In this document: positions 1 to 64,000 of the stretch, one piece after another
Numbering within the stretch: the stretch's first letter is position 1
Layout: each line of letters opens with the position of its first letter
Virus record (IMG/VR): IMGVR_UViG_3300031519_000002
Length of the DNA stretch: 64,000 nucleotides
Reading direction: 5' to 3' (one strand)
Source: a virus
Notes under the pieces: model-generated
What the model saw: the letters and a program-made list of their open reading frames with translations, nothing else
What the model was told of the DNA's origin: nothing
The model's database searches: none
Made by a program: the position numbers and the translations under genes

Positions 1-40
1 GTGGCATTGCCACACTCGTATAGTAATGCCCATTATAGGT

Positions 41-283
41 TTACTGCGTTACTGCTTTTGCTTTAGCTCGTGCTTCGCGTTGCTTAATAGCAGTTGGCGT
101 CATACTTAGTTCGCCTTTTTTCTTGCCACCAGTTTTGGCCGGTGCTTTGGCTTTGGCTTTAGCTTTGGCTGGTGCTTTTGCTTTAGCTTTAGCTGGTGCT
201 TTTGCTTTTACTTCAGTTACTGGGCGTTCTTCTACTTCGTCAATCACACTCCAACCGAACATACCTTTGATCCAATTTAGCAT
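41..283 (-). CDS. Small basic protein with Lys/Ala/Pro (AKAKAPAK) repeats, histone H1/Hc2-like composition
   Basis: 80 aa ORF with SD-like AAGGAG upstream; KAKAPAKAKAKAPAKAKAKAKAPAK tract. Confidence 0.7.
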   Translation of the reverse strand: MLNWIKGMFGWSVIDEVEERPVTEVKAKAPAKAKAKAPAKAKAKAKAPAKTGGKKKGELSMTPTAIKQREARAKAKAVTQ

Positions 284-295
284 ACTTTACTCCTT

Positions 296-652
296 TTATT
301 TTTTAGTTTCGGTGCCACTAGTACGACGAACAATATCATCGTGATTAAATTCAGCCCAGTATAGTTCAAAAGCGACACCGTCTTCTAAACCTTCAAACTG
401 GTGAATCTTGCCTGGCTTCACTTGCGTAAAGTCTCCTGCTTCAAGAATAGTTTCATCAACTAGTCCTTGATCATCTTGCCAAACTCGAACAATCATCTTG
501 CCCGATTCAACAAAGAATCCGTTCCATTTAAATTCATGCTCGTGTTCTGAACATTTGTATCCTGCTTTGTATTCAATACGGTGAAACTCTAGTACACCGT
601 TTGCGTGAACCAACTCTGTTGATCCCCAAATTTTTCCTGCTTTGATTCCCAT
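296..652 (-). CDS. Cupin-domain protein (sugar isomerase-like)
   Basis: Cupin motifs CSEHEH..K.NGFFVESG and PGKIHQF; start moved to the ATG at 652, just after the upstream stop. Confidence 0.8.
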   Translation of the reverse strand: MGIKAGKIWGSTELVHANGVLEFHRIEYKAGYKCSEHEHEFKWNGFFVESGKMIVRVWQDDQGLVDETILEAGDFTQVKPGKIHQFEGLEDGVAFELYWAEFNHDDIVRRTSGTETKK

Positions 653-653
653 C

Positions 654-1160
654 TTACAATAATTCTCCATATTTAATTACTTCTGTTTGTCTTGTGATGT
701 CTTTAATGAAAAATGCACATAGTGGTTCATCACATGTTTCAAGTGGGATGCTTAGTAGCTGTCCGTTCCGCATTTTAGGGAAGTACCACTTCACATCATT
801 ATAATAATTAATTACCTGCACTTCAGCAAATTCTGCCTTAAAGCTGGCCATAGGATTAAACAAAAATGCTTCAAATCCTCTATCGCCAATACTTGTTAGT
901 GGCAAGATTTCTAAATCGTTTCCGCTGTCACTACATCCAACAGCAATATGCCAGTCAATTGGCATTTGTACTTCTACTGTGCCAATCCTCAATACTACAC
1001 TAGGTGAACTAAATGATTCTAAAAAGATCAACGGTATAAAAAAGAAATCAGGAACATCAGGATTGCTGTTATCCAGTACACTAAATCTTATGTCTTCTTC
1101 AATTGTGTCTGGTAATGTGTTTAAGTCCAGCGCCTTATTTTCTAATGTTAAAATTTGCAT
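654..1160 (-). CDS. Hypothetical phage protein
   Basis: 168 aa ORF tightly packed between helicase and cupin genes. Confidence 0.75.
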   Translation of the reverse strand: MQILTLENKALDLNTLPDTIEEDIRFSVLDNSNPDVPDFFFIPLIFLESFSSPSVVLRIGTVEVQMPIDWHIAVGCSDSGNDLEILPLTSIGDRGFEAFLFNPMASFKAEFAEVQVINYYNDVKWYFPKMRNGQLLSIPLETCDEPLCAFFIKDITRQTEVIKYGELL

Positions 1161-1163
1161 AAT

Positions 1164-2627
1164 TTAATTCCAGTCTATTTTTTCGATTGTAAACGGGTAC
1201 TCTGCTTCTTTGTAAAATTTCTTACGCTGAGTTAGATGTCGCTTCGCGTACTTGCATGTTGATGTCAAGTCCCATATTTGTACGAAGTCTTTGTCTTTCG
1301 CAATACGAACTCCACGTCCGATTGATTGTATTACTCTTACGAAACTCTTTCCAGGCTCAAGCAGAACCATGTTAAAGATGCGTGGTATATTAAGGCCTAC
1401 TGCCGCAACACCGTATGTCGCAATAATAACTTCATTAGTGCCTTCTTTAATTGTGTCGTAAGTTTGTTTCCTGTCCTTTACTTTTACTGCACCGCTTACA
1501 AACGTGCTGTTAGGTATTAGTTCTGCTAACATTTGTCCTGCACTAATCCTGTCTACTAGTATTAGCGTGTTACCTGATTGCGAAACTTGATTCATCATTT
1601 TAGCAATATATGTTAGTCTTGCTTCATTTGTTGTTAGATACTTTAGTTCGCTTTGGTAATCACTGTGTGCCACTGTGTCTATTAGTTGACATACGTTAAC
1701 ATGACATTTTGATAATACACCTTTGTCTTGTAATGACTTAGCACTGATGCTACCAATTACTGGACCTAGACTTGCATGAATACTTTCAAACTCAAACTTC
1801 TCTCTAGGCACAGTGCCTGTTAGTCCCCAACGTATTGGAGCATTCTTTAAGTTGCGAGTAAGCAAGTTCTTAAGAACTTCTGCTTTTGCCATGTGTACTT
1901 CGTCGACAATAACTGTGCTTACACCATCTAGAAACTCTGCTAGTGATAACACTGCTGAGCCATCCTTGTGCTTCTTGTCAAGTATATTTAAACTTTGCCA
2001 AGTGCAAATAGTGTGAGTCTTACCTAGGTTCTTTCTGTCGCCGAAGTACACACCAACATCAAGCCCACAGTTAATATAGTCTTCTTCAGTTTGTTCTACT
2101 AACGACTTGTTAGGAACAATAACTAGACTACGACCGTAAGGCTCAGTTATATGTGATAAGGTTGCTGTGGTAATTGTTTTACCTGCGCCAGTAGCAATCT
2201 GTTGCAGGCTTTGCGGGTTATCAAGGAAGTTGTTAATAGCTTCCACTTGATAGTCACGCAATATAATTTCAGTGCCTTCTACAGGATGCCCTTCAGGCCA
2301 TACTACACCTTGGTCTGCCCAATAGCGTTCTGTAACAGGAGTAAAGTCTAAACTAATAGGATGCCTGCGATCATCAATAGCTGTAATTTGCACATCATTG
2401 CGTTCTAGTACTCCTTGTACTACGTCAAGATGGTTGACATATCCTGTGCCGCCAATACCAAAGAAAGCAACCTTGCCATCCCATCGTCCTAGCTTATACT
2501 GAGGCATGTGCTTTGCATACGGCACTTCGAACTTTAGTGCGGCTGAAATCTTGCGCCGCATGTCTACATCAAGTCCTTCTAACTTAATGTTTACTTCATC
2601 TTCAATAATTAATTTACACGAACGCAC
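1164..2627 (-). CDS. uvsW: UvsW-like superfamily 2 DNA helicase
   Basis: LRDYQ Q-motif, ATGAGKT Walker A, DEVH, LTGT, QSIGRGVR; likely GTG start at 2627 with GAGAGGA upstream. Confidence 0.92.
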   Translation of the reverse strand: MRSCKLIIEDEVNIKLEGLDVDMRRKISAALKFEVPYAKHMPQYKLGRWDGKVAFFGIGGTGYVNHLDVVQGVLERNDVQITAIDDRRHPISLDFTPVTERYWADQGVVWPEGHPVEGTEIILRDYQVEAINNFLDNPQSLQQIATGAGKTITTATLSHITEPYGRSLVIVPNKSLVEQTEEDYINCGLDVGVYFGDRKNLGKTHTICTWQSLNILDKKHKDGSAVLSLAEFLDGVSTVIVDEVHMAKAEVLKNLLTRNLKNAPIRWGLTGTVPREKFEFESIHASLGPVIGSISAKSLQDKGVLSKCHVNVCQLIDTVAHSDYQSELKYLTTNEARLTYIAKMMNQVSQSGNTLILVDRISAGQMLAELIPNSTFVSGAVKVKDRKQTYDTIKEGTNEVIIATYGVAAVGLNIPRIFNMVLLEPGKSFVRVIQSIGRGVRIAKDKDFVQIWDLTSTCKYAKRHLTQRKKFYKEAEYPFTIEKIDWN

Positions 2628-3849
2628 GTATGTATTTCCTCTCGTTTCGATCCCAAAGTCCACCAACTGCAATATTGTCATATACTATACGCAGATCGGT
2701 GTGTTCTGCATACTGTGATACGTTATTAAAAGTTAACTGCATAGTTTCAAATGACACTGTACAGCTAGGAACCCATTGGGATTTTAGTATTGGCTTAGGT
2801 AACTTGTTATTACTAATATACACTACTTTTGTATTTTTGTCAAGAGGATTATTTAAATTCTCCTTCTTAATGTATTCATTAAACGGATCAGCACCGTCCT
2901 TTCTAAACCATACAGTCATTTGTTCACTAGGCAAAATATACTTGAGTGCGCTGTGCATTGCTAATAGCTGATCGCTGGCTTTGTTGGGAGTTAACACTAC
3001 TAGTATTGGAAATCTATTAATTTCTAATAATGCAGATGCAACAGTGTCCAATGTTGTTTGTTTTTTATCTATAAGAAAAACTGCATGATCTCTATTAATA
3101 ATTTGTTGTGATAGCGTACTATAGCTTTGAACACTTGGCTCAACATTATTCATATCAAAATAATGCAATCCGTACAAGTAGCGTCTTTCGTAGTACAATG
3201 CTAAGGTGTCTTTTGTACATTCGCCTAATGTTTCTGTTAATGTATTAACAGCGTCTTGTGGAATATTTTTAATATCATATCCATATACTCCGGGAATGTA
3301 ATCAGCTTTATTATCTTCATATATTAATAACTGATTATAGATTTCAATAATGTCGTCATGTATAACAAACTTAGTTTCAAATCTATTTGCAATTTCAACT
3401 AACTTAAACACGTTACTTGGAGTAAAAGGAAAACAATGTGTGTTGTCTTTATACGAGTGTTCGTTTATGTTTAAATGGTCTATTCCGCGAAGTTCTTCAA
3501 TGCGACTAATAATCTTTTTTGAGAAAGGAAATCTAATGCCAAGTACAGCCTCATCTTTGTAATCTAGTATTTTAAGCCAATGCGATCTGTCAATCTCTCG
3601 CAACTCGTGCTTTAATTGACTGGCCGCATATGCAACATTGACATCTCTTTTTTCAAATTGATCAATGTATTGAAGTAGTTTAGTTTTAACTAACTCATAC
3701 TGCCTATCAGTCAATGCTATTTGCTTTCTTAACTGATTGTTAATACTATTCAATATACCTATGTCAGATTTATCAATTACAAATTCTTCATCAGGAAATA
3801 GTAAGTATGCTAAACAGTCTTCGCATGTGAGTGGTTTTTCTATTGTCAT
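2614..3849 (-). CDS. Hypothetical phage protein upstream of helicase
   Basis: 411 aa ORF with a sigma70 promoter directly upstream. Confidence 0.75.
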   Translation of the reverse strand: MTIEKPLTCEDCLAYLLFPDEEFVIDKSDIGILNSINNQLRKQIALTDRQYELVKTKLLQYIDQFEKRDVNVAYAASQLKHELREIDRSHWLKILDYKDEAVLGIRFPFSKKIISRIEELRGIDHLNINEHSYKDNTHCFPFTPSNVFKLVEIANRFETKFVIHDDIIEIYNQLLIYEDNKADYIPGVYGYDIKNIPQDAVNTLTETLGECTKDTLALYYERRYLYGLHYFDMNNVEPSVQSYSTLSQQIINRDHAVFLIDKKQTTLDTVASALLEINRFPILVVLTPNKASDQLLAMHSALKYILPSEQMTVWFRKDGADPFNEYIKKENLNNPLDKNTKVVYISNNKLPKPILKSQWVPSCTVSFETMQLTFNNVSQYAEHTDLRIVYDNIAVGGLWDRNERKYIRAFV

Positions 3850-3856
3850 ACTTACT

Positions 3857-3885
3857 ATTATACATGATTATAACTTAGAAGTCAA
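3857..3885 (-). promoter_or_regulatory. Sigma70-type early promoter, probably leaderless
   Basis: TTGACT-N17-TATAAT, then 7 nt to the ATG at 3849. Confidence 0.8.
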
Positions 3886-4743
3886 GTGTTTAAGTGGAAT
3901 TCCTTGAGATATTTCTTCAAGTGTATATTCAGTATGTGCGTAATCGTTAAGCCATTGTTGTCTGTCTGGCATTATTGGATTCTCAATATCGTGCATGAAG
4001 TCTATGTCGTTAGCAACGTCATACGCTAACGAGCTGGTGCCTACAAACGCTGGAATGCCGTTAATGATACTATGCACACCCGGGTTGCTAGAGTAGCTTA
4101 CAGTAGCATGTACGTTGTCAAATCCCATGTCAAAGTCATCGTAACTGTTTGGCAGTTGTACTGGTTGTTGTCTATAAACATTTTTAAATTCGTTTTCAAT
4201 AGTCGGTAACGGGCATCTAGGATGTGGTCGGAATAGTATAGGGCGTTTACTGTGTGTTCGAATAGTATCAATAGTGTTCATCAGCCATTGGCTCATGCTA
4301 GGCATACCTTGCCATTGCAGGCTCTTATCGTGTTGTCCTGTTATAAGAATAAACTCTCCACTAGTACGCCAAGGCTTTAGTTTTAACCCCAGTGATAATA
4401 AGCGAGTATCATCATTCCTATCAGGCCCAAAAAAAGCATCTCTATTAATCCCATTTAGTCCTACCTTCCATGTTGTACCTCTGTTAATGCCACCAACTTC
4501 TAACACTATAACAGGCTTATTTAATAATCTGTTTTGTTCCCATACATCCTTGTTCTTTGCCATCCGTCCGTGCCAAAGCACACTCCATATGACAGCAACA
4601 TCATAATTGTCATAATGACCAAAAACCTGGTAAGGCTCATTATACACAACACTATGTCCTGCATCAACTAAACTTTTAGCAAATGCTTCAAACACAGGCT
4701 TACTATTAAGGGCACCGTGATTAGTATATAAACTAAATCTCAT
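3868..4743 (-). CDS. Putative GT-B glycosyltransferase, KpsS/KpsC capsule-synthesis-like
   Basis: GQHDKSLQ, FRPHP, SSNPGVHSIINGIP motifs. Confidence 0.6.
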   Translation of the reverse strand: MRFSLYTNHGALNSKPVFEAFAKSLVDAGHSVVYNEPYQVFGHYDNYDVAVIWSVLWHGRMAKNKDVWEQNRLLNKPVIVLEVGGINRGTTWKVGLNGINRDAFFGPDRNDDTRLLSLGLKLKPWRTSGEFILITGQHDKSLQWQGMPSMSQWLMNTIDTIRTHSKRPILFRPHPRCPLPTIENEFKNVYRQQPVQLPNSYDDFDMGFDNVHATVSYSSNPGVHSIINGIPAFVGTSSLAYDVANDIDFMHDIENPIMPDRQQWLNDYAHTEYTLEEISQGIPLKHLTSKL

Positions 4744-5581
4744 TCCAATATGTTTCCGTACGTTGAACTGTAATATCTTTCTTTTGTGACTTGCCTGTAT
4801 CCTTACGGCCGCCTTTCATATGATCAATCCATTTACCTAACGGTCCGTTAATTAACGGATGACCGCCACCGCCTGACTTAGCTTCACGCAAATACATATC
4901 TGCTGAGTAGTCAAGGAAGTTAGGACTAATTGGTTTTAGATTTTCTAAAATCTTTCCAAACACATAACTGTCATGCCATTCTTCTAGTTCAAAAATACCA
5001 TTATCGGCATCTTCATAATAACGTTCAAATTCTTTTAAGAACTGTATACACACAGGATGGTTTAAGTTTAATCCGTAAAACCCGCACTCGGGCCATGTCT
5101 GTGAGCCTTTCCCCCTACCAACATATGTAATCCACTTGTCGTCTGGCAATAGGTCCGCAAAGTCTTCGTAAGTCCAATTACTGTGTACAAATGTATCTGC
5201 ATCCATCCATACAACCCAGTCGGTTCCATTTTCGCAAGCGTCAAATACTGCATACACTTTGTTAGCAAAACGCACTGCGTCCCACTTAAATTCTTTGTGC
5301 CAATCACGAGGGCGCCGTGCTTTGATATCATCTGGTGGAATGCCATTAGCTTTTGGATCATTGCCCCAACGTGCTTTGAAAGCATTTAGTTTGGGTAATA
5401 CTTGCTTTGCATCTAATATTTGAATTTGCTCTGTATTAGGATTATCAGGTGTACAATCTTCTGCATACACAATTAATTTAATCCTATCGTCAACACTTTC
5501 AGCAAAACTATTAATCATACGTTGTCCGTATTTTTCTAATCCAGGTTGATGAAATGTTGTTAATACTGTTATATTTTTCAT
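4733..5581 (-). CDS. GT-A fold glycosyltransferase
   Basis: VWMDADTF (DxD) after RFANKVYA; start MKNITV overlaps the upstream stop. Confidence 0.7.
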   Translation of the reverse strand: MKNITVLTTFHQPGLEKYGQRMINSFAESVDDRIKLIVYAEDCTPDNPNTEQIQILDAKQVLPKLNAFKARWGNDPKANGIPPDDIKARRPRDWHKEFKWDAVRFANKVYAVFDACENGTDWVVWMDADTFVHSNWTYEDFADLLPDDKWITYVGRGKGSQTWPECGFYGLNLNHPVCIQFLKEFERYYEDADNGIFELEEWHDSYVFGKILENLKPISPNFLDYSADMYLREAKSGGGGHPLINGPLGKWIDHMKGGRKDTGKSQKKDITVQRTETYWNEI

Positions 5582-6519
5582 TGGTAAGCCCACTCTCTCA
5601 TATGTTTCCAGCACTCTCCTGAGCGCACTTCGTCTAATCTCCAATGCATCATTGACAGTCTACGCAACCACGCTTCTCTATCAAATTCGTAAATGGGGTC
5701 ATCTATTCTAGTTAGGTCAGTGTTTGCAACCTCAGATGCTTGACTTCTATTAGGATCCAATACAAAGATCGGAACACCTTCAATTGCCGCAACTACTGCC
5801 GGACTGCTGTTGTAACTTACAACACAATATGCATCGTGTAAATCTTTTAATAACGAACTTGTAGGCGATGACACGTCTACTTTATGTCCGATTGCTTTTA
5901 ATTGTTGTACATGCTTTATAGCTTTTTTATCACCTGGATGAAATCTTACAACTATTTTTCTGTCACTTGTTTTTCTTATTTTAATGATTAATAAGTGCAA
6001 CCAATTAATAAGTGCAACTCCGTCCATACTCCATCCACCGTCTCGTTGACAAGTAATTAAAATATAGTCACCATATTTTTTCCAAGGTTTTATCGCAAGT
6101 CCTAAATTATCTCTTAACTCTGCCCAGCGTCGAGGATAAATTTTACTATCACAATATTCGCCAGTAGTTGGAAAGATACCGTCATAACTATATCTCAAAT
6201 ATGTTTTTGTATTGCCTTTATCGTAAGCAAGAAATAAATTACTATCAGCAATAATAGTACGTCTGCCAATTTCTTGCTGTCCTTGTAGCACCGCTCTTCT
6301 TAAATTTAAGTGCGGTACATGTTTACTTTCTGGATGCACAAAGCCTTGCAATATAGCAACGTCTGAAGGCTGATAAGTAGTTGAATTAATAACTTGTCCC
6401 TTATCTCCTTGCGCATGTACTCCTTCAATAAAGTATTCTAATAGCTTGGGCTTCTCTGGATTTTTATTACCAGGTGGAATAGCCGCCATATACGCATTAA
6501 CTTTAAACGGATTAGTCAT
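5578..6519 (-). CDS. Putative GT-B glycosyltransferase, KpsS/KpsC-like
   Basis: VRFHP and NSSPAVVAAIEGVP motifs; paralog of 3868-4743. Confidence 0.6.
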   Translation of the reverse strand: MTNPFKVNAYMAAIPPGNKNPEKPKLLEYFIEGVHAQGDKGQVINSTTYQPSDVAILQGFVHPESKHVPHLNLRRAVLQGQQEIGRRTIIADSNLFLAYDKGNTKTYLRYSYDGIFPTTGEYCDSKIYPRRWAELRDNLGLAIKPWKKYGDYILITCQRDGGWSMDGVALINWLHLLIIKIRKTSDRKIVVRFHPGDKKAIKHVQQLKAIGHKVDVSSPTSSLLKDLHDAYCVVSYNSSPAVVAAIEGVPIFVLDPNRSQASEVANTDLTRIDDPIYEFDREAWLRRLSMMHWRLDEVRSGECWKHMREWAYQ

Positions 6520-7381
6520 GCAATTTCATCCTCTCGATCATATTATATGCTGTACCGTTAGACATCTCTTCTAAGTTGTATTGACAGTATGCAAGATAGT
6601 GTAATACATTTCTAAACTCTGCAGATGTTGGATACTTAGGGGTTTCAATATCAGCTAAGTCTCTGTTTGCTACTGAGTCAACACAACTAGGAGCCATTGT
6701 AAATGCAGGAATACCGTAATGTATTGCTTCTAGTGCGGCCATACTTTGATATGTAACTACAGAGTGAATTCTTTCTCTATAACACTGTGCGGCAACACTA
6801 TTATCTTTAATTCTAGCAGGCCGTAATCCCTTTTCACGTATGATAATTGGTCTGTCAGTATGTTTCTTAAGCGTAGCAATAGTTTCTTTAAGCCACGTAT
6901 CTTTTTCAATTTTGTAAAACTGACACGGTTTTTCGCTCGGTGTAACTATTAAAATTGCACCGTCTTGATATGCAGGATCTTTGCGTCCATGATACAGCAT
7001 GTATGGTGCAAAATCACAAAGTGCATTATATCTGTCCGAAGGCATGTCGGGTTTAATTTTTGTATGTTGAATATTATTTTTAACAATTCTATAAAAATGT
7101 TTCTTCTTCATTAAATTGCCCATGTATCCATTATCAATATAATAGAAAGGTCTACCAGTTTCCCAACATTTCCAAATCTCTTTACGCTTGGTCATGCTTC
7201 TGAACGATACCGGAATATTATTGTCCCAAGGAGACTCTGAAATTTTACTACTGATTTCTTTTCTGTCAATGGTAATAGCCCCAGTACCTGCTTTCCAATG
7301 CTTCATAATCTCATCATCGTCGTTTAGCATTAACATCTTAGGTGGTACTGTGTCGTCTGGTTTCTTTACATACCTATTCAT
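6512..7381 (-). CDS. Putative GT-B glycosyltransferase, KpsS/KpsC-like
   Basis: YIDNGY, IIREK, SMAALEAIHYGIP; paralog of 18113-18886. Confidence 0.55.
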   Translation of the reverse strand: MNRYVKKPDDTVPPKMLMLNDDDEIMKHWKAGTGAITIDRKEISSKISESPWDNNIPVSFRSMTKRKEIWKCWETGRPFYYIDNGYMGNLMKKKHFYRIVKNNIQHTKIKPDMPSDRYNALCDFAPYMLYHGRKDPAYQDGAILIVTPSEKPCQFYKIEKDTWLKETIATLKKHTDRPIIIREKGLRPARIKDNSVAAQCYRERIHSVVTYQSMAALEAIHYGIPAFTMAPSCVDSVANRDLADIETPKYPTSAEFRNVLHYLAYCQYNLEEMSNGTAYNMIERMKLHD

Positions 7382-8057
7382 TCATCATATCCTGTAGTTC
7401 CTGTTTCCATTCTTTGTTATATTCACAGTCCCTGTAGTTTTCAAACCAAGGGCCGCCTTCTGTGTAGTGTAATAGTTTTGGTGTACCATCCTTTGGCTCT
7501 TCGTAGTGTCCTACTAACCAATTCCATTCAGGTGATATCTCACCAATTAAGTCATCACTTTCTAGCCAACTAAATCTGTGAAAGTATGCTCCGTTAAGTT
7601 CTTTCTCATTTACTAAGTCAATGTTAAGTCTTTTGTTAGCAGGATGGCCGCAGTTAATAAGCATCATACTAGACCAATTTTTACGTGGATAAACTGTTTG
7701 TCGTTGTCCATCCATCTTCGTAGCTTCTTTAGGTGCGTAGTCGTGTTGTACACACATAACCGCTTTTGTATCATCTGCTTGTGCAAACAACTCTGTAATA
7801 TCTGTTCTAAGCAACATGTCGCAATCCATAAATACTGCCCAGCCACTAAAGTTAGCAAGTTCAGGAACTAAAAAACGAGTAAATGTAAATTCAGTACTAG
7901 CAAGTTTGTCCGGCGATCTTGAATACCAGCCTTGGCGTTTAAGATCATTTTGCTTCAGCGGTTTGACTTCAGCGGTTGGACTGTGCCTAAGTATACTATG
8001 TTTGCACACTTGGTATGCCATATCTTCTCTTGTGTCGTAACCTACAAATACTTTCAT
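7374..8057 (-). CDS. GT8-like glycosyltransferase
   Basis: STEFTFTRF, FMDCDML, RKNWSS, LHYTEGGPWF. Confidence 0.8.
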   Translation of the reverse strand: MKVFVGYDTREDMAYQVCKHSILRHSPTAEVKPLKQNDLKRQGWYSRSPDKLASTEFTFTRFLVPELANFSGWAVFMDCDMLLRTDITELFAQADDTKAVMCVQHDYAPKEATKMDGQRQTVYPRKNWSSMMLINCGHPANKRLNIDLVNEKELNGAYFHRFSWLESDDLIGEISPEWNWLVGHYEEPKDGTPKLLHYTEGGPWFENYRDCEYNKEWKQELQDMMNE

Positions 8058-8818
8058 GTGTTTCTTCTTTCTATATCTTCTTCAATGCACTCACTGCCCC
8101 ATTGTATTTCAAGGATGTGTGCGTTTTCTGTACCAGTGTTAGATGCTAAGTGCCAAACTTCTTTGCCTATTTCATAAGGCATACCGTGTTGCTTTAACTG
8201 TAAATCACCTGTCTGGCCGTTCCATTCAGTCTTCATATCGACTACGCCTTCAAGCACTATCCATTGCTCTGAACGTTTAAAATGTTTTTGATCACTAAGT
8301 GATTTGCCTGGATATATTACAAGTTCTTTTACTTTGTACCCTTGCGCAGGCTTGTGATCTAGCACACGCCAGTAACCCCAATCACGCTCAGTCTTTTGTG
8401 TTTTCCATTCGTCTAGTATCCAGCTTGAACTGTTAGCTTTGTTTTCTCCACCGACACCAAATACAAACTCTACACCTTCAACTGCCATCTCGGGAATGTT
8501 CTCAGAGGTTCGATCGCCGCCATTGGCAAATATTATTTTATCGTTGGGATAGTGTGCTTTAACTTGTTTTATAAAATTTATAGCAGAATCATCATCGTCC
8601 ATAAATGTAAAAACTTCGTCTACCATTTGTAAGTTGTTTACAATGCATAGGCGTTCATTCCAAGGCATAAATGCCCTGCCCTTCTTACGCTCAAGCCATT
8701 CGTCTGAATTTAGGCCAACGATTAATCGATCGCCTAATTTCTTTGCTTCTTTAAAATATTTAACATGGCCGCTATGTAGTGGGTCAAATCCACCTGTGAC
8801 TAATACTACTTTGTTCAT
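8054..8818 (-). CDS. HxGH cytidylyl/adenylyltransferase fused to mannose-6-phosphate-isomerase-type cupin
   Basis: GGFDPLHSGH and FANGGDR; C-terminal R.WG, VKELVIYPGKSLSDQKH. Confidence 0.85.
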   Translation of the reverse strand: MNKVVLVTGGFDPLHSGHVKYFKEAKKLGDRLIVGLNSDEWLERKKGRAFMPWNERLCIVNNLQMVDEVFTFMDDDDSAINFIKQVKAHYPNDKIIFANGGDRTSENIPEMAVEGVEFVFGVGGENKANSSSWILDEWKTQKTERDWGYWRVLDHKPAQGYKVKELVIYPGKSLSDQKHFKRSEQWIVLEGVVDMKTEWNGQTGDLQLKQHGMPYEIGKEVWHLASNTGTENAHILEIQWGSECIEEDIERRNT

Positions 8819-8823
8819 ATAGA

Positions 8824-8830
8824 TATTTAT
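8824..8830 (-). promoter_or_regulatory. T4-like late promoter, leaderless spacing
   Basis: ATAAATA-tctat-ATG. Confidence 0.7.
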
Positions 8831-8866
8831 GTATGCATTTAATTAAGACTTTGTAAAATGGTAAAT

Positions 8867-9514
8867 TTAAAATTGATATTTGTAAGTATTAATATCTTTT
8901 TTATACATTTTGTATACTGTATCAATGAGTTCAGACGTGTAATATTCTTGATATTGTATTCTACTTTTTGTTTTATTTTTAACTGGCAAAGGTGTATAAC
9001 AGTTTAATTTCTCTTGTATCTTTACAAAATCTTCGTTAATGTTTTCTAACTTCATTACATAATCACAGCTACTAGCCCACTCACTTTGCATCATATGTAA
9101 GTATCTATGATTGTGTGCATTTTCAATAAAATGTTTAATGCCAGTATCTTGTAAATGTTTCAAACGCATCTGCTGAAACTTTAGGTTATATTTTTCTTTT
9201 GTAGGATGTTTCCATTTAGTATCTGTTTCACATCTATATATGTTTTGCTTACACAGTCTTATTTCAAATGTATACCAACTAACTACATAGTCCCAAGGGT
9301 TTCTTACTACACAAAACTTCCATCCAAGATCTTGCATTTGCATGGGACCTAAACTATGATTGCCCTCAAGTACTTCTTGTACAGTAGCATGTTGATTTCT
9401 TTTTGTTACTTTTGTTGTTGCAGTTTGTTTAAGCCAAGACGTAATACTATTGCCGGCTGTTTTAGGAATGTGGATGTATGTACAGTTAATAGGGTGTGTT
9501 ACTCTTACAGCCAT
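8867..9514 (-). CDS. Sulfotransferase family protein
   Basis: PAPS-binding motifs HIPKTAGNS and VRNPWD..VSWY. Confidence 0.8.
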   Translation of the reverse strand: MAVRVTHPINCTYIHIPKTAGNSITSWLKQTATTKVTKRNQHATVQEVLEGNHSLGPMQMQDLGWKFCVVRNPWDYVVSWYTFEIRLCKQNIYRCETDTKWKHPTKEKYNLKFQQMRLKHLQDTGIKHFIENAHNHRYLHMMQSEWASSCDYVMKLENINEDFVKIQEKLNCYTPLPVKNKTKSRIQYQEYYTSELIDTVYKMYKKDINTYKYQF

Positions 9515-10182
9515 GTCTGCGTCTTTTCAAAGAAGTACGTGTAGCTGTTAAAGCCTTTAATTGGCTTACCAAATGCTTTCATTATTTCTGTTTGCATTCC
9601 GCCTATAACTGATTTTTGAAACTTAAGATTTGTTTTTAAAAATATCTGTCCACCGGGGTTAAGATAATCAAACATATTATCTTTCCAGTAGTGCCAGTCT
9701 GCTTCTTTATATTCTCGTGTACGTATGTCGTTAAACTGTGTACGTAGTAATGTTATAACATCGTATGTGTCAGGTAACTTAACATATTCACTAGGCATAA
9801 GTTGTAGTTCAAACAAGTTTAAATTATAGTGCTGATGTATTTTATATACAGGATCGTCTAAACGTTTTTGTACTTCTGTTCCTGTTGCAGTGTGGCCTAG
9901 TGTATTACATAGTTTTACAAACTGTCCTGAACCTGTACCAATGTCTAATATTTTACATTTACTTCTATTCTTTAAATTTAAGTAGTTTATAAAAGCAACC
10001 TTTTCTGCTGTCTTTCGATCTTTAGGTGGAAAATAACCTTCCATAGCATATACTGTATCGCTATGTTCTTTGCTCCATTGTTCAGTAAAGTCGTTGAATA
10101 AGATATCCCTCGCCCATTCAAGCTCTCCGCCTGTGGGATTTTGTAAGTGTCTGTCGCTTCTATATTCTGGTAAATTTATCAT
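9505..10182 (-). CDS. Class I SAM-dependent methyltransferase
   Basis: ILDIGTGSG, YDVI, LNPGG. Confidence 0.8.
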   Translation of the reverse strand: MINLPEYRSDRHLQNPTGGELEWARDILFNDFTEQWSKEHSDTVYAMEGYFPPKDRKTAEKVAFINYLNLKNRSKCKILDIGTGSGQFVKLCNTLGHTATGTEVQKRLDDPVYKIHQHYNLNLFELQLMPSEYVKLPDTYDVITLLRTQFNDIRTREYKEADWHYWKDNMFDYLNPGGQIFLKTNLKFQKSVIGGMQTEIMKAFGKPIKGFNSYTYFFEKTQTWL

Positions 10183-10838
10183 TTGCTTGTTGTTGATTTA
10201 ATCCCTTGTACTTTTGTAAAATATGGTTTGTATGCACGTAACCACGGACATAGTTGTTTGCACATAATAGCATCATTTGGCCACCAGCCTATAGTATCTT
10301 GAAGATCTATTATTTTCTTTGCGGCTTCGGGCTTAATAATATATGCACTATGCCCCGGTAATCCTTGTGGTATAATTTCGTCAGCTACCCACGGAACTTC
10401 TTGTTCACCTGAATCGTCTAACTTATTATAAAGTTTCCAATTAAACGTAGCATGATCAGGATTGTTAATACTAATAGCACCACCTTCAAATTCAAATGGC
10501 TTAAACTGTCTTGTAAAAATAGCATCATGCTCTAGTATCATAATAGTTCTATTTGTGTCAGCACATAACTTCCACAAAGCATAATGGCTTCCTGCGGCCG
10601 CAATACGCTTTGTCATGTCGTATGTTTTATACGCTTTCAATCTCATGCCTGTTGTTGGACAAGTTGCCTTTTTAGTGTGCGGCCATTTCCAATCTACATC
10701 CCACATTGTGTCAGGAGTAATTGCATCAAACTTTTCAATGTCTAACCAAGACTGTGTATCAATGACCGACTGTATACAGTTATTAGCGTGTAGCTGACTG
10801 TCTTCATGACCCGGGATGGATATTACGAATGCTTTCAT
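10179..10838 (-). CDS. GT25 (LgtB-like) glycosyltransferase
   Basis: SHYALW, ILEHDA, AYIIKPEAAKK. Confidence 0.8.
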   Translation of the reverse strand: MKAFVISIPGHEDSQLHANNCIQSVIDTQSWLDIEKFDAITPDTMWDVDWKWPHTKKATCPTTGMRLKAYKTYDMTKRIAAAGSHYALWKLCADTNRTIMILEHDAIFTRQFKPFEFEGGAISINNPDHATFNWKLYNKLDDSGEQEVPWVADEIIPQGLPGHSAYIIKPEAAKKIIDLQDTIGWWPNDAIMCKQLCPWLRAYKPYFTKVQGIKSTTSK

Positions 10839-11410
10839 TTTGTTAATACATATACTCTACAAGGCACTTTGCCTTTTAATCCAGTTGACTCAAATGTTGA
10901 TTCTAACTGTAAGCCTGTATTATTAAACAGTTGGCGCAACTCGTCATCATAAATTTCTACAGGATCCCATGGTCTTGCGTTATTGTCATCTGGTCCATAC
11001 CCGTGTTCTAGATATAGTTTTCCAGTCGGCGACATCTGATCTGCCCATACCTTAATAGTGCTAATAGGATCAAAACAATGATCAAACGCATTTGAATAAA
11101 CAACATCAAAGTAACCTACCCAATCTTCACGCACATTATTAAAATCGTGTTGTACAGTCATAGGAAATTTAGATGCTGTATGAGAAACTTCTGTACCTAT
11201 AATTTCTGCGTCAGGAAAACTTTCTTTAAAATAGAATTGCTCTGCCGCATTGCGAGTGCCATGACAAAGTATCTTTCCTGCTACTGTTTTATCTTCACAA
11301 ATTTTTCTAATAGTTTTCTTCTCAACATAAATGTTTTTAAGTTTTTTTACATTGGCTTCAATTTGGTTATCTAGATACTCTTCGTAATTTTTATATTCAT
11401 ATATTTTCAT
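10835..11410 (-). CDS. Putative SAM-dependent methyltransferase
   Basis: ILCHGTRN, HDF, FDVVYSNAFDH. Confidence 0.6.
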   Translation of the reverse strand: MKIYEYKNYEEYLDNQIEANVKKLKNIYVEKKTIRKICEDKTVAGKILCHGTRNAAEQFYFKESFPDAEIIGTEVSHTASKFPMTVQHDFNNVREDWVGYFDVVYSNAFDHCFDPISTIKVWADQMSPTGKLYLEHGYGPDDNNARPWDPVEIYDDELRQLFNNTGLQLESTFESTGLKGKVPCRVYVLTK

Positions 11411-11425
11411 AATAACTCCTACTTC

Positions 11426-11432
11426 TATTTAA
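11426..11432 (-). promoter_or_regulatory. Possible late promoter
   Basis: TTAAATA followed by AGGAG SD and the ATG at 11410. Confidence 0.45.
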
Positions 11433-12115
11433 TTAATTCTTTTTGCAAAGCCGTGCATACTGGTATGTATGTCGTTAGTCCATTCACTCATTACTTGATA
11501 CCATCCCCATTCATTAGGATATAATTTTGATTCATTAACAAATTGACGTACTAATGCTGTATTAAAATGCTTACGGTGGTGTATTAAAACATCACTAGGT
11601 AAAAACCCATACCAATCGTCATGTGGGTTAGTTTTGTCAACTTCCTCAACTAATCCTGAACCAAACTTTGGACCACGCTTTGGTCTAGTCATAAACCCAA
11701 CTGGGCCTTTCTCGTGTGCTTTGCGTAACCAATTTTGTAGATCAACTTGTCTGTCTATTTGTGTGTTCCAGTCAACACGAATAATTAGATCATGATGAGC
11801 AGGTATTTTATTAACTAAGTCGGCGTGTGCAATTATTGGAACTATTCCAAAATATAGTTCGTCAGTTAATTCTCGTGAATTAACATATTTCTCAAACTTA
11901 GCATGCTTCGACGGCGGCTGTGATTCCATTGGATGATAGTGCCACGTTGGATAGTGCATTGTAGAAAGTCTATCGTGATATTCTACTGGTACTAAGTGTG
12001 TTTTATTACTAAAGGTATGAAAGTAAAAATTACAACCCGGCAAGTATCGTTTTAGTTGTTCTACAATATTATTACCTTTGTCGTTTACTCCACTAACACA
12101 TATTGCTATATTCAT
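11429..12115 (-). CDS. Hypothetical protein, possibly glycosyltransferase-related
   Basis: MNIAICVSG N-terminus and DLIIRVD; lies in glycan cluster; ATGA overlap with upstream gene. Confidence 0.55.
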   Translation of the reverse strand: MNIAICVSGVNDKGNNIVEQLKRYLPGCNFYFHTFSNKTHLVPVEYHDRLSTMHYPTWHYHPMESQPPSKHAKFEKYVNSRELTDELYFGIVPIIAHADLVNKIPAHHDLIIRVDWNTQIDRQVDLQNWLRKAHEKGPVGFMTRPKRGPKFGSGLVEEVDKTNPHDDWYGFLPSDVLIHHRKHFNTALVRQFVNESKLYPNEWGWYQVMSEWTNDIHTSMHGFAKRIN

Positions 12116-12801
12116 GAGAAAAACCAACGTCTTAGATTAGTTGCTATAAGTGCATGACTTTTTGGACCCGGGTGTGGGTTTGGTACATCTAATGCATCGT
12201 CGATGTGGAAGTGATCACTCCAATTGAAACGTTTTAAATTTAAGTCTCTTACATTAAATTTTTTAAAGTAATTGAAATCTTCATGATAATGTTCACAGTA
12301 TACATGAAAACTTTGTATGCCTTTACTTTTAAGGAATGCATGTACAAAATTCATTCTAATCATTTGATTTAATGTTGCATTCCAGTCTTCATGAAAGGTT
12401 TCGTAATATGTTGTCACATCTTTCTTGAAAGTGTCTTCTTTATCCCACCAAAAATCTTTTGGCATTCCAGCATTTAAAAATCCAGGTAACATATGTAATT
12501 TTTCTTCGCCGCCGTCTTTGTAAATAGTTTCTCTATTATTATGTGACCACATGATCACTACTACTGTATTTTTATCATACTTAGAATAATCAACTATTGC
12601 TTTAGTGATCATTAAGTTGCCTGCTCCTGGCCTTGATGCATTATCAACTTTCATGTCTGTTAGTCCACCCAATATGATAGGCCAGGCCTGTTGACTAGCT
12701 GTTGGTCCGTTTGAACCATCTTCAGCTATACAATCTGACAGTCCGTGTCCGTATGTGTGGCTACATCCAAACGTAACTAATTTGTAACTGTTCCAGCCCA
12801 T
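12112..12801 (-). CDS. SGNH/GDSL-like protein (possible acyltransferase/esterase)
   Basis: FGCSHTYG, N.SRPGAGN, C-terminal HPGPKSH. Confidence 0.6.
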   Translation of the reverse strand: MGWNSYKLVTFGCSHTYGHGLSDCIAEDGSNGPTASQQAWPIILGGLTDMKVDNASRPGAGNLMITKAIVDYSKYDKNTVVVIMWSHNNRETIYKDGGEEKLHMLPGFLNAGMPKDFWWDKEDTFKKDVTTYYETFHEDWNATLNQMIRMNFVHAFLKSKGIQSFHVYCEHYHEDFNYFKKFNVRDLNLKRFNWSDHFHIDDALDVPNPHPGPKSHALIATNLRRWFFS

Positions 12802-13469
12802 ATGTTTTTCCTTGCAGTTGTATCGAAATCAAAGTCCCAATACTCTATATCTTTTTTATACCAATCGGCAACAATTTGAATTGTTTGCGGAGTGTATACG
12901 TCTTTGTATGAATCAACTAAGCCAGTAACATTTCTAGACCGTGGCATACTAGGTAAGTCTAAATACTTAGGAAGATCGTTACTAAGTTTTTCTTGTCTTA
13001 AAATGTCGCAACGAAGATTATTATTTTCATCAGTAACATAATCAATTTGATTATACCATCCCCTAACTGCTCGGTGCCACATAAATTCTTTACCACCCCA
13101 CTTATGTCGTTCTTCTAAAAATGCTTCAAAAGATGATATGTCGGCATAATCTGTTGGAGTTGTCTTTTCAACTTCGATTACTTTTTTAGCAAAGAAATAT
13201 CTAGATACTACTCTTGCCCAAGGATTTCGAACAATAGTAAATGCTTGATGGTTCGCTCTTAGATCTCCTCTAAAATCTCTCCAACGTGCATGTGCATGCC
13301 CGTGATGGTCTCCTAGTGTATTCATTGTATCTAAAAGAGACGCTGTGTATGCTTTGCTAATATGTGTCTTGGGGCTTGCATCAATTATTTTATTTTTTAA
13401 CTCTTTGTTAAGTCTAATTGTACACCCTGCATTTTTTGGTATATGTATAAAAAGTTTTTTAAGTGTCAT
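12777..13469 (-). CDS. Sulfotransferase family protein
   Basis: FIHIPKNAG, VRNPWARVVSRY. Confidence 0.8.
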   Translation of the reverse strand: MTLKKLFIHIPKNAGCTIRLNKELKNKIIDASPKTHISKAYTASLLDTMNTLGDHHGHAHARWRDFRGDLRANHQAFTIVRNPWARVVSRYFFAKKVIEVEKTTPTDYADISSFEAFLEERHKWGGKEFMWHRAVRGWYNQIDYVTDENNNLRCDILRQEKLSNDLPKYLDLPSMPRSRNVTGLVDSYKDVYTPQTIQIVADWYKKDIEYWDFDFDTTARKNIWAGTVTN

Positions 13470-13842
13470 ACCGTGTATAATCCTTTTCTTCAACTATGTT
13501 TGACTTTGTAATTACATTAATTAATTTTTTAATTGTTGCACGATCGTCGTTCTTAATATAAACATTTCTAGCAAGTTCTACAAACTTTGATCCAAAACTT
13601 TTATCAGCTTCGCACTTACGTTTTCCGTTTTCAATATCCCATAACGCTTCGTTAATCTCTTGTAGTTGTTCTACCAATACATTAACTTCTGGATTGTCAG
13701 TAAATGCTCTTTCTTCTAAAGATGTTAACTCTTTATTAACGTTAGCAAGTTGACTTGCGTTTGTTAATTTCTTTTGTTTAATTCGAAGTATTGTAATCCT
13801 GTCAAATAATTCTCCAACAGATACTTCAACTGATACCATCAT
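13459..13842 (-). CDS. DUF6165-like helical protein
   Basis: SVGELFDRITILRIK, INEALWDIE, ARNVYIKNDDRA, EEKDY. Confidence 0.7.
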   Translation of the reverse strand: MMVSVEVSVGELFDRITILRIKQKKLTNASQLANVNKELTSLEERAFTDNPEVNVLVEQLQEINEALWDIENGKRKCEADKSFGSKFVELARNVYIKNDDRATIKKLINVITKSNIVEEKDYTRYDT

Positions 13843-14584
13843 TAATTTTAATCCCGTTATCTTTAGCCCTATGCATGTGATGACTCCAGCGGTCTTTAGG
13901 GCTCAGTGTATATATGTGAATGTTCTCTGGAGCAAAGTAAACTTGTGACATATGCATAAAGCCACTGTCAACGCCAACATGATAAGTTGCCTTTGACATA
14001 GCGTATGCAATATGTTTTAAACTGTCTCTTAATAATATGTCTTTTGACTCACCGCCTACTACAACTATTTCATAGTCTTTATACTTGTCTAGTATTGCTT
14101 GACGTTGCTTAGGTTTAATCATACGTTTCTTAGACGTACTGTCAAACTGTACTGTAATAAACTTTTTAGGAAGTTTAATGTCTTGTGGCTCTGCGTCTAA
14201 TTGCGGAAAGTATCTTAGATACGGTGTAAGATCAATACCCTCTTTTGGTTCAAATCTCTGTGGGTGATCCGCATAAATCTGTGCATGCCCGTCGTATGTG
14301 CGTCTTACATAGTTTACAAAGTCTAAATTATCTATAGGTTCGCAATCAAGGTGTGGCATAATTGCAACACTTCCTTTAGGAAATAAACTTACTATTTCTG
14401 GCCAACTTTCTGGCTTGTGTCTATTCCATTGATACTTTGTAAGATGTAAAGTTACAGGAGTGTTTTCCATTAGCCCATAATTGTATGCTACTAATACAGC
14501 ATGTATTCTATCTCCTAGACCAGGTGCACCATAATGAAAGTTTTTCTTTATAGTGCTATATGCTCTCATTACTATGTGTGTCAT
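13826..14584 (-). CDS. GT9-like (heptosyltransferase-type) glycosyltransferase
   Basis: GLGDRI near N-terminus and HVGVDSGFMH. Confidence 0.65.
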   Translation of the reverse strand: MTHIVMRAYSTIKKNFHYGAPGLGDRIHAVLVAYNYGLMENTPVTLHLTKYQWNRHKPESWPEIVSLFPKGSVAIMPHLDCEPIDNLDFVNYVRRTYDGHAQIYADHPQRFEPKEGIDLTPYLRYFPQLDAEPQDIKLPKKFITVQFDSTSKKRMIKPKQRQAILDKYKDYEIVVVGGESKDILLRDSLKHIAYAMSKATYHVGVDSGFMHMSQVYFAPENIHIYTLSPKDRWSHHMHRAKDNGIKINDGIS

Positions 14585-15213
14585 TAGTTTACTCTAATTT
14601 CAAATTGTGTCATTCCGTGTCTATGAAAATTGCCTCGCAAATTATTTTCATCTACAAATTGATTAACTGCTTTTGTTACACCTGGCTTACTCCAAGTTGC
14701 TTTAGGCCATTTAAAATCGTCACCTAGAATTAATCCACCCGGCTTAACTTTTTTATGTGCTTGTACTAGATCAGCATAGCATCCTTCATATGAATGTTCA
14801 CCGTCAACATAAATCCAATCAAGGTGGTTGTCTGGACACGAATTAAACCATTCGTTTGATGTTTGTCGTACTAGATGTACTTCTGGATTAGCAACAAATT
14901 TTTCTTTTACTTTTTGATATACGTTCTCGTAATAAAGAACAAATTCTTTCTCCATATCAACATTAGAAAGTCCTTTAGGAGCAATGTTAAGTAGCTTTCT
15001 ATATTTCTTTAGCCACACATTATATGGCATTTCGCTGTTATTTTTAAACGGTTCAACTGAATACGGATCTACTAGATATAATTTTGTTAAATTTTTCTTT
15101 TGAAATTCTGCTGATGTATTTGCCATCCACACACCTATTTCAGCACCAATTGTACCTTCTTTAATTAAGTGTAAAATGTTTGGTGCATCACTATTTCTTT
15201 CCTTACCCATCAT
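14584..15213 (-). CDS. Class I SAM methyltransferase (Methyltransf_24-like)
   Basis: AEIGVW, YVDGEHSYEG, KPGGLILGDD. Confidence 0.85.
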   Translation of the reverse strand: MMGKERNSDAPNILHLIKEGTIGAEIGVWMANTSAEFQKKNLTKLYLVDPYSVEPFKNNSEMPYNVWLKKYRKLLNIAPKGLSNVDMEKEFVLYYENVYQKVKEKFVANPEVHLVRQTSNEWFNSCPDNHLDWIYVDGEHSYEGCYADLVQAHKKVKPGGLILGDDFKWPKATWSKPGVTKAVNQFVDENNLRGNFHRHGMTQFEIRVN

Positions 15214-15238
15214 TGTATTATTTCTCCTATCAATGTGT

Positions 15239-16024
15239 TTAGTTTATAATCTTCATTAAGTCTGATACGTTTTCGCCTTTTTGTGGTAACAAATCTTTTA
15301 AGAAAAAATGCACAAAGTATGCTTTGGGAATTTGATTATCTTCAATTCCTTTGAATAATCCGTTCCACCGCCAGTCCATATTAAGTGTAGCAATCTTTTC
15401 TTTCTTAACCCAGTAGTTAAGCAACATTTGATCTGTTGACCATTTGCGGTAACCAATGCCGTCTACAAAGTCTTTAAACTCTGGTCTACGTATAAACTGT
15501 TCTGCTGTTTGGCCATTTAAGTATGGTAGAAACTTTTGGCAATTAATAACCATCATCCCCATATTGTAAAACTCAGCACCAAGTGCATTCCATTTCCAAT
15601 CTACATCTGTAAGATTTTCAAATGCGGCTTTTGAATATTTTCTAATTTTACTTTTATACTTTTTACCACAAGGCAGTTCACGCTCTGCTACTGCACCAAA
15701 CGCATACTCACTTGTTAAGTCTTCAAATATATTTGGAGCAGTTGATCTAATATAAATGTCACTATCAACTATGGCTACTTGATCATATTCGTGTAAGTGC
15801 GAAAATGCGTTTTCTTTTTCGTAAATGGGCATGTAACCTAAGCGTTCAACTGCTTCTTTACTGCGGCCAGTTACTGCCATATCTGGTCTAATTTTAAGTA
15901 TAGGCTCGTATTGTACTATGTGCTTAATGTTATATTTTTTGCAGTACTGCGATACACTTTCGATACAGTGTAAATACAATTGGCTTTGGGCGCCAACTGC
16001 TACTTGATAAATCATACGCTTCAT
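15239..16024 (-). CDS. GT8-like glycosyltransferase
   Basis: IVDSDIY, YNMGMM, DQMLLN, FVHF. Confidence 0.75.
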   Translation of the reverse strand: MKRMIYQVAVGAQSQLYLHCIESVSQYCKKYNIKHIVQYEPILKIRPDMAVTGRSKEAVERLGYMPIYEKENAFSHLHEYDQVAIVDSDIYIRSTAPNIFEDLTSEYAFGAVAERELPCGKKYKSKIRKYSKAAFENLTDVDWKWNALGAEFYNMGMMVINCQKFLPYLNGQTAEQFIRRPEFKDFVDGIGYRKWSTDQMLLNYWVKKEKIATLNMDWRWNGLFKGIEDNQIPKAYFVHFFLKDLLPQKGENVSDLMKIIN

Positions 16025-16596
16025 GATAGGTCCTTTGTAAAACTAACTTCTGTTTTATATGTAACTTTATTATACTTATCAAACTGCATTTTAACGATTC
16101 CGTCGCATAGCATCCAATCCGAAGGCATAGCGCCGTTGGTGTGTACCCAGTTAATAATCTTCTTTGCACCCGCCGGTGTTATTCTATATGCCCTAGCACC
16201 TTCGTACCAGTTACCTGCAGGAATAGGCTTTGCTTTATTAAATCCTTCAAACTTGTATACATCACAATCTTCATATTCGCCCATGGGCTGTTTGAAAACT
16301 ACGTCATGTTCAAATATACATATTGGTGTATTTGTTTCGTGGCATTTTTGCCACAAGAGATATTGGCTTAAAAAACATCCTTGTGTGCCTGGTCGTTGCA
16401 ATAGTTTTTTTGCTTTTTTGCTTTGAGCTGTTGGTACTAAGTTGTAATCAACTAAGCCTGTCTTCATTCCATTTACACCTTCGTGCAACTGCAACTTCCA
16501 GCCGTGTGCAAGTCCAGTCTCCAATGCACGATTTGCCATTCGTACACTTTCTGGATAGTCAGGCAAGTAAATTATATATCCTAAATTAAGATCCAT
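16021..16596 (-). CDS. GT25 glycosyltransferase
   Basis: GCFLSQYLLW, IFEHDV, GARAYRITPAGA. Confidence 0.8.
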   Translation of the reverse strand: MDLNLGYIIYLPDYPESVRMANRALETGLAHGWKLQLHEGVNGMKTGLVDYNLVPTAQSKKAKKLLQRPGTQGCFLSQYLLWQKCHETNTPICIFEHDVVFKQPMGEYEDCDVYKFEGFNKAKPIPAGNWYEGARAYRITPAGAKKIINWVHTNGAMPSDWMLCDGIVKMQFDKYNKVTYKTEVSFTKDLS

Positions 16597-17443
16597 CTTT
16601 TTCTTGAATCTCTTTTAGTGTAGCATTATACAAGTCATCGGGCATCCATTTAAGTTGGGCTTTTCTGTATTTTGTAGTTTCTTTTTTATTACCCTTGCCT
16701 GTTGAAAAGATATCGTCTTTCTTAATCCCCCAACAGTTCCATTTAAACGGAATGTTATTGTGTGGTTTGTTGCGCACTACCTTCCACTCTTTCATTACAT
16801 CTTTAAGTACATGTTGATCAATATACCAATAGCAACCTTTTTCAAACCCTTCGATAAGCCGTGTAGAAAACAACTCTCTAAACTCTAACCCTACTGGGCC
16901 AGTACCTAATGTCACTGCACTTGCAATAAAGGTAGCAGGATCCTTAGGCTTAGGCATAACGCCAACGTGTTTAGCAAGCTCTCTAAATACAGATTGATGG
17001 AATGCAGTACGTAGCACACTATCACAATCTATTTGTAATACATGTGTATCTTCATTTTTAAATAACTGAGGTAACCTCATAAATCGCACACTTGCTAGAT
17101 ATGTACGTCTTGCAACGTAGTCAGGATCTGCAATATTAAATATCGAATATCCGTCTCTCATCTGATGTAATCGTTTTGGTAAATCTATATAAAATTGCGG
17201 AGTAACATCTTCCCAAGTATATGTAAAGGAATGTAACTTAGTAAACTCTTTTAGTACCACATGATCAATATTGCCTTCATTAATAATATGAACGTGTACA
17301 TGCATCCAGCCTAATGTGCCAAATATACTTTTAGCTAATGCATATCCGTGTTTATAAAAGTACTCATAGTCGCAACTAAAGTAAATAACATCCTTGTATT
17401 CTTTTGGACAAATGTGCCCTTGTATTTCAGGGAGTTTAAACAT
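16586..17443 (-). CDS. GT-A fold glycosyltransferase-like protein
   Basis: YLASVRF, QIDCDS (DxD), WYIDQHVL; start MFKLP. Confidence 0.6.
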   Translation of the reverse strand: MFKLPEIQGHICPKEYKDVIYFSCDYEYFYKHGYALAKSIFGTLGWMHVHVHIINEGNIDHVVLKEFTKLHSFTYTWEDVTPQFYIDLPKRLHQMRDGYSIFNIADPDYVARRTYLASVRFMRLPQLFKNEDTHVLQIDCDSVLRTAFHQSVFRELAKHVGVMPKPKDPATFIASAVTLGTGPVGLEFRELFSTRLIEGFEKGCYWYIDQHVLKDVMKEWKVVRNKPHNNIPFKWNCWGIKKDDIFSTGKGNKKETTKYRKAQLKWMPDDLYNATLKEIQEKDGS

Positions 17444-18113
17444 CCGATGCCATTCCCGGGCGGAACCCGATAACTGCATTTTTCTCTCCACGTCCTATTT
17501 TTCTAATCATCCTATATCCTAACGGTGCAAGTATATGTCTAATAGTATCGGCATTGTGTCCATAGCGTTGCGGATGGTCCTTGCACTCGTAAAGAATAAT
17601 CGGTAAGCAACGTTTGATAGTTTCATATCCTCCTTGTGCAACAAATGGTTCATATCCTTCTGCGTCTATTTTAATAAAGTCAACGTCTTGTATATTATAG
17701 AAGTCTAATGGCATTACTGGTATCTTGCCGCCTTCTTCGTCTGGGTTTACATGTGTACTAAAACTTTTATTTGTTGTTCTAATCGAAACGTTTTCTTTTT
17801 TTGCACCTAGTCCTACTGGGTAAGTTGTTACGTTTGTAACATCTCTAGTATGTAAATTGTGTATCATGCAGTTATAAATCTTTGGATTGATTTCAAACGC
17901 ATGTACATGCTCAAAACTTTTTGATAATTGATACGCTGTAATACCAACATGCGCACCTACGTCAATAGCAACTCTCCATTTTGCACAATGACTAAATGCT
18001 GTTGATAGTTCTATATTTTGATAATTGTCAATATTTCCTGCACTTTGTTTTTTTGCACTTTTAAGACATATGTCATTTTTAATTGAGCGCCACCCATCTA
18101 TTTCTGTATACAT
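17436..18113 (-). CDS. FkbM-family methyltransferase
   Basis: IDVGAHVG, AFE, FIKIDAEGYE. Confidence 0.88.
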   Translation of the reverse strand: MYTEIDGWRSIKNDICLKSAKKQSAGNIDNYQNIELSTAFSHCAKWRVAIDVGAHVGITAYQLSKSFEHVHAFEINPKIYNCMIHNLHTRDVTNVTTYPVGLGAKKENVSIRTTNKSFSTHVNPDEEGGKIPVMPLDFYNIQDVDFIKIDAEGYEPFVAQGGYETIKRCLPIILYECKDHPQRYGHNADTIRHILAPLGYRMIRKIGRGEKNAVIGFRPGMASDV

Positions 18114-18886
18114 TATATCTCCACTTGATATTCATTTGTTATTTTCCAAGCCTCGCCGCTTGCATATTCATCTCGACTAAACTGACTATGTGCAATATGT
18201 TCTAACATTGGAGTGCGATCAAACCCGTATTGGTTCTGCCAATTCTGTACTGCACTTTGTCCTAATACTTCAATGGGCTTTCCTAAGCATAATGCTTCGA
18301 CAACAGCCATACTATGATATGTAATTACCTTTTTAGCATTTAACATCATAGGCAATATTTCTTTAAATCGTTGTCTGCGCTTACCTTCTTTTTCTCGTAT
18401 AATTAATTTTGTTGGGAGACTTTCATAATGTTTAATAGTGTCTCTCCTCCAAGTATCATAATCTTCACCTAAGTATTTAAAGATATTACTCTTGTTGGGC
18501 ATCACTAAAAGGTTGTAGTCGCCATTGCTATTCCATTCATTCCACAAATTACTGTCTAGTGCAAGACAATCAATTCTACTATTCTTAATTGGGCGTACTT
18601 GTGTATTTTGTAAACAGTTATAACTAATTCTATAGTATTCAGGAGTCTTGTGTAAATGGTTGCCTATGTATCCGTTATCTAAATGGAAAAACTTTAAACT
18701 AGGATCTTTAATAATAGCATCAAATACCCAGTCGTCAAATGGATGGCTAAACGCCAAGTATCTATCTTGTTCTATTTCATTAGGATGTGATATTGTTTTT
18801 ACATCACAGTTGTCGTAGAGATACGAGAACAGTTGTCCTCGTAACTCTTTTGAACGTACTGGTATTTGAAATTTAAAGTGATGCAT
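18113..18886 (-). CDS. Putative GT-B glycosyltransferase, KpsS/KpsC-like
   Basis: HLDNGY, IIREK, SMAVVEALCLGKP; paralog of 6512-7381; start MHHFK. Confidence 0.55.
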   Translation of the reverse strand: MHHFKFQIPVRSKELRGQLFSYLYDNCDVKTISHPNEIEQDRYLAFSHPFDDWVFDAIIKDPSLKFFHLDNGYIGNHLHKTPEYYRISYNCLQNTQVRPIKNSRIDCLALDSNLWNEWNSNGDYNLLVMPNKSNIFKYLGEDYDTWRRDTIKHYESLPTKLIIREKEGKRRQRFKEILPMMLNAKKVITYHSMAVVEALCLGKPIEVLGQSAVQNWQNQYGFDRTPMLEHIAHSQFSRDEYASGEAWKITNEYQVEI

Positions 18887-19328
18887 CTTCCATACCCGCA
18901 ACTCGCAATTTGACAACATTAGTAATTTGCCATTGCTTCTGATCAAGCCCTTTTAGTAAGCCTAACCACTTGTTACGCATAAGTGCAAACTCGTTAATAA
19001 TCTTTTCGTAGTCAACAACATCTGTTTCACCGTCTACGTATTTTTCAACGTCACGACTTGACAGAGCTCGTTGGTAGTTTTCGAGATATTTCTTAAAAAA
19101 AGAACTACGCAATCTGCGTAGCTCAATGTTTAAGTAGTTAAGGATTGCTTCTATCTCTTGAAGTTGATTAAAACGTTGTTCAACGATACCGGGCATATTT
19201 GCCGCGGCACGTTCAACATTGCCTTTCAGCTTTACATCAAGACGAGCTTCAATTAGCTCGTCTTCAAAGTATTGAATAGCTTCTGGGATTTTACTAATGT
19301 CTCTAGAAACTTCAGAGTAGTAACCCAT
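18873..19328 (-). CDS. uvsY: UvsY-like recombination mediator
   Basis: KYLENYQRALSSRDVEKYVDGE and LDQKQWQITNVVKLRVAG; two genes downstream of uvsX. Confidence 0.85.
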   Translation of the reverse strand: MGYYSEVSRDISKIPEAIQYFEDELIEARLDVKLKGNVERAAANMPGIVEQRFNQLQEIEAILNYLNIELRRLRSSFFKKYLENYQRALSSRDVEKYVDGETDVVDYEKIINEFALMRNKWLGLLKGLDQKQWQITNVVKLRVAGMEDASL

Positions 19329-19564
19329 CACTCATCCCAATCGTCTAATATACTATCTTCATCATCTTCTTCGGTGACATCTAAATAATAATTAATTGCA
19401 TGGTCTAAGTGTTCGTCAGTACCCATAGCATCTCTAAAAGTTTGATCATCTGCACCGTAGTCAGCACATGTATCAATATAGCTTTCAGCTACACTCTCGA
19501 GATTTTTCTTATCAATATCAGCTTTAAACGCATTCCAAATATCAACAATTTGCGCACTTTCCAT
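19328..19564 (-). CDS. Small acidic hypothetical protein
   Basis: 78 aa ORF between uvsX and uvsY with acidic C-terminus. Confidence 0.7.
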   Translation of the reverse strand: MESAQIVDIWNAFKADIDKKNLESVAESYIDTCADYGADDQTFRDAMGTDEHLDHAINYYLDVTEEDDEDSILDDWDE

Positions 19565-19569
19565 TATTG

Positions 19570-20664
19570 CTACTCCTGTCCTGTAAGTTCTAATTCAACA
19601 TTATCGTTAATATCAACATCAACGACTTCTTCGGTATTTACCACAGGCTTCATCTTCTCGTTATATTCCATCATAATCGAGTCAAGTTTGCCACCGATCA
19701 TCCATGCTTTACGATATTCAAGAATCTCTTCGCCTGCTAGATTAATGTACTTGAGTCGATTGCCTTGCTTAACTAACAAGTTCTTCTTCTCAAACAATTC
19801 AACCAAACCACTGTACGGATTCATACCAGTCTCATAAGGAATCTTAACTTGCACACCTTCGAAAGGTTTTGCATAGCGTGTCTTCATTACTTTACAACCA
19901 GCACGTATACCCATAACTTCTGAGATTTTATTACCGTCTTCATCTTCTTTCAACTTCATCTTTTTCATTGCAACAACAATACTTGATGCATAGATAAAGC
20001 CTGCGCCACCACTAATCTTATCATCTGGATCAAACATATCCTGTGATGCATAAGTGTGGTTAGTACATACTAAGCCTACGTTAAGTGAGCCAATCATGTT
20101 AACTGTGTTACGAACAAGTGAAGTCAACGCCTTAGGCTTACGACCCATATCACCTTTCATATCACCCTTGTTAAACTGATCAACGTCAGTAGGTGTTAGT
20201 AGCATACCCAACGAGTCAATAACAAACAATACTTTAGGACGATCTTCTTCATCCATAGCACGATAGTCGTTAACAAATGTTGAGATAGTTTTTGCCACAT
20301 CGTCAATCATACTCATATTAAGTTTGAGTAACTTCTCTGGACTTGTGTCTACTTGTAGAGCTTGTAGCCAGCTTTCGTCAAGTGCATTTTCTGTGTCAAT
20401 TAATACTACAAAAATGTCTTGGTCTTGTGCGTGTTTTACAATATTGCCAGCGCAGAAATAACTCTTACCTGCTCCTGATTCACCTGCAAACACTGTAACC
20501 TTACCTAGCGGAACACCTTTGTGAAAGTCTCCTGAGATAAGATAGTTTAGTGCGTATGAACCTGTTGAAATCCAATCTGTAGGATCGTTAAAGCCTGAGC
20601 TCATACCTGTTATGCTTTTTGTTAAGTCCTTACGGAACTTACTTACGTCAAATGATTTAGCCAT
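19570..20664 (-). CDS. uvsX: RecA/UvsX recombinase
   Basis: GESGAGKS Walker A, IDTENA, VIDSLG, TNHTY, SGG. Confidence 0.93.
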   Translation of the reverse strand: MAKSFDVSKFRKDLTKSITGMSSGFNDPTDWISTGSYALNYLISGDFHKGVPLGKVTVFAGESGAGKSYFCAGNIVKHAQDQDIFVVLIDTENALDESWLQALQVDTSPEKLLKLNMSMIDDVAKTISTFVNDYRAMDEEDRPKVLFVIDSLGMLLTPTDVDQFNKGDMKGDMGRKPKALTSLVRNTVNMIGSLNVGLVCTNHTYASQDMFDPDDKISGGAGFIYASSIVVAMKKMKLKEDEDGNKISEVMGIRAGCKVMKTRYAKPFEGVQVKIPYETGMNPYSGLVELFEKKNLLVKQGNRLKYINLAGEEILEYRKAWMIGGKLDSIMMEYNEKMKPVVNTEEVVDVDINDNVELELTGQE

Positions 20665-20685
20665 TGTTACTCCTTATAAAAGCTA

Positions 20686-20711
20686 ATGTAGGGGACGTTA
20701 ATCCCCTACAT
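20686..20711 (-). terminator. Stem-loop between ssb and uvsX (weak terminator or processing site)
   Basis: ATGTAGGGGA-6 nt loop-TCCCCTACAT perfect 10-bp stem; short U tract. Confidence 0.6.
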
Positions 20712-20726
20712 GGTTATTTTAACTTA

Positions 20727-21716
20727 TTAAGACTGTCTTGAACGGATCATTGCAAGAATGTCTTCAGCTTTATTTTCACCTGCTGGTGCCGCCGCCGGAG
20801 TTGCCTCTGGAGTTGGAGCCGCTTCTGCTACTGGAGCAGTTGGAGCCGCTTCTGCTACTGGAGCAGTCGGAGCTGGTGTTGCTGGAGTTGTTGCTACTGG
20901 AGCGCGGTTTTGTGGATCACCGGTTCTAGCCGCCATTCCTGCTGGACGGAAGTATTGGCCAAAGCGTTCCATGTCGTATGCTTCACCGTCTACTGACGCT
21001 TCAAACATCTCTTTCATCACTTTAACTTCAATGTCACTTGGCTTCTTTGGAAGAAAGTCACTCATATTAAACAATCCGTTAGTGTTAACACCGTTCATTT
21101 CAGCATCAGTTAATGGACGCTCTCTACGAGCCCAATTTGATGTTGAATAATCTGCGTATCCACCTTTAGATGTTTTGTTAAGACGGAAGTCTACACCAGC
21201 AGTATAATCTGTTGGTAATTCTTCCATGTCTGGATCCATAAGTGCCTGCTTAATGATCTGAAAGATCTGCGGGCCAATAATGAATCTACGTACTGGATTT
21301 TCTGGTGACTCTTCTTGTAGAACGTTATCTACTACAAAGCCTTGGAACACATACGAACGCTTCTTCCAATATTTACGACCCATATCTTCAAGTGTAGGAT
21401 CTTTGAACCATGCACGTACTTCGTTAAGAATATCGCATGTTTCACCGTACATTTCCATACATGGAATTTGTACTTGTACTGGACGTGAGTCTGTCTCACC
21501 TTTGATACCCGCAAATGGTAGCTTGATCATCAAACGTTCTTTCCAAAAGAAAGTGTTTGTGTCATCGCCGTCTGGTAGGAATCGCAGAGTTGAACTCTGT
21601 CCTTCTTGCATGTTCCAAAATGGGTAAATTGCGTTGTCACCGCCTGAACGATTGTTACCGCCGGTGTTTGTTTCTTGTTCCTTGAGCTTCGCTCGGATTT
21701 CTGCTAATGATGCCAT
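20727..21716 (-). CDS. gp32-like single-stranded DNA-binding protein
   Basis: LRFLPD, C..(8)C, RKYWKKRSY, G.DFRL.K, YADYSTS; adjacent to uvsX. Confidence 0.88.
   Translation of the reverse strand: MASLAEIRAKLKEQETNTGGNNRSGGDNAIYPFWNMQEGQSSTLRFLPDGDDTNTFFWKERLMIKLPFAGIKGETDSRPVQVQIPCMEMYGETCDILNEVRAWFKDPTLEDMGRKYWKKRSYVFQGFVVDNVLQEESPENPVRRFIIGPQIFQIIKQALMDPDMEELPTDYTAGVDFRLNKTSKGGYADYSTSNWARRERPLTDAEMNGVNTNGLFNMSDFLPKKPSDIEVKVMKEMFEASVDGEAYDMERFGQYFRPAGMAARTGDPQNRAPVATTPATPAPTAPVAEAAPTAPVAEAAPTPEATPAAAPAGENKAEDILAMIRSRQS
20811..20873. repeat. 27-bp tandem repeat (two full copies plus partial) encoding the APVAEAAPT linker of SSB
   Basis: agttggagccgcttctgctactggagc at 20811-20837 and 20838-20864. 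Confidence 0.9.
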
Positions 21717-21805
21717 AGTTTAATGCCTCCTGTTAGTGCCTATGATTTGTAGCTACATTGCTACGGTCTTACTTTAGTGCCTGTTTATATTGTAGCACAG
21801 TTACT

Positions 21806-21834
21806 ATTATATACTGTTCTACTTAGTTTGTCAA
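21806..21834 (-). promoter_or_regulatory. Sigma70 early promoter for ssb-uvsX-uvsY
   Basis: TTGACA-N17-TATAAT perfect consensus. Confidence 0.88.
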
Positions 21835-21863
21835 GTGTTATTTTGACTTAATTATGAAATAGT

Positions 21864-24023
21864 TTATCTTAATCCAGCTAAATGTTGGATTCTTGCCATT
21901 TCATCATCGTTCCCACTGAGTAATTGTGACATTACACCGTGAGCTTGTTCAACATTATGCTCGCCATAGTCTTTTTCGACTGCGGTTAGCACTGCTGTTT
22001 CACCTTTTGGAAAAGCATTTGTAGTATAATCGTACATACTCTTAATATACTCTTCTAAAGGAATCTCTTCGTTCTTTTGTTCCTGTTCGCCTTCTTCTGA
22101 CTCGTGGTCCTTGTCCTTCATCACAGTGCCATCAGGCATTGTGTGTGTAGGCTCTTTACCGAATGCCATATCTAGTAGTTTATAACCACCGTATATTGCC
22201 GCTACTACTGCCGCAATAGGAAGCGCATTACGTGCCGCCATTGTAGCAATTTGGTTAATATTTGGAATATTAGCTAGTGCGCCTTTGCCAAATGCCATTA
22301 AGTCATCTGCGCTAGACACAATTTTATCGCCAGCCGCCGCCAGTGCATCTGGTATTGCATCCATGGCATCGCCTACTTTGTCTACTACATATGCACCACC
22401 GCCTATTGCGGCTGATTTTCCTGGATTTTTAACTATTGTTTTAGCTGTGCCTGCAACACCTTTGCCTGCTAAATTAGCAATAGTACTAAGTGTTTCTTTA
22501 TTGCCGCCAATTTTTGGAAGTACTTTTGCAAGTGCGCCACCAACAATTTTTAATAAATTTTCATCTAGTTGACTTTCAGCTACTAATTCTTCTAATGTAG
22601 TCTGCGGTCCACGTTCGTGATTTGAACTAGAAATAATAGTATCTAAGTGTTCAGCATAATCGTGATCCATGTCAACTACACCTTCGTCAGCATCGTGAAT
22701 CCCGTTGCCATTATCGTCAACCCAATGATCGCCATTTTCGTCGTGTACATCATGTGAACAATTTGTAGTTGGATTATGTGGTGTATCTCCGCAATCTTTA
22801 CAGTGATACTCACTACCCATAGCTTCGTTTTGTTTTGCATCTTGAGTTGTTTGATCATTTTCGCGATTAATAATAGATAAAACTACATCACTGCCAGGTC
22901 CTTGATCGCCCCAATCATCTGTAACAACATCTACTATTTTTTCAATTTTTAGTTCTGCTATTGGAAATGTTATGTTTCGATTAGTGATTGCACCAACTAC
23001 TTCATCATACCAAGAATCGATCATTTGTTCATCAGCTTCTGATCCACCTTCGCCTAATAACTCTTCCGGTCCTAGATCTACTACTTTATTTGCTTCACTT
23101 ACTAACTTATAAATGTACGGAAATACATCTTTTAATTCTTCGTTAAACTGTTTGATAGTAAGTTGAGCAGTCCAGTCAGTTGCAATGTCTTCTGGAACAT
23201 CTTCCATTACAGTTTGTTCAAAGTTTGCAAATGACTCTTTGTAATATGATTCTCTTTGAAGCATTTCTACAGTCTTCTTAACTGTATTAAGTCTTTCGTT
23301 AACTGTGTCCATATACCCTGCTAAACCTTCAGCCATTACACTTGAGCGATTCATGTATGTTTTAAATTTACGTAGGTTTGCTAATTCTTCTGAAAGACCT
23401 GTAATATGCTTGCCGAATACATCGTAAGCATTGCCACCTTCTGCAACGTGACGAGCCATTGCTCTGGCACCGTTTAAGTGTCTGAATGGATATTTAAATC
23501 TTTCACCGGCATCACTTTCAATATAAATGCTGTGTACGTTTTGTGTACGTCCTGCGGCATTTTCCATATTAACTGGGCCTGCGTGTTTAACAACTAGTCT
23601 TGCTGTTCCTACATTCTGGTAGCTAGTTCTGCTAGTACCATACATTTTTGATTCGCTCATTTGTTTCTCCGTGCTAAGGTATTCGTAATCTCGTTTATCT
23701 AAGTTTGATTTAGTAATATCTCGTGTGTCAAAATTTAACATTCTTTTCTTTGCAAATACCCGCAATTCTTTTAAGAAGTCATACCATTTAGATTTAAGTA
23801 CATTTTCGTCTTCTGAAAACAAGTCTTGCCCGTACATAATTGTAAGACTATCTTGATCAATGTTTACATTAACCTTTTTACCGTCTGCAAAATCAAATTC
23901 AAAGAATCTAGCTTCGTTAGGTTTATTAGTGATAGTTGCTGACTCGTCACCTACTGTTATGTTAGGAAAACGTCCACGTATTTTATTAAATAGTTCTGTC
24001 GAAATAGTTTCAAGGTTTTTCAT
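21864..24023 (-). CDS. Large putative virion (head-internal) protein
   Basis: 719 aa, follows terminase, late promoter, acidic with several L/I/M-x-E motifs. Confidence 0.65.
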   Translation of the reverse strand: MKNLETISTELFNKIRGRFPNITVGDESATITNKPNEARFFEFDFADGKKVNVNIDQDSLTIMYGQDLFSEDENVLKSKWYDFLKELRVFAKKRMLNFDTRDITKSNLDKRDYEYLSTEKQMSESKMYGTSRTSYQNVGTARLVVKHAGPVNMENAAGRTQNVHSIYIESDAGERFKYPFRHLNGARAMARHVAEGGNAYDVFGKHITGLSEELANLRKFKTYMNRSSVMAEGLAGYMDTVNERLNTVKKTVEMLQRESYYKESFANFEQTVMEDVPEDIATDWTAQLTIKQFNEELKDVFPYIYKLVSEANKVVDLGPEELLGEGGSEADEQMIDSWYDEVVGAITNRNITFPIAELKIEKIVDVVTDDWGDQGPGSDVVLSIINRENDQTTQDAKQNEAMGSEYHCKDCGDTPHNPTTNCSHDVHDENGDHWVDDNGNGIHDADEGVVDMDHDYAEHLDTIISSSNHERGPQTTLEELVAESQLDENLLKIVGGALAKVLPKIGGNKETLSTIANLAGKGVAGTAKTIVKNPGKSAAIGGGAYVVDKVGDAMDAIPDALAAAGDKIVSSADDLMAFGKGALANIPNINQIATMAARNALPIAAVVAAIYGGYKLLDMAFGKEPTHTMPDGTVMKDKDHESEEGEQEQKNEEIPLEEYIKSMYDYTTNAFPKGETAVLTAVEKDYGEHNVEQAHGVMSQLLSGNDDEMARIQHLAGLR

Positions 24024-24028
24024 ATTAA

Positions 24029-24035
24029 TATTTAT
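24029..24035 (-). promoter_or_regulatory. Late promoter, leaderless spacing
   Basis: ATAAATA-ttaat-ATG, overlapping the terminase stop codon. Confidence 0.7.
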
Positions 24036-25618
24036 CCATAACCGCCACTAATGAAGATAGGCATTGGCGGCTCGTAGTCACTTTCGTTATCTGCTTGTGT
24101 AAAGGTATTATAGATTCTTGGATCCCAGTCTTTAAGTACTGCCATCATGCGCAATGCAAGTAGCGTAGCACTAACTAAGTCGTCATTAGATCCTGGTTTA
24201 GCACCAAAACTTGTACCAGTAGCAACATATGCTTTTAATTCTGATAATAATGCGGCACTGTTAATAGTAATTTTGTCGTTCTCGATCATTGTTTTAAGTC
24301 TACTACATGCTGTAATTTTAGTACCATGTGTAGTGTTAAATCCTTTACGGAACTTTCTCACATGTCCTTTGCGCATAGGTTCACTTACAAATAACCCTGG
24401 AATGTTTTCTTCACCTACATCATTAATAACAATTAATGCGGCTTCGCCAATACTGTTGTTTTCAACACTCCAGTATATGTTACTGCCATTTGTTCCGCAA
24501 CTGTCTTTTAGGTGTGTACATATATCTTTTAGTATCCTAATTTGTGCAGGAATAGGAGTTTCGTTATGGCGCCATTCTCCAATTTGTTTATAACTAGGAA
24601 GCTCAAATATTTGTATGGCCGCAAAGTCACCACCTGTACCCATACTTGGATCTAGTGCTACTGCATAATTTTCATCAGGAGTAGGCTTTCCAAACCAACG
24701 TGTTTGCCCCATATTTAATATAGGAGTAGTTGATTCCATTGATGCTAACTTAATACTATTAATTAATGTTTCGTCGAATACAAGGAATTCACAGCCATAC
24801 TCACGACGGAACTTTTCTTCACCAATTCGACCAATTTCGTTACGCTTCCATTCTTCGTCTCTATCTGGATGCTCGTCCCAACTACAGGTAAATCCATGAA
24901 ATCCGTTTGAGCCGATGTTGCCTTCGTTACCGTGTGCATCAAACTTGTTTTGCGATTCTTTCCAGATAATAGCAAATGTATCTTCATCACTGTTTGGTGT
25001 ACTTGTAATAATAGCGCGGCCACCTGTTGCTAGTGTAGGCGATATTGATGTCCAAAATTCTTCTGCAATGTTTGGATTAACAAATGCAAACTCGTCACAG
25101 TATAGTAATGATATGGACATACCACGTCCTGTATTACCTGTTGTGGTAGCACTAACAATACGAGAACCGTTTTCAAATTCCATACTACCTTTGTTGTAGT
25201 TTGTAACACCTGCACGTATATGGTCTGGACAACTTTCGTATACATACCTAATACGTTGCATAATTTCTTGTGCGCCTGTGTACTTGTGTGCGGCAATTAG
25301 AATAGTTTGATCTGCAAAAAACATTGCATACCAAGCAAGGTATATTGCGGCAGTAGTAGTCTTTCCTGTTTGTCTTGGTAACATGTTAACATTAAATCTA
25401 TGATCGTGATAAGATTTAAGTAGTCGTGTTTGGTACTCAAATGGATCAAACAATAGTTTACCTTTTACAGGATGCTGAATAAAAGAAAACTTTCTAGCAA
25501 AGTGCATGTATCCGTTAACAGGATCCATACATTTCATTAAGTCTTCAACTTGTGCATCCGTAAATGTTTCTGTTTTATTCGCCTTCTTGATTAAGACGCC
25601 GTCTAATGATGTACTCAT
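24032..25618 (-). CDS. terL: Terminase large subunit (T4 gp17-like)
   Basis: PRQTGKTT, LLYCDEFAF, TSTPN, FRREYGCEF, DPSMG, VENN, NDDLV. Confidence 0.96.
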   Translation of the reverse strand: MSTSLDGVLIKKANKTETFTDAQVEDLMKCMDPVNGYMHFARKFSFIQHPVKGKLLFDPFEYQTRLLKSYHDHRFNVNMLPRQTGKTTTAAIYLAWYAMFFADQTILIAAHKYTGAQEIMQRIRYVYESCPDHIRAGVTNYNKGSMEFENGSRIVSATTTGNTGRGMSISLLYCDEFAFVNPNIAEEFWTSISPTLATGGRAIITSTPNSDEDTFAIIWKESQNKFDAHGNEGNIGSNGFHGFTCSWDEHPDRDEEWKRNEIGRIGEEKFRREYGCEFLVFDETLINSIKLASMESTTPILNMGQTRWFGKPTPDENYAVALDPSMGTGGDFAAIQIFELPSYKQIGEWRHNETPIPAQIRILKDICTHLKDSCGTNGSNIYWSVENNSIGEAALIVINDVGEENIPGLFVSEPMRKGHVRKFRKGFNTTHGTKITACSRLKTMIENDKITINSAALLSELKAYVATGTSFGAKPGSNDDLVSATLLALRMMAVLKDWDPRIYNTFTQADNESDYEPPMPIFISGGYG

Positions 25619-25623
25619 ACTAC

Positions 25624-25630
25624 TATTTAC
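25624..25630 (-). promoter_or_regulatory. Late promoter, leaderless spacing
   Basis: GTAAATA-gtagt-ATG. Confidence 0.7.
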
Positions 25631-25632
25631 TC

Positions 25633-25659
25633 AAAAAAATAGAGCCCGGAGGCTCTATT
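25633..25659 (-). terminator. Rho-independent terminator
   Basis: AATAGAGCC-TCCG-GGCTCTATT followed by a T run on the minus strand. Confidence 0.85.
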
Positions 25660-25684
25660 GAAATAATACTACTATTTGTAATTG

Positions 25685-26098
25685 TTATGTTGCTGTTAGT
25701 GTTGCGGCCGCTGTTACTAGTGACCCACTTGTATCAATTGTATTTGGTCCAACTGCTGTAACTGTACTTGTCGGATAGTTTGCCGCTTTACCAATTATTC
25801 TAATACGACTTTGTATATCACCTGCTGATGCACTTGAATCACATACAACAGTCATTGTACCACTGTTGTCGTTAGTAGTCATATACACTATAGGATTAAT
25901 TTCTCTAACAATAGCTTCTACTGTTTCAATAGCAATAACACTAGGAGATCCAGCGTTCTCTGCATCATCTTCTGCTCTTAGATCAACTGCTGTACCGTTT
26001 GCAATTTTTACTAAAATTTTAAATGCTTTTGCTCCCGGAGTATATACTGTACCAGCCGCTACTTGTAACGATCCTGTTTTTCTTGCTATAGCTACCAT
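25685..26098 (-). CDS. Putative small virion structural protein
   Basis: 137 aa, Ala/Thr/Val-rich, GAGGAG SD, in late cluster. Confidence 0.6.
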   Translation of the reverse strand: MVAIARKTGSLQVAAGTVYTPGAKAFKILVKIANGTAVDLRAEDDAENAGSPSVIAIETVEAIVREINPIVYMTTNDNSGTMTVVCDSSASAGDIQSRIRIIGKAANYPTSTVTAVGPNTIDTSGSLVTAAATLTAT

Positions 26099-26985
26099 TA
26101 GTTATTCTCCTCAGCGTTATCTTTAATGTCTTGCTTAACCTCAGCATAGTCTGCGCCAGGGTATTTCTTCTCAAATTCTGCTTTGCTCATGCCTTCTTCG
26201 CAATCCTGCATCATGGCTTTTACACCGCCTTCTTTAACAATAGATTCGCCTGTGTACTCTTTGTATAATGTAGAAAGCTCTTCTTTAATCTTACTTGCTA
26301 GTGCCATTGGATTGTCTCCACCTGCTACTGGTGCATGTGATTTCTTAGATTTGTTAAGATCTGTGCCGCCTCTAATTACGTCACTTACATCACCGTACTG
26401 CTCATCTGGTGCGTTAGCATAGTCTTCATCAGTTTCTTCGCCAGTAACTTTATCACCTAATGCTCCGCCGATTGCCGCGCCTGCTACTTTTGGAGCCATT
26501 TTACCTGCAATGCCACCTAATGCTCCGCCGATTGCCGCGCCAGCTGGGCCAGCCAAACTTCCTAGTGCCGCACCTGCTTTTGCACCCATAGCACCTGTTG
26601 CAGTCGAAGCTACTCCGCCTGTTGCTGTATCCAGTGCGTCTGCACCCGCCGCTCCTGCGGCACCGCCTGCTAGTGTTCCTAGTACGCCTGCTTGTAGATC
26701 TTGGTCACCTGGTACATTGTCTTGTCCTGGAATACCCGGATCATCATTTGCACCGTCTACGGTTGCTCTAAATTTTTCAATGTCTGCTCTTGGATTAAGT
26801 GAATGCATTGCATCTACTGGCTTTGCGTCCATGCCAGCGTTACGCATCATTGCCATAAGCTGACCAACTTGTCCTGCGTCATCTGCTGTCATTGAGATGT
26901 TCATTGATGCAGATTCTGTTAGTTCTTGTTTTTTGCTAGGTGCGTCAATAGCATCCATTTTAGCAATCATGTCTTTAATGTTCAT
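26098..26985 (-). CDS. Putative virion-internal protein with glycine-zipper segment
   Basis: ELTES and IVKEG motifs; GAAIGGALG repeats. Confidence 0.6.
   Translation of the reverse strand: MNIKDMIAKMDAIDAPSKKQELTESASMNISMTADDAGQVGQLMAMMRNAGMDAKPVDAMHSLNPRADIEKFRATVDGANDDPGIPGQDNVPGDQDLQAGVLGTLAGGAAGAAGADALDTATGGVASTATGAMGAKAGAALGSLAGPAGAAIGGALGGIAGKMAPKVAGAAIGGALGDKVTGEETDEDYANAPDEQYGDVSDVIRGGTDLNKSKKSHAPVAGGDNPMALASKIKEELSTLYKEYTGESIVKEGGVKAMMQDCEEGMSKAEFEKKYPGADYAEVKQDIKDNAEENN
26454..26541. repeat. 28-bp direct repeat with 60-bp period (GAAIGGALG twice)
   Basis: cacctaatgctccgccgattgccgcgcc at 26454 and 26514. Confidence 0.9.
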
Positions 26986-27539
26986 TATTTACTCCCTACT
27001 GGTGAAACAGTATTTTCTTTATCAGTAATGTCTTTACCTTCGCCAGGCTTAACATCTTGTATTGGATCAGCTCTTCCTGAGCGTGTACTTTCAAGTTCTT
27101 TTAGTAGTTCCATAACTCTATTTGAACCTACTTGTTCTTGAGCATTTGGATCGCCGCCCATGTCTTCTGTTTCTAGTTTACTAACATATGGCGTTTCATC
27201 GTCAATTTCTTGATATGCGATTCTTGGATCATTCTTTGTTCTTACAATAACCATTGCTCTATCTAAAGTGCAACACATTGACAAATATTCCGATAGTACT
27301 TCTGGCGTACTTGGATAGTTTAATCCCGCTTCCCAGTAAGTAACTTCGCAATTTTGTAGTTGTGGAAAATCTAGTGGTTTTTCTTGTATTGGGGTTTTCT
27401 TTCCTGCACCAAGAGAGTTTACACTGAATTTTTGTAGTGCAGTTTCCATGGTATCTTCAAAGCCCTCAGGTAACTCGCCTGCTACGCCAATTGAAAATTC
27501 ATATACTTTTTTTGCTTCTGTTAGATATTTGTTAAACAT
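26985..27539 (-). CDS. Putative head-associated structural protein
   Basis: N-terminal MFNKYLTEA resembles T4-type prohead-protease substrates; late promoter upstream. Confidence 0.55.
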   Translation of the reverse strand: MFNKYLTEAKKVYEFSIGVAGELPEGFEDTMETALQKFSVNSLGAGKKTPIQEKPLDFPQLQNCEVTYWEAGLNYPSTPEVLSEYLSMCCTLDRAMVIVRTKNDPRIAYQEIDDETPYVSKLETEDMGGDPNAQEQVGSNRVMELLKELESTRSGRADPIQDVKPGEGKDITDKENTVSPVGSK

Positions 27540-27559
27540 AATGATCCGTCCTTATAAAA

Positions 27560-28051
27560 TTATTTATCCATATTCTTTAGTTTTTCAAGTAAACTGTTCC
27601 GATCTGTTACAATATACCCTTCACCATTAAGTACATCACCCTCACCTGGAGCCTTGCCATCCTTGTCCATTTTTTCTTTTTTAAGCTGTAAGTCAATCAT
27701 TTTTAGTTTTTTATCTAGCTTTGCTACCTTAGCATCCAAACTAGTCTTCAACATTCCGCCTGCAACTTCAAAAACTCTGCCGCTATAACGACTTTCAACA
27801 TTCATTCCTAGATCCATTAGATCATCATATGCATCCATAGCCTTTTGTGCAATTTCATTTAGCTCTTTATCAGCCATTTCGCCAAGGCCTTTTACAGCTG
27901 GTAATGCACCTGCAATTTTGTCAAACTCTGCAATGTCTCTAAGAGTTTCATTCTGGAGTTCAATTACTTCTTTTTTGTCTTTTTTCTTATCTTCCTTGAT
28001 AATGTCTTTACTATCAGGCAAGTCTAGGAGTTCTTCTAATTTCTTTGTCAT
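27560..28051 (-). CDS. Helical protein, candidate terminase small subunit
   Basis: 163 aa coiled-coil pattern ending DRNSLLEKLK; near terL and gp4-like gene; function is inference. Confidence 0.45.
   Translation of the reverse strand: MTKKLEELLDLPDSKDIIKEDKKKDKKEVIELQNETLRDIAEFDKIAGALPAVKGLGEMADKELNEIAQKAMDAYDDLMDLGMNVESRYSGRVFEVAGGMLKTSLDAKVAKLDKKLKMIDLQLKKEKMDKDGKAPGEGDVLNGEGYIVTDRNSLLEKLKNMDK
27561..27567 (-). promoter_or_regulatory. Late promoter
   Basis: ATAAATA ~21 nt upstream of the ATG at 27539. Confidence 0.6.
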
Positions 28052-28077
28052 TATACTCTCACATTAACTGCTACTAT

Positions 28078-28084
28078 TATTTAT
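28078..28084 (-). promoter_or_regulatory. Late promoter
   Basis: ATAAATA overlapping the stop of the gp4-like gene. Confidence 0.6.
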
Positions 28085-28518
28085 CGTTTTCCTTGATGGA
28101 ACATGTCCTTTTCTGTAATAACTCTAAAACTAATGCCTTTAGACTTACAGTATGCCCTTGCGGCTTCCCATTTGGCGGCATTTAAAATAGCGTGTGCTTG
28201 ATTGTGTTTTGATTTACCAGCATTTTCCATAGTAGTTTGGTTATCAGGTTTTACTTCTATAAGCTCAACCATATTTTTACCTTTTTTAGTTTTATATTGT
28301 ATGAAAAAGTCAGGTACGTAAATAGTGTGACGTCCTGTTAATGGATTTCTATAAGGAATTTTTACTGCTTCACTGGCCCATGCTTGTATAGCAGGATTTT
28401 CATCACAAAATTTCATAAAATGAAACTCCCAACTACTACGATAAGTTGGTGATTTTTTGCCTACGTATTTTTCTGCATGTTTAGGAGTAAATTTACCGGA
28501 TGCATATTTGCGTGCCAT
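28081..28518 (-). CDS. Head completion nuclease (T4 gp4-like, TnsA fold)
   Basis: KYVG, YRSSWE, WASE, YVPDF, EVKP, N.AKWEAA. Confidence 0.9.
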   Translation of the reverse strand: MARKYASGKFTPKHAEKYVGKKSPTYRSSWEFHFMKFCDENPAIQAWASEAVKIPYRNPLTGRHTIYVPDFFIQYKTKKGKNMVELIEVKPDNQTTMENAGKSKHNQAHAILNAAKWEAARAYCKSKGISFRVITEKDMFHQGKR

Positions 28519-28521
28519 GGG

Positions 28522-28887
28522 TTACCCCATTATGTTTCTTGATTCTACTGCACTAGCCGTGTTATCGACTCTAAATCCCATAGTGCTAATTTTCTCTCTA
28601 TTAAAATTAATAACAGAAGCAACAGCATAACTTAGCTGTAGTTTTTCTAATCCTTTAAGAGTATCTAATAATTCAAATACTTTTATGTTATCAATTTTTG
28701 CTTGTTGTAATAATACTGCTCCAGTTGACTGTGCGGCACTAGTACCAAACCCTTTTGATTCTAAAAAACCAATTACAGCATCAACTTCGTTACTAGGATA
28801 AGCTAATTGCTTTTGATAGTACGTGTTGAAATAGCGTTTAACATCTTCTTCTTTGTTAGAGATCGACTTTGGTAAATTTAATGACAT
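28522..28887 (-). CDS. Hypothetical protein in tail/baseplate cluster
   Basis: 121 aa ORF with AGGAG SD. Confidence 0.65.
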   Translation of the reverse strand: MSLNLPKSISNKEEDVKRYFNTYYQKQLAYPSNEVDAVIGFLESKGFGTSAAQSTGAVLLQQAKIDNIKVFELLDTLKGLEKLQLSYAVASVINFNREKISTMGFRVDNTASAVESRNIMG

Positions 28888-28902
28888 ATTATTCTCCTTC
28901 TC

Positions 28903-30075
28903 CTACTTTAAGTTTGGCCCACTAAACGCATTTTGTACGGCATTAGTAGCCTTAGAAAAGACTGCACCTACTCCGCCATTTTGTTGTACATAGTTTGATG
29001 CACCTACTACAACTGCCGCAGATGCCAGTGTAGAAATATCACCGCCGCTACCGCCTTTAGGAAATGCTATGCCTGCTACACCACTGGTATCAATGCCAGC
29101 TGATTGTCCAATTTGTCCTATTGCACTTCCAATTAATTCTTGCCCAATACCACTTCGTGTTAGCCCGCCTGCGTTTCTAAATACGTTTGCGGCTTGTAGT
29201 ACAGTCCCAAAGTTTGCTGTGCCACTTGTAATTTGTCCCAGTACTCCCATGCCGCCAGCAAGTACTCCGCTACCGCCTAGTAATGCTGATGCACCACCGC
29301 CTGCTAATGAAATAGGACTTGGTGTTTTATCATAATGCTCTTCTGCAAATCCCTTAGGACCATTTACTCCAATTGGGCCTCTGCTCATATGCACAGTTTC
29401 GTAATCTAAAGTCATTTGACTTTGCACTAAGTCACTTGCACTATGATCCATTGTGTCATGTTGCCAAGAACTTATCATAGGATTAATTAGTGTAAATGAA
29501 GTATAAGTTTTTCTGGCTAGTTGGCTAATAGTAATACTAGTAAAAAACGGCTTATAACTATCATTATCAAGTCCGTATCTATACTGGGCACCGTTGATAG
29601 AATTTCCTCTATCAAATTGAATGTTTGTTGGTTCAATAGCACCAGCAGGCCCAACACTAGCATAGTTGCCATCTCTATAGTAATACCTATAGTATGCTTC
29701 CCACATTGCTGTAGTAACACCAAAGTTATCATCGTGAAAACTAATATTAACTGGTTGATAATCAATACGTTTTTGTACAACACGCTTTCTGTTGTATTGA
29801 TGTTTTATGTCTGTTTGAATATTATATGCAGGTAACTGCGCTGTCTTAACAAGCATATTAAGTTCATTCATATGCTTTTGTCTAAGTTGCGGAATTACTG
29901 CTGTTACATCTGGATTAATATTAAAGGTAACGTGGTAAAGAAACTTTACTTTAGGTGTTAGTCTGTGACTATCGTCAACAAACATACGTGCGGCATGTTG
30001 AAAGTCGCCCAGTGTACCTTTAGGGTTTAACGCACCCGATGCTAAATTGTCTAAAAAACCGTTTAAGAAGCTCAT
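28903..30075 (-). CDS. Tail-tube-fold baseplate/tube initiator protein (gp54/gp48-like)
   Basis: VKTAQLP..YNRKR..YQPVNISFHDD, FTLINPMI; follows the tube gene; Gly-rich C-terminus. Confidence 0.65.
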   Translation of the reverse strand: MSFLNGFLDNLASGALNPKGTLGDFQHAARMFVDDSHRLTPKVKFLYHVTFNINPDVTAVIPQLRQKHMNELNMLVKTAQLPAYNIQTDIKHQYNRKRVVQKRIDYQPVNISFHDDNFGVTTAMWEAYYRYYYRDGNYASVGPAGAIEPTNIQFDRGNSINGAQYRYGLDNDSYKPFFTSITISQLARKTYTSFTLINPMISSWQHDTMDHSASDLVQSQMTLDYETVHMSRGPIGVNGPKGFAEEHYDKTPSPISLAGGGASALLGGSGVLAGGMGVLGQITSGTANFGTVLQAANVFRNAGGLTRSGIGQELIGSAIGQIGQSAGIDTSGVAGIAFPKGGSGGDISTLASAAVVVGASNYVQQNGGVGAVFSKATNAVQNAFSGPNLK

Positions 30076-30080
30076 ACTAA

Positions 30081-30087
30081 TATTTAG
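30081..30087 (-). promoter_or_regulatory. Late promoter, leaderless spacing
   Basis: CTAAATA-ttagt-ATG. Confidence 0.7.
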
Positions 30088-30121
30088 CCTTTTCTGTTAA
30101 CTACGTAGATAATTAGATCAT

Positions 30122-30145
30122 AAAAAAAGGGACAATTAAGCCCCT
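30122..30145 (-). terminator. Rho-independent terminator after tail tube gene
   Basis: GGGGC-TTAATT-GTCCC then T7 on the minus strand. Confidence 0.7.
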
Positions 30146-30167
30146 CAATTTAATAATATTAGTCGCT

Positions 30168-30797
30168 TTAGATTGCGCCGCCACCTGTAATAGCTGTGTT
30201 GATTGTTCTACCAACTGCTGTACCAATGCCAGTACCCTGTGGGCTCTGGATTGCGTTATCATAACGGATTGTTAGTGCCACTGTAACTACATCTGATGTA
30301 GCATAGTTAAGTGAATTATAGTTAGTGCTTTCTAAATAACATCCGTATAGTTCAAATGTTTCTAGTACACTAGCTGTATTTGCTCCGTTGCCGCCGTCTA
30401 AAATTTCAATACGTGTAACAAACTTGTAGTCTGCGCCACTTGCCGCACTTGACTGCTCAAAGAAGTCAAACTGTTTCTGAAGCTGTTCGCCAACAAGTTT
30501 TTGTACATTGTTACTAACATCTTCACGTAAGTTAAGCGTAATTGGTTCCCAAGTGTGTTTACCTGCTAAGAATACTTTGGAGTTGTAAATATCAACTGTC
30601 ATCTGATCAAAACTAACGCTAGGGCGTGTTACATCCATAACTTGTTTAGTTAGTTCAGTTGACGGACTTGATACACCAAAGTTTTCCAAAGATACTCTAA
30701 AACGGTATTGTAATTTTGGCATTAACAAGCCCTGATTAGATGCACTTGCGTTGCTATCTAAAGGTACTGTTAATTTTGAAAGTGTTGAAATTGCCAT
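30168..30797 (-). CDS. Tail tube protein (gp19-like)
   Basis: PKLQYRFRV, AGKHTWEPI, LTIRYDNA; directly downstream of sheath. Confidence 0.9.
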   Translation of the reverse strand: MAISTLSKLTVPLDSNASASNQGLLMPKLQYRFRVSLENFGVSSPSTELTKQVMDVTRPSVSFDQMTVDIYNSKVFLAGKHTWEPITLNLREDVSNNVQKLVGEQLQKQFDFFEQSSAASGADYKFVTRIEILDGGNGANTASVLETFELYGCYLESTNYNSLNYATSDVVTVALTIRYDNAIQSPQGTGIGTAVGRTINTAITGGGAI

Positions 30798-30816
30798 TCT
30801 GTTCTCCTGTTACATT

Positions 30817-30823
30817 TATTTAT
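30817..30823 (-). promoter_or_regulatory. Late promoter with SD-led leader
   Basis: ATAAATA, then AGGAG, then ATG at 30797. Confidence 0.65.
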
Positions 30824-30828
30824 CAAAT

Positions 30829-30856
30829 AATAGGCTCCATTTTTCAGGAGCCTATT
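30829..30856 (-). terminator. Stem-loop between sheath and tube genes
   Basis: AATAGGCTCC ... GGAGCCTATT 10-bp stem. Confidence 0.65.
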
Positions 30857-30864
30857 TCAGTGAA

Positions 30865-33800
30865 TTATAATCCTGAAATCTCGCCAGTGTTCTTAAGTCT
30901 TAGCGGTATGTAAATAAATTCTACTGCTTTAACTGGTTCAATAGCAATATCTAAGTAAAGCTCGTTTCTATCAATTCTACTAGGAGTATTGTTACTTTCG
31001 TCACATACTACTAAGAAGTCATATAACGCTCTTTGACCTACTAATTCCAACATTAAACTATCTGCTTGTGCTTTGATCTCGTCACGTGTAATCTTATCGT
31101 TTGGCTCAAAGATGTAAGGCTTAGCAAGTTTGTTAAGTTGACTACGCAAGTAGATAACCAAACGTGCTACGTTAATACGATCCAAAGAACTTGCATTTTT
31201 TGCACGAGTCTTTTGACCAAAGTTAACAAGACCTGCGCCTGTTAAGAACGTAATTGGGTTAATACTTTGTGAGTAAAGCGTATCACGCTGTCCTTCATTA
31301 AGTGATATTGACTTAAATTCGCCTTCTGCAGTAATGTATCCTGCGGCACTTGCGTTAGTAATTCCGCCACGTCTTGTTCCTGCTGGAGCAAACCATGGAA
31401 AGCTAACTTGATCGCTTAGTGCTAATGTTCTTAGGATACCATGACTTGGTGGAACAACAACGTTGTTACCTGCATTATCACTTGTAAACAAGCTCGGATA
31501 AAATACACCCAAGTACTCGTCTCTTGTTGTTAATCCATTGTCGTTATCTTCAACAGCTAGTGCTACGTTTGAGCCCCAGTTGTTTAGTGTAGTTGCATCA
31601 CTCTTAAGTCTCATTGGACTATCACCAACAACAAATGCTGTTAAGCCTCTATCGTTGTTAAGCGCAACCATTTCACCAATTAGTTCTGGATATCCTGGTG
31701 TTGCCATTACGTTAAATAGTCTTGATTCGTCATCTCTAATTTCTTGGTTACTATTAACCATTGCTTGTAGAGCTTGTATAACTACTTTACGCTGTGCTTT
31801 ACGTCCAAAGCTACCTGCTCCGTCTGTTTGGTTAGCTGATTCAGTAACCCAACGATGTGGATAATAAGCAGTTTGAAGTACATCACCTTGACGAACGTTT
31901 TTAGCAGTTACGTCTACGTAGTTACGTGTAAATTTCTTAACGTTAAATCCACTTCTGCGTAAATTAAACAACAACATACCTTTTGGATATAGTGCTGGAT
32001 CCGGCGCATCAGTGTCTAAGAAGTCACTAACTAATAGCTCTGCAATAGTACCTGTTGGTGCTACTGTTGCTGTTCCGCCACTTGTACCGTAACGTGCATC
32101 TGCAAACAAAATACCATCTTCAGTAGTTTGATCACCTTCATCAAGTGCAATCCACTTTTGAAGATCTGCGTTATACTTGTTAACTTGTGGATAGTTTTCT
32201 AAATCTGCTGTACTAACCCAAATGTCACCAGTTACTAGTGCAGATGATCCATCTTGCTGTGTAGTAGGCTCAGTTGCTGAAACAATTGGTCCTAGCGCAT
32301 CGGCTGATGAATAAACACCTTGATAGCCTTTCCACGTAGTACCGTTGTGTACCATAATATCACACTCATCAACAATTGAATTGTACCATAGTGCGCCGTC
32401 TGCTGTTAGTGCGGTTGGAGCATTTGTACCTGCTGTTTGTGTTAAGATTTTCCAATTTGAAGCATGGAAGTCATATACACCATCGCCTGTTGGAGCCGCA
32501 TATAAGTTTGCAGTTCCTGCCTTTGTTGCATAGTTATATGCCGCAAATCCAATTAATCCTAAAGCACCGTTTGTGTCTTTAATATGAATTTCACCACCGT
32601 CGTTATGTGAAACAACAAGTCTGTTACTTGCGTCTACACTTGCAACAATGTTTACAAATCCTGCCGCGTTAATTGAGTTTGCAAACAAGTCTGCATCGCT
32701 TGCCGCGCCTGTTGCTGTAACACTTAATGCTTTGCCACCTGACATAGTTGCTACGCCAGTAGTACTTTCTGCCATGGTAAAGCCATATGACTGACTGTTT
32801 AGTTGTGTTGCAACTGCGCTCGAAGTAATTTGCATTGCACTTGAACTATTTCTTGCAAAAATTGTAAAATCAAGTTCTTCATTTTCTGCTTCAGTAGTAT
32901 GTGCTTGTACATAAAGCTGTCCTAGTGCAAGATTTAATCCGCCTTTTGCTTTATCTAAATTAAATACTGCTTCTTGGTGTGTCTTGTAAACTGGTGCTGG
33001 TTTAAGTTCCCACAATTTAGTTGTTGCGTTAAACGCTTTAACTTTCATTTGTACACCTAAGTTAGCATCAGTTGTTTTAAACCAAACACTTCCTGAAGGT
33101 CTTGACTTTGTATCAGCTACTTTAAATCCTGGAACATTTGTATGCGGAGCAATTTCTAATGCTGGAGCATAGTATGTACCTGCTGTAATTCCTAAGTCAG
33201 CTAATAGTGTGCCTGAAGCACCTGCTGTAATAGCAATCGCACCATCGTCATCAGTTGAACCATCTGTAGTTGATGAACCATCACTGTAAACATACAATTT
33301 CCCGTCAACAACTGCCGATGTTACGCCTGTAATACCTGCACCATCAATTGCTGTTTCCATTGCCGCAACGTTTACGCCACTAATAGTAACAGTAGTTCCG
33401 TTAATAACAACAGTTTGTCCAGTTGTTAGTACTGGATTACTTTCAGTAGCACTAACTGTTGGCCAACTATTGACCCATGCCGCTGTACCTACTTTGACCC
33501 ATGTGCCTGCACTATTTTTGTAGTATACTTTATTAGTAGTAGTTGTAGTTACTACTGCATAATTGCCTACTGCGCCTACTGCGCCCTTAGGAGCACCTGT
33601 GTTAACATCGCCTACTAAGTTTGTTTTTGACGTAATAACAATTGGAGTCTTGTTTGTGAATGACTGTCCACCAGTGACAGTAACAGCATTGCTGTTCCAT
33701 TCAAAAATTCCGTATTTTGTTTGAGCTGTGTCAAACCAATATGTTCCGTTTGCTGGGTTTGCCGCCGGAGCACTTGCACTTGGCATAAGTTGACTTAAAT

Positions 33801-34143
33801 CAATGTCTGCCCTTACAACAAACGCTCTGTTGCTTACACCCAAATATGAGTATGCCGCTTGTAGTCCGTATTCGTTAAGCTCACCGCCATTTACTGGGTT
33901 ATTGCTTGCATCTGTTTGGAAGTATGGGTCTCCAAATGTGTCTGCTAAATCTCTCTGTGAAGTAATTAAAAAAGGAACTCCTGCGTTCGCTTTTGTTGTA
34001 CCTCGTGCTGTCCCTGTTCCTGCCGCGTTTGCCTTATCTTGCTGAGAGGCAACGAACAGCATTGGGGTTGTACCTGGTTCTGCTGGTGTGTAAAAACTTT
34101 CGTCGATTACGCTTACTTGTACACCTGGTGATATTAATGCCAT
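30865..34143 (-). CDS. Contractile tail sheath protein (gp18-like) with large insertion domains
   Basis: SPGVQV N-terminus; WFAPAG.RRG, RDTLY..INPI, FGQKT, DRINVARL, FEPND, CDESNNTP, PVKAVEFI. Confidence 0.96.
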   Translation of the reverse strand: MALISPGVQVSVIDESFYTPAEPGTTPMLFVASQQDKANAAGTGTARGTTKANAGVPFLITSQRDLADTFGDPYFQTDASNNPVNGGELNEYGLQAAYSYLGVSNRAFVVRADIDLSQLMPSASAPAANPANGTYWFDTAQTKYGIFEWNSNAVTVTGGQSFTNKTPIVITSKTNLVGDVNTGAPKGAVGAVGNYAVVTTTTTNKVYYKNSAGTWVKVGTAAWVNSWPTVSATESNPVLTTGQTVVINGTTVTISGVNVAAMETAIDGAGITGVTSAVVDGKLYVYSDGSSTTDGSTDDDGAIAITAGASGTLLADLGITAGTYYAPALEIAPHTNVPGFKVADTKSRPSGSVWFKTTDANLGVQMKVKAFNATTKLWELKPAPVYKTHQEAVFNLDKAKGGLNLALGQLYVQAHTTEAENEELDFTIFARNSSSAMQITSSAVATQLNSQSYGFTMAESTTGVATMSGGKALSVTATGAASDADLFANSINAAGFVNIVASVDASNRLVVSHNDGGEIHIKDTNGALGLIGFAAYNYATKAGTANLYAAPTGDGVYDFHASNWKILTQTAGTNAPTALTADGALWYNSIVDECDIMVHNGTTWKGYQGVYSSADALGPIVSATEPTTQQDGSSALVTGDIWVSTADLENYPQVNKYNADLQKWIALDEGDQTTEDGILFADARYGTSGGTATVAPTGTIAELLVSDFLDTDAPDPALYPKGMLLFNLRRSGFNVKKFTRNYVDVTAKNVRQGDVLQTAYYPHRWVTESANQTDGAGSFGRKAQRKVVIQALQAMVNSNQEIRDDESRLFNVMATPGYPELIGEMVALNNDRGLTAFVVGDSPMRLKSDATTLNNWGSNVALAVEDNDNGLTTRDEYLGVFYPSLFTSDNAGNNVVVPPSHGILRTLALSDQVSFPWFAPAGTRRGGITNASAAGYITAEGEFKSISLNEGQRDTLYSQSINPITFLTGAGLVNFGQKTRAKNASSLDRINVARLVIYLRSQLNKLAKPYIFEPNDKITRDEIKAQADSLMLELVGQRALYDFLVVCDESNNTPSRIDRNELYLDIAIEPVKAVEFIYIPLRLKNTGEISGL

Positions 34144-34175
34144 TTAAGTTCTCCTGTTATAACAACTGTTAAAAG

Positions 34176-34183
34176 TATTTATA
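34176..34183 (-). promoter_or_regulatory. Late promoter for sheath (full T4 consensus)
   Basis: TATAAATA followed by AGGAG SD. Confidence 0.75.
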
Positions 34184-34239
34184 TGATTTGTCTAAAACCA
34201 TACGTCATAACACCTAATAAAAGGGGGCATAAAGAGTAG

Positions 34240-34246
34240 GTAAATA
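34240..34246 (+). promoter_or_regulatory. Late promoter, leaderless spacing
   Basis: GTAAATA-caat-ATG. Confidence 0.6.
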
Positions 34247-34250
34247 CAAT

Positions 34251-34589
34251 ATGAGACCTTTATGCGAATGCGGATACCGCCCAGCGGCAATAAACTACAA
34301 AAAAGACAATAGAACATTCTATCGCAAGCAATGTGAAACATGCTTGCACCATGGAGAGAAGAAGTGGGGAATACCTAAATGGCATCAAGCAGGGTATCGA
34401 CAAAAAGATACATGTGAACGGTGTAGTTTTAATAGTCCGTATGTTGAGCAATTTAATGTGTATCATATAGATGGGAATCTAAACAATACACTGCCAAGTA
34501 ATTTAAAAACTGTTTGTGCTAATTGCCAGCGTGTTATGCAGAAGCTAGGCGTAAAGTGGAAACAAGGCGACCTTGTACCTGACTTTTAA
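34251..34589 (+). CDS. Small Zn-binding HNH endonuclease-like protein
   Basis: CEC, CETC, CERC, YHIDGNLNN..NLKTVCANCQ. Confidence 0.75.
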   Translation: MRPLCECGYRPAAINYKKDNRTFYRKQCETCLHHGEKKWGIPKWHQAGYRQKDTCERCSFNSPYVEQFNVYHIDGNLNNTLPSNLKTVCANCQRVMQKLGVKWKQGDLVPDF

Positions 34590-35145
34590 GATCGTCAATA
34601 GTACCTTCGTTGTAAATATTAAAATCAAACGGTATATTTGCCCAGCGCCATTCACTAGGATGGGCGTCTGTTGGTTCAATACCCAAGTCTTGATATTGTC
34701 TAAACCATACAGGATCTGGGCCACGTTTTACACACCAAACTTTGCCGTCTAGTCCTTTAATTACGTGTGCTTCATTCTCAAATCTAACATCAGGAATAAC
34801 AAAGTTTGTATCTGGGTTATCAATAACTGTCTTCTTTACAAAGCTAACCCATATTCCATCGTAAAAGCCATTGCGCATACAATCGGTACCAAACTCTTGA
34901 AGTACTAATCTAGGAGTAATTTTGCGGCCAGTTTCTTGAGTCCAAAAAGTATCTTCTTGTTCTCGCCAATAACGACTATCAGCAGTATCGCCTTCTAACA
35001 TTTCTCGCGGCCAATCGAACATTACGCTAACTGCGTCTTTAAGTTTATCTGCAAATGAAATCTTTTTAAAGCCGTGTTCGTCAACTAGAACGTCTGCTAC
35101 TGTACCTTTACCGCAACCAATTAACCCACAAACACCAATAATCAT
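34534..35145 (-). CDS. Deoxynucleoside monophosphate kinase (T4 gp1-like)
   Basis: GLIGCGKGT, FADKLK, PRLVLQEFGTD, DVRFENE; ATG 35145 with AGGAG SD. Confidence 0.92.
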   Translation of the reverse strand: MIIGVCGLIGCGKGTVADVLVDEHGFKKISFADKLKDAVSVMFDWPREMLEGDTADSRYWREQEDTFWTQETGRKITPRLVLQEFGTDCMRNGFYDGIWVSFVKKTVIDNPDTNFVIPDVRFENEAHVIKGLDGKVWCVKRGPDPVWFRQYQDLGIEPTDAHPSEWRWANIPFDFNIYNEGTIDDLKSQVQGRLVSTLRLASA

Positions 35146-35169
35146 ATAATACACTCCTAAGTATTATTA

Positions 35170-35198
35170 AGTATACTATAAAATTTAGGTGTTGTCAA
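35170..35198 (-). promoter_or_regulatory. Sigma70 early promoter for dNMP kinase
   Basis: TTGACA-N17-TATACT. Confidence 0.8.
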
Positions 35199-35205
35199 CC
35201 GTTAA

Positions 35206-35454
35206 TTAATCAAAATGTCCGCCTTTTACAGCAACATGTTTTATTTCTTCTATTAGGAGTTGTTCTTGACGTTCTGCGTATGCTTCTTCAAACCCTTCTT
35301 CGTGGATATAACTTTCATTATTTCCCCAAGCACGTTTAAAGTATGAGTTGTAAGTTTTTTCAACGTCATCATCGGACCAGCTAATGTCAATTAGTGTGCC
35401 TTTGATTATCCAGTTAAGTCGGTTAGCTTGTTTACGAACGTACGGTGAACACAT
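35206..35454 (-). CDS. Hypothetical protein
   Basis: 82 aa with AAGGAG SD and its own GTAAATA late promoter. Confidence 0.7.
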   Translation of the reverse strand: MCSPYVRKQANRLNWIIKGTLIDISWSDDDVEKTYNSYFKRAWGNNESYIHEEGFEEAYAERQEQLLIEEIKHVAVKGGHFD

Positions 35455-35465
35455 GAGCTTCTCCT

Positions 35466-35510
35466 TGTTACAATGTATTTACAAAATAACAAAATGTTGG
35501 CGCTAACGTT
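35466..35510 (-). promoter_or_regulatory. Late promoter (GTAAATA, 35476-35482) inside an inverted repeat, plus an operator-like palindrome
   Basis: TGTTA-caa-TGTA-tt-TACA-aaa-TAACA (35466-35491) and TGTTGGCGCTAACG (35495-35508). Confidence 0.5.
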
Positions 35511-35517
35511 GGATCAA

Positions 35518-36279
35518 TTAGCCTATCATAAATCCGTAGCCTTGACCACCGGATATTTGCATTGATACTTCAGTTTCTAATTTGTCTAATTCCATCTGCG
35601 CTTCTGCTTTAAGCGCATCACCGTTAAGACTCGAACCGCCTTGTGGTCCTGCAATAGTAGCAAATTTAGACCTTGCTTCGCCTAACATATACTTACATTT
35701 AGCAAGTGTATAATCTTTAATCCATTGCACTGCCATGTAATCGTCTAACAGCTCAAAATCTGGTCTGTGATTGTAGCAGTAAAGAAGTAATTCTTCTTCA
35801 GCTCTTGGTCTTTGTAAGATAGTTAATTTCTTTTGTGATCTATTCCAAGCAAACTCAATGAAACTACCAAACATACGTCCTACTAATTCTTGATATCCAG
35901 CAAATGCATTGTATGTTGCTAGGCCGCCCATGTTTGAACTAGCAAGTAGATACGTGTTTGTGTAAGCCATGTTGAACGGTTCAAATAATGTTCCGCCATC
36001 GCCGCCACCGGAGCGTGATCCAATACTTCTACGGAAAATTTGACGCACTTCTTGTACTTCATTAGGAAGTATATATGCGTTTTGGTCCATTACTGTAGGC
36101 ATAAAAATATATGATTCTTCAACTGAGTTATCACTACGTTGTCTAAACCTTGTTAGTGCTGTATTAAGTGCAGTTTCATAATGAATTGGGTCTAGTTCAA
36201 CATCAATCATTCCGCCACCAAGCATTGCTTCAACGTATTTGTAAACTTCTTGTTTTTTTGTATCTAAATTTTCAGACAT
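35518..36279 (-). CDS. Neck protein (T4 gp13-like)
   Basis: LGGGMIDVEL, WIKDYTLA.CK..LGEARSKF, LNG..LK.EA; start MSENL with GGAG SD. Confidence 0.88.
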   Translation of the reverse strand: MSENLDTKKQEVYKYVEAMLGGGMIDVELDPIHYETALNTALTRFRQRSDNSVEESYIFMPTVMDQNAYILPNEVQEVRQIFRRSIGSRSGGGDGGTLFEPFNMAYTNTYLLASSNMGGLATYNAFAGYQELVGRMFGSFIEFAWNRSQKKLTILQRPRAEEELLLYCYNHRPDFELLDDYMAVQWIKDYTLAKCKYMLGEARSKFATIAGPQGGSSLNGDALKAEAQMELDKLETEVSMQISGGQGYGFMIG

Positions 36280-36294
36280 GTCATGTTCTCCGAT

Positions 36295-36324
36295 ATAGTA
36301 TTTATGCACAACGATAAATACTAT
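36295..36324. promoter_or_regulatory. Back-to-back divergent late promoters forming an 11-bp inverted repeat
   Basis: ATAGTATTTAT-gcacaacg-ATAAATACTAT. Confidence 0.75.
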
Positions 36325-36328
36325 TACA

Positions 36329-37486
36329 ATGCCAAAACTTAGCTTATATAAACCCGAGAGAGGGAAAGACTACTCATTCTTAGACAAAAGTATTACCGAG
36401 ATGTTTACAATCGGTGGTACAGATGTTTTTGTTCATAAGTATCTTGGCCCTAAAAATCCTAGTGAAGCAGGCGCAACTGCTGACCAGCCTCGTTATGATG
36501 CTGTAAAAGAAACCAATATACAAGATATGTTGTTCCTTGAAAACAGGGATAGAAAATACGACCCAGACATTTACACGATGCGTGGAATTTATAGCGTATC
36601 AGATGTAGACTTTGACATGAGTCAGTTTGGATTATTCTTACAAAATGATATTATATTCATGACAATCCCAATTAATTATAGTGTTAAGACACTAGGGCGT
36701 AAGATCATGTCCGGTGATGTCATCGAGTTGCCTCACTTAAAAGACGAATATGCGGCAAATGATTTTAGCGTAGCACTTAAACGGTACTACGTAGTAGAAG
36801 ATGTGAATAGAGCAAGCGAAGGATTTTCGCATACTTGGTATCCACACTTGTACAGAGTTAAAATGAAGCAGATTGTTGACAGTCAAGAGTTCAAAGAGAT
36901 ACTTGATTTACCTGCTGAAGAGGGAAGTACACAAACGTTACGTGATGTGCTTAGTACATACGACAAAGAAATGCAAATTAATGATGCTATTCTTGAGCAA
37001 GCAGAAGCAGATGCTCCTAAGGCAGGATTTGATACTAGTCATTTGTACACATTACAGGTTGATGACGAAGGTGTTCCAGAATTAGTTACAACCGACATTA
37101 CTACACTTGATGCTAGTACAGAAAACGAATTAGCAGATCGAGTCAATCAAACTCCTGAAAGAGAAGGTTATACAGGTTACTTAATTGGTGACGGCATTGC
37201 TCCAAACGGTGAAGCGTTTGGCAGTGGTCTTAGCTTTCCACTTAGTCAAGTTAAAGGTGATTACTTCTTAAGAGTAGATATGATGCCGAACAGACTATTT
37301 AGATATGACGGACAACGTTGGGTTAAGATGGAAGATAATGTACGTATGACATTGACTAACACTACTGCTAAAGATACACAGCGTACAGGATTTATTAATA
37401 ATACAAAAACTTCAACTATTGGCGGCGAAACAGTTGTCGAAAGACAAGGACTTGGATCCGCACTTAGACCAAAGGCAGATAACTAA
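36329..37486 (+). CDS. Neck/head-closure protein (gp14-like)
   Basis: QDMLFLENRDRKY, SQFGLF, GDVIELP; divergent from gp13 and upstream of gp15. Confidence 0.75.
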   Translation: MPKLSLYKPERGKDYSFLDKSITEMFTIGGTDVFVHKYLGPKNPSEAGATADQPRYDAVKETNIQDMLFLENRDRKYDPDIYTMRGIYSVSDVDFDMSQFGLFLQNDIIFMTIPINYSVKTLGRKIMSGDVIELPHLKDEYAANDFSVALKRYYVVEDVNRASEGFSHTWYPHLYRVKMKQIVDSQEFKEILDLPAEEGSTQTLRDVLSTYDKEMQINDAILEQAEADAPKAGFDTSHLYTLQVDDEGVPELVTTDITTLDASTENELADRVNQTPEREGYTGYLIGDGIAPNGEAFGSGLSFPLSQVKGDYFLRVDMMPNRLFRYDGQRWVKMEDNVRMTLTNTTAKDTQRTGFINNTKTSTIGGETVVERQGLGSALRPKADN

Positions 37487-38991
37487 TGCAACATTTTTAT
37501 GATGGTCAGATTAGGCGCTATGTTACACAGTTAGTGAGACTGTTTAGTAACTTTTCTTACAAAGACGGTGACGGGAAAATAGTTCGTGTTCCAGTAACCT
37601 ACGGTGACATTACTCGACAAGTTGGGCATATCATTAGAGATAATAGTGAGAACAAAATACCAAGTGCTCCGCGTATGGGCGTGTATATTACTGGATTAGA
37701 ACAAGACAGAACACGCACAAGTGACAGTTCGTTTGTTAGTAAAGTTAATATACGTGAACGTGCATACGATACTGACGGAGCAGAATACTTAAACACACAA
37801 GGCAAAAATTACACTGTAGAACGTATAATGCCTAGTCCGTATAACCTACAAATTAATGTTGATGTTTGGTCAACTAATACTGATCAAAAATTACAAATTA
37901 TGGAACAAATATTAATGTTGTTTAATCCTAGTTTGGAAATACAAACAACAGATAATTATGTTGACTGGAGTAGTTTAACCAGTGTTGAATTGTCTAGTTT
38001 AAGTTTTAGTAATAGATCTATTCCAATTGGAACAGAGTCTGAAATTGATATTGCACAACTTGGATTTACTACACCAATATACATTAACCTTCCTGCTAAA
38101 GTTAAAAAGCTAGGCGTTATTACAAATGTTATAATGAGTATATTTGACGAGTCAAACGGAACAATCGACTTAGGATTAAGTACTCCTGAATTACTTGCAT
38201 ACAGCGATACTGAACAAGAGCGTCCGGCAATGAATAAACAAACTACTAGAGCAGAACGACAGGGTAATAACGTACAAGTAGGTATGACTACATTTAAAGA
38301 TTACGAAATTGTTGTGTTAAATAATATAGCACAAATTATAGATAAGGGTATTGCAGGCTCTGTACAGTGGAGTAAAATTATTGATGTACAACCCGGCGAA
38401 TACAAAGCTGGATTATCACAGCTACAATTACAACGTAAGTTATTAACCGGCGAAAATACTAGTATTAGTGTTAATGGTGCTATAACAATTAACCCATTGG
38501 ACGAAACACAACTTATTATTGCGTGGGATGACGACACTATACCAACCAACTCATCGTTAAATTCACCCAGTGGCAGAAATAATACAGGATCAGTAGACTT
38601 TATTATTAATCCTGCCAAATACAATCCAACTACTGCAAAAGCCGCAGGGTTAAGACTGTTATTATTAGGGTCAATTAACACTAGTAGTAACGTTGGTGGA
38701 CTAATGGACTTTGGTCAGGATCCAAGTGATGGTAGTTCTAAGGACCCATATGATGGTCCAGATGCCTGGAAAAATACAGACAATTCAGATTTCGTTGCTA
38801 ATGAAAATGACGTTATAGAATGGGACGGCGCACAATGGCATGTAGTGTTTGATGCTAGTGCAGACGTTGGTACAACCACAAAATATCTAACAAATCTTAA
38901 CACAGGTGTTCAGTATAGATGGACTGGCACAGAATGGATATTATCGTTCGAAGGCGAATACCGAAAAGGGACCTGGCGCCTGTCACTCTAA
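37486..38991 (+). CDS. Tail sheath stabilizer/terminator (gp15-like) with C-terminal extension
   Basis: FYDGQIRRY..QL.RLFS, VPVTYG, PRM, PSPYNL, QIMEQIL.LFNP. Confidence 0.85.
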   Translation: MQHFYDGQIRRYVTQLVRLFSNFSYKDGDGKIVRVPVTYGDITRQVGHIIRDNSENKIPSAPRMGVYITGLEQDRTRTSDSSFVSKVNIRERAYDTDGAEYLNTQGKNYTVERIMPSPYNLQINVDVWSTNTDQKLQIMEQILMLFNPSLEIQTTDNYVDWSSLTSVELSSLSFSNRSIPIGTESEIDIAQLGFTTPIYINLPAKVKKLGVITNVIMSIFDESNGTIDLGLSTPELLAYSDTEQERPAMNKQTTRAERQGNNVQVGMTTFKDYEIVVLNNIAQIIDKGIAGSVQWSKIIDVQPGEYKAGLSQLQLQRKLLTGENTSISVNGAITINPLDETQLIIAWDDDTIPTNSSLNSPSGRNNTGSVDFIINPAKYNPTTAKAAGLRLLLLGSINTSSNVGGLMDFGQDPSDGSSKDPYDGPDAWKNTDNSDFVANENDVIEWDGAQWHVVFDASADVGTTTKYLTNLNTGVQYRWTGTEWILSFEGEYRKGTWRLSL

Positions 38992-38992
38992 A

Positions 38993-38999
38993 ATAAGTA
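38993..38999 (+). promoter_or_regulatory. Variant late promoter, leaderless spacing
   Basis: ATAAGTA-cttgc-ATG (39005). Confidence 0.55.
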
Positions 39000-39004
39000 C
39001 TTGC

Positions 39005-39463
39005 ATGACTCAAGAAATAATTTGTAGTGGTGCATTGTTTTATTCCCTTAAAACAAAAAGATTCTTACTCTTACATCGCACCCAAAGTAAACAGAAGCAC
39101 GTATGGGGACTTGTTGGTGGAACTAATGGCAAGGATGAATTGCCGTGGCCTGCACTTGAAAGAGAAATACAAGAAGAAATTGGTGGCATTCCTAATATAA
39201 CAAAAACAATTCCTTTAGAAACATTTATAAGCACTGATGAAAAGTTTAGCTTTCATACGTATCTTGTAATAATTCAAGAAGAATTTATCCCAGAATTAAA
39301 TTATGAACATGATGGATATGCATGGGTATCTTTTGGAAGATGGCCAAAGCCCTTGCACATGGGATTACGTAACACGCTCCAAAGTAAAACTAATCAAACA
39401 AAATTTGAAACAGTTTTTAATCTAATAGACTATCTAGGACAGGAAAATAATGAAGGAAATTAA
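39005..39463 (+). CDS. NUDIX hydrolase
   Basis: Complete Nudix box G-x5-E-x7-REIQEEIG; EHDGYAW. Confidence 0.88.
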   Translation: MTQEIICSGALFYSLKTKRFLLLHRTQSKQKHVWGLVGGTNGKDELPWPALEREIQEEIGGIPNITKTIPLETFISTDEKFSFHTYLVIIQEEFIPELNYEHDGYAWVSFGRWPKPLHMGLRNTLQSKTNQTKFETVFNLIDYLGQENNEGN

Positions 39464-40955
39464 AAATATTACCATCGTCGGTGGCGGTACGGCGGCATGG
39501 CTAGCGGCCGCATATATTTCACGCAACATGTGGGACATTAGTCTAACAGTTATTGATAAAGAAGCAGGAAATCCTATTGGTGTTGGCGAAGCTACTGTAT
39601 TAACGTTCCCTGCATTTTTAAGAGATTGCGGCATTGATTTATCTGATTGGTTTCAAGCTGTTGACGGCACTTATAAGTCTGGGATTGATTTCCCAGGGTG
39701 GAAAAATCCTAAAGGATCTATATACCATCCGTTTTATTTAAATAGATCGTATCAAGAACACAACTGCACACAGTATGATGTATGGGCACAAAAACAAAGT
39801 GTAGACTTTAAGAAATCATCATTACCAACATTTGACGTAGCAATGGATAACAAAGTTGATATATGGGCATCGTTTTCTGCGTTAGCATATCATATCGATG
39901 CTGGTAAGTTAGTGAAACAATTAGCAAAACACTGTGGACAACATCTTACTTTAATTAAAAGTGACGTAGTTGACGTTAACAGAAACGACCAAGGTGATGT
40001 TGTAAGTTTAGGATTAAAAAACGGCACAACACATACTTCAGATTTTTATATTGATTGTACAGGTTTTGCATCAGTACTAAAAAAGCCAAAGCGTGTAGAA
40101 TTATTGGGCAACGGTAGACTGTTTACTAACACTGCTGTTGCAGGACATATTCCGTACGAAGATAAAGACGCCGAATGCACCCCTTATGTAAGTTGTCCTG
40201 CGGTTGATCATGGATGGATTTGGAAGATACCAACGCAAACAAGAATTGGTAGCGGTATGGTGTTTAATAAAGATATTACTGACATCGAAACAGCAAAACA
40301 ATATTTTTGTGATCACTGGAACGGAAGAATTAAGCCTGAAGATTTAAAAGTTATTGACTGGCAACCATACTACAGTGAAAACTTCTGGGAGGGAAATGTT
40401 GTATCACTAGGCCTAAGTGGTGGATTTATTGAGCCTTTAGAAAGTACTGGCATTGCTAGTATGACTACTGGTGTTTATAAATTAGTACAACGTATTCCCC
40501 AATATGCCTATACTCAAACAGATATTGATTCATACAATAAAGAAATGGCACATTGGTATGATGATGCTGTTGACTTTGTTAACAGTCATTATGCTGACAC
40601 AAAATGGGATACTCCTTTTTGGAATTATGTAAAAGACACACACGTCAAGTCAGACAAGCATAATTTCTATCAAAGATGGCTTAAAGATCCTAGTAGAAAA
40701 TTTTACACAAACGTCGATTCAATGACATTGTTCCATGCACCTAATTGGCATCTTTGGTTAATACAAATGGGATATCCTGTTAATAAAGATATATTAAATT
40801 TAAATGCGTTACAACTCAATGATATAAATCTAGACTTTGCTCGCCATGAAAAGATCCGTGGCATTACAAGTTTGTCTCATGCGGATGCTATTGAGTCTAC
40901 TAATTTAGGGTGCGATTGGGTTGCTCGAACAGAATCAAGAAATCAAGGAATATAA
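39450..40955 (+). CDS. Flavin-dependent (tryptophan-type) halogenase 1
   Basis: VGGGTAAW, IGVGEAT, catalytic Lys in GTYKSGI, WIWKIP, FIEPLESTG. Confidence 0.9.
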   Translation: MKEIKNITIVGGGTAAWLAAAYISRNMWDISLTVIDKEAGNPIGVGEATVLTFPAFLRDCGIDLSDWFQAVDGTYKSGIDFPGWKNPKGSIYHPFYLNRSYQEHNCTQYDVWAQKQSVDFKKSSLPTFDVAMDNKVDIWASFSALAYHIDAGKLVKQLAKHCGQHLTLIKSDVVDVNRNDQGDVVSLGLKNGTTHTSDFYIDCTGFASVLKKPKRVELLGNGRLFTNTAVAGHIPYEDKDAECTPYVSCPAVDHGWIWKIPTQTRIGSGMVFNKDITDIETAKQYFCDHWNGRIKPEDLKVIDWQPYYSENFWEGNVVSLGLSGGFIEPLESTGIASMTTGVYKLVQRIPQYAYTQTDIDSYNKEMAHWYDDAVDFVNSHYADTKWDTPFWNYVKDTHVKSDKHNFYQRWLKDPSRKFYTNVDSMTLFHAPNWHLWLIQMGYPVNKDILNLNALQLNDINLDFARHEKIRGITSLSHADAIESTNLGCDWVARTESRNQGI

Positions 40956-40956
40956 T

Positions 40957-42438
40957 ATGAAAATAGTTATTGTTGGTGGCGGAACTGCTGGATGGTTAGC
41001 CGCACTTATGATTAGTAAAATCAAACCAGAACATACAGTAACATGTATTGAAAGTTCTAAGATTGGCATCATTGGTGCTGGAGAAGGTAGTACAGGCGCA
41101 CTAACAAACATTATTCAAAATGTAATGTGGGACTTTGGAATTGATGAACAAGACTTTATTAAAGAGTGCGATGCAACAATTAAATTAGGCATTAAGCACA
41201 TTGGCTGGGGTCCTGATATTAATAAATCATACTACGGTCCGATTGATGGTACTCCGACTGGTGGGCAAGAATCTGACATTATTTTTCAACATGCATTAGG
41301 GTATAGAGAACAAGAGTTACTTCACCTTTCAACAGACTTGGGTTATAAAATACATCATAATAAAAATAGTTTTGTTGAACACGAAGGTAATCATTCATAT
41401 CATTTTGATGCACACAAAGTAGGAAAATATTTTAAAAAAGTCTGCACAGACGTAAAACACATTGACAGTGAAGTAAAAGATGTTATAATAGATAGTGAGC
41501 AAGGCTGGATTACTAGCTTAAACCTTACTAACGGACAGACAATAAGCGGTGATATGTTTATTGATGCTAGTGGATTTAATCGAGTGTTAATGAATGCAGT
41601 GGGCGGCAAGTGGAAAAGTTATAAAGAACAGTTGCCAGTTAATAGTGCATTGCCATTTATATTACCTTATGAGGAAGATGAAATTATTCAGCCAGTAACT
41701 AACGCATGGGCGCAAAATAACGGCTGGTGTTGGAATATTCCAACACTTAACAGACGAGGTTGTGGTTACGTATTCAGTGACGAGTTTGTAACGGCTGACC
41801 AAGCACATGCTGAACTTGAAAAAACTATTGGACGTAAAGTTGACCCAATTAGGCATATTAAATTTGATAGTGGTAGACAAGAAAAACTTTGGATTAAGAA
41901 CGTATTATCAATTGGCCTAGCTGGATCGTTTGCAGAACCATTAGAAGCAACTAGTATTCATACTACTATATTTCAATTAAAGCATTTTATATTTGGAACA
42001 TTAGGCCAAACAAGAGAAGACACTTGTCAAGAATTTGCAATAGACATGTATAATAAAACAAATGCACACATGTATGACGGATTGCGAGATTTTTTAATTG
42101 CACACTATACATGCGGCCGCAAAGATACAGAGTTTTGGAAGTACATTGATAGTGGTGCAACTAGTACAGAATTTGTTAAAACAATGCACGAAATGTGTAA
42201 ATTGCGAGTTCCTAACTATACGTTATTTCCAAGGCACGAAGGTAGTGCAGGATGGCCACTGTGGAGTTTTGTTTTAGCAGGAACCGGAAAACTAACAGAC
42301 ATAGTTGCTCAACAAGAGCTTAAATTCAATCTAACTGATCACAAAGCTGATGCCGAATACTCGTATCATGTGCAAGGCTATCATGAGAATAGTGAAAATT
42401 TACCAGACAATACACAGTATATAAAAGGTATGCAATAA
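40957..42438 (+). CDS. Flavin-dependent halogenase 2
   Basis: VGGGTAGW, ATIKLGI, WCWNIP, FAEPLEATS; start MKIV at 40957. Confidence 0.9.
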   Translation: MKIVIVGGGTAGWLAALMISKIKPEHTVTCIESSKIGIIGAGEGSTGALTNIIQNVMWDFGIDEQDFIKECDATIKLGIKHIGWGPDINKSYYGPIDGTPTGGQESDIIFQHALGYREQELLHLSTDLGYKIHHNKNSFVEHEGNHSYHFDAHKVGKYFKKVCTDVKHIDSEVKDVIIDSEQGWITSLNLTNGQTISGDMFIDASGFNRVLMNAVGGKWKSYKEQLPVNSALPFILPYEEDEIIQPVTNAWAQNNGWCWNIPTLNRRGCGYVFSDEFVTADQAHAELEKTIGRKVDPIRHIKFDSGRQEKLWIKNVLSIGLAGSFAEPLEATSIHTTIFQLKHFIFGTLGQTREDTCQEFAIDMYNKTNAHMYDGLRDFLIAHYTCGRKDTEFWKYIDSGATSTEFVKTMHEMCKLRVPNYTLFPRHEGSAGWPLWSFVLAGTGKLTDIVAQQELKFNLTDHKADAEYSYHVQGYHENSENLPDNTQYIKGMQ

Positions 42439-43586
42439 TGAAAGTATTAGTTATTGGCGATGTAATAATCGACAAATATATCTATGGCACTTCACAACGT
42501 TTAAGCCCTGAAGCTCCTGTACCTATTGTTAAACACTTACATGAAGTCGAAACACTTGGCGGGGCAGGACTTGTTTACGAAAATTTAAAAAGTTTAGGTG
42601 TTAATGTAACACTAATGGAATCTGATCATGGATACAGAAGTGTTAAGACCCGAGTCATTTGTGATGGTCATTATGTTACACGTATTGACGATGACAAACG
42701 TGCAAGCGGTAACGCAGTATTAGCTGATGTATTGTCTAATGACTTTTCGCAATACGAATATGTAATACTCAGTGATTATGACAAAGGTGTATTAGATAAT
42801 GCAAAAGAAATTATTGCACACATTAACAAATTTAATTGTAAAATAATTGTAGATCCTAAAGAACATGCTAAACATTATAAAGATGCGTGGTTAATAAAAC
42901 CTAATCATAGTGAGTTTACTAAGTTTGGATTTACAAGCTGGCAGGGTAATATCATTACAACTAATGCAGGCAATAATGTAGTTGCCACAATAGATAATGT
43001 AGATTACGATATTCCAGTTGAGCATGTAGAAGTGTCAGATGTTACAGGTGCAGGAGATTGTTTCTTGGCCGCATTTGTATACGGATTAACAAAGCAATAC
43101 AATTATAAGCATTGTTTAGAACTTGCCGTTAGGGGTTCTAGAGAAGCAGTTAAACATGTAGGCACACACTTGCTTACAGTAACTGATATTGAGGATACTA
43201 TTGTGTTTACTAATGGAGTATTTGATATACTACACATAGGGCATTTAAAGCTTCTTAGCCATGCTAAAACACTAGGTAATCGCCTAGTAGTGGGCATTAA
43301 CAGCGATTCCAGTGTTAAGCGATTAAAAGGTGATTTAAGACCCATTAACGATCAGCACACCCGCAAGGAAAGCCTATTAATGCTTGGTTTTGTAGACGAA
43401 GTAATAGTGTTTGAAGAAGACACTCCGTTGGAAGCAATCACCAAATTAGAGCCAAGTATTATAGTAAAAGGCGGTGACTATACAGTAGAGACCGTAGTAG
43501 GAAACGAGTTAGCCAACGTGGTTATATTTCCTATACTAGAAGGACATAGCACAACTTTAATAGTTGACACACTAAACAAAAGATAG
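42438..43586 (+). CDS. hldE: Bifunctional heptose-7-phosphate kinase / heptose-1-phosphate adenylyltransferase
   Basis: RLSPEAPVP, SDYDKG, DVTGAGD; TNGVFDILHIGH, KGGDY, HSTT. Confidence 0.92.
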   Translation: MKVLVIGDVIIDKYIYGTSQRLSPEAPVPIVKHLHEVETLGGAGLVYENLKSLGVNVTLMESDHGYRSVKTRVICDGHYVTRIDDDKRASGNAVLADVLSNDFSQYEYVILSDYDKGVLDNAKEIIAHINKFNCKIIVDPKEHAKHYKDAWLIKPNHSEFTKFGFTSWQGNIITTNAGNNVVATIDNVDYDIPVEHVEVSDVTGAGDCFLAAFVYGLTKQYNYKHCLELAVRGSREAVKHVGTHLLTVTDIEDTIVFTNGVFDILHIGHLKLLSHAKTLGNRLVVGINSDSSVKRLKGDLRPINDQHTRKESLLMLGFVDEVIVFEEDTPLEAITKLEPSIIVKGGDYTVETVVGNELANVVIFPILEGHSTTLIVDTLNKR

Positions 43587-43592
43587 TATAAT
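43564..43592 (+). promoter_or_regulatory. Sigma70 promoter for hldD-cupin, overlapping the 3' end of hldE
   Basis: TTGACA-N17-TATAAT perfect consensus. Confidence 0.8.
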
Positions 43593-43609
43593 ATATAAAA
43601 GAGGTGAGA

Positions 43610-44437
43610 ATGAAAGTATTAGTTACAGGATATAAAGGATTTATTGGGAGTTATATTTCCAATTACCTAACAGAACAAGGTCACGAAGTTGAAGGTTATG
43701 ACTGGGTAGAAAACGTTGTACCGCATGTTGAAGGGTATGATTGGGTTGTGCATTGTGGTGCAATTTCAGATACTACCGAACGTGATGTAGAAAAAGTGTG
43801 GCAACACAATTATGAATTTACATTAAGATTGTTACAAATTTGTGACCACTTTGGAACAAATATCCAAATAGCAAGTACAGCCGCAGTGTATGGTAACATG
43901 ACAGAGTTTAATGAATCTAGTGCAGTGTATCCACAAACACCGTATGCATGGAGTAAGTTTTTAGTTGACAAGTTCCTAAATGATAACGGCTACGATAGCT
44001 TTAGTATGAATGTACAAACTTTTAGATATTTTAATGTGTACGGACCCGGTGAAGGACACAAAGGCGATCAAATGAGCCTAGTTAGTAAGTTTCAAAAACA
44101 GGCTTCGCAAGATGGTGTAATTAAATTGTTTGAAGACAGCGACAAGTATTTTAGAGATTGTATTTGTGTACACGATATTGCAGTAATACAAGAAAAGCTA
44201 ATGCACACAGACGAAGCTGGCTTATTTAATATGGGCACTAACAAAGCGCCAAGTGTAGAAGAAGTTGCTAGAACAATAGCTAAAAAGTATGATGCAAAAA
44301 TTGAATACATTCCGATGCCAGATAAGTTAAAATCACAATACCAAGAATACACTTGTGCTGACAATGCTAAGTTACACAATGCTGTACCGATTAGACATTG
44401 GATGACTGTAGAGGAGTATATTAATGCAACCGACTAG
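43610..44437 (+). CDS. hldD: ADP-L-glycero-D-manno-heptose-6-epimerase
   Basis: TGYKGFIG, GAISDTTE, YAWSK, RYFNVYGPGEGHKG.QMS, YQEYTCAD. Confidence 0.88.
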   Translation: MKVLVTGYKGFIGSYISNYLTEQGHEVEGYDWVENVVPHVEGYDWVVHCGAISDTTERDVEKVWQHNYEFTLRLLQICDHFGTNIQIASTAAVYGNMTEFNESSAVYPQTPYAWSKFLVDKFLNDNGYDSFSMNVQTFRYFNVYGPGEGHKGDQMSLVSKFQKQASQDGVIKLFEDSDKYFRDCICVHDIAVIQEKLMHTDEAGLFNMGTNKAPSVEEVARTIAKKYDAKIEYIPMPDKLKSQYQEYTCADNAKLHNAVPIRHWMTVEEYINATD

Positions 44438-44828
44438 ACTAGAAGGTAAGGTAGATAAAGGCTGGGGTTACGAATTAATTTGGGCCACTAACGAAAAATA
44501 CTGTGGAAAGATTATGGTGTTTAATCGAGTAGGCGCTAAGTTTAGTATGCATTTCCATAGGGAAAAGGACGAGTCTTGGTTTGTAAACAATGGCAGATTC
44601 TTACTTAATTATATTGACACTGATACTGCTGAGTACAAAAGTCAAGAACTTGTAGAAGGTTCAGTATGGCATAATCCGCCATTAATGCCGCATCAGTTAG
44701 TATGTATGGAAGCTGGAAGTAGTATTACTGAAGTAAGCACTCCTGATAGTGTAGAAGATAATTATCGCATTGGTCCAGGTGATAGCCAAAAGATAAAGCC
44801 AGCAATGGAAATTATAGATCAAGAATAG
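44424..44828 (+). CDS. Cupin, D-lyxose/D-mannose isomerase-like
   Basis: KGWGYE, YCGK, SMHFHREKDESW, PH, EVSTPD. Confidence 0.78.
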   Translation: MQPTRLEGKVDKGWGYELIWATNEKYCGKIMVFNRVGAKFSMHFHREKDESWFVNNGRFLLNYIDTDTAEYKSQELVEGSVWHNPPLMPHQLVCMEAGSSITEVSTPDSVEDNYRIGPGDSQKIKPAMEIIDQE

Positions 44829-44846
44829 ATTTAAATTTAAGTCAAT

Positions 44847-44876
44847 AAAAAAGGAGCAATTACTGCTCCTTTTTTT
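44847..44876. terminator. Bidirectional rho-independent terminator between convergent operons
   Basis: AAAAAAGGAGCA-attac-TGCTCCTTTTTTT. Confidence 0.9.
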
Positions 44877-44895
44877 GTGGGTGATTACAGTACTG

Positions 44896-47800
44896 TTAAG
44901 CCTGCGCTTCACCCCATTTAATAATAATGTTAGCATCTAATGCTTCACCAGTCGTCTTATAAACGTTTAGTGCTAGTACGTCAGGACCATTTGGGAAAGT
45001 ACCTCTACCACCTAGTGTAGTATTTGTAAGTTCTTTCAACTGTCCTAGATCTAGTGTTGCACGTTCACCCGGTGTCGCAATAAATGAGAACACAGTTTCT
45101 CCTGGCTGTGCAAATGGTGGTTGACTAAACTCAAAGTTAAATAAATCACCTGCTGACAATGTGCCATTATAGGAGTTGTTAAACGTAACCTTATAGTATT
45201 CAATACCGCCACTGCCTTGATTACCAAACAATAAAGGTCCTTCAATATTTGAAACACTTGACGAAGCTGGAAAAGTAATATCACTTTGGTTAGTTGGAGC
45301 ACCAGCTGAATTGCCTAATGATGTACCACCTTTGGCACCTGCCGCGTCCCAAACACTCTTAGTAAAGAGTGCAAATGCTGAGTTAACAGTATCGCCGCCC
45401 TTTTGGAATGATTGTGAAGCACCGTTACTACTGTTAGCGTTTGGATTGCTTGAGAAGTAAACTAAGTATCTACCATAAACAGTTTGGTCAATAATCTGCT
45501 GGATTGTAGTTCCTGCAGGGAAAAAGTCACCACCGCCTGCGCCATCAGCAATTTGATCACCTGCTGTTAAGTTAGCTGTTTCCCAGCTATCTTGAGCAAA
45601 GTAGCCATAACTTCTGTTTGTTCTAAAGTTCCACCATGGCATCAATTGTGCCGATGTTGTAACCTGGGCCATAACTGCCGCTGTTGTATATGTTGCTGAA
45701 TCACCACTGTTCCAGTTAACACTACCACCGGAAGCAACCTGTGCAAAACTAGGTTGTCCACCTTGTGCAAGTCCTGCAAGTCCTGTCCAACCAATGTCAC
45801 CTGGGTTAAGTGGATAGTTCTGTGGGTTAAGCACACCTTCAATAACAATACCACCTCTAATTGGTGTATCGTCATCAGCCGTACCATCTGATGTAATTTC
45901 TAAGCCTTGCATAAGCAACTGAGCTCTGTTTAGTAGCTCTCTATCACCTAAGTCGCCAACAATAGCATTACTAACACTAGGTGCTAGTCTTAATAAGAAC
46001 GCTGTTTGTTTTGTTGTACTAACACTTAGTCCTGTTTCTGTGTATGAGAAAATATAACCACGGTCATCATCAAAGCCGCCATCTGTAATAAACGCACTAC
46101 CCCAGTGACTAATCAAAGGTGTAATAGTATTACTAATTAAAATAACACCTGTTCTTGCAATGTGTGAAGTTGCAGGCCCTGCATTATACTGTCTAGTAGC
46201 ACCAGCTTGGAAGTTTGTAAGTGTTGTGCCTCTAGTAACGTTTGTAAGATTTTTGTTAACATGGTCAATAGATGTATAACTAATTAACTCGTTATCAATG
46301 TAGACTGTTCCTGCATCTGGAAAGAATTTAGATTCAACTACTGGAATAATTGTTTCACTAGCTGTAATATCTGTGCGTAATGCGGAGTTAGATCCTTCGT
46401 TAGTAACTTCATAACGCACTGGTAAGTTACCTGAACGCATAAATGCTTCTGTGTTTACGTTTGAGTTACGCATTCTGTGACAGAATACAAAGTTACCATC
46501 TGCACCACGTAGCATCCAGTCAATAAAGCCTGCACCATACCAACTGTATTGAATACCAATCATCTGCATGTATCTAACATCCATATTGTATCCACTTGGT
46601 CCTGTGCCGTCTAACCTATCTAAGTTCCACTCTTCTTGCAGAACTTTTTTATCTGTAATCAAGTTAACCTTTGCCGCTAGTACGCTATTAACACCTCTAT
46701 AATCTGGTGTTACAGTCATCTGTGTTTGTGAATCAACGTTCGAAACAACGTGTGTCATTCCTTTGATAACAATTCTATCACCAGCTTTTAACTGATCTCT
46801 AAATCGTGTATTGTTTCCTATCATCAAGTTACTATCTGTATTAATTGCTACAGTTCCTGCAACTTGTTTTGTACTTGTACGCTGTGCTACACTAACGTTT
46901 GATCCATCAAACTCCCAATAAATTCCGTTTTGATCATCAAATACACCTGAACGCACTGTTGCGCCATGCCATCCAACAACGGTCATTTGTGCCGCAAATC
47001 CTAAGATTGCAGTAGTAGCGCCTAGTCGTCTAGTTGAAAGACATCTTAAACTTCTTTCATCTATAATTTGTGTAATTACATATTCGCCGTTGTAGCCTGC
47101 TGTTTCAACACCAATAAGTCTAATCTTTCCACCAACTTGGGCGCCGTGATCGTTGTCATCTGTTGTAATAGTAACAATAGCACCAATGCCTGTTCCGTCT
47201 GCTGTAATAGTTCTTACGTCATAACTCGGAGCAAAAAGTGCACCAGTTGTATACATAATACCTTTACCTGACTGATATCTAATATATTTTTTACTTTGAC
47301 GTATTGCTTGCGCTCCGTGCTGTGGACCGCCTGTACCTAGTTGTACACCACCGTCATATGGTCTGTGAATAAAGAAGCTATCTGGACGTAAGTACACGTT
47401 ACCTTGGATTCTATCTTCAGTACTGTCGCCTGCTGTAAATTCTAAAATAGAACCAGGTGCTCTTGTATTGTATCTAATTTTCTTAGTGGTTGGAATATTA
47501 ATAGCAAGGAATGATCCTGATGCTAGTGCGTGATTATTTGTTCCGCCATCATCAGAGTTAACATCAACTAAGAAAGTATCTCCTGGAACAATACCATGTG
47601 AGTAAGGCCATGTTACTTCGATAGTAGCTAGTGCCTCAAAGTTAACACTTGAACTTGAACTAATTTCTGCTGTTGTAAAGTCTGTTAGTGTAACGCCGTT
47701 TACTAAGCTAAGGCCGCCTCCACCTGCACCAGTACCTGTGATAGTAACTGTTGATAGTCCGCCACTGCCGTCTACTGATGCTACTACAATAGTTGCATCG

Positions 47801-50800
47801 TTTGCTGTAGTTGCGCCGCCTAAGCTAGTACCTACTACTGTTAAAGTGTTACCAACTTTATATCCACTACCGCTTGAGCCGATTGTGGTAGTTAGTGTGC
47901 CTGATGTTCTAGTAATATCAAATGTAGCACTTGTACCTGCATGTGCTACGTTACTACCTGCTTGACCTGTAAAGACTGTTGGTAGTGCCGGAGCAGTACC
48001 TGCAATACTTACAGTACCAATAGCACCAGTTTCGCCATTAACACTATCAATTGTAATAGTTGCATCGTTTGCTGTAGTTGTGCCGCCAATTTCTGTACCT
48101 GCTATTACAAAAGTTTGACCAACATGATAGTTTGTACCATTTGCTGTAACTGTTGTAGTAAATGTAGAACCGTCATTAGCAACATTAAACGTTGCACTTG
48201 CGCCTGCTAAATTAGCCATTACCTTTGATTCAAACGCACCACCGTTAAATGCCGCTGGTACTGATGATACATCACTTCCTTCTACACGAACATCAGTAAT
48301 AGCGCCTACGCCGTCAACTGATACTACTCTTAGATATAAATCGTTTGCTGGAGTTGCACCGCCTAATAAATTACCAGCACAAACAAGTGTGTCTGCTGTT
48401 GTATAACCTGTTCCATTATTACCCGATTGCTGGTATGTATACGTTGTTCCGTTTACATTAATTCCAAATTCAAGGGCGCTACCTGATCCACCTGTAAATG
48501 CTAAGTTTGACCCACCAAAGCTATAACTTCTTGATTGACTTGGTGGTGTACCTATACTCCATCCACTGTTATCTGGAACTATTGAACTAATTGATCCGCC
48601 TGCGGCAACTCCTGTAACTTTACCAACAAAGTCATTGCCTCCACTGGCTACGTTACCGTTTTGTCCTGTGCCGCCCAATAGCTGGCTACCTTCAATTCTT
48701 AGTCTGTCGTTAATTGCATAACCTGTACTGTCGTTTGGTGAACTAATATCAACTGAACTAAATCCAGAGCCTTCAAAGTTAATATCAAACTGCGCAGAGT
48801 TAATTGTTCCGCCTGCGTTTATATATGTTTTTGTAGGGCCAGTATAACTAATTGTTCCACTAAGTGCAGTACCTGCAATAGTTCCACCTGTTATGCCACC
48901 TGATCCATTAATTGTACTTACAGTTATTGATACATCGTTAGTCGGAGTAGTTCCGCCTAAATTGTCACCCGTAACTAGTAGTATGTCACCTATTACATAT
49001 CCACTACCTGCTTGTGTTACTGCATCAATAGTATATGTTGTACCACCTTTTGAAATTGTAAATTGTGCGTTTAGACCTGCAGGAGTAGCAATAGTACCAC
49101 TTACACCTGTATAGGTTTCTGTGTTTCTTGTAACTGCTCCAGTAAATGCACCACTCATACTAAGAGTGGTTCCTGAAATGTTGTTAACAAATATAGCATC
49201 ACCACTTCCGTTGTCTGCCGCTAGTCCTACAACAATACCTGTTGTGCTTGATACTACAATGTCAGTGTTTCCAATACTAATATCTTGTGTTAAGTTTAGT
49301 GGTAGTGCGTTACCGTCTGGTGTACTTGAAATAGCTGTAACTTGTGTTCCTGTTGGTAACGCTCCGTTAACAATCGGAGCACCAACTTCTGGAACATCTC
49401 CTGTAAATGCAAGTCTGTTCTCACTAATTTGTGCAGTAAGTGCTAAACTCATGGTACCGTTTGTACCATTACTAAACAAAGTAAATGCCGGCTGTCCAAC
49501 ACTTGCTCCTGTATAAAATGCACCCTGTCTTAGCTGTGTATACGTTGTTGAAAGAATTTGGCCATTAGTTGTACCAACTTTTGCTTTAGCATAAAATGTA
49601 AATGTAGTGTTAGTTGGAATGGATTGAATAATAAATGATCCTTCACCACGTGCCGCGCCGCCAACACTATCTTCAAGTGCTTTAATTGTAATTGGGGTAC
49701 CTGCTAAGAATCCATGGGCACCAACTGTTGTAACTGTAATTAAACTTGATCCAATGCCAGCTGTGCCAGACGATGCATCTGTTTGTACTGTTAGCACCTG
49801 TGTATCAGTGCCTGGTAGCTCGTACACACTTGGATATCCGCGCATCATACCAATAGCTGACCATTTAGTAGGCTGTAGACCGTACTCAAAGTCAGCGTCA
49901 AGCATTGACAATGGAGGTGCAATACGCATACGTTCAATAGCATCAGTACCAAAGTCATATGGTCTTGTTCTTTGCTCTGGGCTATCAATAAAGATTTGTA
50001 ATTCATCTGATTCTACGTGCGTCGAAGTATTGTAGTTTAAGTCAATAATTGTTACTGCATCAGTAACTTGTAAGTATTTTGGAAAGTCTAAGTCAGCATT
50101 TTCATTAGCCGACACACTATCATACTTTGGAACATATCCACTTGAATCTCTAGGTGTAACGTCATCAATTCTTGTTACTTTACCGCCTTTTAGAACATCT
50201 GTAAAGTTGTAAATAACTTCTGATTTAGTAGTGTTTGTTATAATTAACAAGTCACTAGCATCATAGTTACCTTGGAATCTAACATGACCTAATCCTTTGC
50301 GCTCAAAGGTCGGTAATGCACTTGTGCCTGTTGTTAGTACACTAATAACAATTCCTGACAGTAGTTGAATACGTCCAGGAGCCGCGTTTTCAACAGTCTT
50401 AGTTCCGTCAATTACTTGAGCAATGTTACCTTGATAAGGTGTAGACTGTGGCGAGTTATTAAAAACATGGTTAACAAGTAAGTCACGAGTATATTCTTTA
50501 GCTCTAATTTCTGCTATTCTGTCACCGTCGACTTGAGCAACGTCTTGCTCCCAATAAGTTTTTGAAATTCTTGTTGTTTCTTCGTTACCAGTGTAGCGTA
50601 AATCGTGCGCCCAAGCAACAAGGTTGTACCCTGTGTCTCGTTCACATCTTGCTTGATCGTAAACATACCCACTAAAGCCGTCTGCCCCGTCTGCTACTTG
50701 CTGTGCGATCCAAGCCGCCACCTCCGCTTTAATAAATGCTATGTTTGCATCTAACAATGCCCATGCATTCGGATACGTGTTGTCGTTTACTCCAATACCT

Positions 50801-50838
50801 GGATAAAACTTGTAATTATAAATCTTTTTCTTAGCCAT
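44896..50838 (-). CDS. Very large virion structural / tail fibre-like protein (1980 aa)
   Basis: Gly/Thr/Ser-rich; N-terminal CERD.G...DL..GN helical motif; five GG.T..ND repeats; lectin-like C-terminal region (YSWYGAG). Confidence 0.75.
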   Translation of the reverse strand: MAKKKIYNYKFYPGIGVNDNTYPNAWALLDANIAFIKAEVAAWIAQQVADGADGFSGYVYDQARCERDTGYNLVAWAHDLRYTGNEETTRISKTYWEQDVAQVDGDRIAEIRAKEYTRDLLVNHVFNNSPQSTPYQGNIAQVIDGTKTVENAAPGRIQLLSGIVISVLTTGTSALPTFERKGLGHVRFQGNYDASDLLIITNTTKSEVIYNFTDVLKGGKVTRIDDVTPRDSSGYVPKYDSVSANENADLDFPKYLQVTDAVTIIDLNYNTSTHVESDELQIFIDSPEQRTRPYDFGTDAIERMRIAPPLSMLDADFEYGLQPTKWSAIGMMRGYPSVYELPGTDTQVLTVQTDASSGTAGIGSSLITVTTVGAHGFLAGTPITIKALEDSVGGAARGEGSFIIQSIPTNTTFTFYAKAKVGTTNGQILSTTYTQLRQGAFYTGASVGQPAFTLFSNGTNGTMSLALTAQISENRLAFTGDVPEVGAPIVNGALPTGTQVTAISSTPDGNALPLNLTQDISIGNTDIVVSSTTGIVVGLAADNGSGDAIFVNNISGTTLSMSGAFTGAVTRNTETYTGVSGTIATPAGLNAQFTISKGGTTYTIDAVTQAGSGYVIGDILLVTGDNLGGTTPTNDVSITVSTINGSGGITGGTIAGTALSGTISYTGPTKTYINAGGTINSAQFDINFEGSGFSSVDISSPNDSTGYAINDRLRIEGSQLLGGTGQNGNVASGGNDFVGKVTGVAAGGSISSIVPDNSGWSIGTPPSQSRSYSFGGSNLAFTGGSGSALEFGINVNGTTYTYQQSGNNGTGYTTADTLVCAGNLLGGATPANDLYLRVVSVDGVGAITDVRVEGSDVSSVPAAFNGGAFESKVMANLAGASATFNVANDGSTFTTTVTANGTNYHVGQTFVIAGTEIGGTTTANDATITIDSVNGETGAIGTVSIAGTAPALPTVFTGQAGSNVAHAGTSATFDITRTSGTLTTTIGSSGSGYKVGNTLTVVGTSLGGATTANDATIVVASVDGSGGLSTVTITGTGAGGGGLSLVNGVTLTDFTTAEISSSSSVNFEALATIEVTWPYSHGIVPGDTFLVDVNSDDGGTNNHALASGSFLAINIPTTKKIRYNTRAPGSILEFTAGDSTEDRIQGNVYLRPDSFFIHRPYDGGVQLGTGGPQHGAQAIRQSKKYIRYQSGKGIMYTTGALFAPSYDVRTITADGTGIGAIVTITTDDNDHGAQVGGKIRLIGVETAGYNGEYVITQIIDERSLRCLSTRRLGATTAILGFAAQMTVVGWHGATVRSGVFDDQNGIYWEFDGSNVSVAQRTSTKQVAGTVAINTDSNLMIGNNTRFRDQLKAGDRIVIKGMTHVVSNVDSQTQMTVTPDYRGVNSVLAAKVNLITDKKVLQEEWNLDRLDGTGPSGYNMDVRYMQMIGIQYSWYGAGFIDWMLRGADGNFVFCHRMRNSNVNTEAFMRSGNLPVRYEVTNEGSNSALRTDITASETIIPVVESKFFPDAGTVYIDNELISYTSIDHVNKNLTNVTRGTTLTNFQAGATRQYNAGPATSHIARTGVILISNTITPLISHWGSAFITDGGFDDDRGYIFSYTETGLSVSTTKQTAFLLRLAPSVSNAIVGDLGDRELLNRAQLLMQGLEITSDGTADDDTPIRGGIVIEGVLNPQNYPLNPGDIGWTGLAGLAQGGQPSFAQVASGGSVNWNSGDSATYTTAAVMAQVTTSAQLMPWWNFRTNRSYGYFAQDSWETANLTAGDQIADGAGGGDFFPAGTTIQQIIDQTVYGRYLVYFSSNPNANSSNGASQSFQKGGDTVNSAFALFTKSVWDAAGAKGGTSLGNSAGAPTNQSDITFPASSSVSNIEGPLLFGNQGSGGIEYYKVTFNNSYNGTLSAGDLFNFEFSQPPFAQPGETVFSFIATPGERATLDLGQLKELTNTTLGGRGTFPNGPDVLALNVYKTTGEALDANIIIKWGEAQA
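47700..49100 (-). repeat. Five ~85-110 aa modules (G..LGG.T..ND..I.V..V...G.I) within the 1980 aa protein
   Basis: Repeats visible in translation; 26-bp identity at 47788-47813 vs 48055-48080. Confidence 0.8.
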
Positions 50839-50843
50839 TCTCT

Positions 50844-51401
50844 TTATGCTCCAAATGCTACTGCAAGGGCTGTGGCCGTTGCGTCTACATAACTTTTACT
50901 AGTTGCGTGTGTACCCAGTGTAGGTTGATTAACCAACAATACATTGTTACTGATATTTACGTCTCCGACGAAGCTTGCACCATTCATATTGATTGATGAT
51001 GCTGAGCTGTCTGGATTCGTTGCCATATCAATTGTGTGTACTCTTATTTGTGAAGGAGTATTATATCCAATTTCTACATTGTCTATGCTACCCGGAAGTG
51101 CTCCAACACTTTTAATAATTACTCTGCCGTTAACTACTGATAATGCAGTGTCAGACAAGTAGTTAACTTTAAAAACACCACCGGTTACAGCAAGGCTATC
51201 AAAACTATTTGATACTTGTGTTCCCGTATCGTCACCTGCATCATCTGCTGGAGGAACATAAGCAACAAACGGTGTTCCGTTGAGCAAAATGCTTTGAACA
51301 TCGATAACAGGAGTAGTTAGTTTACCAGCTGTGTCGACTGTAAAGAAAGGACTTTCAAATCCATTTTGTGCTTGGAATTTATCGTTAATTACTGTTGCCA
51401 T
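50844..51401 (-). CDS. Putative virion structural protein
   Basis: 185 aa; C-terminal HATSKSYVDA...LAVAFG motif typical of fibre-associated proteins. Confidence 0.6.
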   Translation of the reverse strand: MATVINDKFQAQNGFESPFFTVDTAGKLTTPVIDVQSILLNGTPFVAYVPPADDAGDDTGTQVSNSFDSLAVTGGVFKVNYLSDTALSVVNGRVIIKSVGALPGSIDNVEIGYNTPSQIRVHTIDMATNPDSSASSINMNGASFVGDVNISNNVLLVNQPTLGTHATSKSYVDATATALAVAFGA

Positions 51402-51413
51402 TGTATTCCCTTA

Positions 51414-52889
51414 TTAAATTGCGCTTATCGATTTGATTGTAATAGTTCCTGCCATTGATGCATGTGATGTACATACATATCCATAGTTTCCTGAGATATT
51501 TGAAGGAATTTTCCAATACAATGTACCAGATGTTTTACCTTGTGCCGATGAACCAGTTGTTTCTGTGCCGTCTAACGCAACGTGTACTAATCCAGTACTG
51601 TATACCGATCCACCACTATTCTGAATTTGGAATGGGTGATTTGCTGTTGTAATCTTAAATGCAATAGTTGCCCCTGCCAATGCAAAGAGTGTTGGATCTT
51701 CTGTTGCACCATACTGATCAAATTTATATCCATTGTTTGAATCTGCTGTCACAGTTAATGTTGTAATTGCAGGATATGCTATTTGGTCAATAGTATGTTC
51801 ACTGTCTACCCAAGAACTTCCGTTATATACAAGTACATTACCAGTTGTAACTCCAGTAACATCAACACCACTAAGTGTTGCAAGTGTTGGAGAAGTTCCG
51901 TTAATAGTAATTGTATCACCCGTTATTGCTGTAGTAATATTTGTACCACCGGCAATAGTTAGTGTGTCAGTTGCACTGTCTGCTTCTGCAAGACCTGAGT
52001 CTGCTTGAACATTACTAAATGCATTTTGGTTTGCTTCACCACTTAGTGCATCACCTGCATAGTTAATAGTAAGCGTATCACCAACAATACTAGTTGTAAT
52101 GTTTGTGCCGCCTGCTAGTGTTAATGTGTCAGTTGCGGCATTTGCAGTTGTTGTTCCAGTATCGCCTGCAACTGTTTCGAATAAGTTCTGAATGCCAGTT
52201 GCGGCTGGTGTAATAAATGTAAATGTACCGTTGCCGTTTGCAGATAATACTTGTCCACTCGACCCATCAGTAATACTTAAACTAACAAGCGTTGTTGGAA
52301 TGGTCGGCTTGTTATTTAGGTTATTATAGTTTGTAAAGTACGAGCTATCAAAGCCATCAAGGGTGCCAGCATCAACTGCCGCGCCACCTGATGATACGTC
52401 AACCCCAGGTGCCCATTTGCCTCCGTCCCATTTAAGAACGTTACCTGCTTGCGGTGCTTGTGAAGTTGTATCAACATCAGTTAAACTATTAATAGTTCCC
52501 GTGTATGCAACTGCTGACAGTGGATCAGTGTAGTTTGGAATTGCGCCGCCACTAGCGTCTAATAGCATTTTACGCCATGCACTTGAGTGTGCAACATAAA
52601 CTGTTCCGCCTTCGTGTACATGTAGCATTGCACCATGATATGTGCTTGTACTAATTGCGTTCATTTGGTTTAACGTTGACGCATGAAATGATACTTTGTT
52701 AATTTTGTTATCGTCGTTTGGAATATCAAGTTCTAAACTTGAGTTCACTAAGTCCTTTAAGTTTGTACCGTCGCCTAACGAACTATATAGTTCGTCTGTA
52801 TTAGTATTGATCTTAGTAGCACCTGCTCTAAGACTATCACCAGTACCGTCGTTTGCGGCTGTTCCTAAATTTAAAATTGATTTTGCCAT
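51414..52889 (-). CDS. Tail fibre/baseplate protein with gp9/gp10-type N-terminus and C-terminal cupredoxin-like domain
   Basis: GTAANDGTGDSLRAGATKIN; DTLT.AGGTNITT twice; HPF...YVCTSHASM. Confidence 0.75.
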   Translation of the reverse strand: MAKSILNLGTAANDGTGDSLRAGATKINTNTDELYSSLGDGTNLKDLVNSSLELDIPNDDNKINKVSFHASTLNQMNAISTSTYHGAMLHVHEGGTVYVAHSSAWRKMLLDASGGAIPNYTDPLSAVAYTGTINSLTDVDTTSQAPQAGNVLKWDGGKWAPGVDVSSGGAAVDAGTLDGFDSSYFTNYNNLNNKPTIPTTLVSLSITDGSSGQVLSANGNGTFTFITPAATGIQNLFETVAGDTGTTTANAATDTLTLAGGTNITTSIVGDTLTINYAGDALSGEANQNAFSNVQADSGLAEADSATDTLTIAGGTNITTAITGDTITINGTSPTLATLSGVDVTGVTTGNVLVYNGSSWVDSEHTIDQIAYPAITTLTVTADSNNGYKFDQYGATEDPTLFALAGATIAFKITTANHPFQIQNSGGSVYSTGLVHVALDGTETTGSSAQGKTSGTLYWKIPSNISGNYGYVCTSHASMAGTITIKSISAI

Positions 52890-52891
52890 TC

Positions 52892-53407
52892 TTACACCTT
52901 ATCAAATGTTATGTTCGTATTATCAAAATACGTACTTGTTGCATCAAAAGTATTTATTCCAGAGCCTTCCTCGACACTAGACACGTCTGCAATAATAGCA
53001 GGCGGAGTCAATTGATGTATTGTTTTTGCATACGTTGCATGATATATTAATTTAGCGCCAGAGTATATACTACTTGACGGATTAACGTGTATCTTGCAAA
53101 TGCTTTCGTCTACAGTAACCGATAATGCAATTAGTTCTTGGTTAATACTTGATCTTCCAAATACACTTGCTACTGCTCTATCAGGTCTTGCAACTACTGA
53201 AAGTTGCATAATTTCTTTTTCGTTTGAATCAAATTCAACTGTGATTTGATACGTTACACTACTGAATTCGCCAACATGCCATTGATCCATAATCGTGTTG
53301 TAGTGACAGCCGATCCAATTACCTTTATAACTAAAGCTAGATCTGTCCGGCAGATGAATTGTTTGGTTTGAGCCTTTTGTAAATAGGCCTGTTAGAAGTT
53401 TATTCAT
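52892..53407 (-). CDS. Putative virion structural protein
   Basis: 171 aa; late promoter; C-terminal FD-x5-FD-x5-FD repeat. Confidence 0.6.
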   Translation of the reverse strand: MNKLLTGLFTKGSNQTIHLPDRSSFSYKGNWIGCHYNTIMDQWHVGEFSSVTYQITVEFDSNEKEIMQLSVVARPDRAVASVFGRSSINQELIALSVTVDESICKIHVNPSSSIYSGAKLIYHATYAKTIHQLTPPAIIADVSSVEEGSGINTFDATSTYFDNTNITFDKV

Positions 53408-53425
53408 AGTTCATGCTCCATATTG

Positions 53426-53432
53426 TATTTAT
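53426..53432 (-). promoter_or_regulatory. Late promoter for fibre operon
   Basis: ATAAATA, then GGAG SD, then ATG at 53407. Confidence 0.65.
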
Positions 53433-53464
53433 CGTTTTATAAAGATATGCAACAGTACAGATTT

Positions 53465-54028
53465 TTATGATATATCTACTAAACTATGGGCAAATTGATA
53501 TAAATTATCAAAAATTTCAGTCTGCTTTTTAAGATCTTTGTTTGCAAACGTATTTAACTTCTTAACAGTTTCTGCTCCGTATCCTGTACGTAGTAACACA
53601 GGTCTTGCTTTTGCTTTTACTGCGGCCTTAAGGTCACTAATTTTATCTCCAACATACAAACCGTTTTTCCAATCACATCCTACTTCTGCGGCCGCACGTT
53701 TAAACATTCCTACATTAGGCTTTGCGTAAATATCGTCTTTAAGACTAGTGGTTGAATAATAAAGGCCATTAATGCTCTTGCATCCAATGTCGCCTAATAA
53801 TTTAAGCATATGATTATGTACTAGGTCAACATCAACTTCGTCCATTATTCCTTTACTGATCCCACCTTGATTAGTAAGGATAACAACGTCATACCCCTTA
53901 TCTCTAATCATTTTTACAGCTTCTAAACTACCTTCAATTGGTGTAAACTGCTCAGGGCGAGTTACATATGTTCCAATATCTACATTAATAGTACCATCTC
54001 TGTCTAATCCAATTACCGGTGTACTCAT
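53465..54028 (-). CDS. gmhB: D-glycero-D-manno-heptose-1,7-bisphosphate phosphatase (HAD IIIA)
   Basis: LDRDGT, TNQGGI, KPNVGM, VGDKISD, RTGYG; start MSTPV. Confidence 0.82.
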   Translation of the reverse strand: MSTPVIGLDRDGTINVDIGTYVTRPEQFTPIEGSLEAVKMIRDKGYDVVILTNQGGISKGIMDEVDVDLVHNHMLKLLGDIGCKSINGLYYSTTSLKDDIYAKPNVGMFKRAAAEVGCDWKNGLYVGDKISDLKAAVKAKARPVLLRTGYGAETVKKLNTFANKDLKKQTEIFDNLYQFAHSLVDIS

Positions 54029-54029
54029 G

Positions 54030-54890
54030 TTACGGTCTCCATCTATCATCTGACCAGCCTACTTGTTCTTTATTAAACCAATCTAGTTCAAAAAGTAAAA
54101 TATCATCAGTGGCTGTTAATGTTTGCTTCCATGTTTCAACAAACTCTAAAGTTTTATTATTTAATTTGCAAACGTGTTCTTGTATAAAATTTGCGGCTTC
54201 GTGTGTGAGTGGATGCACTTCGGGCTGACTCATATGTAAATGTTCTGGATTTTTACTAGGCACACTTGTTGGTCTTGTTTTAAAAAACTCGTCGTCGACT
54301 CCAAAGCCTAGTGCATTAAGTATTGGTGGACAAGTAGTTTTAATATCATCTTTGTATTTTTCTAGTATTGCTCTACAATCTTCTAATTCTAAATATTTGT
54401 TTTTAGTATTAAATTCTTTACTAAGTTCGTTCCAGCCCTCTGTTGGCTCTCTAAAGCCAGTAGATATAACATTACATCCAATATTTTCTAATGCTTTGTG
54501 TGTACTGCTTATTAATGCACAGTCTCTCATTGTTGCCCATATAGGATCTGCATAGTCCCAAGAATTTTCATAACGATAATTGTTTACAATAAATGCTTCA
54601 TCAGTATTATTAGCGTTAAAGTTACCTGGTGTCCACCAACCTCGGCCCATATGATATCTGTCTTCGCGGAAAAAACTAGACCACTGTAGTAAGATGATAT
54701 CGTCTTTATTAAATTTGTGTTCAGTGTTTGCTTCCCATAGTCGGGTTGATATGTATTGATTACCTGCACCACTACGTCCCCAGTTCTCTCCAACAGTGGC
54801 ACCTTCTTCTACGTAATGATGTATTAATACATCTGCCCAAGTGGGATAAAAATACTGTGTTAGACTGCATCCAAATGCAAATACCCTCAT
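54030..54890 (-). CDS. SGNH-like hypothetical protein
   Basis: FGCSLT, NWGRSGAGN, QWS...RED, C-terminal HP. Confidence 0.55.
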   Translation of the reverse strand: MRVFAFGCSLTQYFYPTWADVLIHHYVEEGATVGENWGRSGAGNQYISTRLWEANTEHKFNKDDIILLQWSSFFREDRYHMGRGWWTPGNFNANNTDEAFIVNNYRYENSWDYADPIWATMRDCALISSTHKALENIGCNVISTGFREPTEGWNELSKEFNTKNKYLELEDCRAILEKYKDDIKTTCPPILNALGFGVDDEFFKTRPTSVPSKNPEHLHMSQPEVHPLTHEAANFIQEHVCKLNNKTLEFVETWKQTLTATDDILLFELDWFNKEQVGWSDDRWRP

Positions 54891-56350
54891 ACTAGATGCC
54901 TTAATAACTCTAGCATTAACTTATGTGGGATTGTTTTTGATCGATCAAAATTTATTTTGTGCTTACAAATCTCATCAATTTGCATTAGTACTTCATCGGG
55001 CAACATATTATATTGTGTTAAAATGCTATCAGTATCAAACAAATCTAATCCATGCATTACTAGTGCAACATTATATTCGTTAAACAACACTTTCTTTGTA
55101 TATGATGTAAAATCATCAGCAATGGGCAATCGCGTCTTCCACATTTTTAAATTTTCTTGTAGTGTATGTGGCAATGGAGTACTTGCTACTTTGTTCCAAA
55201 ACGGCGTATCACGCCTATTGCTAACATAGTGCAATGCAATAAAGTCTCTAACATTTTCCATTATAGCATTAACTTCTATGTTATATCGATTAATACTTTG
55301 TTCATTATAATTAATCATACGACGAGCTAATAAGAATGCTTGATTGATACTAGTACCAATACTACTTGCTTCTAAAGGTTCTACAAAACTAGCACTAAGG
55401 CCAATAGCACAAACATTTTTAATCCAAGGACGATCAACTGCACCTGGGTCAAATTTAATATGTTTTGCTACGTCAATACTATGTCCTAAATATTTTTCAA
55501 CTTCTATTTGTGCCTGTTCTGCTGTAATAAAGTTACTGTCAAAAATATACCCGTTTCCTTTACGCCCTTGTACCGGTATACGAAACATCCAACCAGCATC
55601 CATTGCTTTAGCTAGAGTCCATAACGGAGTTTCTTCTTCTTGGGGAGTAGGAAATACAATAGCTTCCTTCATTAGCAAATGATCACTATAACTATTCCAA
55701 GTTGCTCCCAGCTTTCCAATTAATAGTCTAGAAAATCCTGTACAATCAATATAAAAATCATAATTATATGTTTTAGTTTTACTTGTAATGTAATCTATAC
55801 CTTGGGTGTTGACTGCTACATCTACTATTTCATCATCAAATACATTACATCCTTTTTCAATTGCAAACTTAGTTAAAAAATTATTTAATTTTTGTGTATT
55901 AAAGTGATATTGACTAACTCCAGTATCGTTTGGACGCTCATCTATAAATTTATTAAATGGTACATTGTTATTCCAAAGATAATCACCCGTCATGTCTCTT
56001 GGATTGCATTGTTCACCAATAAGTTTTGCAAATGCGGCAGGTAATCCTAAATGTTCAAACACAAAAGGAGAATGTACACTTTGAAGATATGGTTTATCTC
56101 CCCAATCTTCAAACATAATTCCTGTTTTGAATGTTGCATCACATTCATTAATAAGTTGTGCAGTCTGTATGCCAACATGATCCATAAATACTGACCAATG
56201 TTCTGTTGTCCCTTCACCAACTCCAATAGTTCCAATTTTTTCTGATCGGATAATGTCTACTTGATAGTTTGGATAAGTGGTTTTTAGAATTAATGCTGAT
56301 ACAAATCCTGCTGTACCGCCGCCTACTACTGCTATTTTCATGTCATTCAT
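54887..56350 (-). CDS. Flavin-dependent halogenase 3
   Basis: VGGGTAG, IGVGEGT, ATFKTGI, WMFRIP, FVEPLEASS. Confidence 0.9.
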   Translation of the reverse strand: MNDMKIAVVGGGTAGFVSALILKTTYPNYQVDIIRSEKIGTIGVGEGTTEHWSVFMDHVGIQTAQLINECDATFKTGIMFEDWGDKPYLQSVHSPFVFEHLGLPAAFAKLIGEQCNPRDMTGDYLWNNNVPFNKFIDERPNDTGVSQYHFNTQKLNNFLTKFAIEKGCNVFDDEIVDVAVNTQGIDYITSKTKTYNYDFYIDCTGFSRLLIGKLGATWNSYSDHLLMKEAIVFPTPQEEETPLWTLAKAMDAGWMFRIPVQGRKGNGYIFDSNFITAEQAQIEVEKYLGHSIDVAKHIKFDPGAVDRPWIKNVCAIGLSASFVEPLEASSIGTSINQAFLLARRMINYNEQSINRYNIEVNAIMENVRDFIALHYVSNRRDTPFWNKVASTPLPHTLQENLKMWKTRLPIADDFTSYTKKVLFNEYNVALVMHGLDLFDTDSILTQYNMLPDEVLMQIDEICKHKINFDRSKTIPHKLMLELLRHLV

Positions 56351-56918
56351 CTAATGTATACCATCCCGTTACAATGTACTTACTTCCTTTGTAAATAGGA
56401 TTGCCGCGATGTGGATGGGTAAATGCTGTAGGGAAAATACTTAGCTTGCCTGGTTCGGGCTTAACTTTAACTCCTTGGTATAGGAATTCTGTTTCGCCGC
56501 CTTCTTCTACAGCATTTAAGTAAACTGTGTAAGCAAGTACCCGCGAACACGAACTTAGTGATGCGCTTTCACAATGCCAAGCATGATAACCTTGGTGCGG
56601 CATAGTCTTTTGTATACTCATTCCTTTAGGAGAATGCTGTAAAACGTTACCTAAACTTTCATACTTAGTACGATACTTTTCTGTGTACACTTTATTAAGA
56701 GTAGCATAGAAATAACGACACAAGTCATCGTCTGCATGGTATCTTGAATTATGATTTGCCCAATCCATAATAATTCTTTCGTCTTGATTCTTTGTACTGC
56801 TTTCAAGGTTTGTTAATTGACTGGCAGACATTTCTTCAAAGCGTTTAATTATTTGCTTACACCAATCAATCGGAAAAACATTCGAGTATTCTTCAAGTCC
56901 GTCAAAATTATCTTTCAT
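56343..56918 (-). CDS. 2OG-Fe(II) oxygenase (prolyl-4-hydroxylase-like)
   Basis: YHAWHCE, YLN...GGETEF, HRGNP, KYIVTGW. Confidence 0.88.
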   Translation of the reverse strand: MKDNFDGLEEYSNVFPIDWCKQIIKRFEEMSASQLTNLESSTKNQDERIIMDWANHNSRYHADDDLCRYFYATLNKVYTEKYRTKYESLGNVLQHSPKGMSIQKTMPHQGYHAWHCESASLSSCSRVLAYTVYLNAVEEGGETEFLYQGVKVKPEPGKLSIFPTAFTHPHRGNPIYKGSKYIVTGWYTLDE

Positions 56919-56929
56919 TTATTTTTCTC

Positions 56930-57649
56930 CTATATAAAGAATTGTTGATTAATTCTATAATTTTTATCTGTAAACATGCTTGGCTTTACATATGCCGAGT
57001 GTAGCAAGGATTGATTGTACAATACCATTCTATTATACTGCATTGGAACCATTCCAATCATTTTCCAATCATGTGAACTATCAGTTATGTATTTTGTTAC
57101 TTTAGTAGTACCAGTAACATCCATTCCGATATCTCCGTTTATTAGTTGTACTCGGTCAGTAAAGCATGTTTCGCCTCCAAACTCGTAAAAGCTAGTGCCG
57201 CCGTTACACTCGTTAGCATTGTTTAAGTAAATTGTACTAGCAAGATTTGTTCCTGAAGGATTATCTTGATGCGGCACAAGTGGCGGCAACTTATCTGACT
57301 GCATAACATTAACCATAAAGGTTGCATTCATAAAACTATTTTGCATGTATTCTTGTGGTTTATGTTCCATAATCTCTGGAAAATATGTTCTACTCAATTG
57401 ATCAAATGCCCAAGCCATACCGCTTAACTCATAAAATGCATTTACTCTCTCGGCAGGATTGCCTCCTCTAATACGTTTATTAGTTGATGCTGGAATATCT
57501 AATGCAAGTTGTCGCACCATATCTGGATTCTTATAAAAATTATCAACTACTAATACTGGAACTTTATGTTGTCCAAATCTCCATAGCCTTGCATCAAAGT
57601 CTCGGTTAATATCAAATGTTTCTACTTCGTTAATTGTATTTTTATTCAT
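56930..57649 (-). CDS. DUF6445-like 2OG-Fe(II) oxygenase-fold protein
   Basis: VVDNFYKNPD, PHQD, YLN..GGTSFY, NRMVLY..LHS, R..Q. Confidence 0.75.
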   Translation of the reverse strand: MNKNTINEVETFDINRDFDARLWRFGQHKVPVLVVDNFYKNPDMVRQLALDIPASTNKRIRGGNPAERVNAFYELSGMAWAFDQLSRTYFPEIMEHKPQEYMQNSFMNATFMVNVMQSDKLPPLVPHQDNPSGTNLASTIYLNNANECNGGTSFYEFGGETCFTDRVQLINGDIGMDVTGTTKVTKYITDSSHDWKMIGMVPMQYNRMVLYNQSLLHSAYVKPSMFTDKNYRINQQFFI

Positions 57650-58244
57650 TTATACGTTCCTTAATAATAAAATTAGCACTAATTGTTGCTCTTACTTCTG
57701 TGCTATTGTTAGGCGAAACATAATGTTCTAATGTGCTTGGAAAATATATAATGTCACCTTCGTCTAGTGGGGGTGTTATTCTATTGTTAAACTTAAAAGG
57801 CTGTGTAGTTAACTTTGGTAAGTCTGATTGATGGAAATAATCATATGCATTTTTGTAAAATGTAAAGTTTCCGCTATTAGTAGGCGTGTGCATCATATAT
57901 GCACAACTAATAATAGATTCTCCAGCATGATTGTGAACTTCTTGGAATTGCCCATTGGTGTATCTATTGAGCCAACATTCAATCCTGTAATCTCTTGGAA
58001 GATCTAGTTCGTAAATTTCCAAGTACTCATTAAGACCTGCAATAGCCGACTTAATAAACTGTTGCCAAGGTAAGCTATCAGCATCTCTATTACCGAAAGT
58101 TGTATCTACGTTACTATTCCATGTTGGAACTTCACTAAAGTACTCATCGCCTTTGAGTACTTCAGTAAAATCCGCTTGTATATCTACATGGTTGGCTAAC
58201 TTTGCTTTATATACCGGTACAGAATATATAGATTGATGTGTCAC
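57642..58244 (-). CDS. 2OG-Fe(II) oxygenase (TIGR02466-like)
   Basis: WLN....FQEVHNH, SCAY, FPSTLEHYV, RATISAN. Confidence 0.82.
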   Translation of the reverse strand: MTHQSIYSVPVYKAKLANHVDIQADFTEVLKGDEYFSEVPTWNSNVDTTFGNRDADSLPWQQFIKSAIAGLNEYLEIYELDLPRDYRIECWLNRYTNGQFQEVHNHAGESIISCAYMMHTPTNSGNFTFYKNAYDYFHQSDLPKLTTQPFKFNNRITPPLDEGDIIYFPSTLEHYVSPNNSTEVRATISANFIIKERINE

Positions 58245-60073
58245 TAGTTCTTCATTTCGATCATTACACTATATTCTGGCAAATAGCAGTATTCCATTTC
58301 ACTATTGTAAAGTGTACGAATTGCATCATCTAGTGTTTCTACTAACGGCTCACCACCTAAGTTAAAACTAGTATTAAAGATAATTGGCACATTGGTTTGC
58401 GCATAAAATTCAGTAATAATATCATAATAGTGCTTATTTTGTTTTCTTGTTACAGTTTGTATGCGACATGTTCCATCAACATGTATAATACTAGGAATTA
58501 AATCTTGTTTACCTTCTTGGCAATCCATTGCATACATCATATGCGGACTTTCTTCCAGTCCTCGCATATCAAACCACTCACTTGCATGTTCAGCAAGGAT
58601 AGTTCCTGCAAATGGACGGAAATATTCTCTACGCTTAACACTATTAACATGATCTTTACCGTTCGGGTCAGTTGGATCATACATAATACTTCTGTTACCT
58701 AATGCACGTGGGCCGTTTTCACTTTTTCCTTGAAACATTGTTACAATGTTTTTATTACGAATTAGATCAACAACTTTTTTATTATCTGCTTCTACAACTG
58801 TTGCTCCGTATTTGTCAGCAACTTCTTTAATTTCTTCTGCGCTATAATGATATTCAAATCCTTCGTAGATTGTTTCTGCTAACGGACGTACTTTAGTATC
58901 TTTAGTTGTTTGATGGTACATCATCATTGCCGCACCGATTGCAGTGCCTGCATCGTTACTAACTGGCTCTACATACAAAGTAATACCTTCTTTTTGTAGC
59001 TTATCAAGATACCAATAGTTAGCAACACAGTTTAGTGCATAGCCACCACTTAGTACAACATTTTTGTTGCCACTCATTTCAACTGCTTTCATAATAAGAC
59101 TTAAAACTTCTTGTTGTGATTCTGTTTGTACAGCATATGCTAAGTCTCGACGGTTTTCTAGTGTAGTTAAATCAACTTTACTATTAATTACGTCTTCTGA
59201 TGTGTCAAGATAATCATATTTCCCTTCATTAATAACAGCCGCATTAGGATATGTTGGAACAACAACATTTCTATCACTTGTTCTCCACTTGCCACCATTG
59301 CCATCTGTATATATTGTTGGAATATTACTATTAGGTTTGCCATATGGAGCAAGTCCCATAGTTTTTCCTGCTTCAATTGGTTGGAAGCCACAATATTGTG
59401 TTACTGCTTCATATGCTTTTACAATACCTGCTGTATCGTCAAGTACTAGTTCGTGATATCCTTCTTCACCTTCTCTATCTGACGGAATATACGGAATACA
59501 TGTACTTGGGAACGGGCCATTTCCGCCTTGATGTTTATACAATGTTTTAAATGCATCGGGATATGCACAATTAAAAATACTTTCAGTTTCCCATGTCATA
59601 AATTCATCGTTAAAAATACCAGTATTGATATTCATAGGTATAAATGTTCCAGCACCATCAACAACTACTGCTGTTGCTGTTTCCATACCTGATCTATAAA
59701 ATGCACAAGCCGCATGTAACTTATGATGTACACTAGATAGATCAACTACTTGTCTATGTTCGTATTTTCCATCTTGCGAGTATGCGCTGTCTGAACGATC
59801 AATTAATCCTAACTTACGTGCTAGACCAGTATACATGTCTCCACCACTAAAATCAATTCTACTTGAATCTGCTAATGGTTGCGTGTGTGCAACTACCAAA
59901 TAATCAAGTTTATCAGTGTAGTCTAAAAATTTAATCATTGCGGCTAGCGGCCCACCGTCATATTTTTTACGTGTTAGTCGTTCTTCTTCGATTGCAAACA
60001 CAATCTCTCCGTCTTTAAGAAGAACAGCGCCGCCGTTATGTCCTCTTGTAATTGCTCCAATCCACTGCGTCAT
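58244..60073 (-). CDS. Carbamoyltransferase (NodU/CmcH/TobZ family)
   Basis: EEERLTRKK, HH..HA, DGAG, GKTMGLAPYG, GG.ALNCVAN, GPRALGNRS, RPFA, HVDGT.RIQT, NTSFN. Confidence 0.93.
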   Translation of the reverse strand: MTQWIGAITRGHNGGAVLLKDGEIVFAIEEERLTRKKYDGGPLAAMIKFLDYTDKLDYLVVAHTQPLADSSRIDFSGGDMYTGLARKLGLIDRSDSAYSQDGKYEHRQVVDLSSVHHKLHAACAFYRSGMETATAVVVDGAGTFIPMNINTGIFNDEFMTWETESIFNCAYPDAFKTLYKHQGGNGPFPSTCIPYIPSDREGEEGYHELVLDDTAGIVKAYEAVTQYCGFQPIEAGKTMGLAPYGKPNSNIPTIYTDGNGGKWRTSDRNVVVPTYPNAAVINEGKYDYLDTSEDVINSKVDLTTLENRRDLAYAVQTESQQEVLSLIMKAVEMSGNKNVVLSGGYALNCVANYWYLDKLQKEGITLYVEPVSNDAGTAIGAAMMMYHQTTKDTKVRPLAETIYEGFEYHYSAEEIKEVADKYGATVVEADNKKVVDLIRNKNIVTMFQGKSENGPRALGNRSIMYDPTDPNGKDHVNSVKRREYFRPFAGTILAEHASEWFDMRGLEESPHMMYAMDCQEGKQDLIPSIIHVDGTCRIQTVTRKQNKHYYDIITEFYAQTNVPIIFNTSFNLGGEPLVETLDDAIRTLYNSEMEYCYLPEYSVMIEMKN

Positions 60074-60118
60074 AGTTTTATCTTCCTTTGTTATGTTTTA
60101 ATTTTATTAGTTCGATTA

Positions 60119-60730
60119 TTAGTCAAAAGTAGGTGTTGGATTATAATTAAAATCAACTACAAATACTTTTCTTTCATTAAGTGTAGGATATGTTCCATGA
60201 AATACCCTACCGTCCATAATTACCATTTTACCTGCTTGTGTAGGATGTGTACGGTATTGAATAGTATTATCTTCTGTAGGCTGTAATGTAAATAAATTTC
60301 CAGCATATGGAAGATTAATATCTGCGTCACAATCATCTAAAAACAATATAGCTGTTAATTGCTTTCCTAGTATATGATCATGTAGTAAACTGTATGCACC
60401 CGTTGGATATCTTACACCCCATGCTTTCTTAAACTGCCCAACATTAATCGGTAATTGTTGTAATTGAAATTTTATAAAACTTTGAAATTCTAGTCTAGGA
60501 TCAATATCAGTTGGATAATCCATATTAGGCTTATAAAATTGGACGCCACCACTGAATCCTGTATTTTTGTGTCCTTCATTTTCGTCTTTAAATAAAGCTA
60601 AAAACTTTTTCCACTTAGGATAGTAAATATCATCTATAATCCAAGTTTCAATTTGATTAGGCAATACTGCTTTAGGTAGCTCAAGCGGTTCTGTATATGA
60701 ACTATTTAAGAATTGTCCCGGATCTGACAT
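60119..60730 (-). CDS. Putative 2OG-Fe(II) oxygenase
   Basis: AWGVRY...YSLLHDH, LTAILFL, FHGTYP..R. Confidence 0.65.
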   Translation of the reverse strand: MSDPGQFLNSSYTEPLELPKAVLPNQIETWIIDDIYYPKWKKFLALFKDENEGHKNTGFSGGVQFYKPNMDYPTDIDPRLEFQSFIKFQLQQLPINVGQFKKAWGVRYPTGAYSLLHDHILGKQLTAILFLDDCDADINLPYAGNLFTLQPTEDNTIQYRTHPTQAGKMVIMDGRVFHGTYPTLNERKVFVVDFNYNPTPTFD

Positions 60731-61789
60731 TTATTTTCCGGTCCTGCCTAAAATTTGTGCTGATTGAGAGCCGTGTGTTACACCATTTGAATGGACAACT
60801 CCGTGTGTAGGACAAACTTCACCTTCTTGTTGCTGTGCAACATAGTTACCAGTATATGATCTTGGCTTGCCTAAACGTTTGCGAACACTTGTAATAATCT
60901 TCTTAAAACTTTCATCGTTTAATTCCATTACTTCATCGTTAAATCGTTCAACTGCATCTTCCATTGTAAGTCTAATAGGACTAAACTTGCGTCTACCCTC
61001 ACCTAAATCAACAATGTCAAAGTCTGGACTATCAGGATATGAAATATTAATAGGGTAAGTACTGCCAATAACACTTGTACACGTAGTACCGAGTGCTTTT
61101 GCCATATGTTGTCCTAAACTATCGCACCCAATAAAATGATCTGCAATTTGAATAATGCTAGACCAAACTCTTACATCACTAATTTGTGGAATTGCAATCG
61201 GCACTGTCGGAGTTTCTTCGATTGTAATTGGAAATTCGCTCATTACAACAACAGCATAATCATCACGTAAGTCTTTACAAATACGAATTACATCGTTGAG
61301 GTGGAAACTTCTAGAAGTGCTATCAATTACAAAGTCTCCCATGTTCTCTGCGGTTCTACCAAATGGTTGGAATACTACAACTTTGTCTTTTTTAGTCATT
61401 GCTTTAATTTCTTCAATGACTTTAAAGCCTTGCACCATTTCTTGCTTGTTCATATGTATTGTTGGGTCTGTTAACTCTCTAAGGCCTTCGTTATTAATTG
61501 CAATATCAAATGCCTGTGCTAAACTACATTTTTGATTATAGTATTCCCAAACTCTATATGGTTCTGGTGAGAAGCAATCCCTGTCTTTAATGTAATCTTT
61601 AAACAAGTTTTTATGCCAATTGTCGTATGCTAGTTCGTGTAATACAGGATGTCCTTTATAAAAATCCATTCCTCCTTCACAAACAATAATAAAATCTTTG
61701 TCTGTTTCGTATAACTTTTCAAATGCAGGAATAGATGCAACTACTCTGCCGGCGCCACCGTTTATAAAATATGCTTTTTTGCGTGTCAA
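60731..61789 (-). CDS. GT9-like glycosyltransferase (candidate heptosyltransferase)
   Basis: GGAGRV, VFQPFG, FIGCDSLGQHMAKALG; TTG start with AGGAGAG SD. Confidence 0.7.
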   Translation of the reverse strand: MTRKKAYFINGGAGRVVASIPAFEKLYETDKDFIIVCEGGMDFYKGHPVLHELAYDNWHKNLFKDYIKDRDCFSPEPYRVWEYYNQKCSLAQAFDIAINNEGLRELTDPTIHMNKQEMVQGFKVIEEIKAMTKKDKVVVFQPFGRTAENMGDFVIDSTSRSFHLNDVIRICKDLRDDYAVVVMSEFPITIEETPTVPIAIPQISDVRVWSSIIQIADHFIGCDSLGQHMAKALGTTCTSVIGSTYPINISYPDSPDFDIVDLGEGRRKFSPIRLTMEDAVERFNDEVMELNDESFKKIITSVRKRLGKPRSYTGNYVAQQQEGEVCPTHGVVHSNGVTHGSQSAQILGRTGK

Positions 61790-61811
61790 GGTTCTCTCCT
61801 GTGTATAGAAA

Positions 61812-61818
61812 TATTTAT
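61812..61818 (-). promoter_or_regulatory. Late promoter heading the tailoring-enzyme operon
   Basis: ATAAATA upstream of SD and TTG at 61789, downstream of a terminator. Confidence 0.65.
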
Positions 61819-61852
61819 TGGGAGAATAGATTGCTGACAGTAAACGTGGTTC

Positions 61853-61888
61853 AAAAAAAATCCCTGCATAAACTAATATACAGGGATT
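61853..61888 (-). terminator. Rho-independent terminator
   Basis: AATCCCTG...CAGGGATT stem followed by a T run on the minus strand. Confidence 0.8.
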
Positions 61889-61908
61889 ATAATTTTATTT
61901 AAAAAGAA

Positions 61909-62697
61909 CTATTTCTTACCAGCGGCTTTTTGACCTGCAACTGCAACATCAACAGCAAATGCGCCATCTCTGTAAGGATCTGCTGGATCACTTGATGGAC
62001 TTGGGTCTCTCATATCCTTTGGTACTACTGGAAACATCATAACTGCTTGCCACGGTTCGTATCCACGTGCAGTCATAACTGCTGGATGATCACGTAATCT
62101 CTGTCTGTAATCTAACCAAACTTGTTGTATCGAATCTGGTGCATCTGTTTGACCAACTTTCGCATCAGTAGCGTGTAATTCGTCGTCTCTTACATCTCTA
62201 ACTTCTTCCCATGTAAGATTCATGTTTGCGCCTGTTGCCGCCCAATCATGAACTCCTAATACAAATTCATTAGTTGTAAAGTCCCATGTAATGTTCCATT
62301 CGTCATAGACATCTCTTGGTTCTATATTAGATGTGTATTCAACGTCTTGATATCCGTCTGGTGCGTCCCAAAGAACTTCCCATTCTCTTTCGCGCCGCAT
62401 TTGGACACCTGATTCTTTGCCGGTGTCGTTACCAATTTCGCATAGTAACGGATTGGCTTTGCAATCAACTGTTACTCTCATGATATCAGCGCCAGCAGGT
62501 CTTTCTAAATCATTCTTGCGCCACAGGCACCATCCTGATTCTTTTCCATAGTCATCTGTCGATGGATCATTTTGTACTTCAAAAGTTAAAAATTCTGGAC
62601 CATCATATGTAAAGGTGCCAGTACGCCCTTGCGTAAAACTATTTGTTCTCCACTCATCCCATATTGGGTAAGTAAAATCTTGACTAATTATTCTCAT
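61909..62697 (-). CDS. Tail fibre assembly chaperone with N-terminal extension
   Basis: WEEVRDVRDDEL..TD...W..YRQRLRD.P. Confidence 0.75.
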   Translation of the reverse strand: MRIISQDFTYPIWDEWRTNSFTQGRTGTFTYDGPEFLTFEVQNDPSTDDYGKESGWCLWRKNDLERPAGADIMRVTVDCKANPLLCEIGNDTGKESGVQMRREREWEVLWDAPDGYQDVEYTSNIEPRDVYDEWNITWDFTTNEFVLGVHDWAATGANMNLTWEEVRDVRDDELHATDAKVGQTDAPDSIQQVWLDYRQRLRDHPAVMTARGYEPWQAVMMFPVVPKDMRDPSPSSDPADPYRDGAFAVDVAVAGQKAAGKK

Positions 62698-62716
62698 TTT
62701 ATTCAGCTCCTAAAAC

Positions 62717-62723
62717 TATTTAT
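62717..62723 (-). promoter_or_regulatory. Late promoter
   Basis: ATAAATA, then AGGAG, then ATG at 62697. Confidence 0.65.
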
Positions 62724-62726
62724 CAT

Positions 62727-63566
62727 TTACATAAAGGTTATTCGAACAACACCCGAACCACCCTGGCCTGATCCACCTGCACAACATTTTGCCCAGTTTC
62801 CACAATATGAACTAACGCCTGGCATGCCGCCACCTGATGGCCATTCAATATGGCATCCACAGTTACACCATGCTTCGTTAGTAGCACTAGTTGACATTTT
62901 TCCGATCTTTGGCGGTGAACCTGAACCCGAAAATGGATAGTTACAGTGACAGTTACCGTGTCCGTGAATCCATCCTGTTGATCCCATTGCACCAAAATCA
63001 GCGCCAAAAATTCCACATATATTACAGTTTTCACAGCTAAAATGAGTGTGCCTTGGACCCCATGCGTCTCCATTACACATCCAACCACCACAGCCGCCTA
63101 CTGTACAAAAATTCGATAAGTTATATCCGTTTACATAACTTTTACAACCCATACCTGCACCACAAGTGTGTGACTTACCACATGGCCATGAACCACCGGC
63201 GCATACACTGTATTGGCATCCTGGACTTGTATTAATTGTCTTTGAACCGTAGTTTCCACCAGCACCACCAATAGTAAACGAACAACAGTTACAGCATGTA
63301 TGACCTGGGCCACCGCCACCGCCACTCCAAACTTCAAATGTTACTGTACTTGCACCATCTGGTACACACCAATAACAACATTTACCATTTGCTTGTTCAC
63401 AACAACCTGATTGTCTAGCACACTGATGACATTGCATGCCACGTGCATTGTAGATCCATTGTACTCCTAGGTTATTGCCATTTCCGTGTGCAATATCATC
63501 ACTAGTTACTGTACCATTTACAATACTGTCTGTTGCTACTTTTTTATAACTTGCATATGTTGCCAT
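62727..63566 (-). CDS. Cys/Gly-rich tail fibre-type protein (glycine-rich domain)
   Basis: W.VP.G..V.FEVWSGGGGG...GGSGVVRITF scaffold; 30 Cys and 10 Trp in 279 aa (hand count). Confidence 0.75.
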   Translation of the reverse strand: MATYASYKKVATDSIVNGTVTSDDIAHGNGNNLGVQWIYNARGMQCHQCARQSGCCEQANGKCCYWCVPDGASTVTFEVWSGGGGGPGHTCCNCCSFTIGGAGGNYGSKTINTSPGCQYSVCAGGSWPCGKSHTCGAGMGCKSYVNGYNLSNFCTVGGCGGWMCNGDAWGPRHTHFSCENCNICGIFGADFGAMGSTGWIHGHGNCHCNYPFSGSGSPPKIGKMSTSATNEAWCNCGCHIEWPSGGGMPGVSSYCGNWAKCCAGGSGQGGSGVVRITFM

Positions 63567-63665
63567 TTGTTCTCTTTCCTTTTAAGCGAATGTTATTTTG
63601 ACCATTCCTGATCCACCCATATTTCCAGCCGCACAACATTTTGCCCAGTTTCCACAATATGAACT
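62779..63665. repeat. 35-bp perfect direct repeat shared by the two Cys-rich paralogs
   Basis: gcacaacattttgcccagtttccacaatatgaact at 62779-62813 and 63631-63665. Confidence 0.9.
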
Positions 63666-64000
63666 CTGTGCTGATTGTCCACCACCTGCTGGCCAGTTAA
63701 CATAACATGCACAGTTGCACCACGCTTCTGCGTTTGAGCCTGCTGTACGTTTAGCTACAAAGGGTGCCGCTCCTGATTGTTGCCAGTCTGCTGATTTACA
63801 TTGGCATTGTCCTTGACCACCTTTGACGCCAGTTGATCCCATAATTCCAAAGTCTGCTCCAAATATGCCGCAAATTAAACAGTTTGCACATGATTGTGTA
63901 TGTCTTGGTCCGTGCGCATCGCCATTACACATCCAACCACCACATGCACCTGTAGTACAGAAGTTACTTAGGTTATGTCCATTAATATAACTCTTACAAC
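63582..64000 (-). CDS. Paralogous Cys/Gly-rich fibre protein, 5' end beyond the window
   Basis: Frame open to the window edge (CKSYINGHNLSNFCTTGACGGWMC...) and collinear with 62727-63566. Confidence 0.8.
   Translation of the reverse strand, partial: CKSYINGHNLSNFCTTGACGGWMCNGDAHGPRHTQSCANCLICGIFGADFGIMGSTGVKGGQGQCQCKSADWQQSGAAPFVAKRTAGSNAEAWCNCACYVNWPAGGGQSAQSSYCGNWAKCCAAGNMGGSGMVKITFA

Follow-up and report, generated by a model that had tools for sequence, protein, structure and literature searches.

A late-promoter operon of GT9-fold, carbamoyltransferase and accessory enzyme genes beside Cys-rich fibre genes in a T4-like cyanomyovirus: a candidate glycan-tailoring cassette

Results

Organization of the locus

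The window analysed here is the whole 64,000-nt stretch of the IMG/VR record IMGVR_UViG_3300031519_000002 and derives from a T4-like cyanomyovirus near S-SSM7. Read along its minus strand, tandem Cys/Gly-rich genes are followed by a fibre-chaperone-like gene, a terminator, a T4-type late promoter and nine genes (GT9-fold, HxH, O-carbamoyltransferase, second HxH, DUF6445, 2OG, halogenase, SGNH and GmhB-like) with intergenic gaps of −20 to +45 nt in the ORF list. All elements named by the initial annotation were found in their places on this strand, and the ORF list, profile matches and intergenic signals bear out its gene families, operon structure and late-promoter reading.

63582..63998, minus strand: Cys/Gly-rich fibre-tip-like paralogue, partial, its 5' part lost at the window end (15 Cys in 138 aa)
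62727..63566, minus strand: Cys/Gly-rich protein of 279 aa, phrog_4205, candidate distal fibre or adhesin component (30 Cys, 19.7% Gly)
61909..62697, minus strand: protein of 262 aa whose C-terminus resembles a tail-fibre assembly chaperone (Pfam Phage_tail_APC, E 8e-7)
61859..61888, minus strand: intrinsic-terminator-like hairpin, 12-bp stem and then a T run
61812..61819, minus strand: T4-type late-promoter-like box AATAAATA, with the TTG start of the GT9-like gene ~22 nt downstream
60731..61789, minus strand: GT9-fold (GT-B) glycosyltransferase-like protein of the virus-specific family phrog_8954 (AlphaFold2 and Foldseek)
60119..60730, minus strand: oxygenase-like protein of 203 aa, 2OG-FeII_Oxy_5-related, HDH motif (phrog_81 '2OG-Fe(II) oxygenase', E 1.8e-8)
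58244..60073, minus strand: NodU/TobZ-type O-carbamoyltransferase of 609 aa (Carbam_trans_N and Carbam_trans_C; Pfam, 196 and 97 bits)
57642..58244, minus strand: 2OG-FeII_Oxy_5 family protein, HNH...H motif (Pfam)
56930..57649, minus strand: DUF6445 protein, HQD...H (Pfam)
56343..56918, minus strand: prolyl-4-hydroxylase-like 2OG-Fe(II) oxygenase, HCE...H motif (Pfam 2OG-FeII_Oxy_3, 47 bits)
54887..56350, minus strand: flavin-dependent halogenase (Trp_halogenase PF04820, 320 bits; GGGTAG and WMFRIP motifs)
54030..54890, minus strand: SGNH-fold esterase or acyltransferase-like protein of 286 aa (AlphaFold2 and Foldseek; no Pfam match)
53465..54049, minus strand: GmhB-like HAD-IIIA heptose-bisphosphate phosphatase, DRDGT motif (best NCBIfam match GmhB)

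The window also holds a dNMP kinase gene and a separate GT8/GT25/sulfotransferase glycan island of ~20 genes, whose GT8 and GT25 enzymes are of types typical of LOS/LPS extension.

Fibre-tip-like genes and late promoter

Homologues of the 279-aa protein occur in P-SSM2 (GC299/GC301) and S-CAM1 (SXBG_00224-226), and ~25 Cys positions are invariant across 35 sequences. The tandem arrangement claimed for the Cys-rich genes is present in the window, although relatives carry three in tandem rather than two. The proposal of 'RiPP-style' chemistry does not hold, since these are conserved, folded proteins of 260–356 aa with invariant Cys positions and hence not leader/core precursors. The 262-aa chaperone-like protein additionally matches phrog_8746 and phrog_4912 (tail fibre assembly), and a copy of ATAAATA lies immediately upstream of its gene (62717-62723).

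In the leader of the GT9-like gene, AATAAATA is followed by AGGAG and then the TTG start. ATAAATA is rarer in the window than expected (14 copies against 29.6), and 12 of the 14 lie directly upstream of a gene start on the same strand, the genes so preceded being mostly structural. Upstream of the GT9-like gene, the motif is kept in 38 of the 43 distinct upstream regions of relatives, with diverged flanks. Judged from the terminator and this conserved T4-type motif, the operon is probably expressed late.

The GT9-fold protein

The first product of the operon lacks a Pfam match and does not reach the PF01075 threshold; its best fold and profile matches are the LPS heptosyltransferases WaaC/WaaF, it also resembles TibC (Foldseek E 6e-8), and in the Atlas its closest clusters are viral without exception. 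The protein retains the donor motif CDSxGQH and its final ~28 residues are disordered; Arg15 occupies the catalytic Asp position of WaaC and TibC (PMC4358343). The GT9-like label therefore stands as regards fold and donor motif and fails at the catalytic Asp, so that the protein is not a canonical heptosyltransferase and its transferase activity is putative. Distant homologues with GGxGR and CDSxxxH lie between large tail-fibre/tail genes in the N4-like Vibrio phages SBP1 and K479, where no sugar-pathway genes occur nearby; the homologue of Aeromonas phage HJ05 retains both motifs among neighbours that are all unannotated hypotheticals.

Carbamoyltransferase and accessory enzymes

The carbamoyltransferase, 66% identical to the S-SSM7/S-SSM6a protein, has 7xb6, NovN, TobZ and GdmN as its best PDB matches. 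Oxygenase-family matches uphold the annotation of the '2OG' genes in part, but two of the products (60119-60730 and 57642-58244) carry HxH instead of HxD; the former gene is missing or duplicated among relatives. The counterpart of the DUF6445 protein in S-SSM7 is annotated as 'minor coat protein'. For the oxygenase at 56343-56918, the best PDB matches are the prolyl 4-hydroxylases of B. anthracis and PBCV-1 (E 2e-7). The window encodes three halogenases; the one in the operon has PDB matches that include Trp halogenases and VirX1. The SGNH-fold protein has invariant Ser9, Gly41, Asn44 and His226.

Nucleotide-heptose genes and synteny

Further heptose genes lie outside the operon on the plus strand:

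42438..43586, plus strand: HldE-like bifunctional heptose-7-P kinase and heptose-1-P adenylyltransferase
43604..44437, plus strand: HldD-like ADP-heptose 6-epimerase of the SDR type (TIGR02197, E 2.8e-63)
44424..44828, plus strand: small cupin, phrog_7851, which every lineage has in its conserved heptose cassette

HldE-like homologues stand directly behind the carbamoyltransferase in P-SSM2, S-CAM1 and S-SSM7. Across three Kyanoviridae genera, the core order runs from a tail fibre through two or three Cys-rich proteins, the chaperone-like gene, the GT9-like gene and the carbamoyltransferase to the heptose genes (adenylyltransferase, kinase, HAD phosphatase, cupin and epimerase), and further tail genes flank the block. 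The same operon is carried by 80 IMG/VR loci, among which the accessories (2OG oxygenases, halogenase and SGNH) vary whereas the GT9-like, carbamoyltransferase and heptose genes are constant. The absence of a scaffold synthase, presented as a puzzle in the initial annotation, ceases to be one, since this conserved core of nucleotide-heptose pathway, transferase and carbamoyltransferase amounts to glycan chemistry.

The proposed co-occurrence test proved positive for all cyanophage lineages that have the GT9-like/carbamoyltransferase pair (S-SSM7/S-SSM6a/Sf-FS3, P-SSM2/P-SSM5 and S-CAM1): directly upstream of the pair, each encodes two or three homologous Gly-rich proteins (8–12% Cys) and a chaperone-like gene. 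In tblastn searches of 50,697 phage records with two members of the Cys-rich family as queries, the family was detected only in phages carrying the pair. As the genes are adjacent and the lineages number only three or four, co-inheritance as one mobile block could explain this pattern. Auxiliary genes are, moreover, known to insert preferentially into the structural regions of cyanomyoviruses (PMC3037559), which makes position alone weak evidence. The virion proteomes that exist are for cassette-free phages only, namely S-SM1, S-PM2 and Syn9 (PMC3037559).

Discussion

Relation to published clusters

The gene cluster itself is not new; the cyanophage 'LPS gene clusters' and the 10-gene cluster of S-SSM6a comprise the same genes and are direct prior descriptions (PMC1079782, PMC3037559, PMC7824862). 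Sullivan (2005, 2010) described it as 'LPS genes', and Iyer et al. (2021) saw in it a secondary-metabolite or capsule-decoration system; the roles put forward in these papers are a change of the host surface, stuffer DNA or a secondary metabolite. In the portions available to us, none of them mentions the Cys-rich fibre link, the replacement of Asp by Arg, the late promoter or the homologues in N4-like phages.

A candidate fibre-linked tailoring cassette

We tentatively favour, at somewhat below even probability, a late-expressed glycan-tailoring cassette functionally tied to the distal tail-fibre module. Synteny, exclusive co-occurrence and the tail-gene context of distant GT9-like homologues argue for fibre tailoring; we also count in its favour the late-timing signal ahead of the operon, the GT9 fold with its donor motif, and the presence of an operon enzyme whose best matches are protein prolyl 4-hydroxylases. 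In the scheme that follows, donor sugar, acceptor and each of the chemical steps are inferred. The HldE-like, GmhB-like and HldD-like enzymes of the phage would make nucleotide-activated heptose, with the cupin possibly substituting for GmhA, and the virus-specific GT9-fold protein would move the heptose onto a phage structural acceptor, most likely the Cys/Gly-rich fibre-tip proteins encoded immediately upstream. The NodU/TobZ-type enzyme would then O-carbamoylate the transferred sugar, as proposed for WapO on HepII of the Pseudomonas LPS core. Lineage-specific accessories would comprise the halogenase, the SGNH enzyme and all the oxygenase-like proteins, including the prolyl-hydroxylase-like one; these may put further marks on the same protein or glycan.

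Known systems offer partial precedents. Mycobacteriophage virion glycosylation was reportedly described by Freeman et al. in 2023; there, glycosyltransferases encoded beside structural genes are said to modify virion proteins, although the transferase families, sugars and targets (capsid, tail tube) are reportedly unlike those of the cyanophage case. In the cytoplasm, the autotransporter heptosyltransferases TibC and AAH attach heptose to bacterial adhesins encoded next door, much as we predict for the fibre acceptor, and they have a GT9-like GT-B fold and an ADP-heptose donor motif in common with the phage protein (PMC4358343). However, the phage protein has neither their N-terminal beta-barrel nor their four-Cys iron finger, the equivalent of Asp110 is Arg, and the putative acceptor is Cys/Gly-rich rather than a beta-helical autotransporter. 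WaaC/WaaF and Pseudomonas WapO share the HldE/GmhB/HldD donor pathway and the predicted heptose-plus-carbamoyl chemistry, HepII of the Pseudomonas LPS core bearing a 7-O-carbamoyl group (PMC8005017). Here, by contrast, Asp13 of WaaC is replaced by Arg, the genes stand among tail genes under a late phage promoter, and the host LPS is reported to be without Kdo and heptose (PMC4390846). The cyanophage halogenase VirX1 (PDB 6qgm) belongs to the same flavin-dependent family as the operon halogenase (E 8e-42), whereas the window halogenases are nearer to bacterial Trp 5- and 6-halogenases.

Alternative explanations

Remodelling of the host envelope seems to us rather unlikely. The heptose pathway, GT9-like protein, carbamoyltransferase and GT8/GT25/sulfotransferase island would build or decorate host LPS or capsule-like glycans in the course of infection and thereby mask receptors, through superinfection exclusion or by keeping progeny from adsorbing onto debris. 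Sullivan et al. 2005, 2010 and Iyer et al. 2021 read the genes in this way (PMC1079782, PMC3037559, PMC7824862), and the repertoire of GT9, GT8, GT25, heptose and carbamoyltransferase genes matches LPS inner/outer core assembly (PMC8005017); the GT8/GT25 island fits envelope remodelling as well as virion glycans. PF01075 matches in the Synechococcus elongatus control genome further indicate that host GT9-type acceptors may exist, which counts against the fibre reading. On the other hand, late-promoter control would be poor timing for a surface change in a cell about to lyse, the canonical acceptor is missing if cyanobacterial LPS lacks Kdo and heptose (PMC4390846), and the catalytic Asp of the GT9-like protein is replaced. 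Flippase, ligase and export genes were not identified among the scanned window genes, and the exclusive Cys-rich fibre link and N4-like tail-gene context would be left unexplained.

It is improbable that, in the course of infection or pseudolysogeny, the operon makes a halogenated, hydroxylated and carbamoylated small molecule of sugar or amino-acid type to serve as an antibiotic, toxin or signal, the secondary-metabolite role suggested for the cluster of S-SSM6a by Iyer et al. 2021 (PMC7824862). Its layout is indeed like that of a biosynthetic gene cluster (PMC7824862), with a carbamoyltransferase nearest to the natural-product enzymes NovN, TobZ and GdmN and a halogenase nearest to free-tryptophan halogenases and VirX1. 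Yet a Pfam scan found no scaffold-forming enzyme or exporter in the operon, one oxygenase belongs with the protein prolyl hydroxylases, and the accessories are present or absent from one close relative to the next, the GT9-like, carbamoyltransferase and heptose genes persisting throughout; nor would such a factory give a reason for the tail-fibre linkage across genera and in N4-like phages.

We assign a similarly low probability to a hot-spot mosaic rather than one pathway, in which the heptose/transferase/carbamoyltransferase module sits beside unrelated auxiliary genes sharing only its promoter. Hypervariable regions are documented in cyanomyoviruses (PMC3037559) and accessory content differs among the 80 related loci; the P-SSM2 genome has its closest halogenase homologue outside the cassette, ~60 kb away, so the operon genes need not all share one substrate. 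Against this, the S-SSM7-like clade keeps the same set in the same order across a GT9-like identity range of 58% to 97%, and stop codons overlap the start codons that follow.

Phage DNA glycosylation is familiar from the T-even coliphages, phage carbamoyltransferases acting on 5hmC are known, and the dNMP kinase would suit transfer of heptose or carbamoyl groups to hydroxymethylated phage DNA bases. This explanation, already doubted in the initial annotation, is now weakened to the point of being very remote: a thymidylate-synthase-family hydroxymethylase was not found in the genomes of S-SSM7, Sf-FS3, P-SSM2, S-CAM1 and a 262-kb relative in a search whose positive control worked, a TET/JBP search run without a working control gave no match, and the operon lies among the late structural genes and not in the replication block.

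For fibre-linked tailoring, the reported lack of Kdo and heptose in cyanobacterial LPS, as reviewed in PMC4390846, would mean that the usual GT9 acceptor is absent from the host, which would explain why the phage carries its own donor pathway. The tight and exclusive link to the Cys-rich fibre genes, as read from sequence, suggests that the phage may decorate its own adhesin.

Genomic setting and predicted late transcription of the putative tailoring operon

Protein searches identified the source of the window as a T4-like cyanomyovirus (Kyanoviridae). Its carbamoyltransferase shares 66–67% identity with those of Synechococcus phages S-SSM7, S-SSM6a and Sf-FS3, and the surrounding genes encode a gp9/10-like baseplate protein, tail sheath, gp15, terminase, UvsX and gp32. 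Genome-wide questions and absences were examined on the genomes of five relatives (S-SSM7, Sf-FS3, P-SSM2, S-CAM1 and the 262-kb relative G002). All genes of the candidate tailoring block lie on the minus strand, and the elements listed by the initial annotation (Cys/Gly-rich genes, chaperone, terminator, late promoter and nine enzyme genes) are all present in the window. Principal features of the block are:

62727–63566 (−): complete Cys/Gly-rich gene (279 aa, 30 Cys, 19.7% Gly), accompanied by one partial gene of the same kind
61888–61859: intergenic hairpin with a 12-bp stem and a T-run, before the operon
61819–61812: AATAAATA, ~22 nt ahead of the start, followed by AGGAG and a TTG start codon
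61789–53465 (−): nine enzyme genes with gaps of −20 to +45 nt, GT9-like gene first and GmhB-like gene last
60119–60730 (−): Oxy_5-type protein with LHDH motif (203 aa)
57642–58244 (−): Oxy_5-type protein with VHNH motif (200 aa)

Pfam, PHROG and NCBIfam confirmed the identities of six of the nine operon genes, namely a NodU/TobZ-type carbamoyltransferase, 2OG-FeII_Oxy_5, DUF6445, 2OG-FeII_Oxy_3, a flavin halogenase and a HAD-IIIA phosphatase that matches GmhB best. The 352-aa GT9-like and 286-aa proteins, both without a Pfam match, were folded from alignments. Elsewhere in the window, a TnsA-like endonuclease gene (28081–28518, minus strand; Tn7_TnsA-like_N, E 6.6e-23), possibly a homing or mobile endonuclease, lies within the structural module with a late-type box upstream, and a T4 gp1-type dNMP kinase gene (34534–35154, minus strand; DNMK, E 2e-14) adjoins the tail sheath gene.

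The region ahead of the first enzyme gene has the predicted features of a T4-type late promoter, that is, a TATAAATA-like box close upstream of a late gene and no −35 element. With 14 copies in the window where 29.6 are expected, the ATAAATA motif is depleted, and 12 of these copies immediately precede a gene start on the same strand, among them those of the sheath, gp13 and gp9/10-like genes, a placement that matches the behaviour of T4-type late promoters. Of 43 distinct upstream regions from relatives, 38 retain the box ahead of the first enzyme gene, while the intergenic sequence around it has diverged. Position, conservation and window-wide distribution of the motif all agree with the late promoter proposed for the operon.

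The GT9-like protein combines a GT9 fold with a non-canonical acceptor site

The AlphaFold2 model of the 352-aa protein (pLDDT 90.5) has a predicted GT-B fold of two Rossmann domains nearest to the LPS heptosyltransferases WaaC and WaaF, and its top PDB fold matches in Foldseek are all GT9 enzymes (Veillonella GT9, WaaF, WaaC and TibC, with 3tov, 1psw, 6dfe and 2h1h among the entries; E 7e-11 to 8e-8). A profile of 55 relatives matches WaaF and WaaC at the donor-binding motif of the C-lobe (D-S/T-x-x-x-H), which is intact: D223 and H228 are invariant in the 55 sequences and align with the WaaC/WaaF motif. The window protein has no PF01075 match even at E ≤ 1 and does not reach the gathering score, the S-CAM1 homologue barely attains the cut-off (22.6 bits), and the sole NCBIfam match is RfaQ at E 2.6e-4, far under the cut-off. 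Single-sequence PDB searches with the GT9-like and 286-aa proteins returned only noise (e.g. sirtuin-5, E 0.008). The GT9-like protein has 3,955 homologues, and 497 IMG/VR stretches were confirmed; at 50% identity the family falls into 393 clusters, and the nearest Atlas clusters are all viral.

The acceptor side departs from the canonical enzymes. In WaaC and TibC, Asp13 and Asp110, respectively, at the start of N-lobe helix 1, are the proposed catalytic base, loss of which abolishes or largely diminishes TibC activity (PMC4358343). MAFFT aligns Arg15 of the phage protein with the G-D Asp of the E. coli enzymes WaaC and WaaF, so that Arg stands in place of the GT9 catalytic-base Asp. Conservation of this Arg across the family is 90% or more, and the N-lobe of the family opens with an invariant GGxGR. 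[quoted passage not shown] Given the Asp-to-Arg replacement and the absence of TibC-specific elements, we describe the protein as a GT9-fold enzyme with a non-canonical acceptor site; it is not a canonical heptosyltransferase and is not filed as a GT9 member. ADP-heptose is its putative donor, an assignment drawn entirely from the co-located HldE-like, GmhB-like and HldD-like genes.

Remaining operon enzymes

The carbamoyltransferase contains both domains of the NodU/CmcH/TobZ type, with Carbam_trans_N (Kae1-like) at 97 bits and Carbam_trans_C (YrdC-like) at 196 bits against cut-offs of 24 and 27, and matches NovN, TobZ and GdmN in the PDB (E 1e-42 to 1e-51). The operon halogenase (PF04820, 320 bits) carries the hallmarks of flavin-dependent halogenases, GGGTAG as the GxGxxG FAD motif and a WxWxIP-type WMFRIP. 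With the two further full-length enzymes encoded in tandem behind gp15, three divergent halogenases lie within 17 kb of the structural region, and no flavin reductase was seen in the window. The HAD-IIIA protein has a DRDGT motif and scores 133.5 bits against GmhB (NF006506), for which the equivalog cut-off is 178.

The model of the 286-aa protein (pLDDT 91.6) retrieves SGNH enzymes, both esterases and acyltransferases, as all of its top Foldseek matches. The Ser-Gly-Asn-His block is present, with S9, G41, N44 and H226 invariant or nearly so and the acid supplied as E224-x-H, not DxxH. At the level of fold, two labels of the initial annotation were right: SGNH-like for this protein, as the fold and these four residues show, and GT9-like for the 352-aa protein, as the AlphaFold2 fold, PDB fold search and profile show. 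Its assignment of three 2OG oxygenases stood in part. The families are present, and the 191-aa protein (2OG-FeII_Oxy_3, 47 bits against a cut-off of 27) has an HCE...H motif and best PDB matches to 5hv0 and 3itq (E 2e-7), prolyl 4-hydroxylases of B. anthracis and PBCV-1, making it prolyl-4-hydroxylase-like by sequence. The 203-aa and 200-aa proteins, however, carry HxH in place of the usual HxD/E, and their metal site and chemistry may differ from those of ordinary hydroxylases.

Exclusive linkage to Cys-rich fibre-tip genes

The Cys-rich genes are followed by one for a 262-aa protein that matches tail-fibre assembly chaperones at its C-terminus. In an alignment of 35 Cys-rich family sequences, the complete window member among them, ~25 Cys positions are invariant, with CC, CxxC and CxCxC groups separated by variable residues; these Cys would form either disulfides or metal sites. 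The homologous proteins of S-SSM7, Sf-FS3, P-SSM2 and S-CAM1 contain 8–12% Cys and 14–18% Gly and share a homologous central domain (E 1e-8 to 1e-14). In tblastn searches of 50,697 phage records with two family members as queries, matches to the family were confined to phages with the GT9-like/carbamoyltransferase pair, bearing out the anticipated co-occurrence; the S-CAM1 members were detected by local BLAST only.

The same four phages, representing three genera, share one gene order: a large tail fibre, small genes, two or three Cys-rich genes, a low-Cys chaperone-like gene, the GT9-like gene and the carbamoyltransferase, then heptose genes (adenylyltransferase, kinase, small HAD, cupin and epimerase) and further tail or neck genes. 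A total of 80 IMG/VR loci (58–97% GT9-like identity) repeat the operon of the window, with some 2OG genes gained or lost, and the more distant of these loci have heptose genes re-inserted beside the cassette. From this comparison, the stable core consists of the fibre-tip genes, the GT9-like and carbamoyltransferase genes and those for nucleotide-heptose; genes for the oxygenases, the halogenase and the SGNH protein are accessory.

Distant GT9-like homologues (23–28% identity) that keep GGxGR, PEPY and CDSxxxH occur in the N4-like Vibrio phages SBP1 and K479 and in Aeromonas phage HJ05. In SBP1 and K479, the gene is flanked by two large genes, one for a tail fibre and the other for a tail protein, and sugar-pathway genes are absent from its neighbourhood; its neighbours in HJ05 are unannotated. 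Searches with three distant family members as queries found no related loci. In the N4-like Vibrio phage loci, the tail protein encoded just after the homologue (L087:7742–10519 and L088:8747–13678) has a Cys-dense N-terminal part, with 8–9 Cys per 100 aa over residues 100–300, and is not homologous to the cyanophage Cys-rich family.

The RiPP-style chemistry suggested for the fibre proteins is unsupported. The candidate substrates are full-size proteins of 260–356 aa, conserved over their whole length with the invariant Cys positions described, not short leader/core precursors, and neither a protease nor an RRE-type family was among the Pfam matches of the operon proteins. Collagen-like (G-X-Y) repeats, possible prolyl-hydroxylase targets, were absent at five or more units from the fibre genes of the window and at six or more from seven related loci. 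Both runs of complex prediction for GT9-like residues 1–325 and the 279-aa Cys-rich protein gave a score of 0.00, which counts neither for nor against interaction.

Nucleotide-heptose genes and the missing GmhA

The plus strand behind gp15 encodes a putative supply of nucleotide-heptose together with the tandem halogenases, and a second adenylyltransferase domain lies on the minus strand:

plus strand, behind gp15: NUDIX gene
39450–40955 (+): flavin-dependent halogenase
40921–42438 (+): flavin-dependent halogenase
plus strand, same region: HldE-like kinase/adenylyltransferase, HldD-like epimerase (TIGR02197, E 2.8e-63) and small cupin
8054–8818 (−): heptose-1-phosphate adenylyltransferase-like domain (TIGR02199, E 9.5e-23) fused to a PMI-type cupin; a late-type ATAAATA box precedes it at 8824–8830

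A SIS-type GmhA is absent from the window and from the genomes of the five relatives, and a cupin may therefore perform the sedoheptulose-7-phosphate isomerase step, for which the adenylyltransferase–cupin fusion provides some support. Genes annotated as ‘phosphoheptose isomerase’ were considered as the missing GmhA and rejected, having no SIS match and only faint HAD-like matches:

L001:17468–17803, in the S-SSM7 locus
L003:13024–13368, in the P-SSM2 locus
L004:12922–13245, in the S-CAM1 locus

Judging from these matches, the three genes are probably small phosphatases, and their annotation looks wrong.

Candidate functions of the block

Tailoring of the tail fibre is the best account of the block, which we favour tentatively because it best explains the late promoter, the exclusive Cys-rich linkage, the N4-like context and the prolyl-hydroxylase-type enzyme. 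Virion glycosylation has reportedly been observed in mycobacteriophages. Further precedents are adhesin heptosylation by TibC/AAH (PMC4358343) and the 7-O-carbamoyl heptose of Pseudomonas LPS (PMC8005017). Against this reading, the co-occurring genes are adjacent and may simply travel together; our literature search found no virion proteome for a cassette-bearing phage.

A fuller version, which we regard as possible though rather doubtful as a whole, is that an imported nucleotide-heptose pathway and the Arg-for-Asp GT9-fold enzyme heptosylate the Cys/Gly-rich tail-fibre tip adhesins, that the sugar or protein is then carbamoylated, and that N4-like vibriophage fibres are served via host ADP-heptose. 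The linkage could be to Cys thiolates or hydroxyproline, and carbamoylation would be joined in some lineages by hydroxylation, halogenation or acylation of sugar or protein. The GT9-like enzyme would serve the tail fibre with the host donor sugar where present and a phage-borne pathway where absent, a scheme consistent with both the cyanophage and N4-like settings. Vibrio and Aeromonas hosts, with Gram-negative LPS cores, are expected to make their own ADP-heptose. Cyanobacterial LPS lacks Kdo and heptose according to a review (PMC4390846); PF01075 matches above the cut-off in the Synechococcus elongatus control genome add a caveat to the picture of a heptose-free host.

Remodelling of the host envelope, the reading put forward in published work (PMC1079782, PMC3037559), is unlikely, if still a serious contender. 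The enzyme repertoire fits it, including a separate glycan island:

3868–18946 (−): ~20 genes between helicase and UvsX, including two GT8, two GT25, a weak GT9-like gene (13826–14584), two sulfotransferases, three methyltransferases, DUF6165 and a DUF6071-like gene

Late timing and fibre linkage nevertheless sit poorly with envelope remodelling. For the S-SSM6a version of the cluster, Iyer et al. 2021 (PMC7824862) proposed synthesis of a secondary metabolite; the carbamoyltransferase and halogenase are indeed natural-product-like, but there is no scaffold enzyme and the tail-gene context is left without a reason, and we consider this improbable. We give an equally low chance to a mosaic of unrelated genes, which would apply to the accessory genes. 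Hypermodification of DNA is highly implausible, as no thymidylate-synthase-type hydroxymethylase was found in the genomes of the five relatives, in a search whose control worked.

Implications for phage adhesins

The gene cluster is already known. Four features are new as far as the literature searched extends: its one-to-one association with Cys-rich fibre-tip genes, conservation of the late promoter, the GT9 variant with Arg for Asp and the tail-gene context of this variant in N4-like phages. Such cassettes are very common in marine viral metagenomes, as the counts of homologues and IMG/VR stretches show, and have stood in the literature as unexplained ‘LPS genes’ for twenty years. For enzymology, the Arg-for-Asp variant is interesting in itself. 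Since the cyanobacterial host is reported to lack LPS heptose, the sugar should be a clean, phage-specific tracer there, and the question is directly testable with the isolates S-SSM7, S-CAM1 and P-SSM2.

If fibre-tip decoration is true, these would be the first phage adhesins known to carry heptose, paralleling the glycosylation of adhesins by TibC/AAH, and virion glycosylation would be a trait of T4-like and N4-like phages with Gram-negative hosts as well as of mycobacteriophages. The decoration would also bear on host range, adsorption and virion stability in seawater in some of the ocean's most abundant viruses.

Follow-up and report, generated by a model that had tools for sequence, protein, structure and literature searches.

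We consider it somewhat probable that the Cys-rich protein encoded near the end of the window (the whole 64,000-nucleotide stretch of IMG/VR record IMGVR_UViG_3300031519_000002 that was analysed) forms the receptor-binding tip of a fibre in a marine T4-like cyanophage (Kyanoviridae), with a lattice of loops stapled by putative disulfides. The composition, conservation, synteny and mosaic divergence of the gene are directly supported, as is its fold, which is a predicted one. It belongs to a known type, a glycine-rich fibre fold, whose Cys-heavy variant is common in ocean viruses yet unstudied. Which Prochlorococcus and Synechococcus strains a phage can kill depends on its receptor-binding proteins. 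An initial annotation of this DNA had described a fibre scaffold in which Cys replaces Thr/Ser, and had proposed modified or metal-binding thiols. The Cys content, the fibre-domain scaffold and the GT9-fold neighbour hold up in our analysis; a general Thr/Ser exchange, the likeness to metallothionein and the premise that disulfides are out of place do not.

The cysteine-rich gene and its family

The gene and the sites within it are as follows.

62727..63566 (-): putative TNF-like/glycine-rich (TG) fibre protein rich in Cys (30 of 279 aa), last of the three tandem paralogs
62730..63479 (-): TG domain, residues 30-279, predicted TNF-like β-sandwich plus Gly/Cys-rich loop lattice (AF2, VIA, hhalign)
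63537..63566 (-): conserved N-terminal decapeptide MATYASYKKV, a candidate docking motif, common to all three paralogs
63366..63368 (-): codon of C67, where Cys is optional within the W-T/C-V-P motif; the sole clear Thr-to-Cys site
63285..63287 (-): codon of C94, the second optional Cys, with Asn/Tyr as alternatives
63036..63056 (-): second, short hypervariable segment, residues 171-177
62877..62996 (-): main hypervariable segment, residues 191-230, flanked by invariant Cys/Gly motifs
63582..64000 (-): last 138 aa of paralog 2, whose gene runs past the window end; identity to paralog 3 is 64%

The open frame at 62727-63566(-) encodes 279 aa, among them 30 Cys (10.8%), 55 Gly, 43 Ser/Thr and 28 aromatic residues (10 W, 10 Y and 8 F). 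The initial annotation had counted the Cys correctly and every motif it quoted was found. ORFs of at least 150 aa in the window average 1.1% Cys, the second-richest reaching 2.8%, and the binomial probability of at least 30 Cys in a 279-aa protein is 3e-20. All 15 Cys in the fragment of the upstream paralog (63582-63998(-)) align with Cys of paralog 3, bearing out the earlier remark that Cys positions are largely kept in the paralog. The protein matches phrog_4205 at 1e-31 and has 281 close homologs or clusters; in marine viromes the family extends to a 980-member ESM Atlas cluster and 172 IMG/VR matches. It carries no annotation, and a literature search found no work on it; searching the PDB by sequence with the protein and its profile gave no match. 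Megablast against phages yielded a single short match, of 87 bp. A plus-strand ORF (62629-62940) overlapping the gene is regarded as spurious.

Across 93 sequences from the three paralog classes, invariance reaches at least 98% for 28 Cys, 34 Gly, 7 Trp and 6 Tyr, but for only 2 His. The 28 Cys form an invariant core, from which only C67 and C94 are left out. C67 is present in 86%, 16% and 97% of paralog classes 1, 2 and 3 respectively, and the residue is Thr in 87 of 110 homologs; C94 is Cys in 42% of the 93 sequences. The pattern of invariant Cys, Gly, Trp and Tyr is the signature of a structural scaffold and not of surface acceptor sites. Within the N-terminal decapeptide M1, A2, Y4, S6, Y7 and K8 are at least 98% identical in the same sequences (block entropy 0.4), and a docking role for it may be inferred. 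The same motif is found in the S-SSM7 paralogs and is absent from those of S-CAM and P-SSM2. Entropy per 10-residue block rises to 1.15-1.92 in residues 191-230, against 0.08-0.7 in the scaffold; it is 1.21 in block 171-180, and residues 11-40 also belong to the hypervariable blocks.

Genomic setting

Downstream of the Cys-rich gene lie three further features.

61909..62697 (-): tail-fibre assembly chaperone-like protein, 262 aa with 3 Cys (PF16778, PHROG)
61859..61888 (-): terminator-like hairpin, 12-bp stem plus T run, apparently closing the fibre operon (consensus match only)
60731..61789 (-): GT-B protein with a GT9-like fold, 352 aa, adjoining the module in 53/53 loci

In 53 of 53 complete related contigs large tail fibres come first, then two small fibre ORFs, three Cys-rich paralogs, a Tfa-like chaperone and a GT9-fold protein. 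There are exactly three Cys-rich paralogs in each array, and the window gene is the third in all 53. The large fibres belong to phrog_9851, one of them a 1614-aa protein with five CBM_5_12 modules. The chaperone scores 29.2 bits for PF16778 Phage_tail_APC (cut-off 26.6) over residues 163-211 and matches PHROG tail fibre assembly families; a Tfa-type chaperone is directly downstream of the Cys-rich array in 56/56 loci. The same module order is seen in S-SSM7, P-SSM2, S-CAM1 and S-CAM3. The Cys-rich family is absent from Syn9, S-PM2 and S-SM1, which are the three cyanophages with published virion proteomes. Against a near-identical contig (L038), the flanks are 98-100% identical and the Cys-rich genes and chaperone 77-92%, a mosaic divergence.

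The GT-B neighbour matches phrog_8954 at 3e-142. It had been called a nearby GT9 on first reading, and Foldseek agrees with a GT9-type fold: the matches include GT9 3tov (E 4e-9), WaaF 1psw (1.5e-6), TibC 4rb4 (1.4e-5) and WaaC 2gt1 (4.4e-5), for a model with a pLDDT of only 65.6. It matches no Pfam family, PF01075 (cut-off 22 bits) included; its P-SSM2 orthologue reaches 15.4 bits for PF01075 (E 0.011). The GT9-fold gene is present in S-SSM7 and S-CAM1 and absent from Syn9, S-PM2 and S-SM1.

Predicted fold and relatives

The AF2 model of the Cys-rich protein has a pLDDT of 81.2 and a pTM of 0.79. By VIA, its residues 30-279 superpose on Pam3 gp24 (7ypx_A) with Z 18.0 and an rmsd of 2.9 Å over 194 aa, and the model matches Bxb1 gp33 (9d93_Qa) with Z 12.1 over 187 aa. 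The ALK/LTK TG domain follows at Z 7.3-9.5 (ALK 9.5); the best unrelated chain scores 4.4. The window protein matches no Pfam family, even at E<=10, and so is not recognised by PF21722 Gly_rich_2 (cut-off 24.3 bits). PF21722 is matched by 7 of 27 close homologs (best 2e-8), and all three S-SSM7 paralogs exceed its cut-off (28.7, 25.6 and 25.1 bits) over model positions 7-225 of 226; Bxb1 gp33 itself scores 45.4 bits. Aligning the Cys-rich family by hhalign with 86 low-Cys PF21722 domains gave a 96% match (E 4.7e-9) over residues 65-145, the N-terminal half only. The low-Cys set consists of a 485-aa PF21722 protein of P-SSM2 and 85 homologs; it replaced homologs of Bxb1 gp33, which aligned poorly and included frameshifted sequences. 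The Cys-rich protein is, as judged from profile comparison and the predicted model, a divergent PF21722 glycine-rich domain. This accords with the fibre scaffold recognised in the initial annotation. In the literature no paper naming PF21722 was found, and the only match to cyanophage, cysteine-rich and tail-fibre together was Pam3.

Pam3 gp24/gp25 (PDB 7YPX/7YFW; PMC9608196, PMC9942802) is the closest known counterpart in fold and gene order: a TNF-like domain with a glycine-rich loop lattice, and a small protein gene followed by that of a Tfa-type chaperone, gp25 (PMC9608196) being analogous to the window chaperone at 61909..62697. The Pam3 virion, too, uses cysteines and disulfides at its fibres. 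The differences are considerable. Sequence identity to gp24 is about 18%, and gp24 has a long N-terminal helical shaft bearing its sole functional Cys, Cys28, where the window protein has only some 30 residues of short helices (pLDDT 56-68) ahead of the TG domain and no long helical shaft. P-SSM2 relatives carry a longer N-terminal extension, about 85-110 residues before the TG domain. In the window protein the 28 invariant Cys are held by the TG domain itself, three paralogs take the place of a single gene, and the T4-like phage also has large fibres apart from them.

With PF21722 members, including the 'tail wing brush' Bxb1 gp33 (PDB 9D93), the protein shares the W-T-V-P motif, a GGGGG run, P-G-x-x-Y-T-V and a C-terminal G-S-G-x-V-x-I strand. 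It differs from them in falling below Pfam detection and, as does its clade, in being higher in Cys and lower in Gly: Cys is about 0.75% and Gly 35% in ordinary members, as against 6-12% Cys and about 20% Gly in the Cys-rich clade. The ALK/LTK TG supradomain has the same two-part fold, a likeness at the level of fold only; it forms the cytokine-binding ectodomain of an animal receptor, and no sequence relation is detectable. The T2/S16-type gp38 adhesin (PDB 6F45) is likewise a stand-alone protein (about 260 aa) whose gene follows that of the distal fibre, and its conserved glycine-rich motifs alternate with hypervariable receptor-binding segments (PMC9608196), a pattern similar to that of the window protein; gp38, however, has a β-helix rather than a TNF-like middle domain and is not Cys-rich. 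6F45 was not among the Foldseek or VIA fold matches, although absence from such a list does not exclude a gp38 fold.

Possible roles of the cysteines

The initial annotation held that several Cys sit where Thr/Ser are usual. The local alignment covers residues 65-145, making 10 of the 30 Cys comparable with the low-Cys relatives, and among these the claim holds for C67 only, which falls on a column that is 74% Thr. Of the other nine, C122 corresponds to Val (81%), C141 to Gly (76%), C129 to Gly (40%) and C117 to Gln/Asn; the remainder fall on variable loop columns. Pooled Ser and Thr make up 27% of the 10 columns against a background of 18%. The tally of exchanges that had been suggested, once run, hence reveals no general replacement of Thr/Ser, with one of 10 Cys clear. 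Gly makes up 19.7% of the window protein and 34.7% of the low-Cys domains, and the positions of C141 and C129 on Gly columns suggest that Cys may in part have taken the place of Gly.

The virion presence, trimer state, receptor binding and thiol chemistry of the Cys-rich proteins are parts of a model that we infer as follows. The three tandem paralogs would be small distal tail-fibre (receptor-binding) proteins, each chain composed of a short conserved N-terminal docking peptide, a TNF-like β-sandwich and long loops. A TNF-like β-sandwich domain normally trimerises. The loops form a glycine lattice in the low-Cys proteins Pam3 gp24, Bxb1 gp33 and ALK/LTK, and about half of the lattice glycine would have been lost in the Cys-rich clade. 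The 28 invariant Cys may staple the loops to one another and to the sandwich, most likely through up to 14 disulfides, which would form as the chaperone-held protein leaves the reducing cell or late in infection. The hypervariable segments between invariant Cys/Gly motifs would present the receptor-binding surface, and the downstream Tfa-like chaperone would hold the loop domain while folding it, in the manner of Pam3 gp25. There would then be a natural version of the glycine-lattice fibre fold (Pam3 gp24, PF21722, ALK/LTK) in which cysteines do much of the packing. An annotation would be gained for phrog_4205 and for SSSM7_114-116 and PSSM2_304/306, the last two groups being hypothetical proteins at present. 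The model raises the questions of whether cyanophage adsorption is sensitive to redox state or metals and whether the three conserved paralogs make a heterotrimeric tip.

In the AF2 model 23 of the 30 Cys lie outside strands and helices. The extra Cys co-occur in the superfamily as three clean pairs, 208-238 (phi 0.90), 168-176 (phi 0.88) and 57-60 (phi 0.82); beyond these there are a few weak reciprocal pairs. Phylogeny and alignment confound the co-occurrence as a whole too strongly for it to yield a connectivity. The invariant core numbers an even 28. Assembly in the cytoplasm had been thought to make virion disulfides unusual, a premise contradicted by Pam3, where MS and DTT showed disulfide bonds joining the fibres to the baseplate (PMC9942802). 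Disulfides are also decisive for the stability of a glycine-rich PPII bundle antifreeze protein (bioRxiv 10.1101/2023.11.25.568672). Among 116 family members the Cys count is even in 64 and odd in 52, and this lack of an even-number preference implies that some thiols are free or otherwise used; the parity test does not discriminate, because the even core of 28 is accompanied by optional single Cys. No DsbA-like oxidase was found in four phages carrying the family, and a search for Erv1/ALR, which likewise gave no match, is uninformative since its control matched nowhere either.

Metal-thiolate sites are a live rival to disulfides, though an unlikely one in our estimate. The protein would be the same fibre tip, with the invariant thiols, H133 and H173 coordinating Zn, or Fe / Fe-S, in structural clusters that fold in the reducing cytoplasm; metal-thiolate sites would hold the loops, and the tip might be metal- or redox-sensitive. 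Dense Cys arrays in the reducing cytoplasm usually bind zinc, as do most Cys-rich domains folded inside the cell, and Fe or Zn is found in the tips of T4 gp37, T4 gp12 and PAAR/spike proteins. The spacing of the Cys is knuckle-like (C46-x2-C49, C178-x2-C181-x2-C184, C206-x-C208, C234-x-C236-x-C238 and CC doublets), and both invariant His are beside Cys (S-H-T-C at 133; H173). The indifferent parity of the Cys counts and the missing DsbA in the four phages also favour metal. Cys columns 55, 129, 141, 159, 208, 234 and 238 are gained or lost as a group, but phylogeny, and misalignment of distant sequences, confound such groups, and the strongest co-occurrence is in pairs rather than quartets. 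The even core tells against metal as well, as does the fact that only 2 of the 10 His are invariant. The solved relatives Pam3 gp24, Bxb1 gp33 and ALK are not reported as metal proteins, and no metal-binding Pfam family is matched even at E<=10.

The array is not the metallothionein-like one that had been proposed. Metallothioneins are small, have about 30% Cys and few or no aromatics, and lack a stable fold without metal; here Cys is 10.8%, there are 28 aromatics and a β-sandwich is confidently predicted. Rather unlikely, too, is the bolder form of the metal reading, in which the 28 thiols per chain form Zn or Fe/Fe-S clusters instead of disulfides and the tips are metal-loaded, redox-switchable receptor-binding devices. 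Were it true, the three paralogs, possibly as a TNF-like heterotrimer, would bring 84 thiols to each tip, abundant ocean cyanophages would have a thiolate counterpart of the His-Fe sites of the 'Ferrojan Horse' idea, and the adjacent GT9-like enzyme might modify the metal-loaded tips further.

We regard it as improbable that the Cys-rich proteins are not virion components but intracellular or released metal or ROS buffers, or host-surface modifiers, that share the TG fold. The published virion proteomes, from three cyanophages that lack the family, leave room for such roles, as does the low-pLDDT N-terminus of about 30 residues in place of the helical shaft of about 70 residues in Pam3 gp24. 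Against this reading, the genes form part of a tail-fibre operon with a fibre chaperone gene next in line, the two phage relatives of solved structure both serve as tail appendages, and hypervariable loops combined with mosaic divergence typify receptor-binding proteins.

The always-adjacent GT9-fold enzyme raises the question of whether it tailors the fibre. In the TibA/TibC and AIDA-I/AAH pairs an adhesin gene also adjoins that of a GT9-fold enzyme, and these enzymes O-heptosylate Ser on a β-helix. The window neighbour differs in scoring below Pfam GT9, the operons appear separate, and the fibre is only a putative substrate. The initial annotation took the Cys themselves as acceptors for S-heptosylation by this enzyme, with phage-made ADP-heptose, which we find very improbable: 28 invariant Cys set in an invariant Gly/Trp/Tyr scaffold are unlike surface acceptors, conserved Thr is replaced by C67 alone and C67 is optional, and between the fibre operon and the GT9-like gene there is a terminator-like hairpin. 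The GT9 protein heptosyltransferases described so far act on Ser, and we know of no GT9 S-glycosyltransferase; if the fibre is a substrate, its 43 Ser/Thr are likelier acceptors, and the enzyme could act instead on a host glycan or another substrate. The points in favour are the 53/53 adjacency, the presence of TibC, a protein O-heptosyltransferase, among the fold matches, and the tracking of the Cys-rich gene by the GT9-fold gene in presence and absence over 7 isolates, a co-occurrence that may be block inheritance. Heptose-pathway genes are also found nearby in S-CAM1 and S-CAM3.

The cysteine-rich ORF and its genomic setting

The initial annotation had described a 279-aa protein with 30 Cys, their positions largely conserved in a paralog. 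The features of this region are:

60731-61789, minus strand: GT9-like protein, 352 aa, closest folds GT9
61859-61888: terminator-like hairpin separating the chaperone gene from the GT9-like gene
61909-62697, minus strand: chaperone-like gene directly downstream of the Cys-rich ORF; Phage_tail_APC (PF16778, 29.2 bits, above cut-off) and PHROG tail-fibre-assembly families
62727-63566, minus strand: Cys-rich fibre ORF, open, 279 aa
63582-63998, minus strand: upstream paralog, truncated by the window end, 64% identical to the full copy

The protein contains 30 Cys (10.8%), 55 Gly, 10 Trp, 10 Tyr, 8 Phe and 10 His. Window ORFs of at least 150 aa have a mean Cys content of 1.1% and the runner-up reaches 2.8%; at the window's mean rate the probability of 30 or more Cys is 3e-20. 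All 15 Cys of the cut paralog are matched to Cys of the full copy in a pairwise alignment. Both the cysteine excess and its conservation are therefore real. The G+C content rises to 42.9% at 62001-64000 (34-41% in the rest of the window), which the paralogs' many Gly and Cys codons account for; GC skew is strongly negative there.

A scan of IMG/VR returned 70 loci. In their gene order, a fibre protein (794 aa or longer) precedes a 1614-aa fibre (phrog_9851, 7e-223) and two fibre-related ORFs (108 and 149 aa). Next come exactly three Cys-rich paralogs (279, 278 and 279 aa; 53/53 complete arrays), the window ORF being the third, then the chaperone (56/56), the GT9-like protein (53/53) and 2OG oxygenases with a carbamoyltransferase (50/50). 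The 1614-aa fibre (L025:2608-7452 in one related contig) carries five CBM_5_12 carbohydrate-binding modules. Gene order is also kept in the isolates S-SSM7, P-SSM2, S-CAM1 and S-CAM3 (four Kyanoviridae genera), which have two or three Cys-rich genes of the TNF-like/glycine-rich (TG) domain with 24-36 Cys each.

Fold and cysteine conservation

A Pfam search with the window protein gave no match even at E<=10, and a profile search of PDB sequences with its family found nothing. It is assigned to phrog_4205 (function unknown, 1e-31). None of the 281 close relatives in the protein collection is annotated; PF21722 (Gly_rich_2) is found in some. The domain is matched by 7 of 27 close homologs (best 2e-8), and all three homologs of Synechococcus phage S-SSM7 exceed the Pfam cut-off, over PF21722 positions 7-225 of 226. 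The AlphaFold2 model, built from an alignment of 110 sequences, has a pLDDT of 81.2 and a pTM of 0.79, and its top Foldseek match is the cyanophage Pam3 fibre (E 9e-7). A structural aligner gave Z 18.0 for Pam3 gp24 (rmsd 2.9 Å over 194 aa, model residues 30-279), 12.1 for the Bxb1 tail-tip chain 9d93_Qa and 7.3-9.5 for ALK/LTK TG domains; the best unrelated chain in the full search of 48,161 chains reached only 4.4. Chain 9d93_Qa agrees in length and residue range with Bxb1 gp33, a bona fide PF21722 member (45.4 bits) and a non-essential "tail wing brush" (PMC12646305). The nearest ESM Atlas clusters are viral throughout.

The fibre-scaffold reading is thus borne out by PF21722 in relatives and by the likeness to Pam3 gp24: the window protein represents a known fibre domain in a Cys-rich variant. 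This variant has so far been without annotation, is abundant in ocean viromes and is open to experiment. Folding of Pam3 gp24 is carried out by the Tfa-like chaperone gp25, the product of the adjoining gene (PMC9608196). Most likely, the window protein is a chaperone-assisted receptor-binding tip, stapled via its Cys. We note that P-SSM2 encodes an ordinary low-Cys PF21722 protein (L017:901-2358; record 109165-110622; 485 aa, 2 Cys) and additionally two TG proteins of 36 Cys each; both domain versions therefore occur in one virion gene set.

Among 93 distinct sequences from all three paralog classes, 28 core Cys columns are 100% invariant (one at 99%) and Cys is optional at six more positions (32, 34, 60, 67, 94 and 114); the window protein has the core plus C67 and C94. 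Invariance of 98% or higher is reached by 34 Gly, 28 Cys, 7 Trp and 6 Tyr columns and by only two His columns (H133, H173), and variable regions cluster at residues 11-40, 171-177 and 191-230. The model puts 23 of the 30 Cys in loops, not in strands or helices, and these loops correspond to the glycine lattice in Pam3. The best 150 representatives from a profile search of 1.8 billion proteins are all Cys-rich (mostly 6-12%); judging from sequence, cysteine richness is a clade property.

Origin and chemistry of the cysteines

It had been proposed that Cys replaces Thr or Ser. The P-SSM2 low-Cys protein and 85 homologs (means 0.75% Cys, 34.7% Gly) served for comparison; profile-profile alignment with the Cys-rich family (96%, E 4.7e-9) spans residues 65-145 only, making ten Cys comparable. 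C67 aligns with Thr (74%), C122 with Val (81%), C141 and C129 with Gly (76% and 40%), C117 with Gln (45%) or Asn (24%), C91 with a mixed column (Thr 24%, Ser 20%), and C92, C94, C95 and C135 with mixed loop columns. Pooled, the ten columns hold 27% Ser plus Thr against an 18% background, and 21% Gly. The tally yields one clear exchange, C67, an optional site at which 87 of 110 relatives carry Thr; the proposal holds at this site only. Gly content falls from 35% in the low-Cys set to 20% in the Cys-rich protein, and a better generalisation is that Cys took the place of some of the glycine lattice and of certain core residues.

We rate the chance that the Cys are structural staples, mainly disulfides, as roughly a little better than even. 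The invariant core is even in number (28), some of the additional Cys are gained in pairs (co-occurrence phi 0.90 for 208-238, 0.88 for 168-176, 0.82 for 57-60) and CC doublets occur within strands, as they do in extracellular domains with many cross-links. In Pam3, disulfides join the fibres to the wedge, three of six confirmed by MS, and DTT detaches the fibres (PMC9942802). A glycine-rich PPII bundle antifreeze protein owes its stability decisively to disulfides (bioRxiv 10.1101/2023.11.25.568672). Metal-thiolate sites, on an equally rough estimate, are unlikely yet deserve attention: CxxC, CxxCxxC and CxCxC motifs are present and two invariant His are close by, even and odd totals of Cys are about equally common (64 even, 52 odd, no parity preference), folding takes place in the cytoplasm, and a search of four phages carrying the family found no DsbA-like gene. 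An Erv1 search gave no match, nor did its control, and so carries no weight. A metallothionein-like array, as first suggested, is unsupported, since the Cys are strictly invariant inside a Gly/Trp/Tyr scaffold, the protein as a whole has 28 aromatic residues, and a sandwich fold is predicted for it with confidence. The same features speak against the S-heptosylation suggested with it, and S-glycosylation of the Cys is very improbable.

Divergence, paralog history and the GT9-like neighbour

Between the window and the related contig L038, flanking genes are 98-100% identical and the Cys-rich genes and chaperone 77-92%. This divergence, and the alternation of Gly/Cys motifs with hypervariable segments, which resembles the conserved motifs and hypervariable segments of gp38-type adhesins, are signs of a possible host-range role. 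Two more stretches diverge from L038 (60000-60750 and 55000-56250, identity 67-88%), one in the 2OG-oxygenase gene adjoining the GT9-like gene and the other at a distance of ~5 kb beyond it; mosaicism thus extends to the cluster of tailoring enzymes. In a quick tree of paralogs from the arrays of L001, L005, L007, L008 and L025-L084, deep branches follow phage lineage (S-SSM7, S-CAM, P-SSM2, L083) and not array position; the window's own clade is the exception, its paralogs being grouped by their place in the array. Lineage-wise clustering with three copies in most lineages suggests, at the sequence level, gene conversion or recurrent triplication, the count being held at three. Speculatively, three paralogs would fit a TNF-like heterotrimer.

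The GT9 invoked in the initial annotation is upheld by fold and not by Pfam, which gave no match to the 352-aa protein; its P-SSM2 orthologue scores only 15.4 bits for PF01075. The AlphaFold2 model is moderate (pLDDT 65.6) and its best structural matches are GT9 (3tov, E 4e-9; WaaF, TibC, WaaC). Occurrence of the gene parallels that of the Cys-rich genes in seven isolates (present in S-SSM7, P-SSM2, S-CAM1 and S-CAM3; absent from Syn9, S-PM2 and S-SM1), so a functional link is possible; block inheritance would yield the identical pattern. Ser/Thr or a non-protein substrate is a likelier acceptor than Cys. The GT9-like protein has an invariant N-terminal G-G-A-G-R (Arg at position 15), and its C-terminal ~30 residues close with the Cys/His motif E-V-C-P-T-H-G-V-x-H, which is almost invariant and is unstructured in the model (pLDDT 25-30). 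TibC is an "iron-containing heptosyltransferase" by its PDB title. S-CAM3 has an annotated cysteine dioxygenase gene (L008:11824-12180) that adjoins heptose-pathway genes; it lies downstream of the Cys-rich fibre genes, ~5 kb away.
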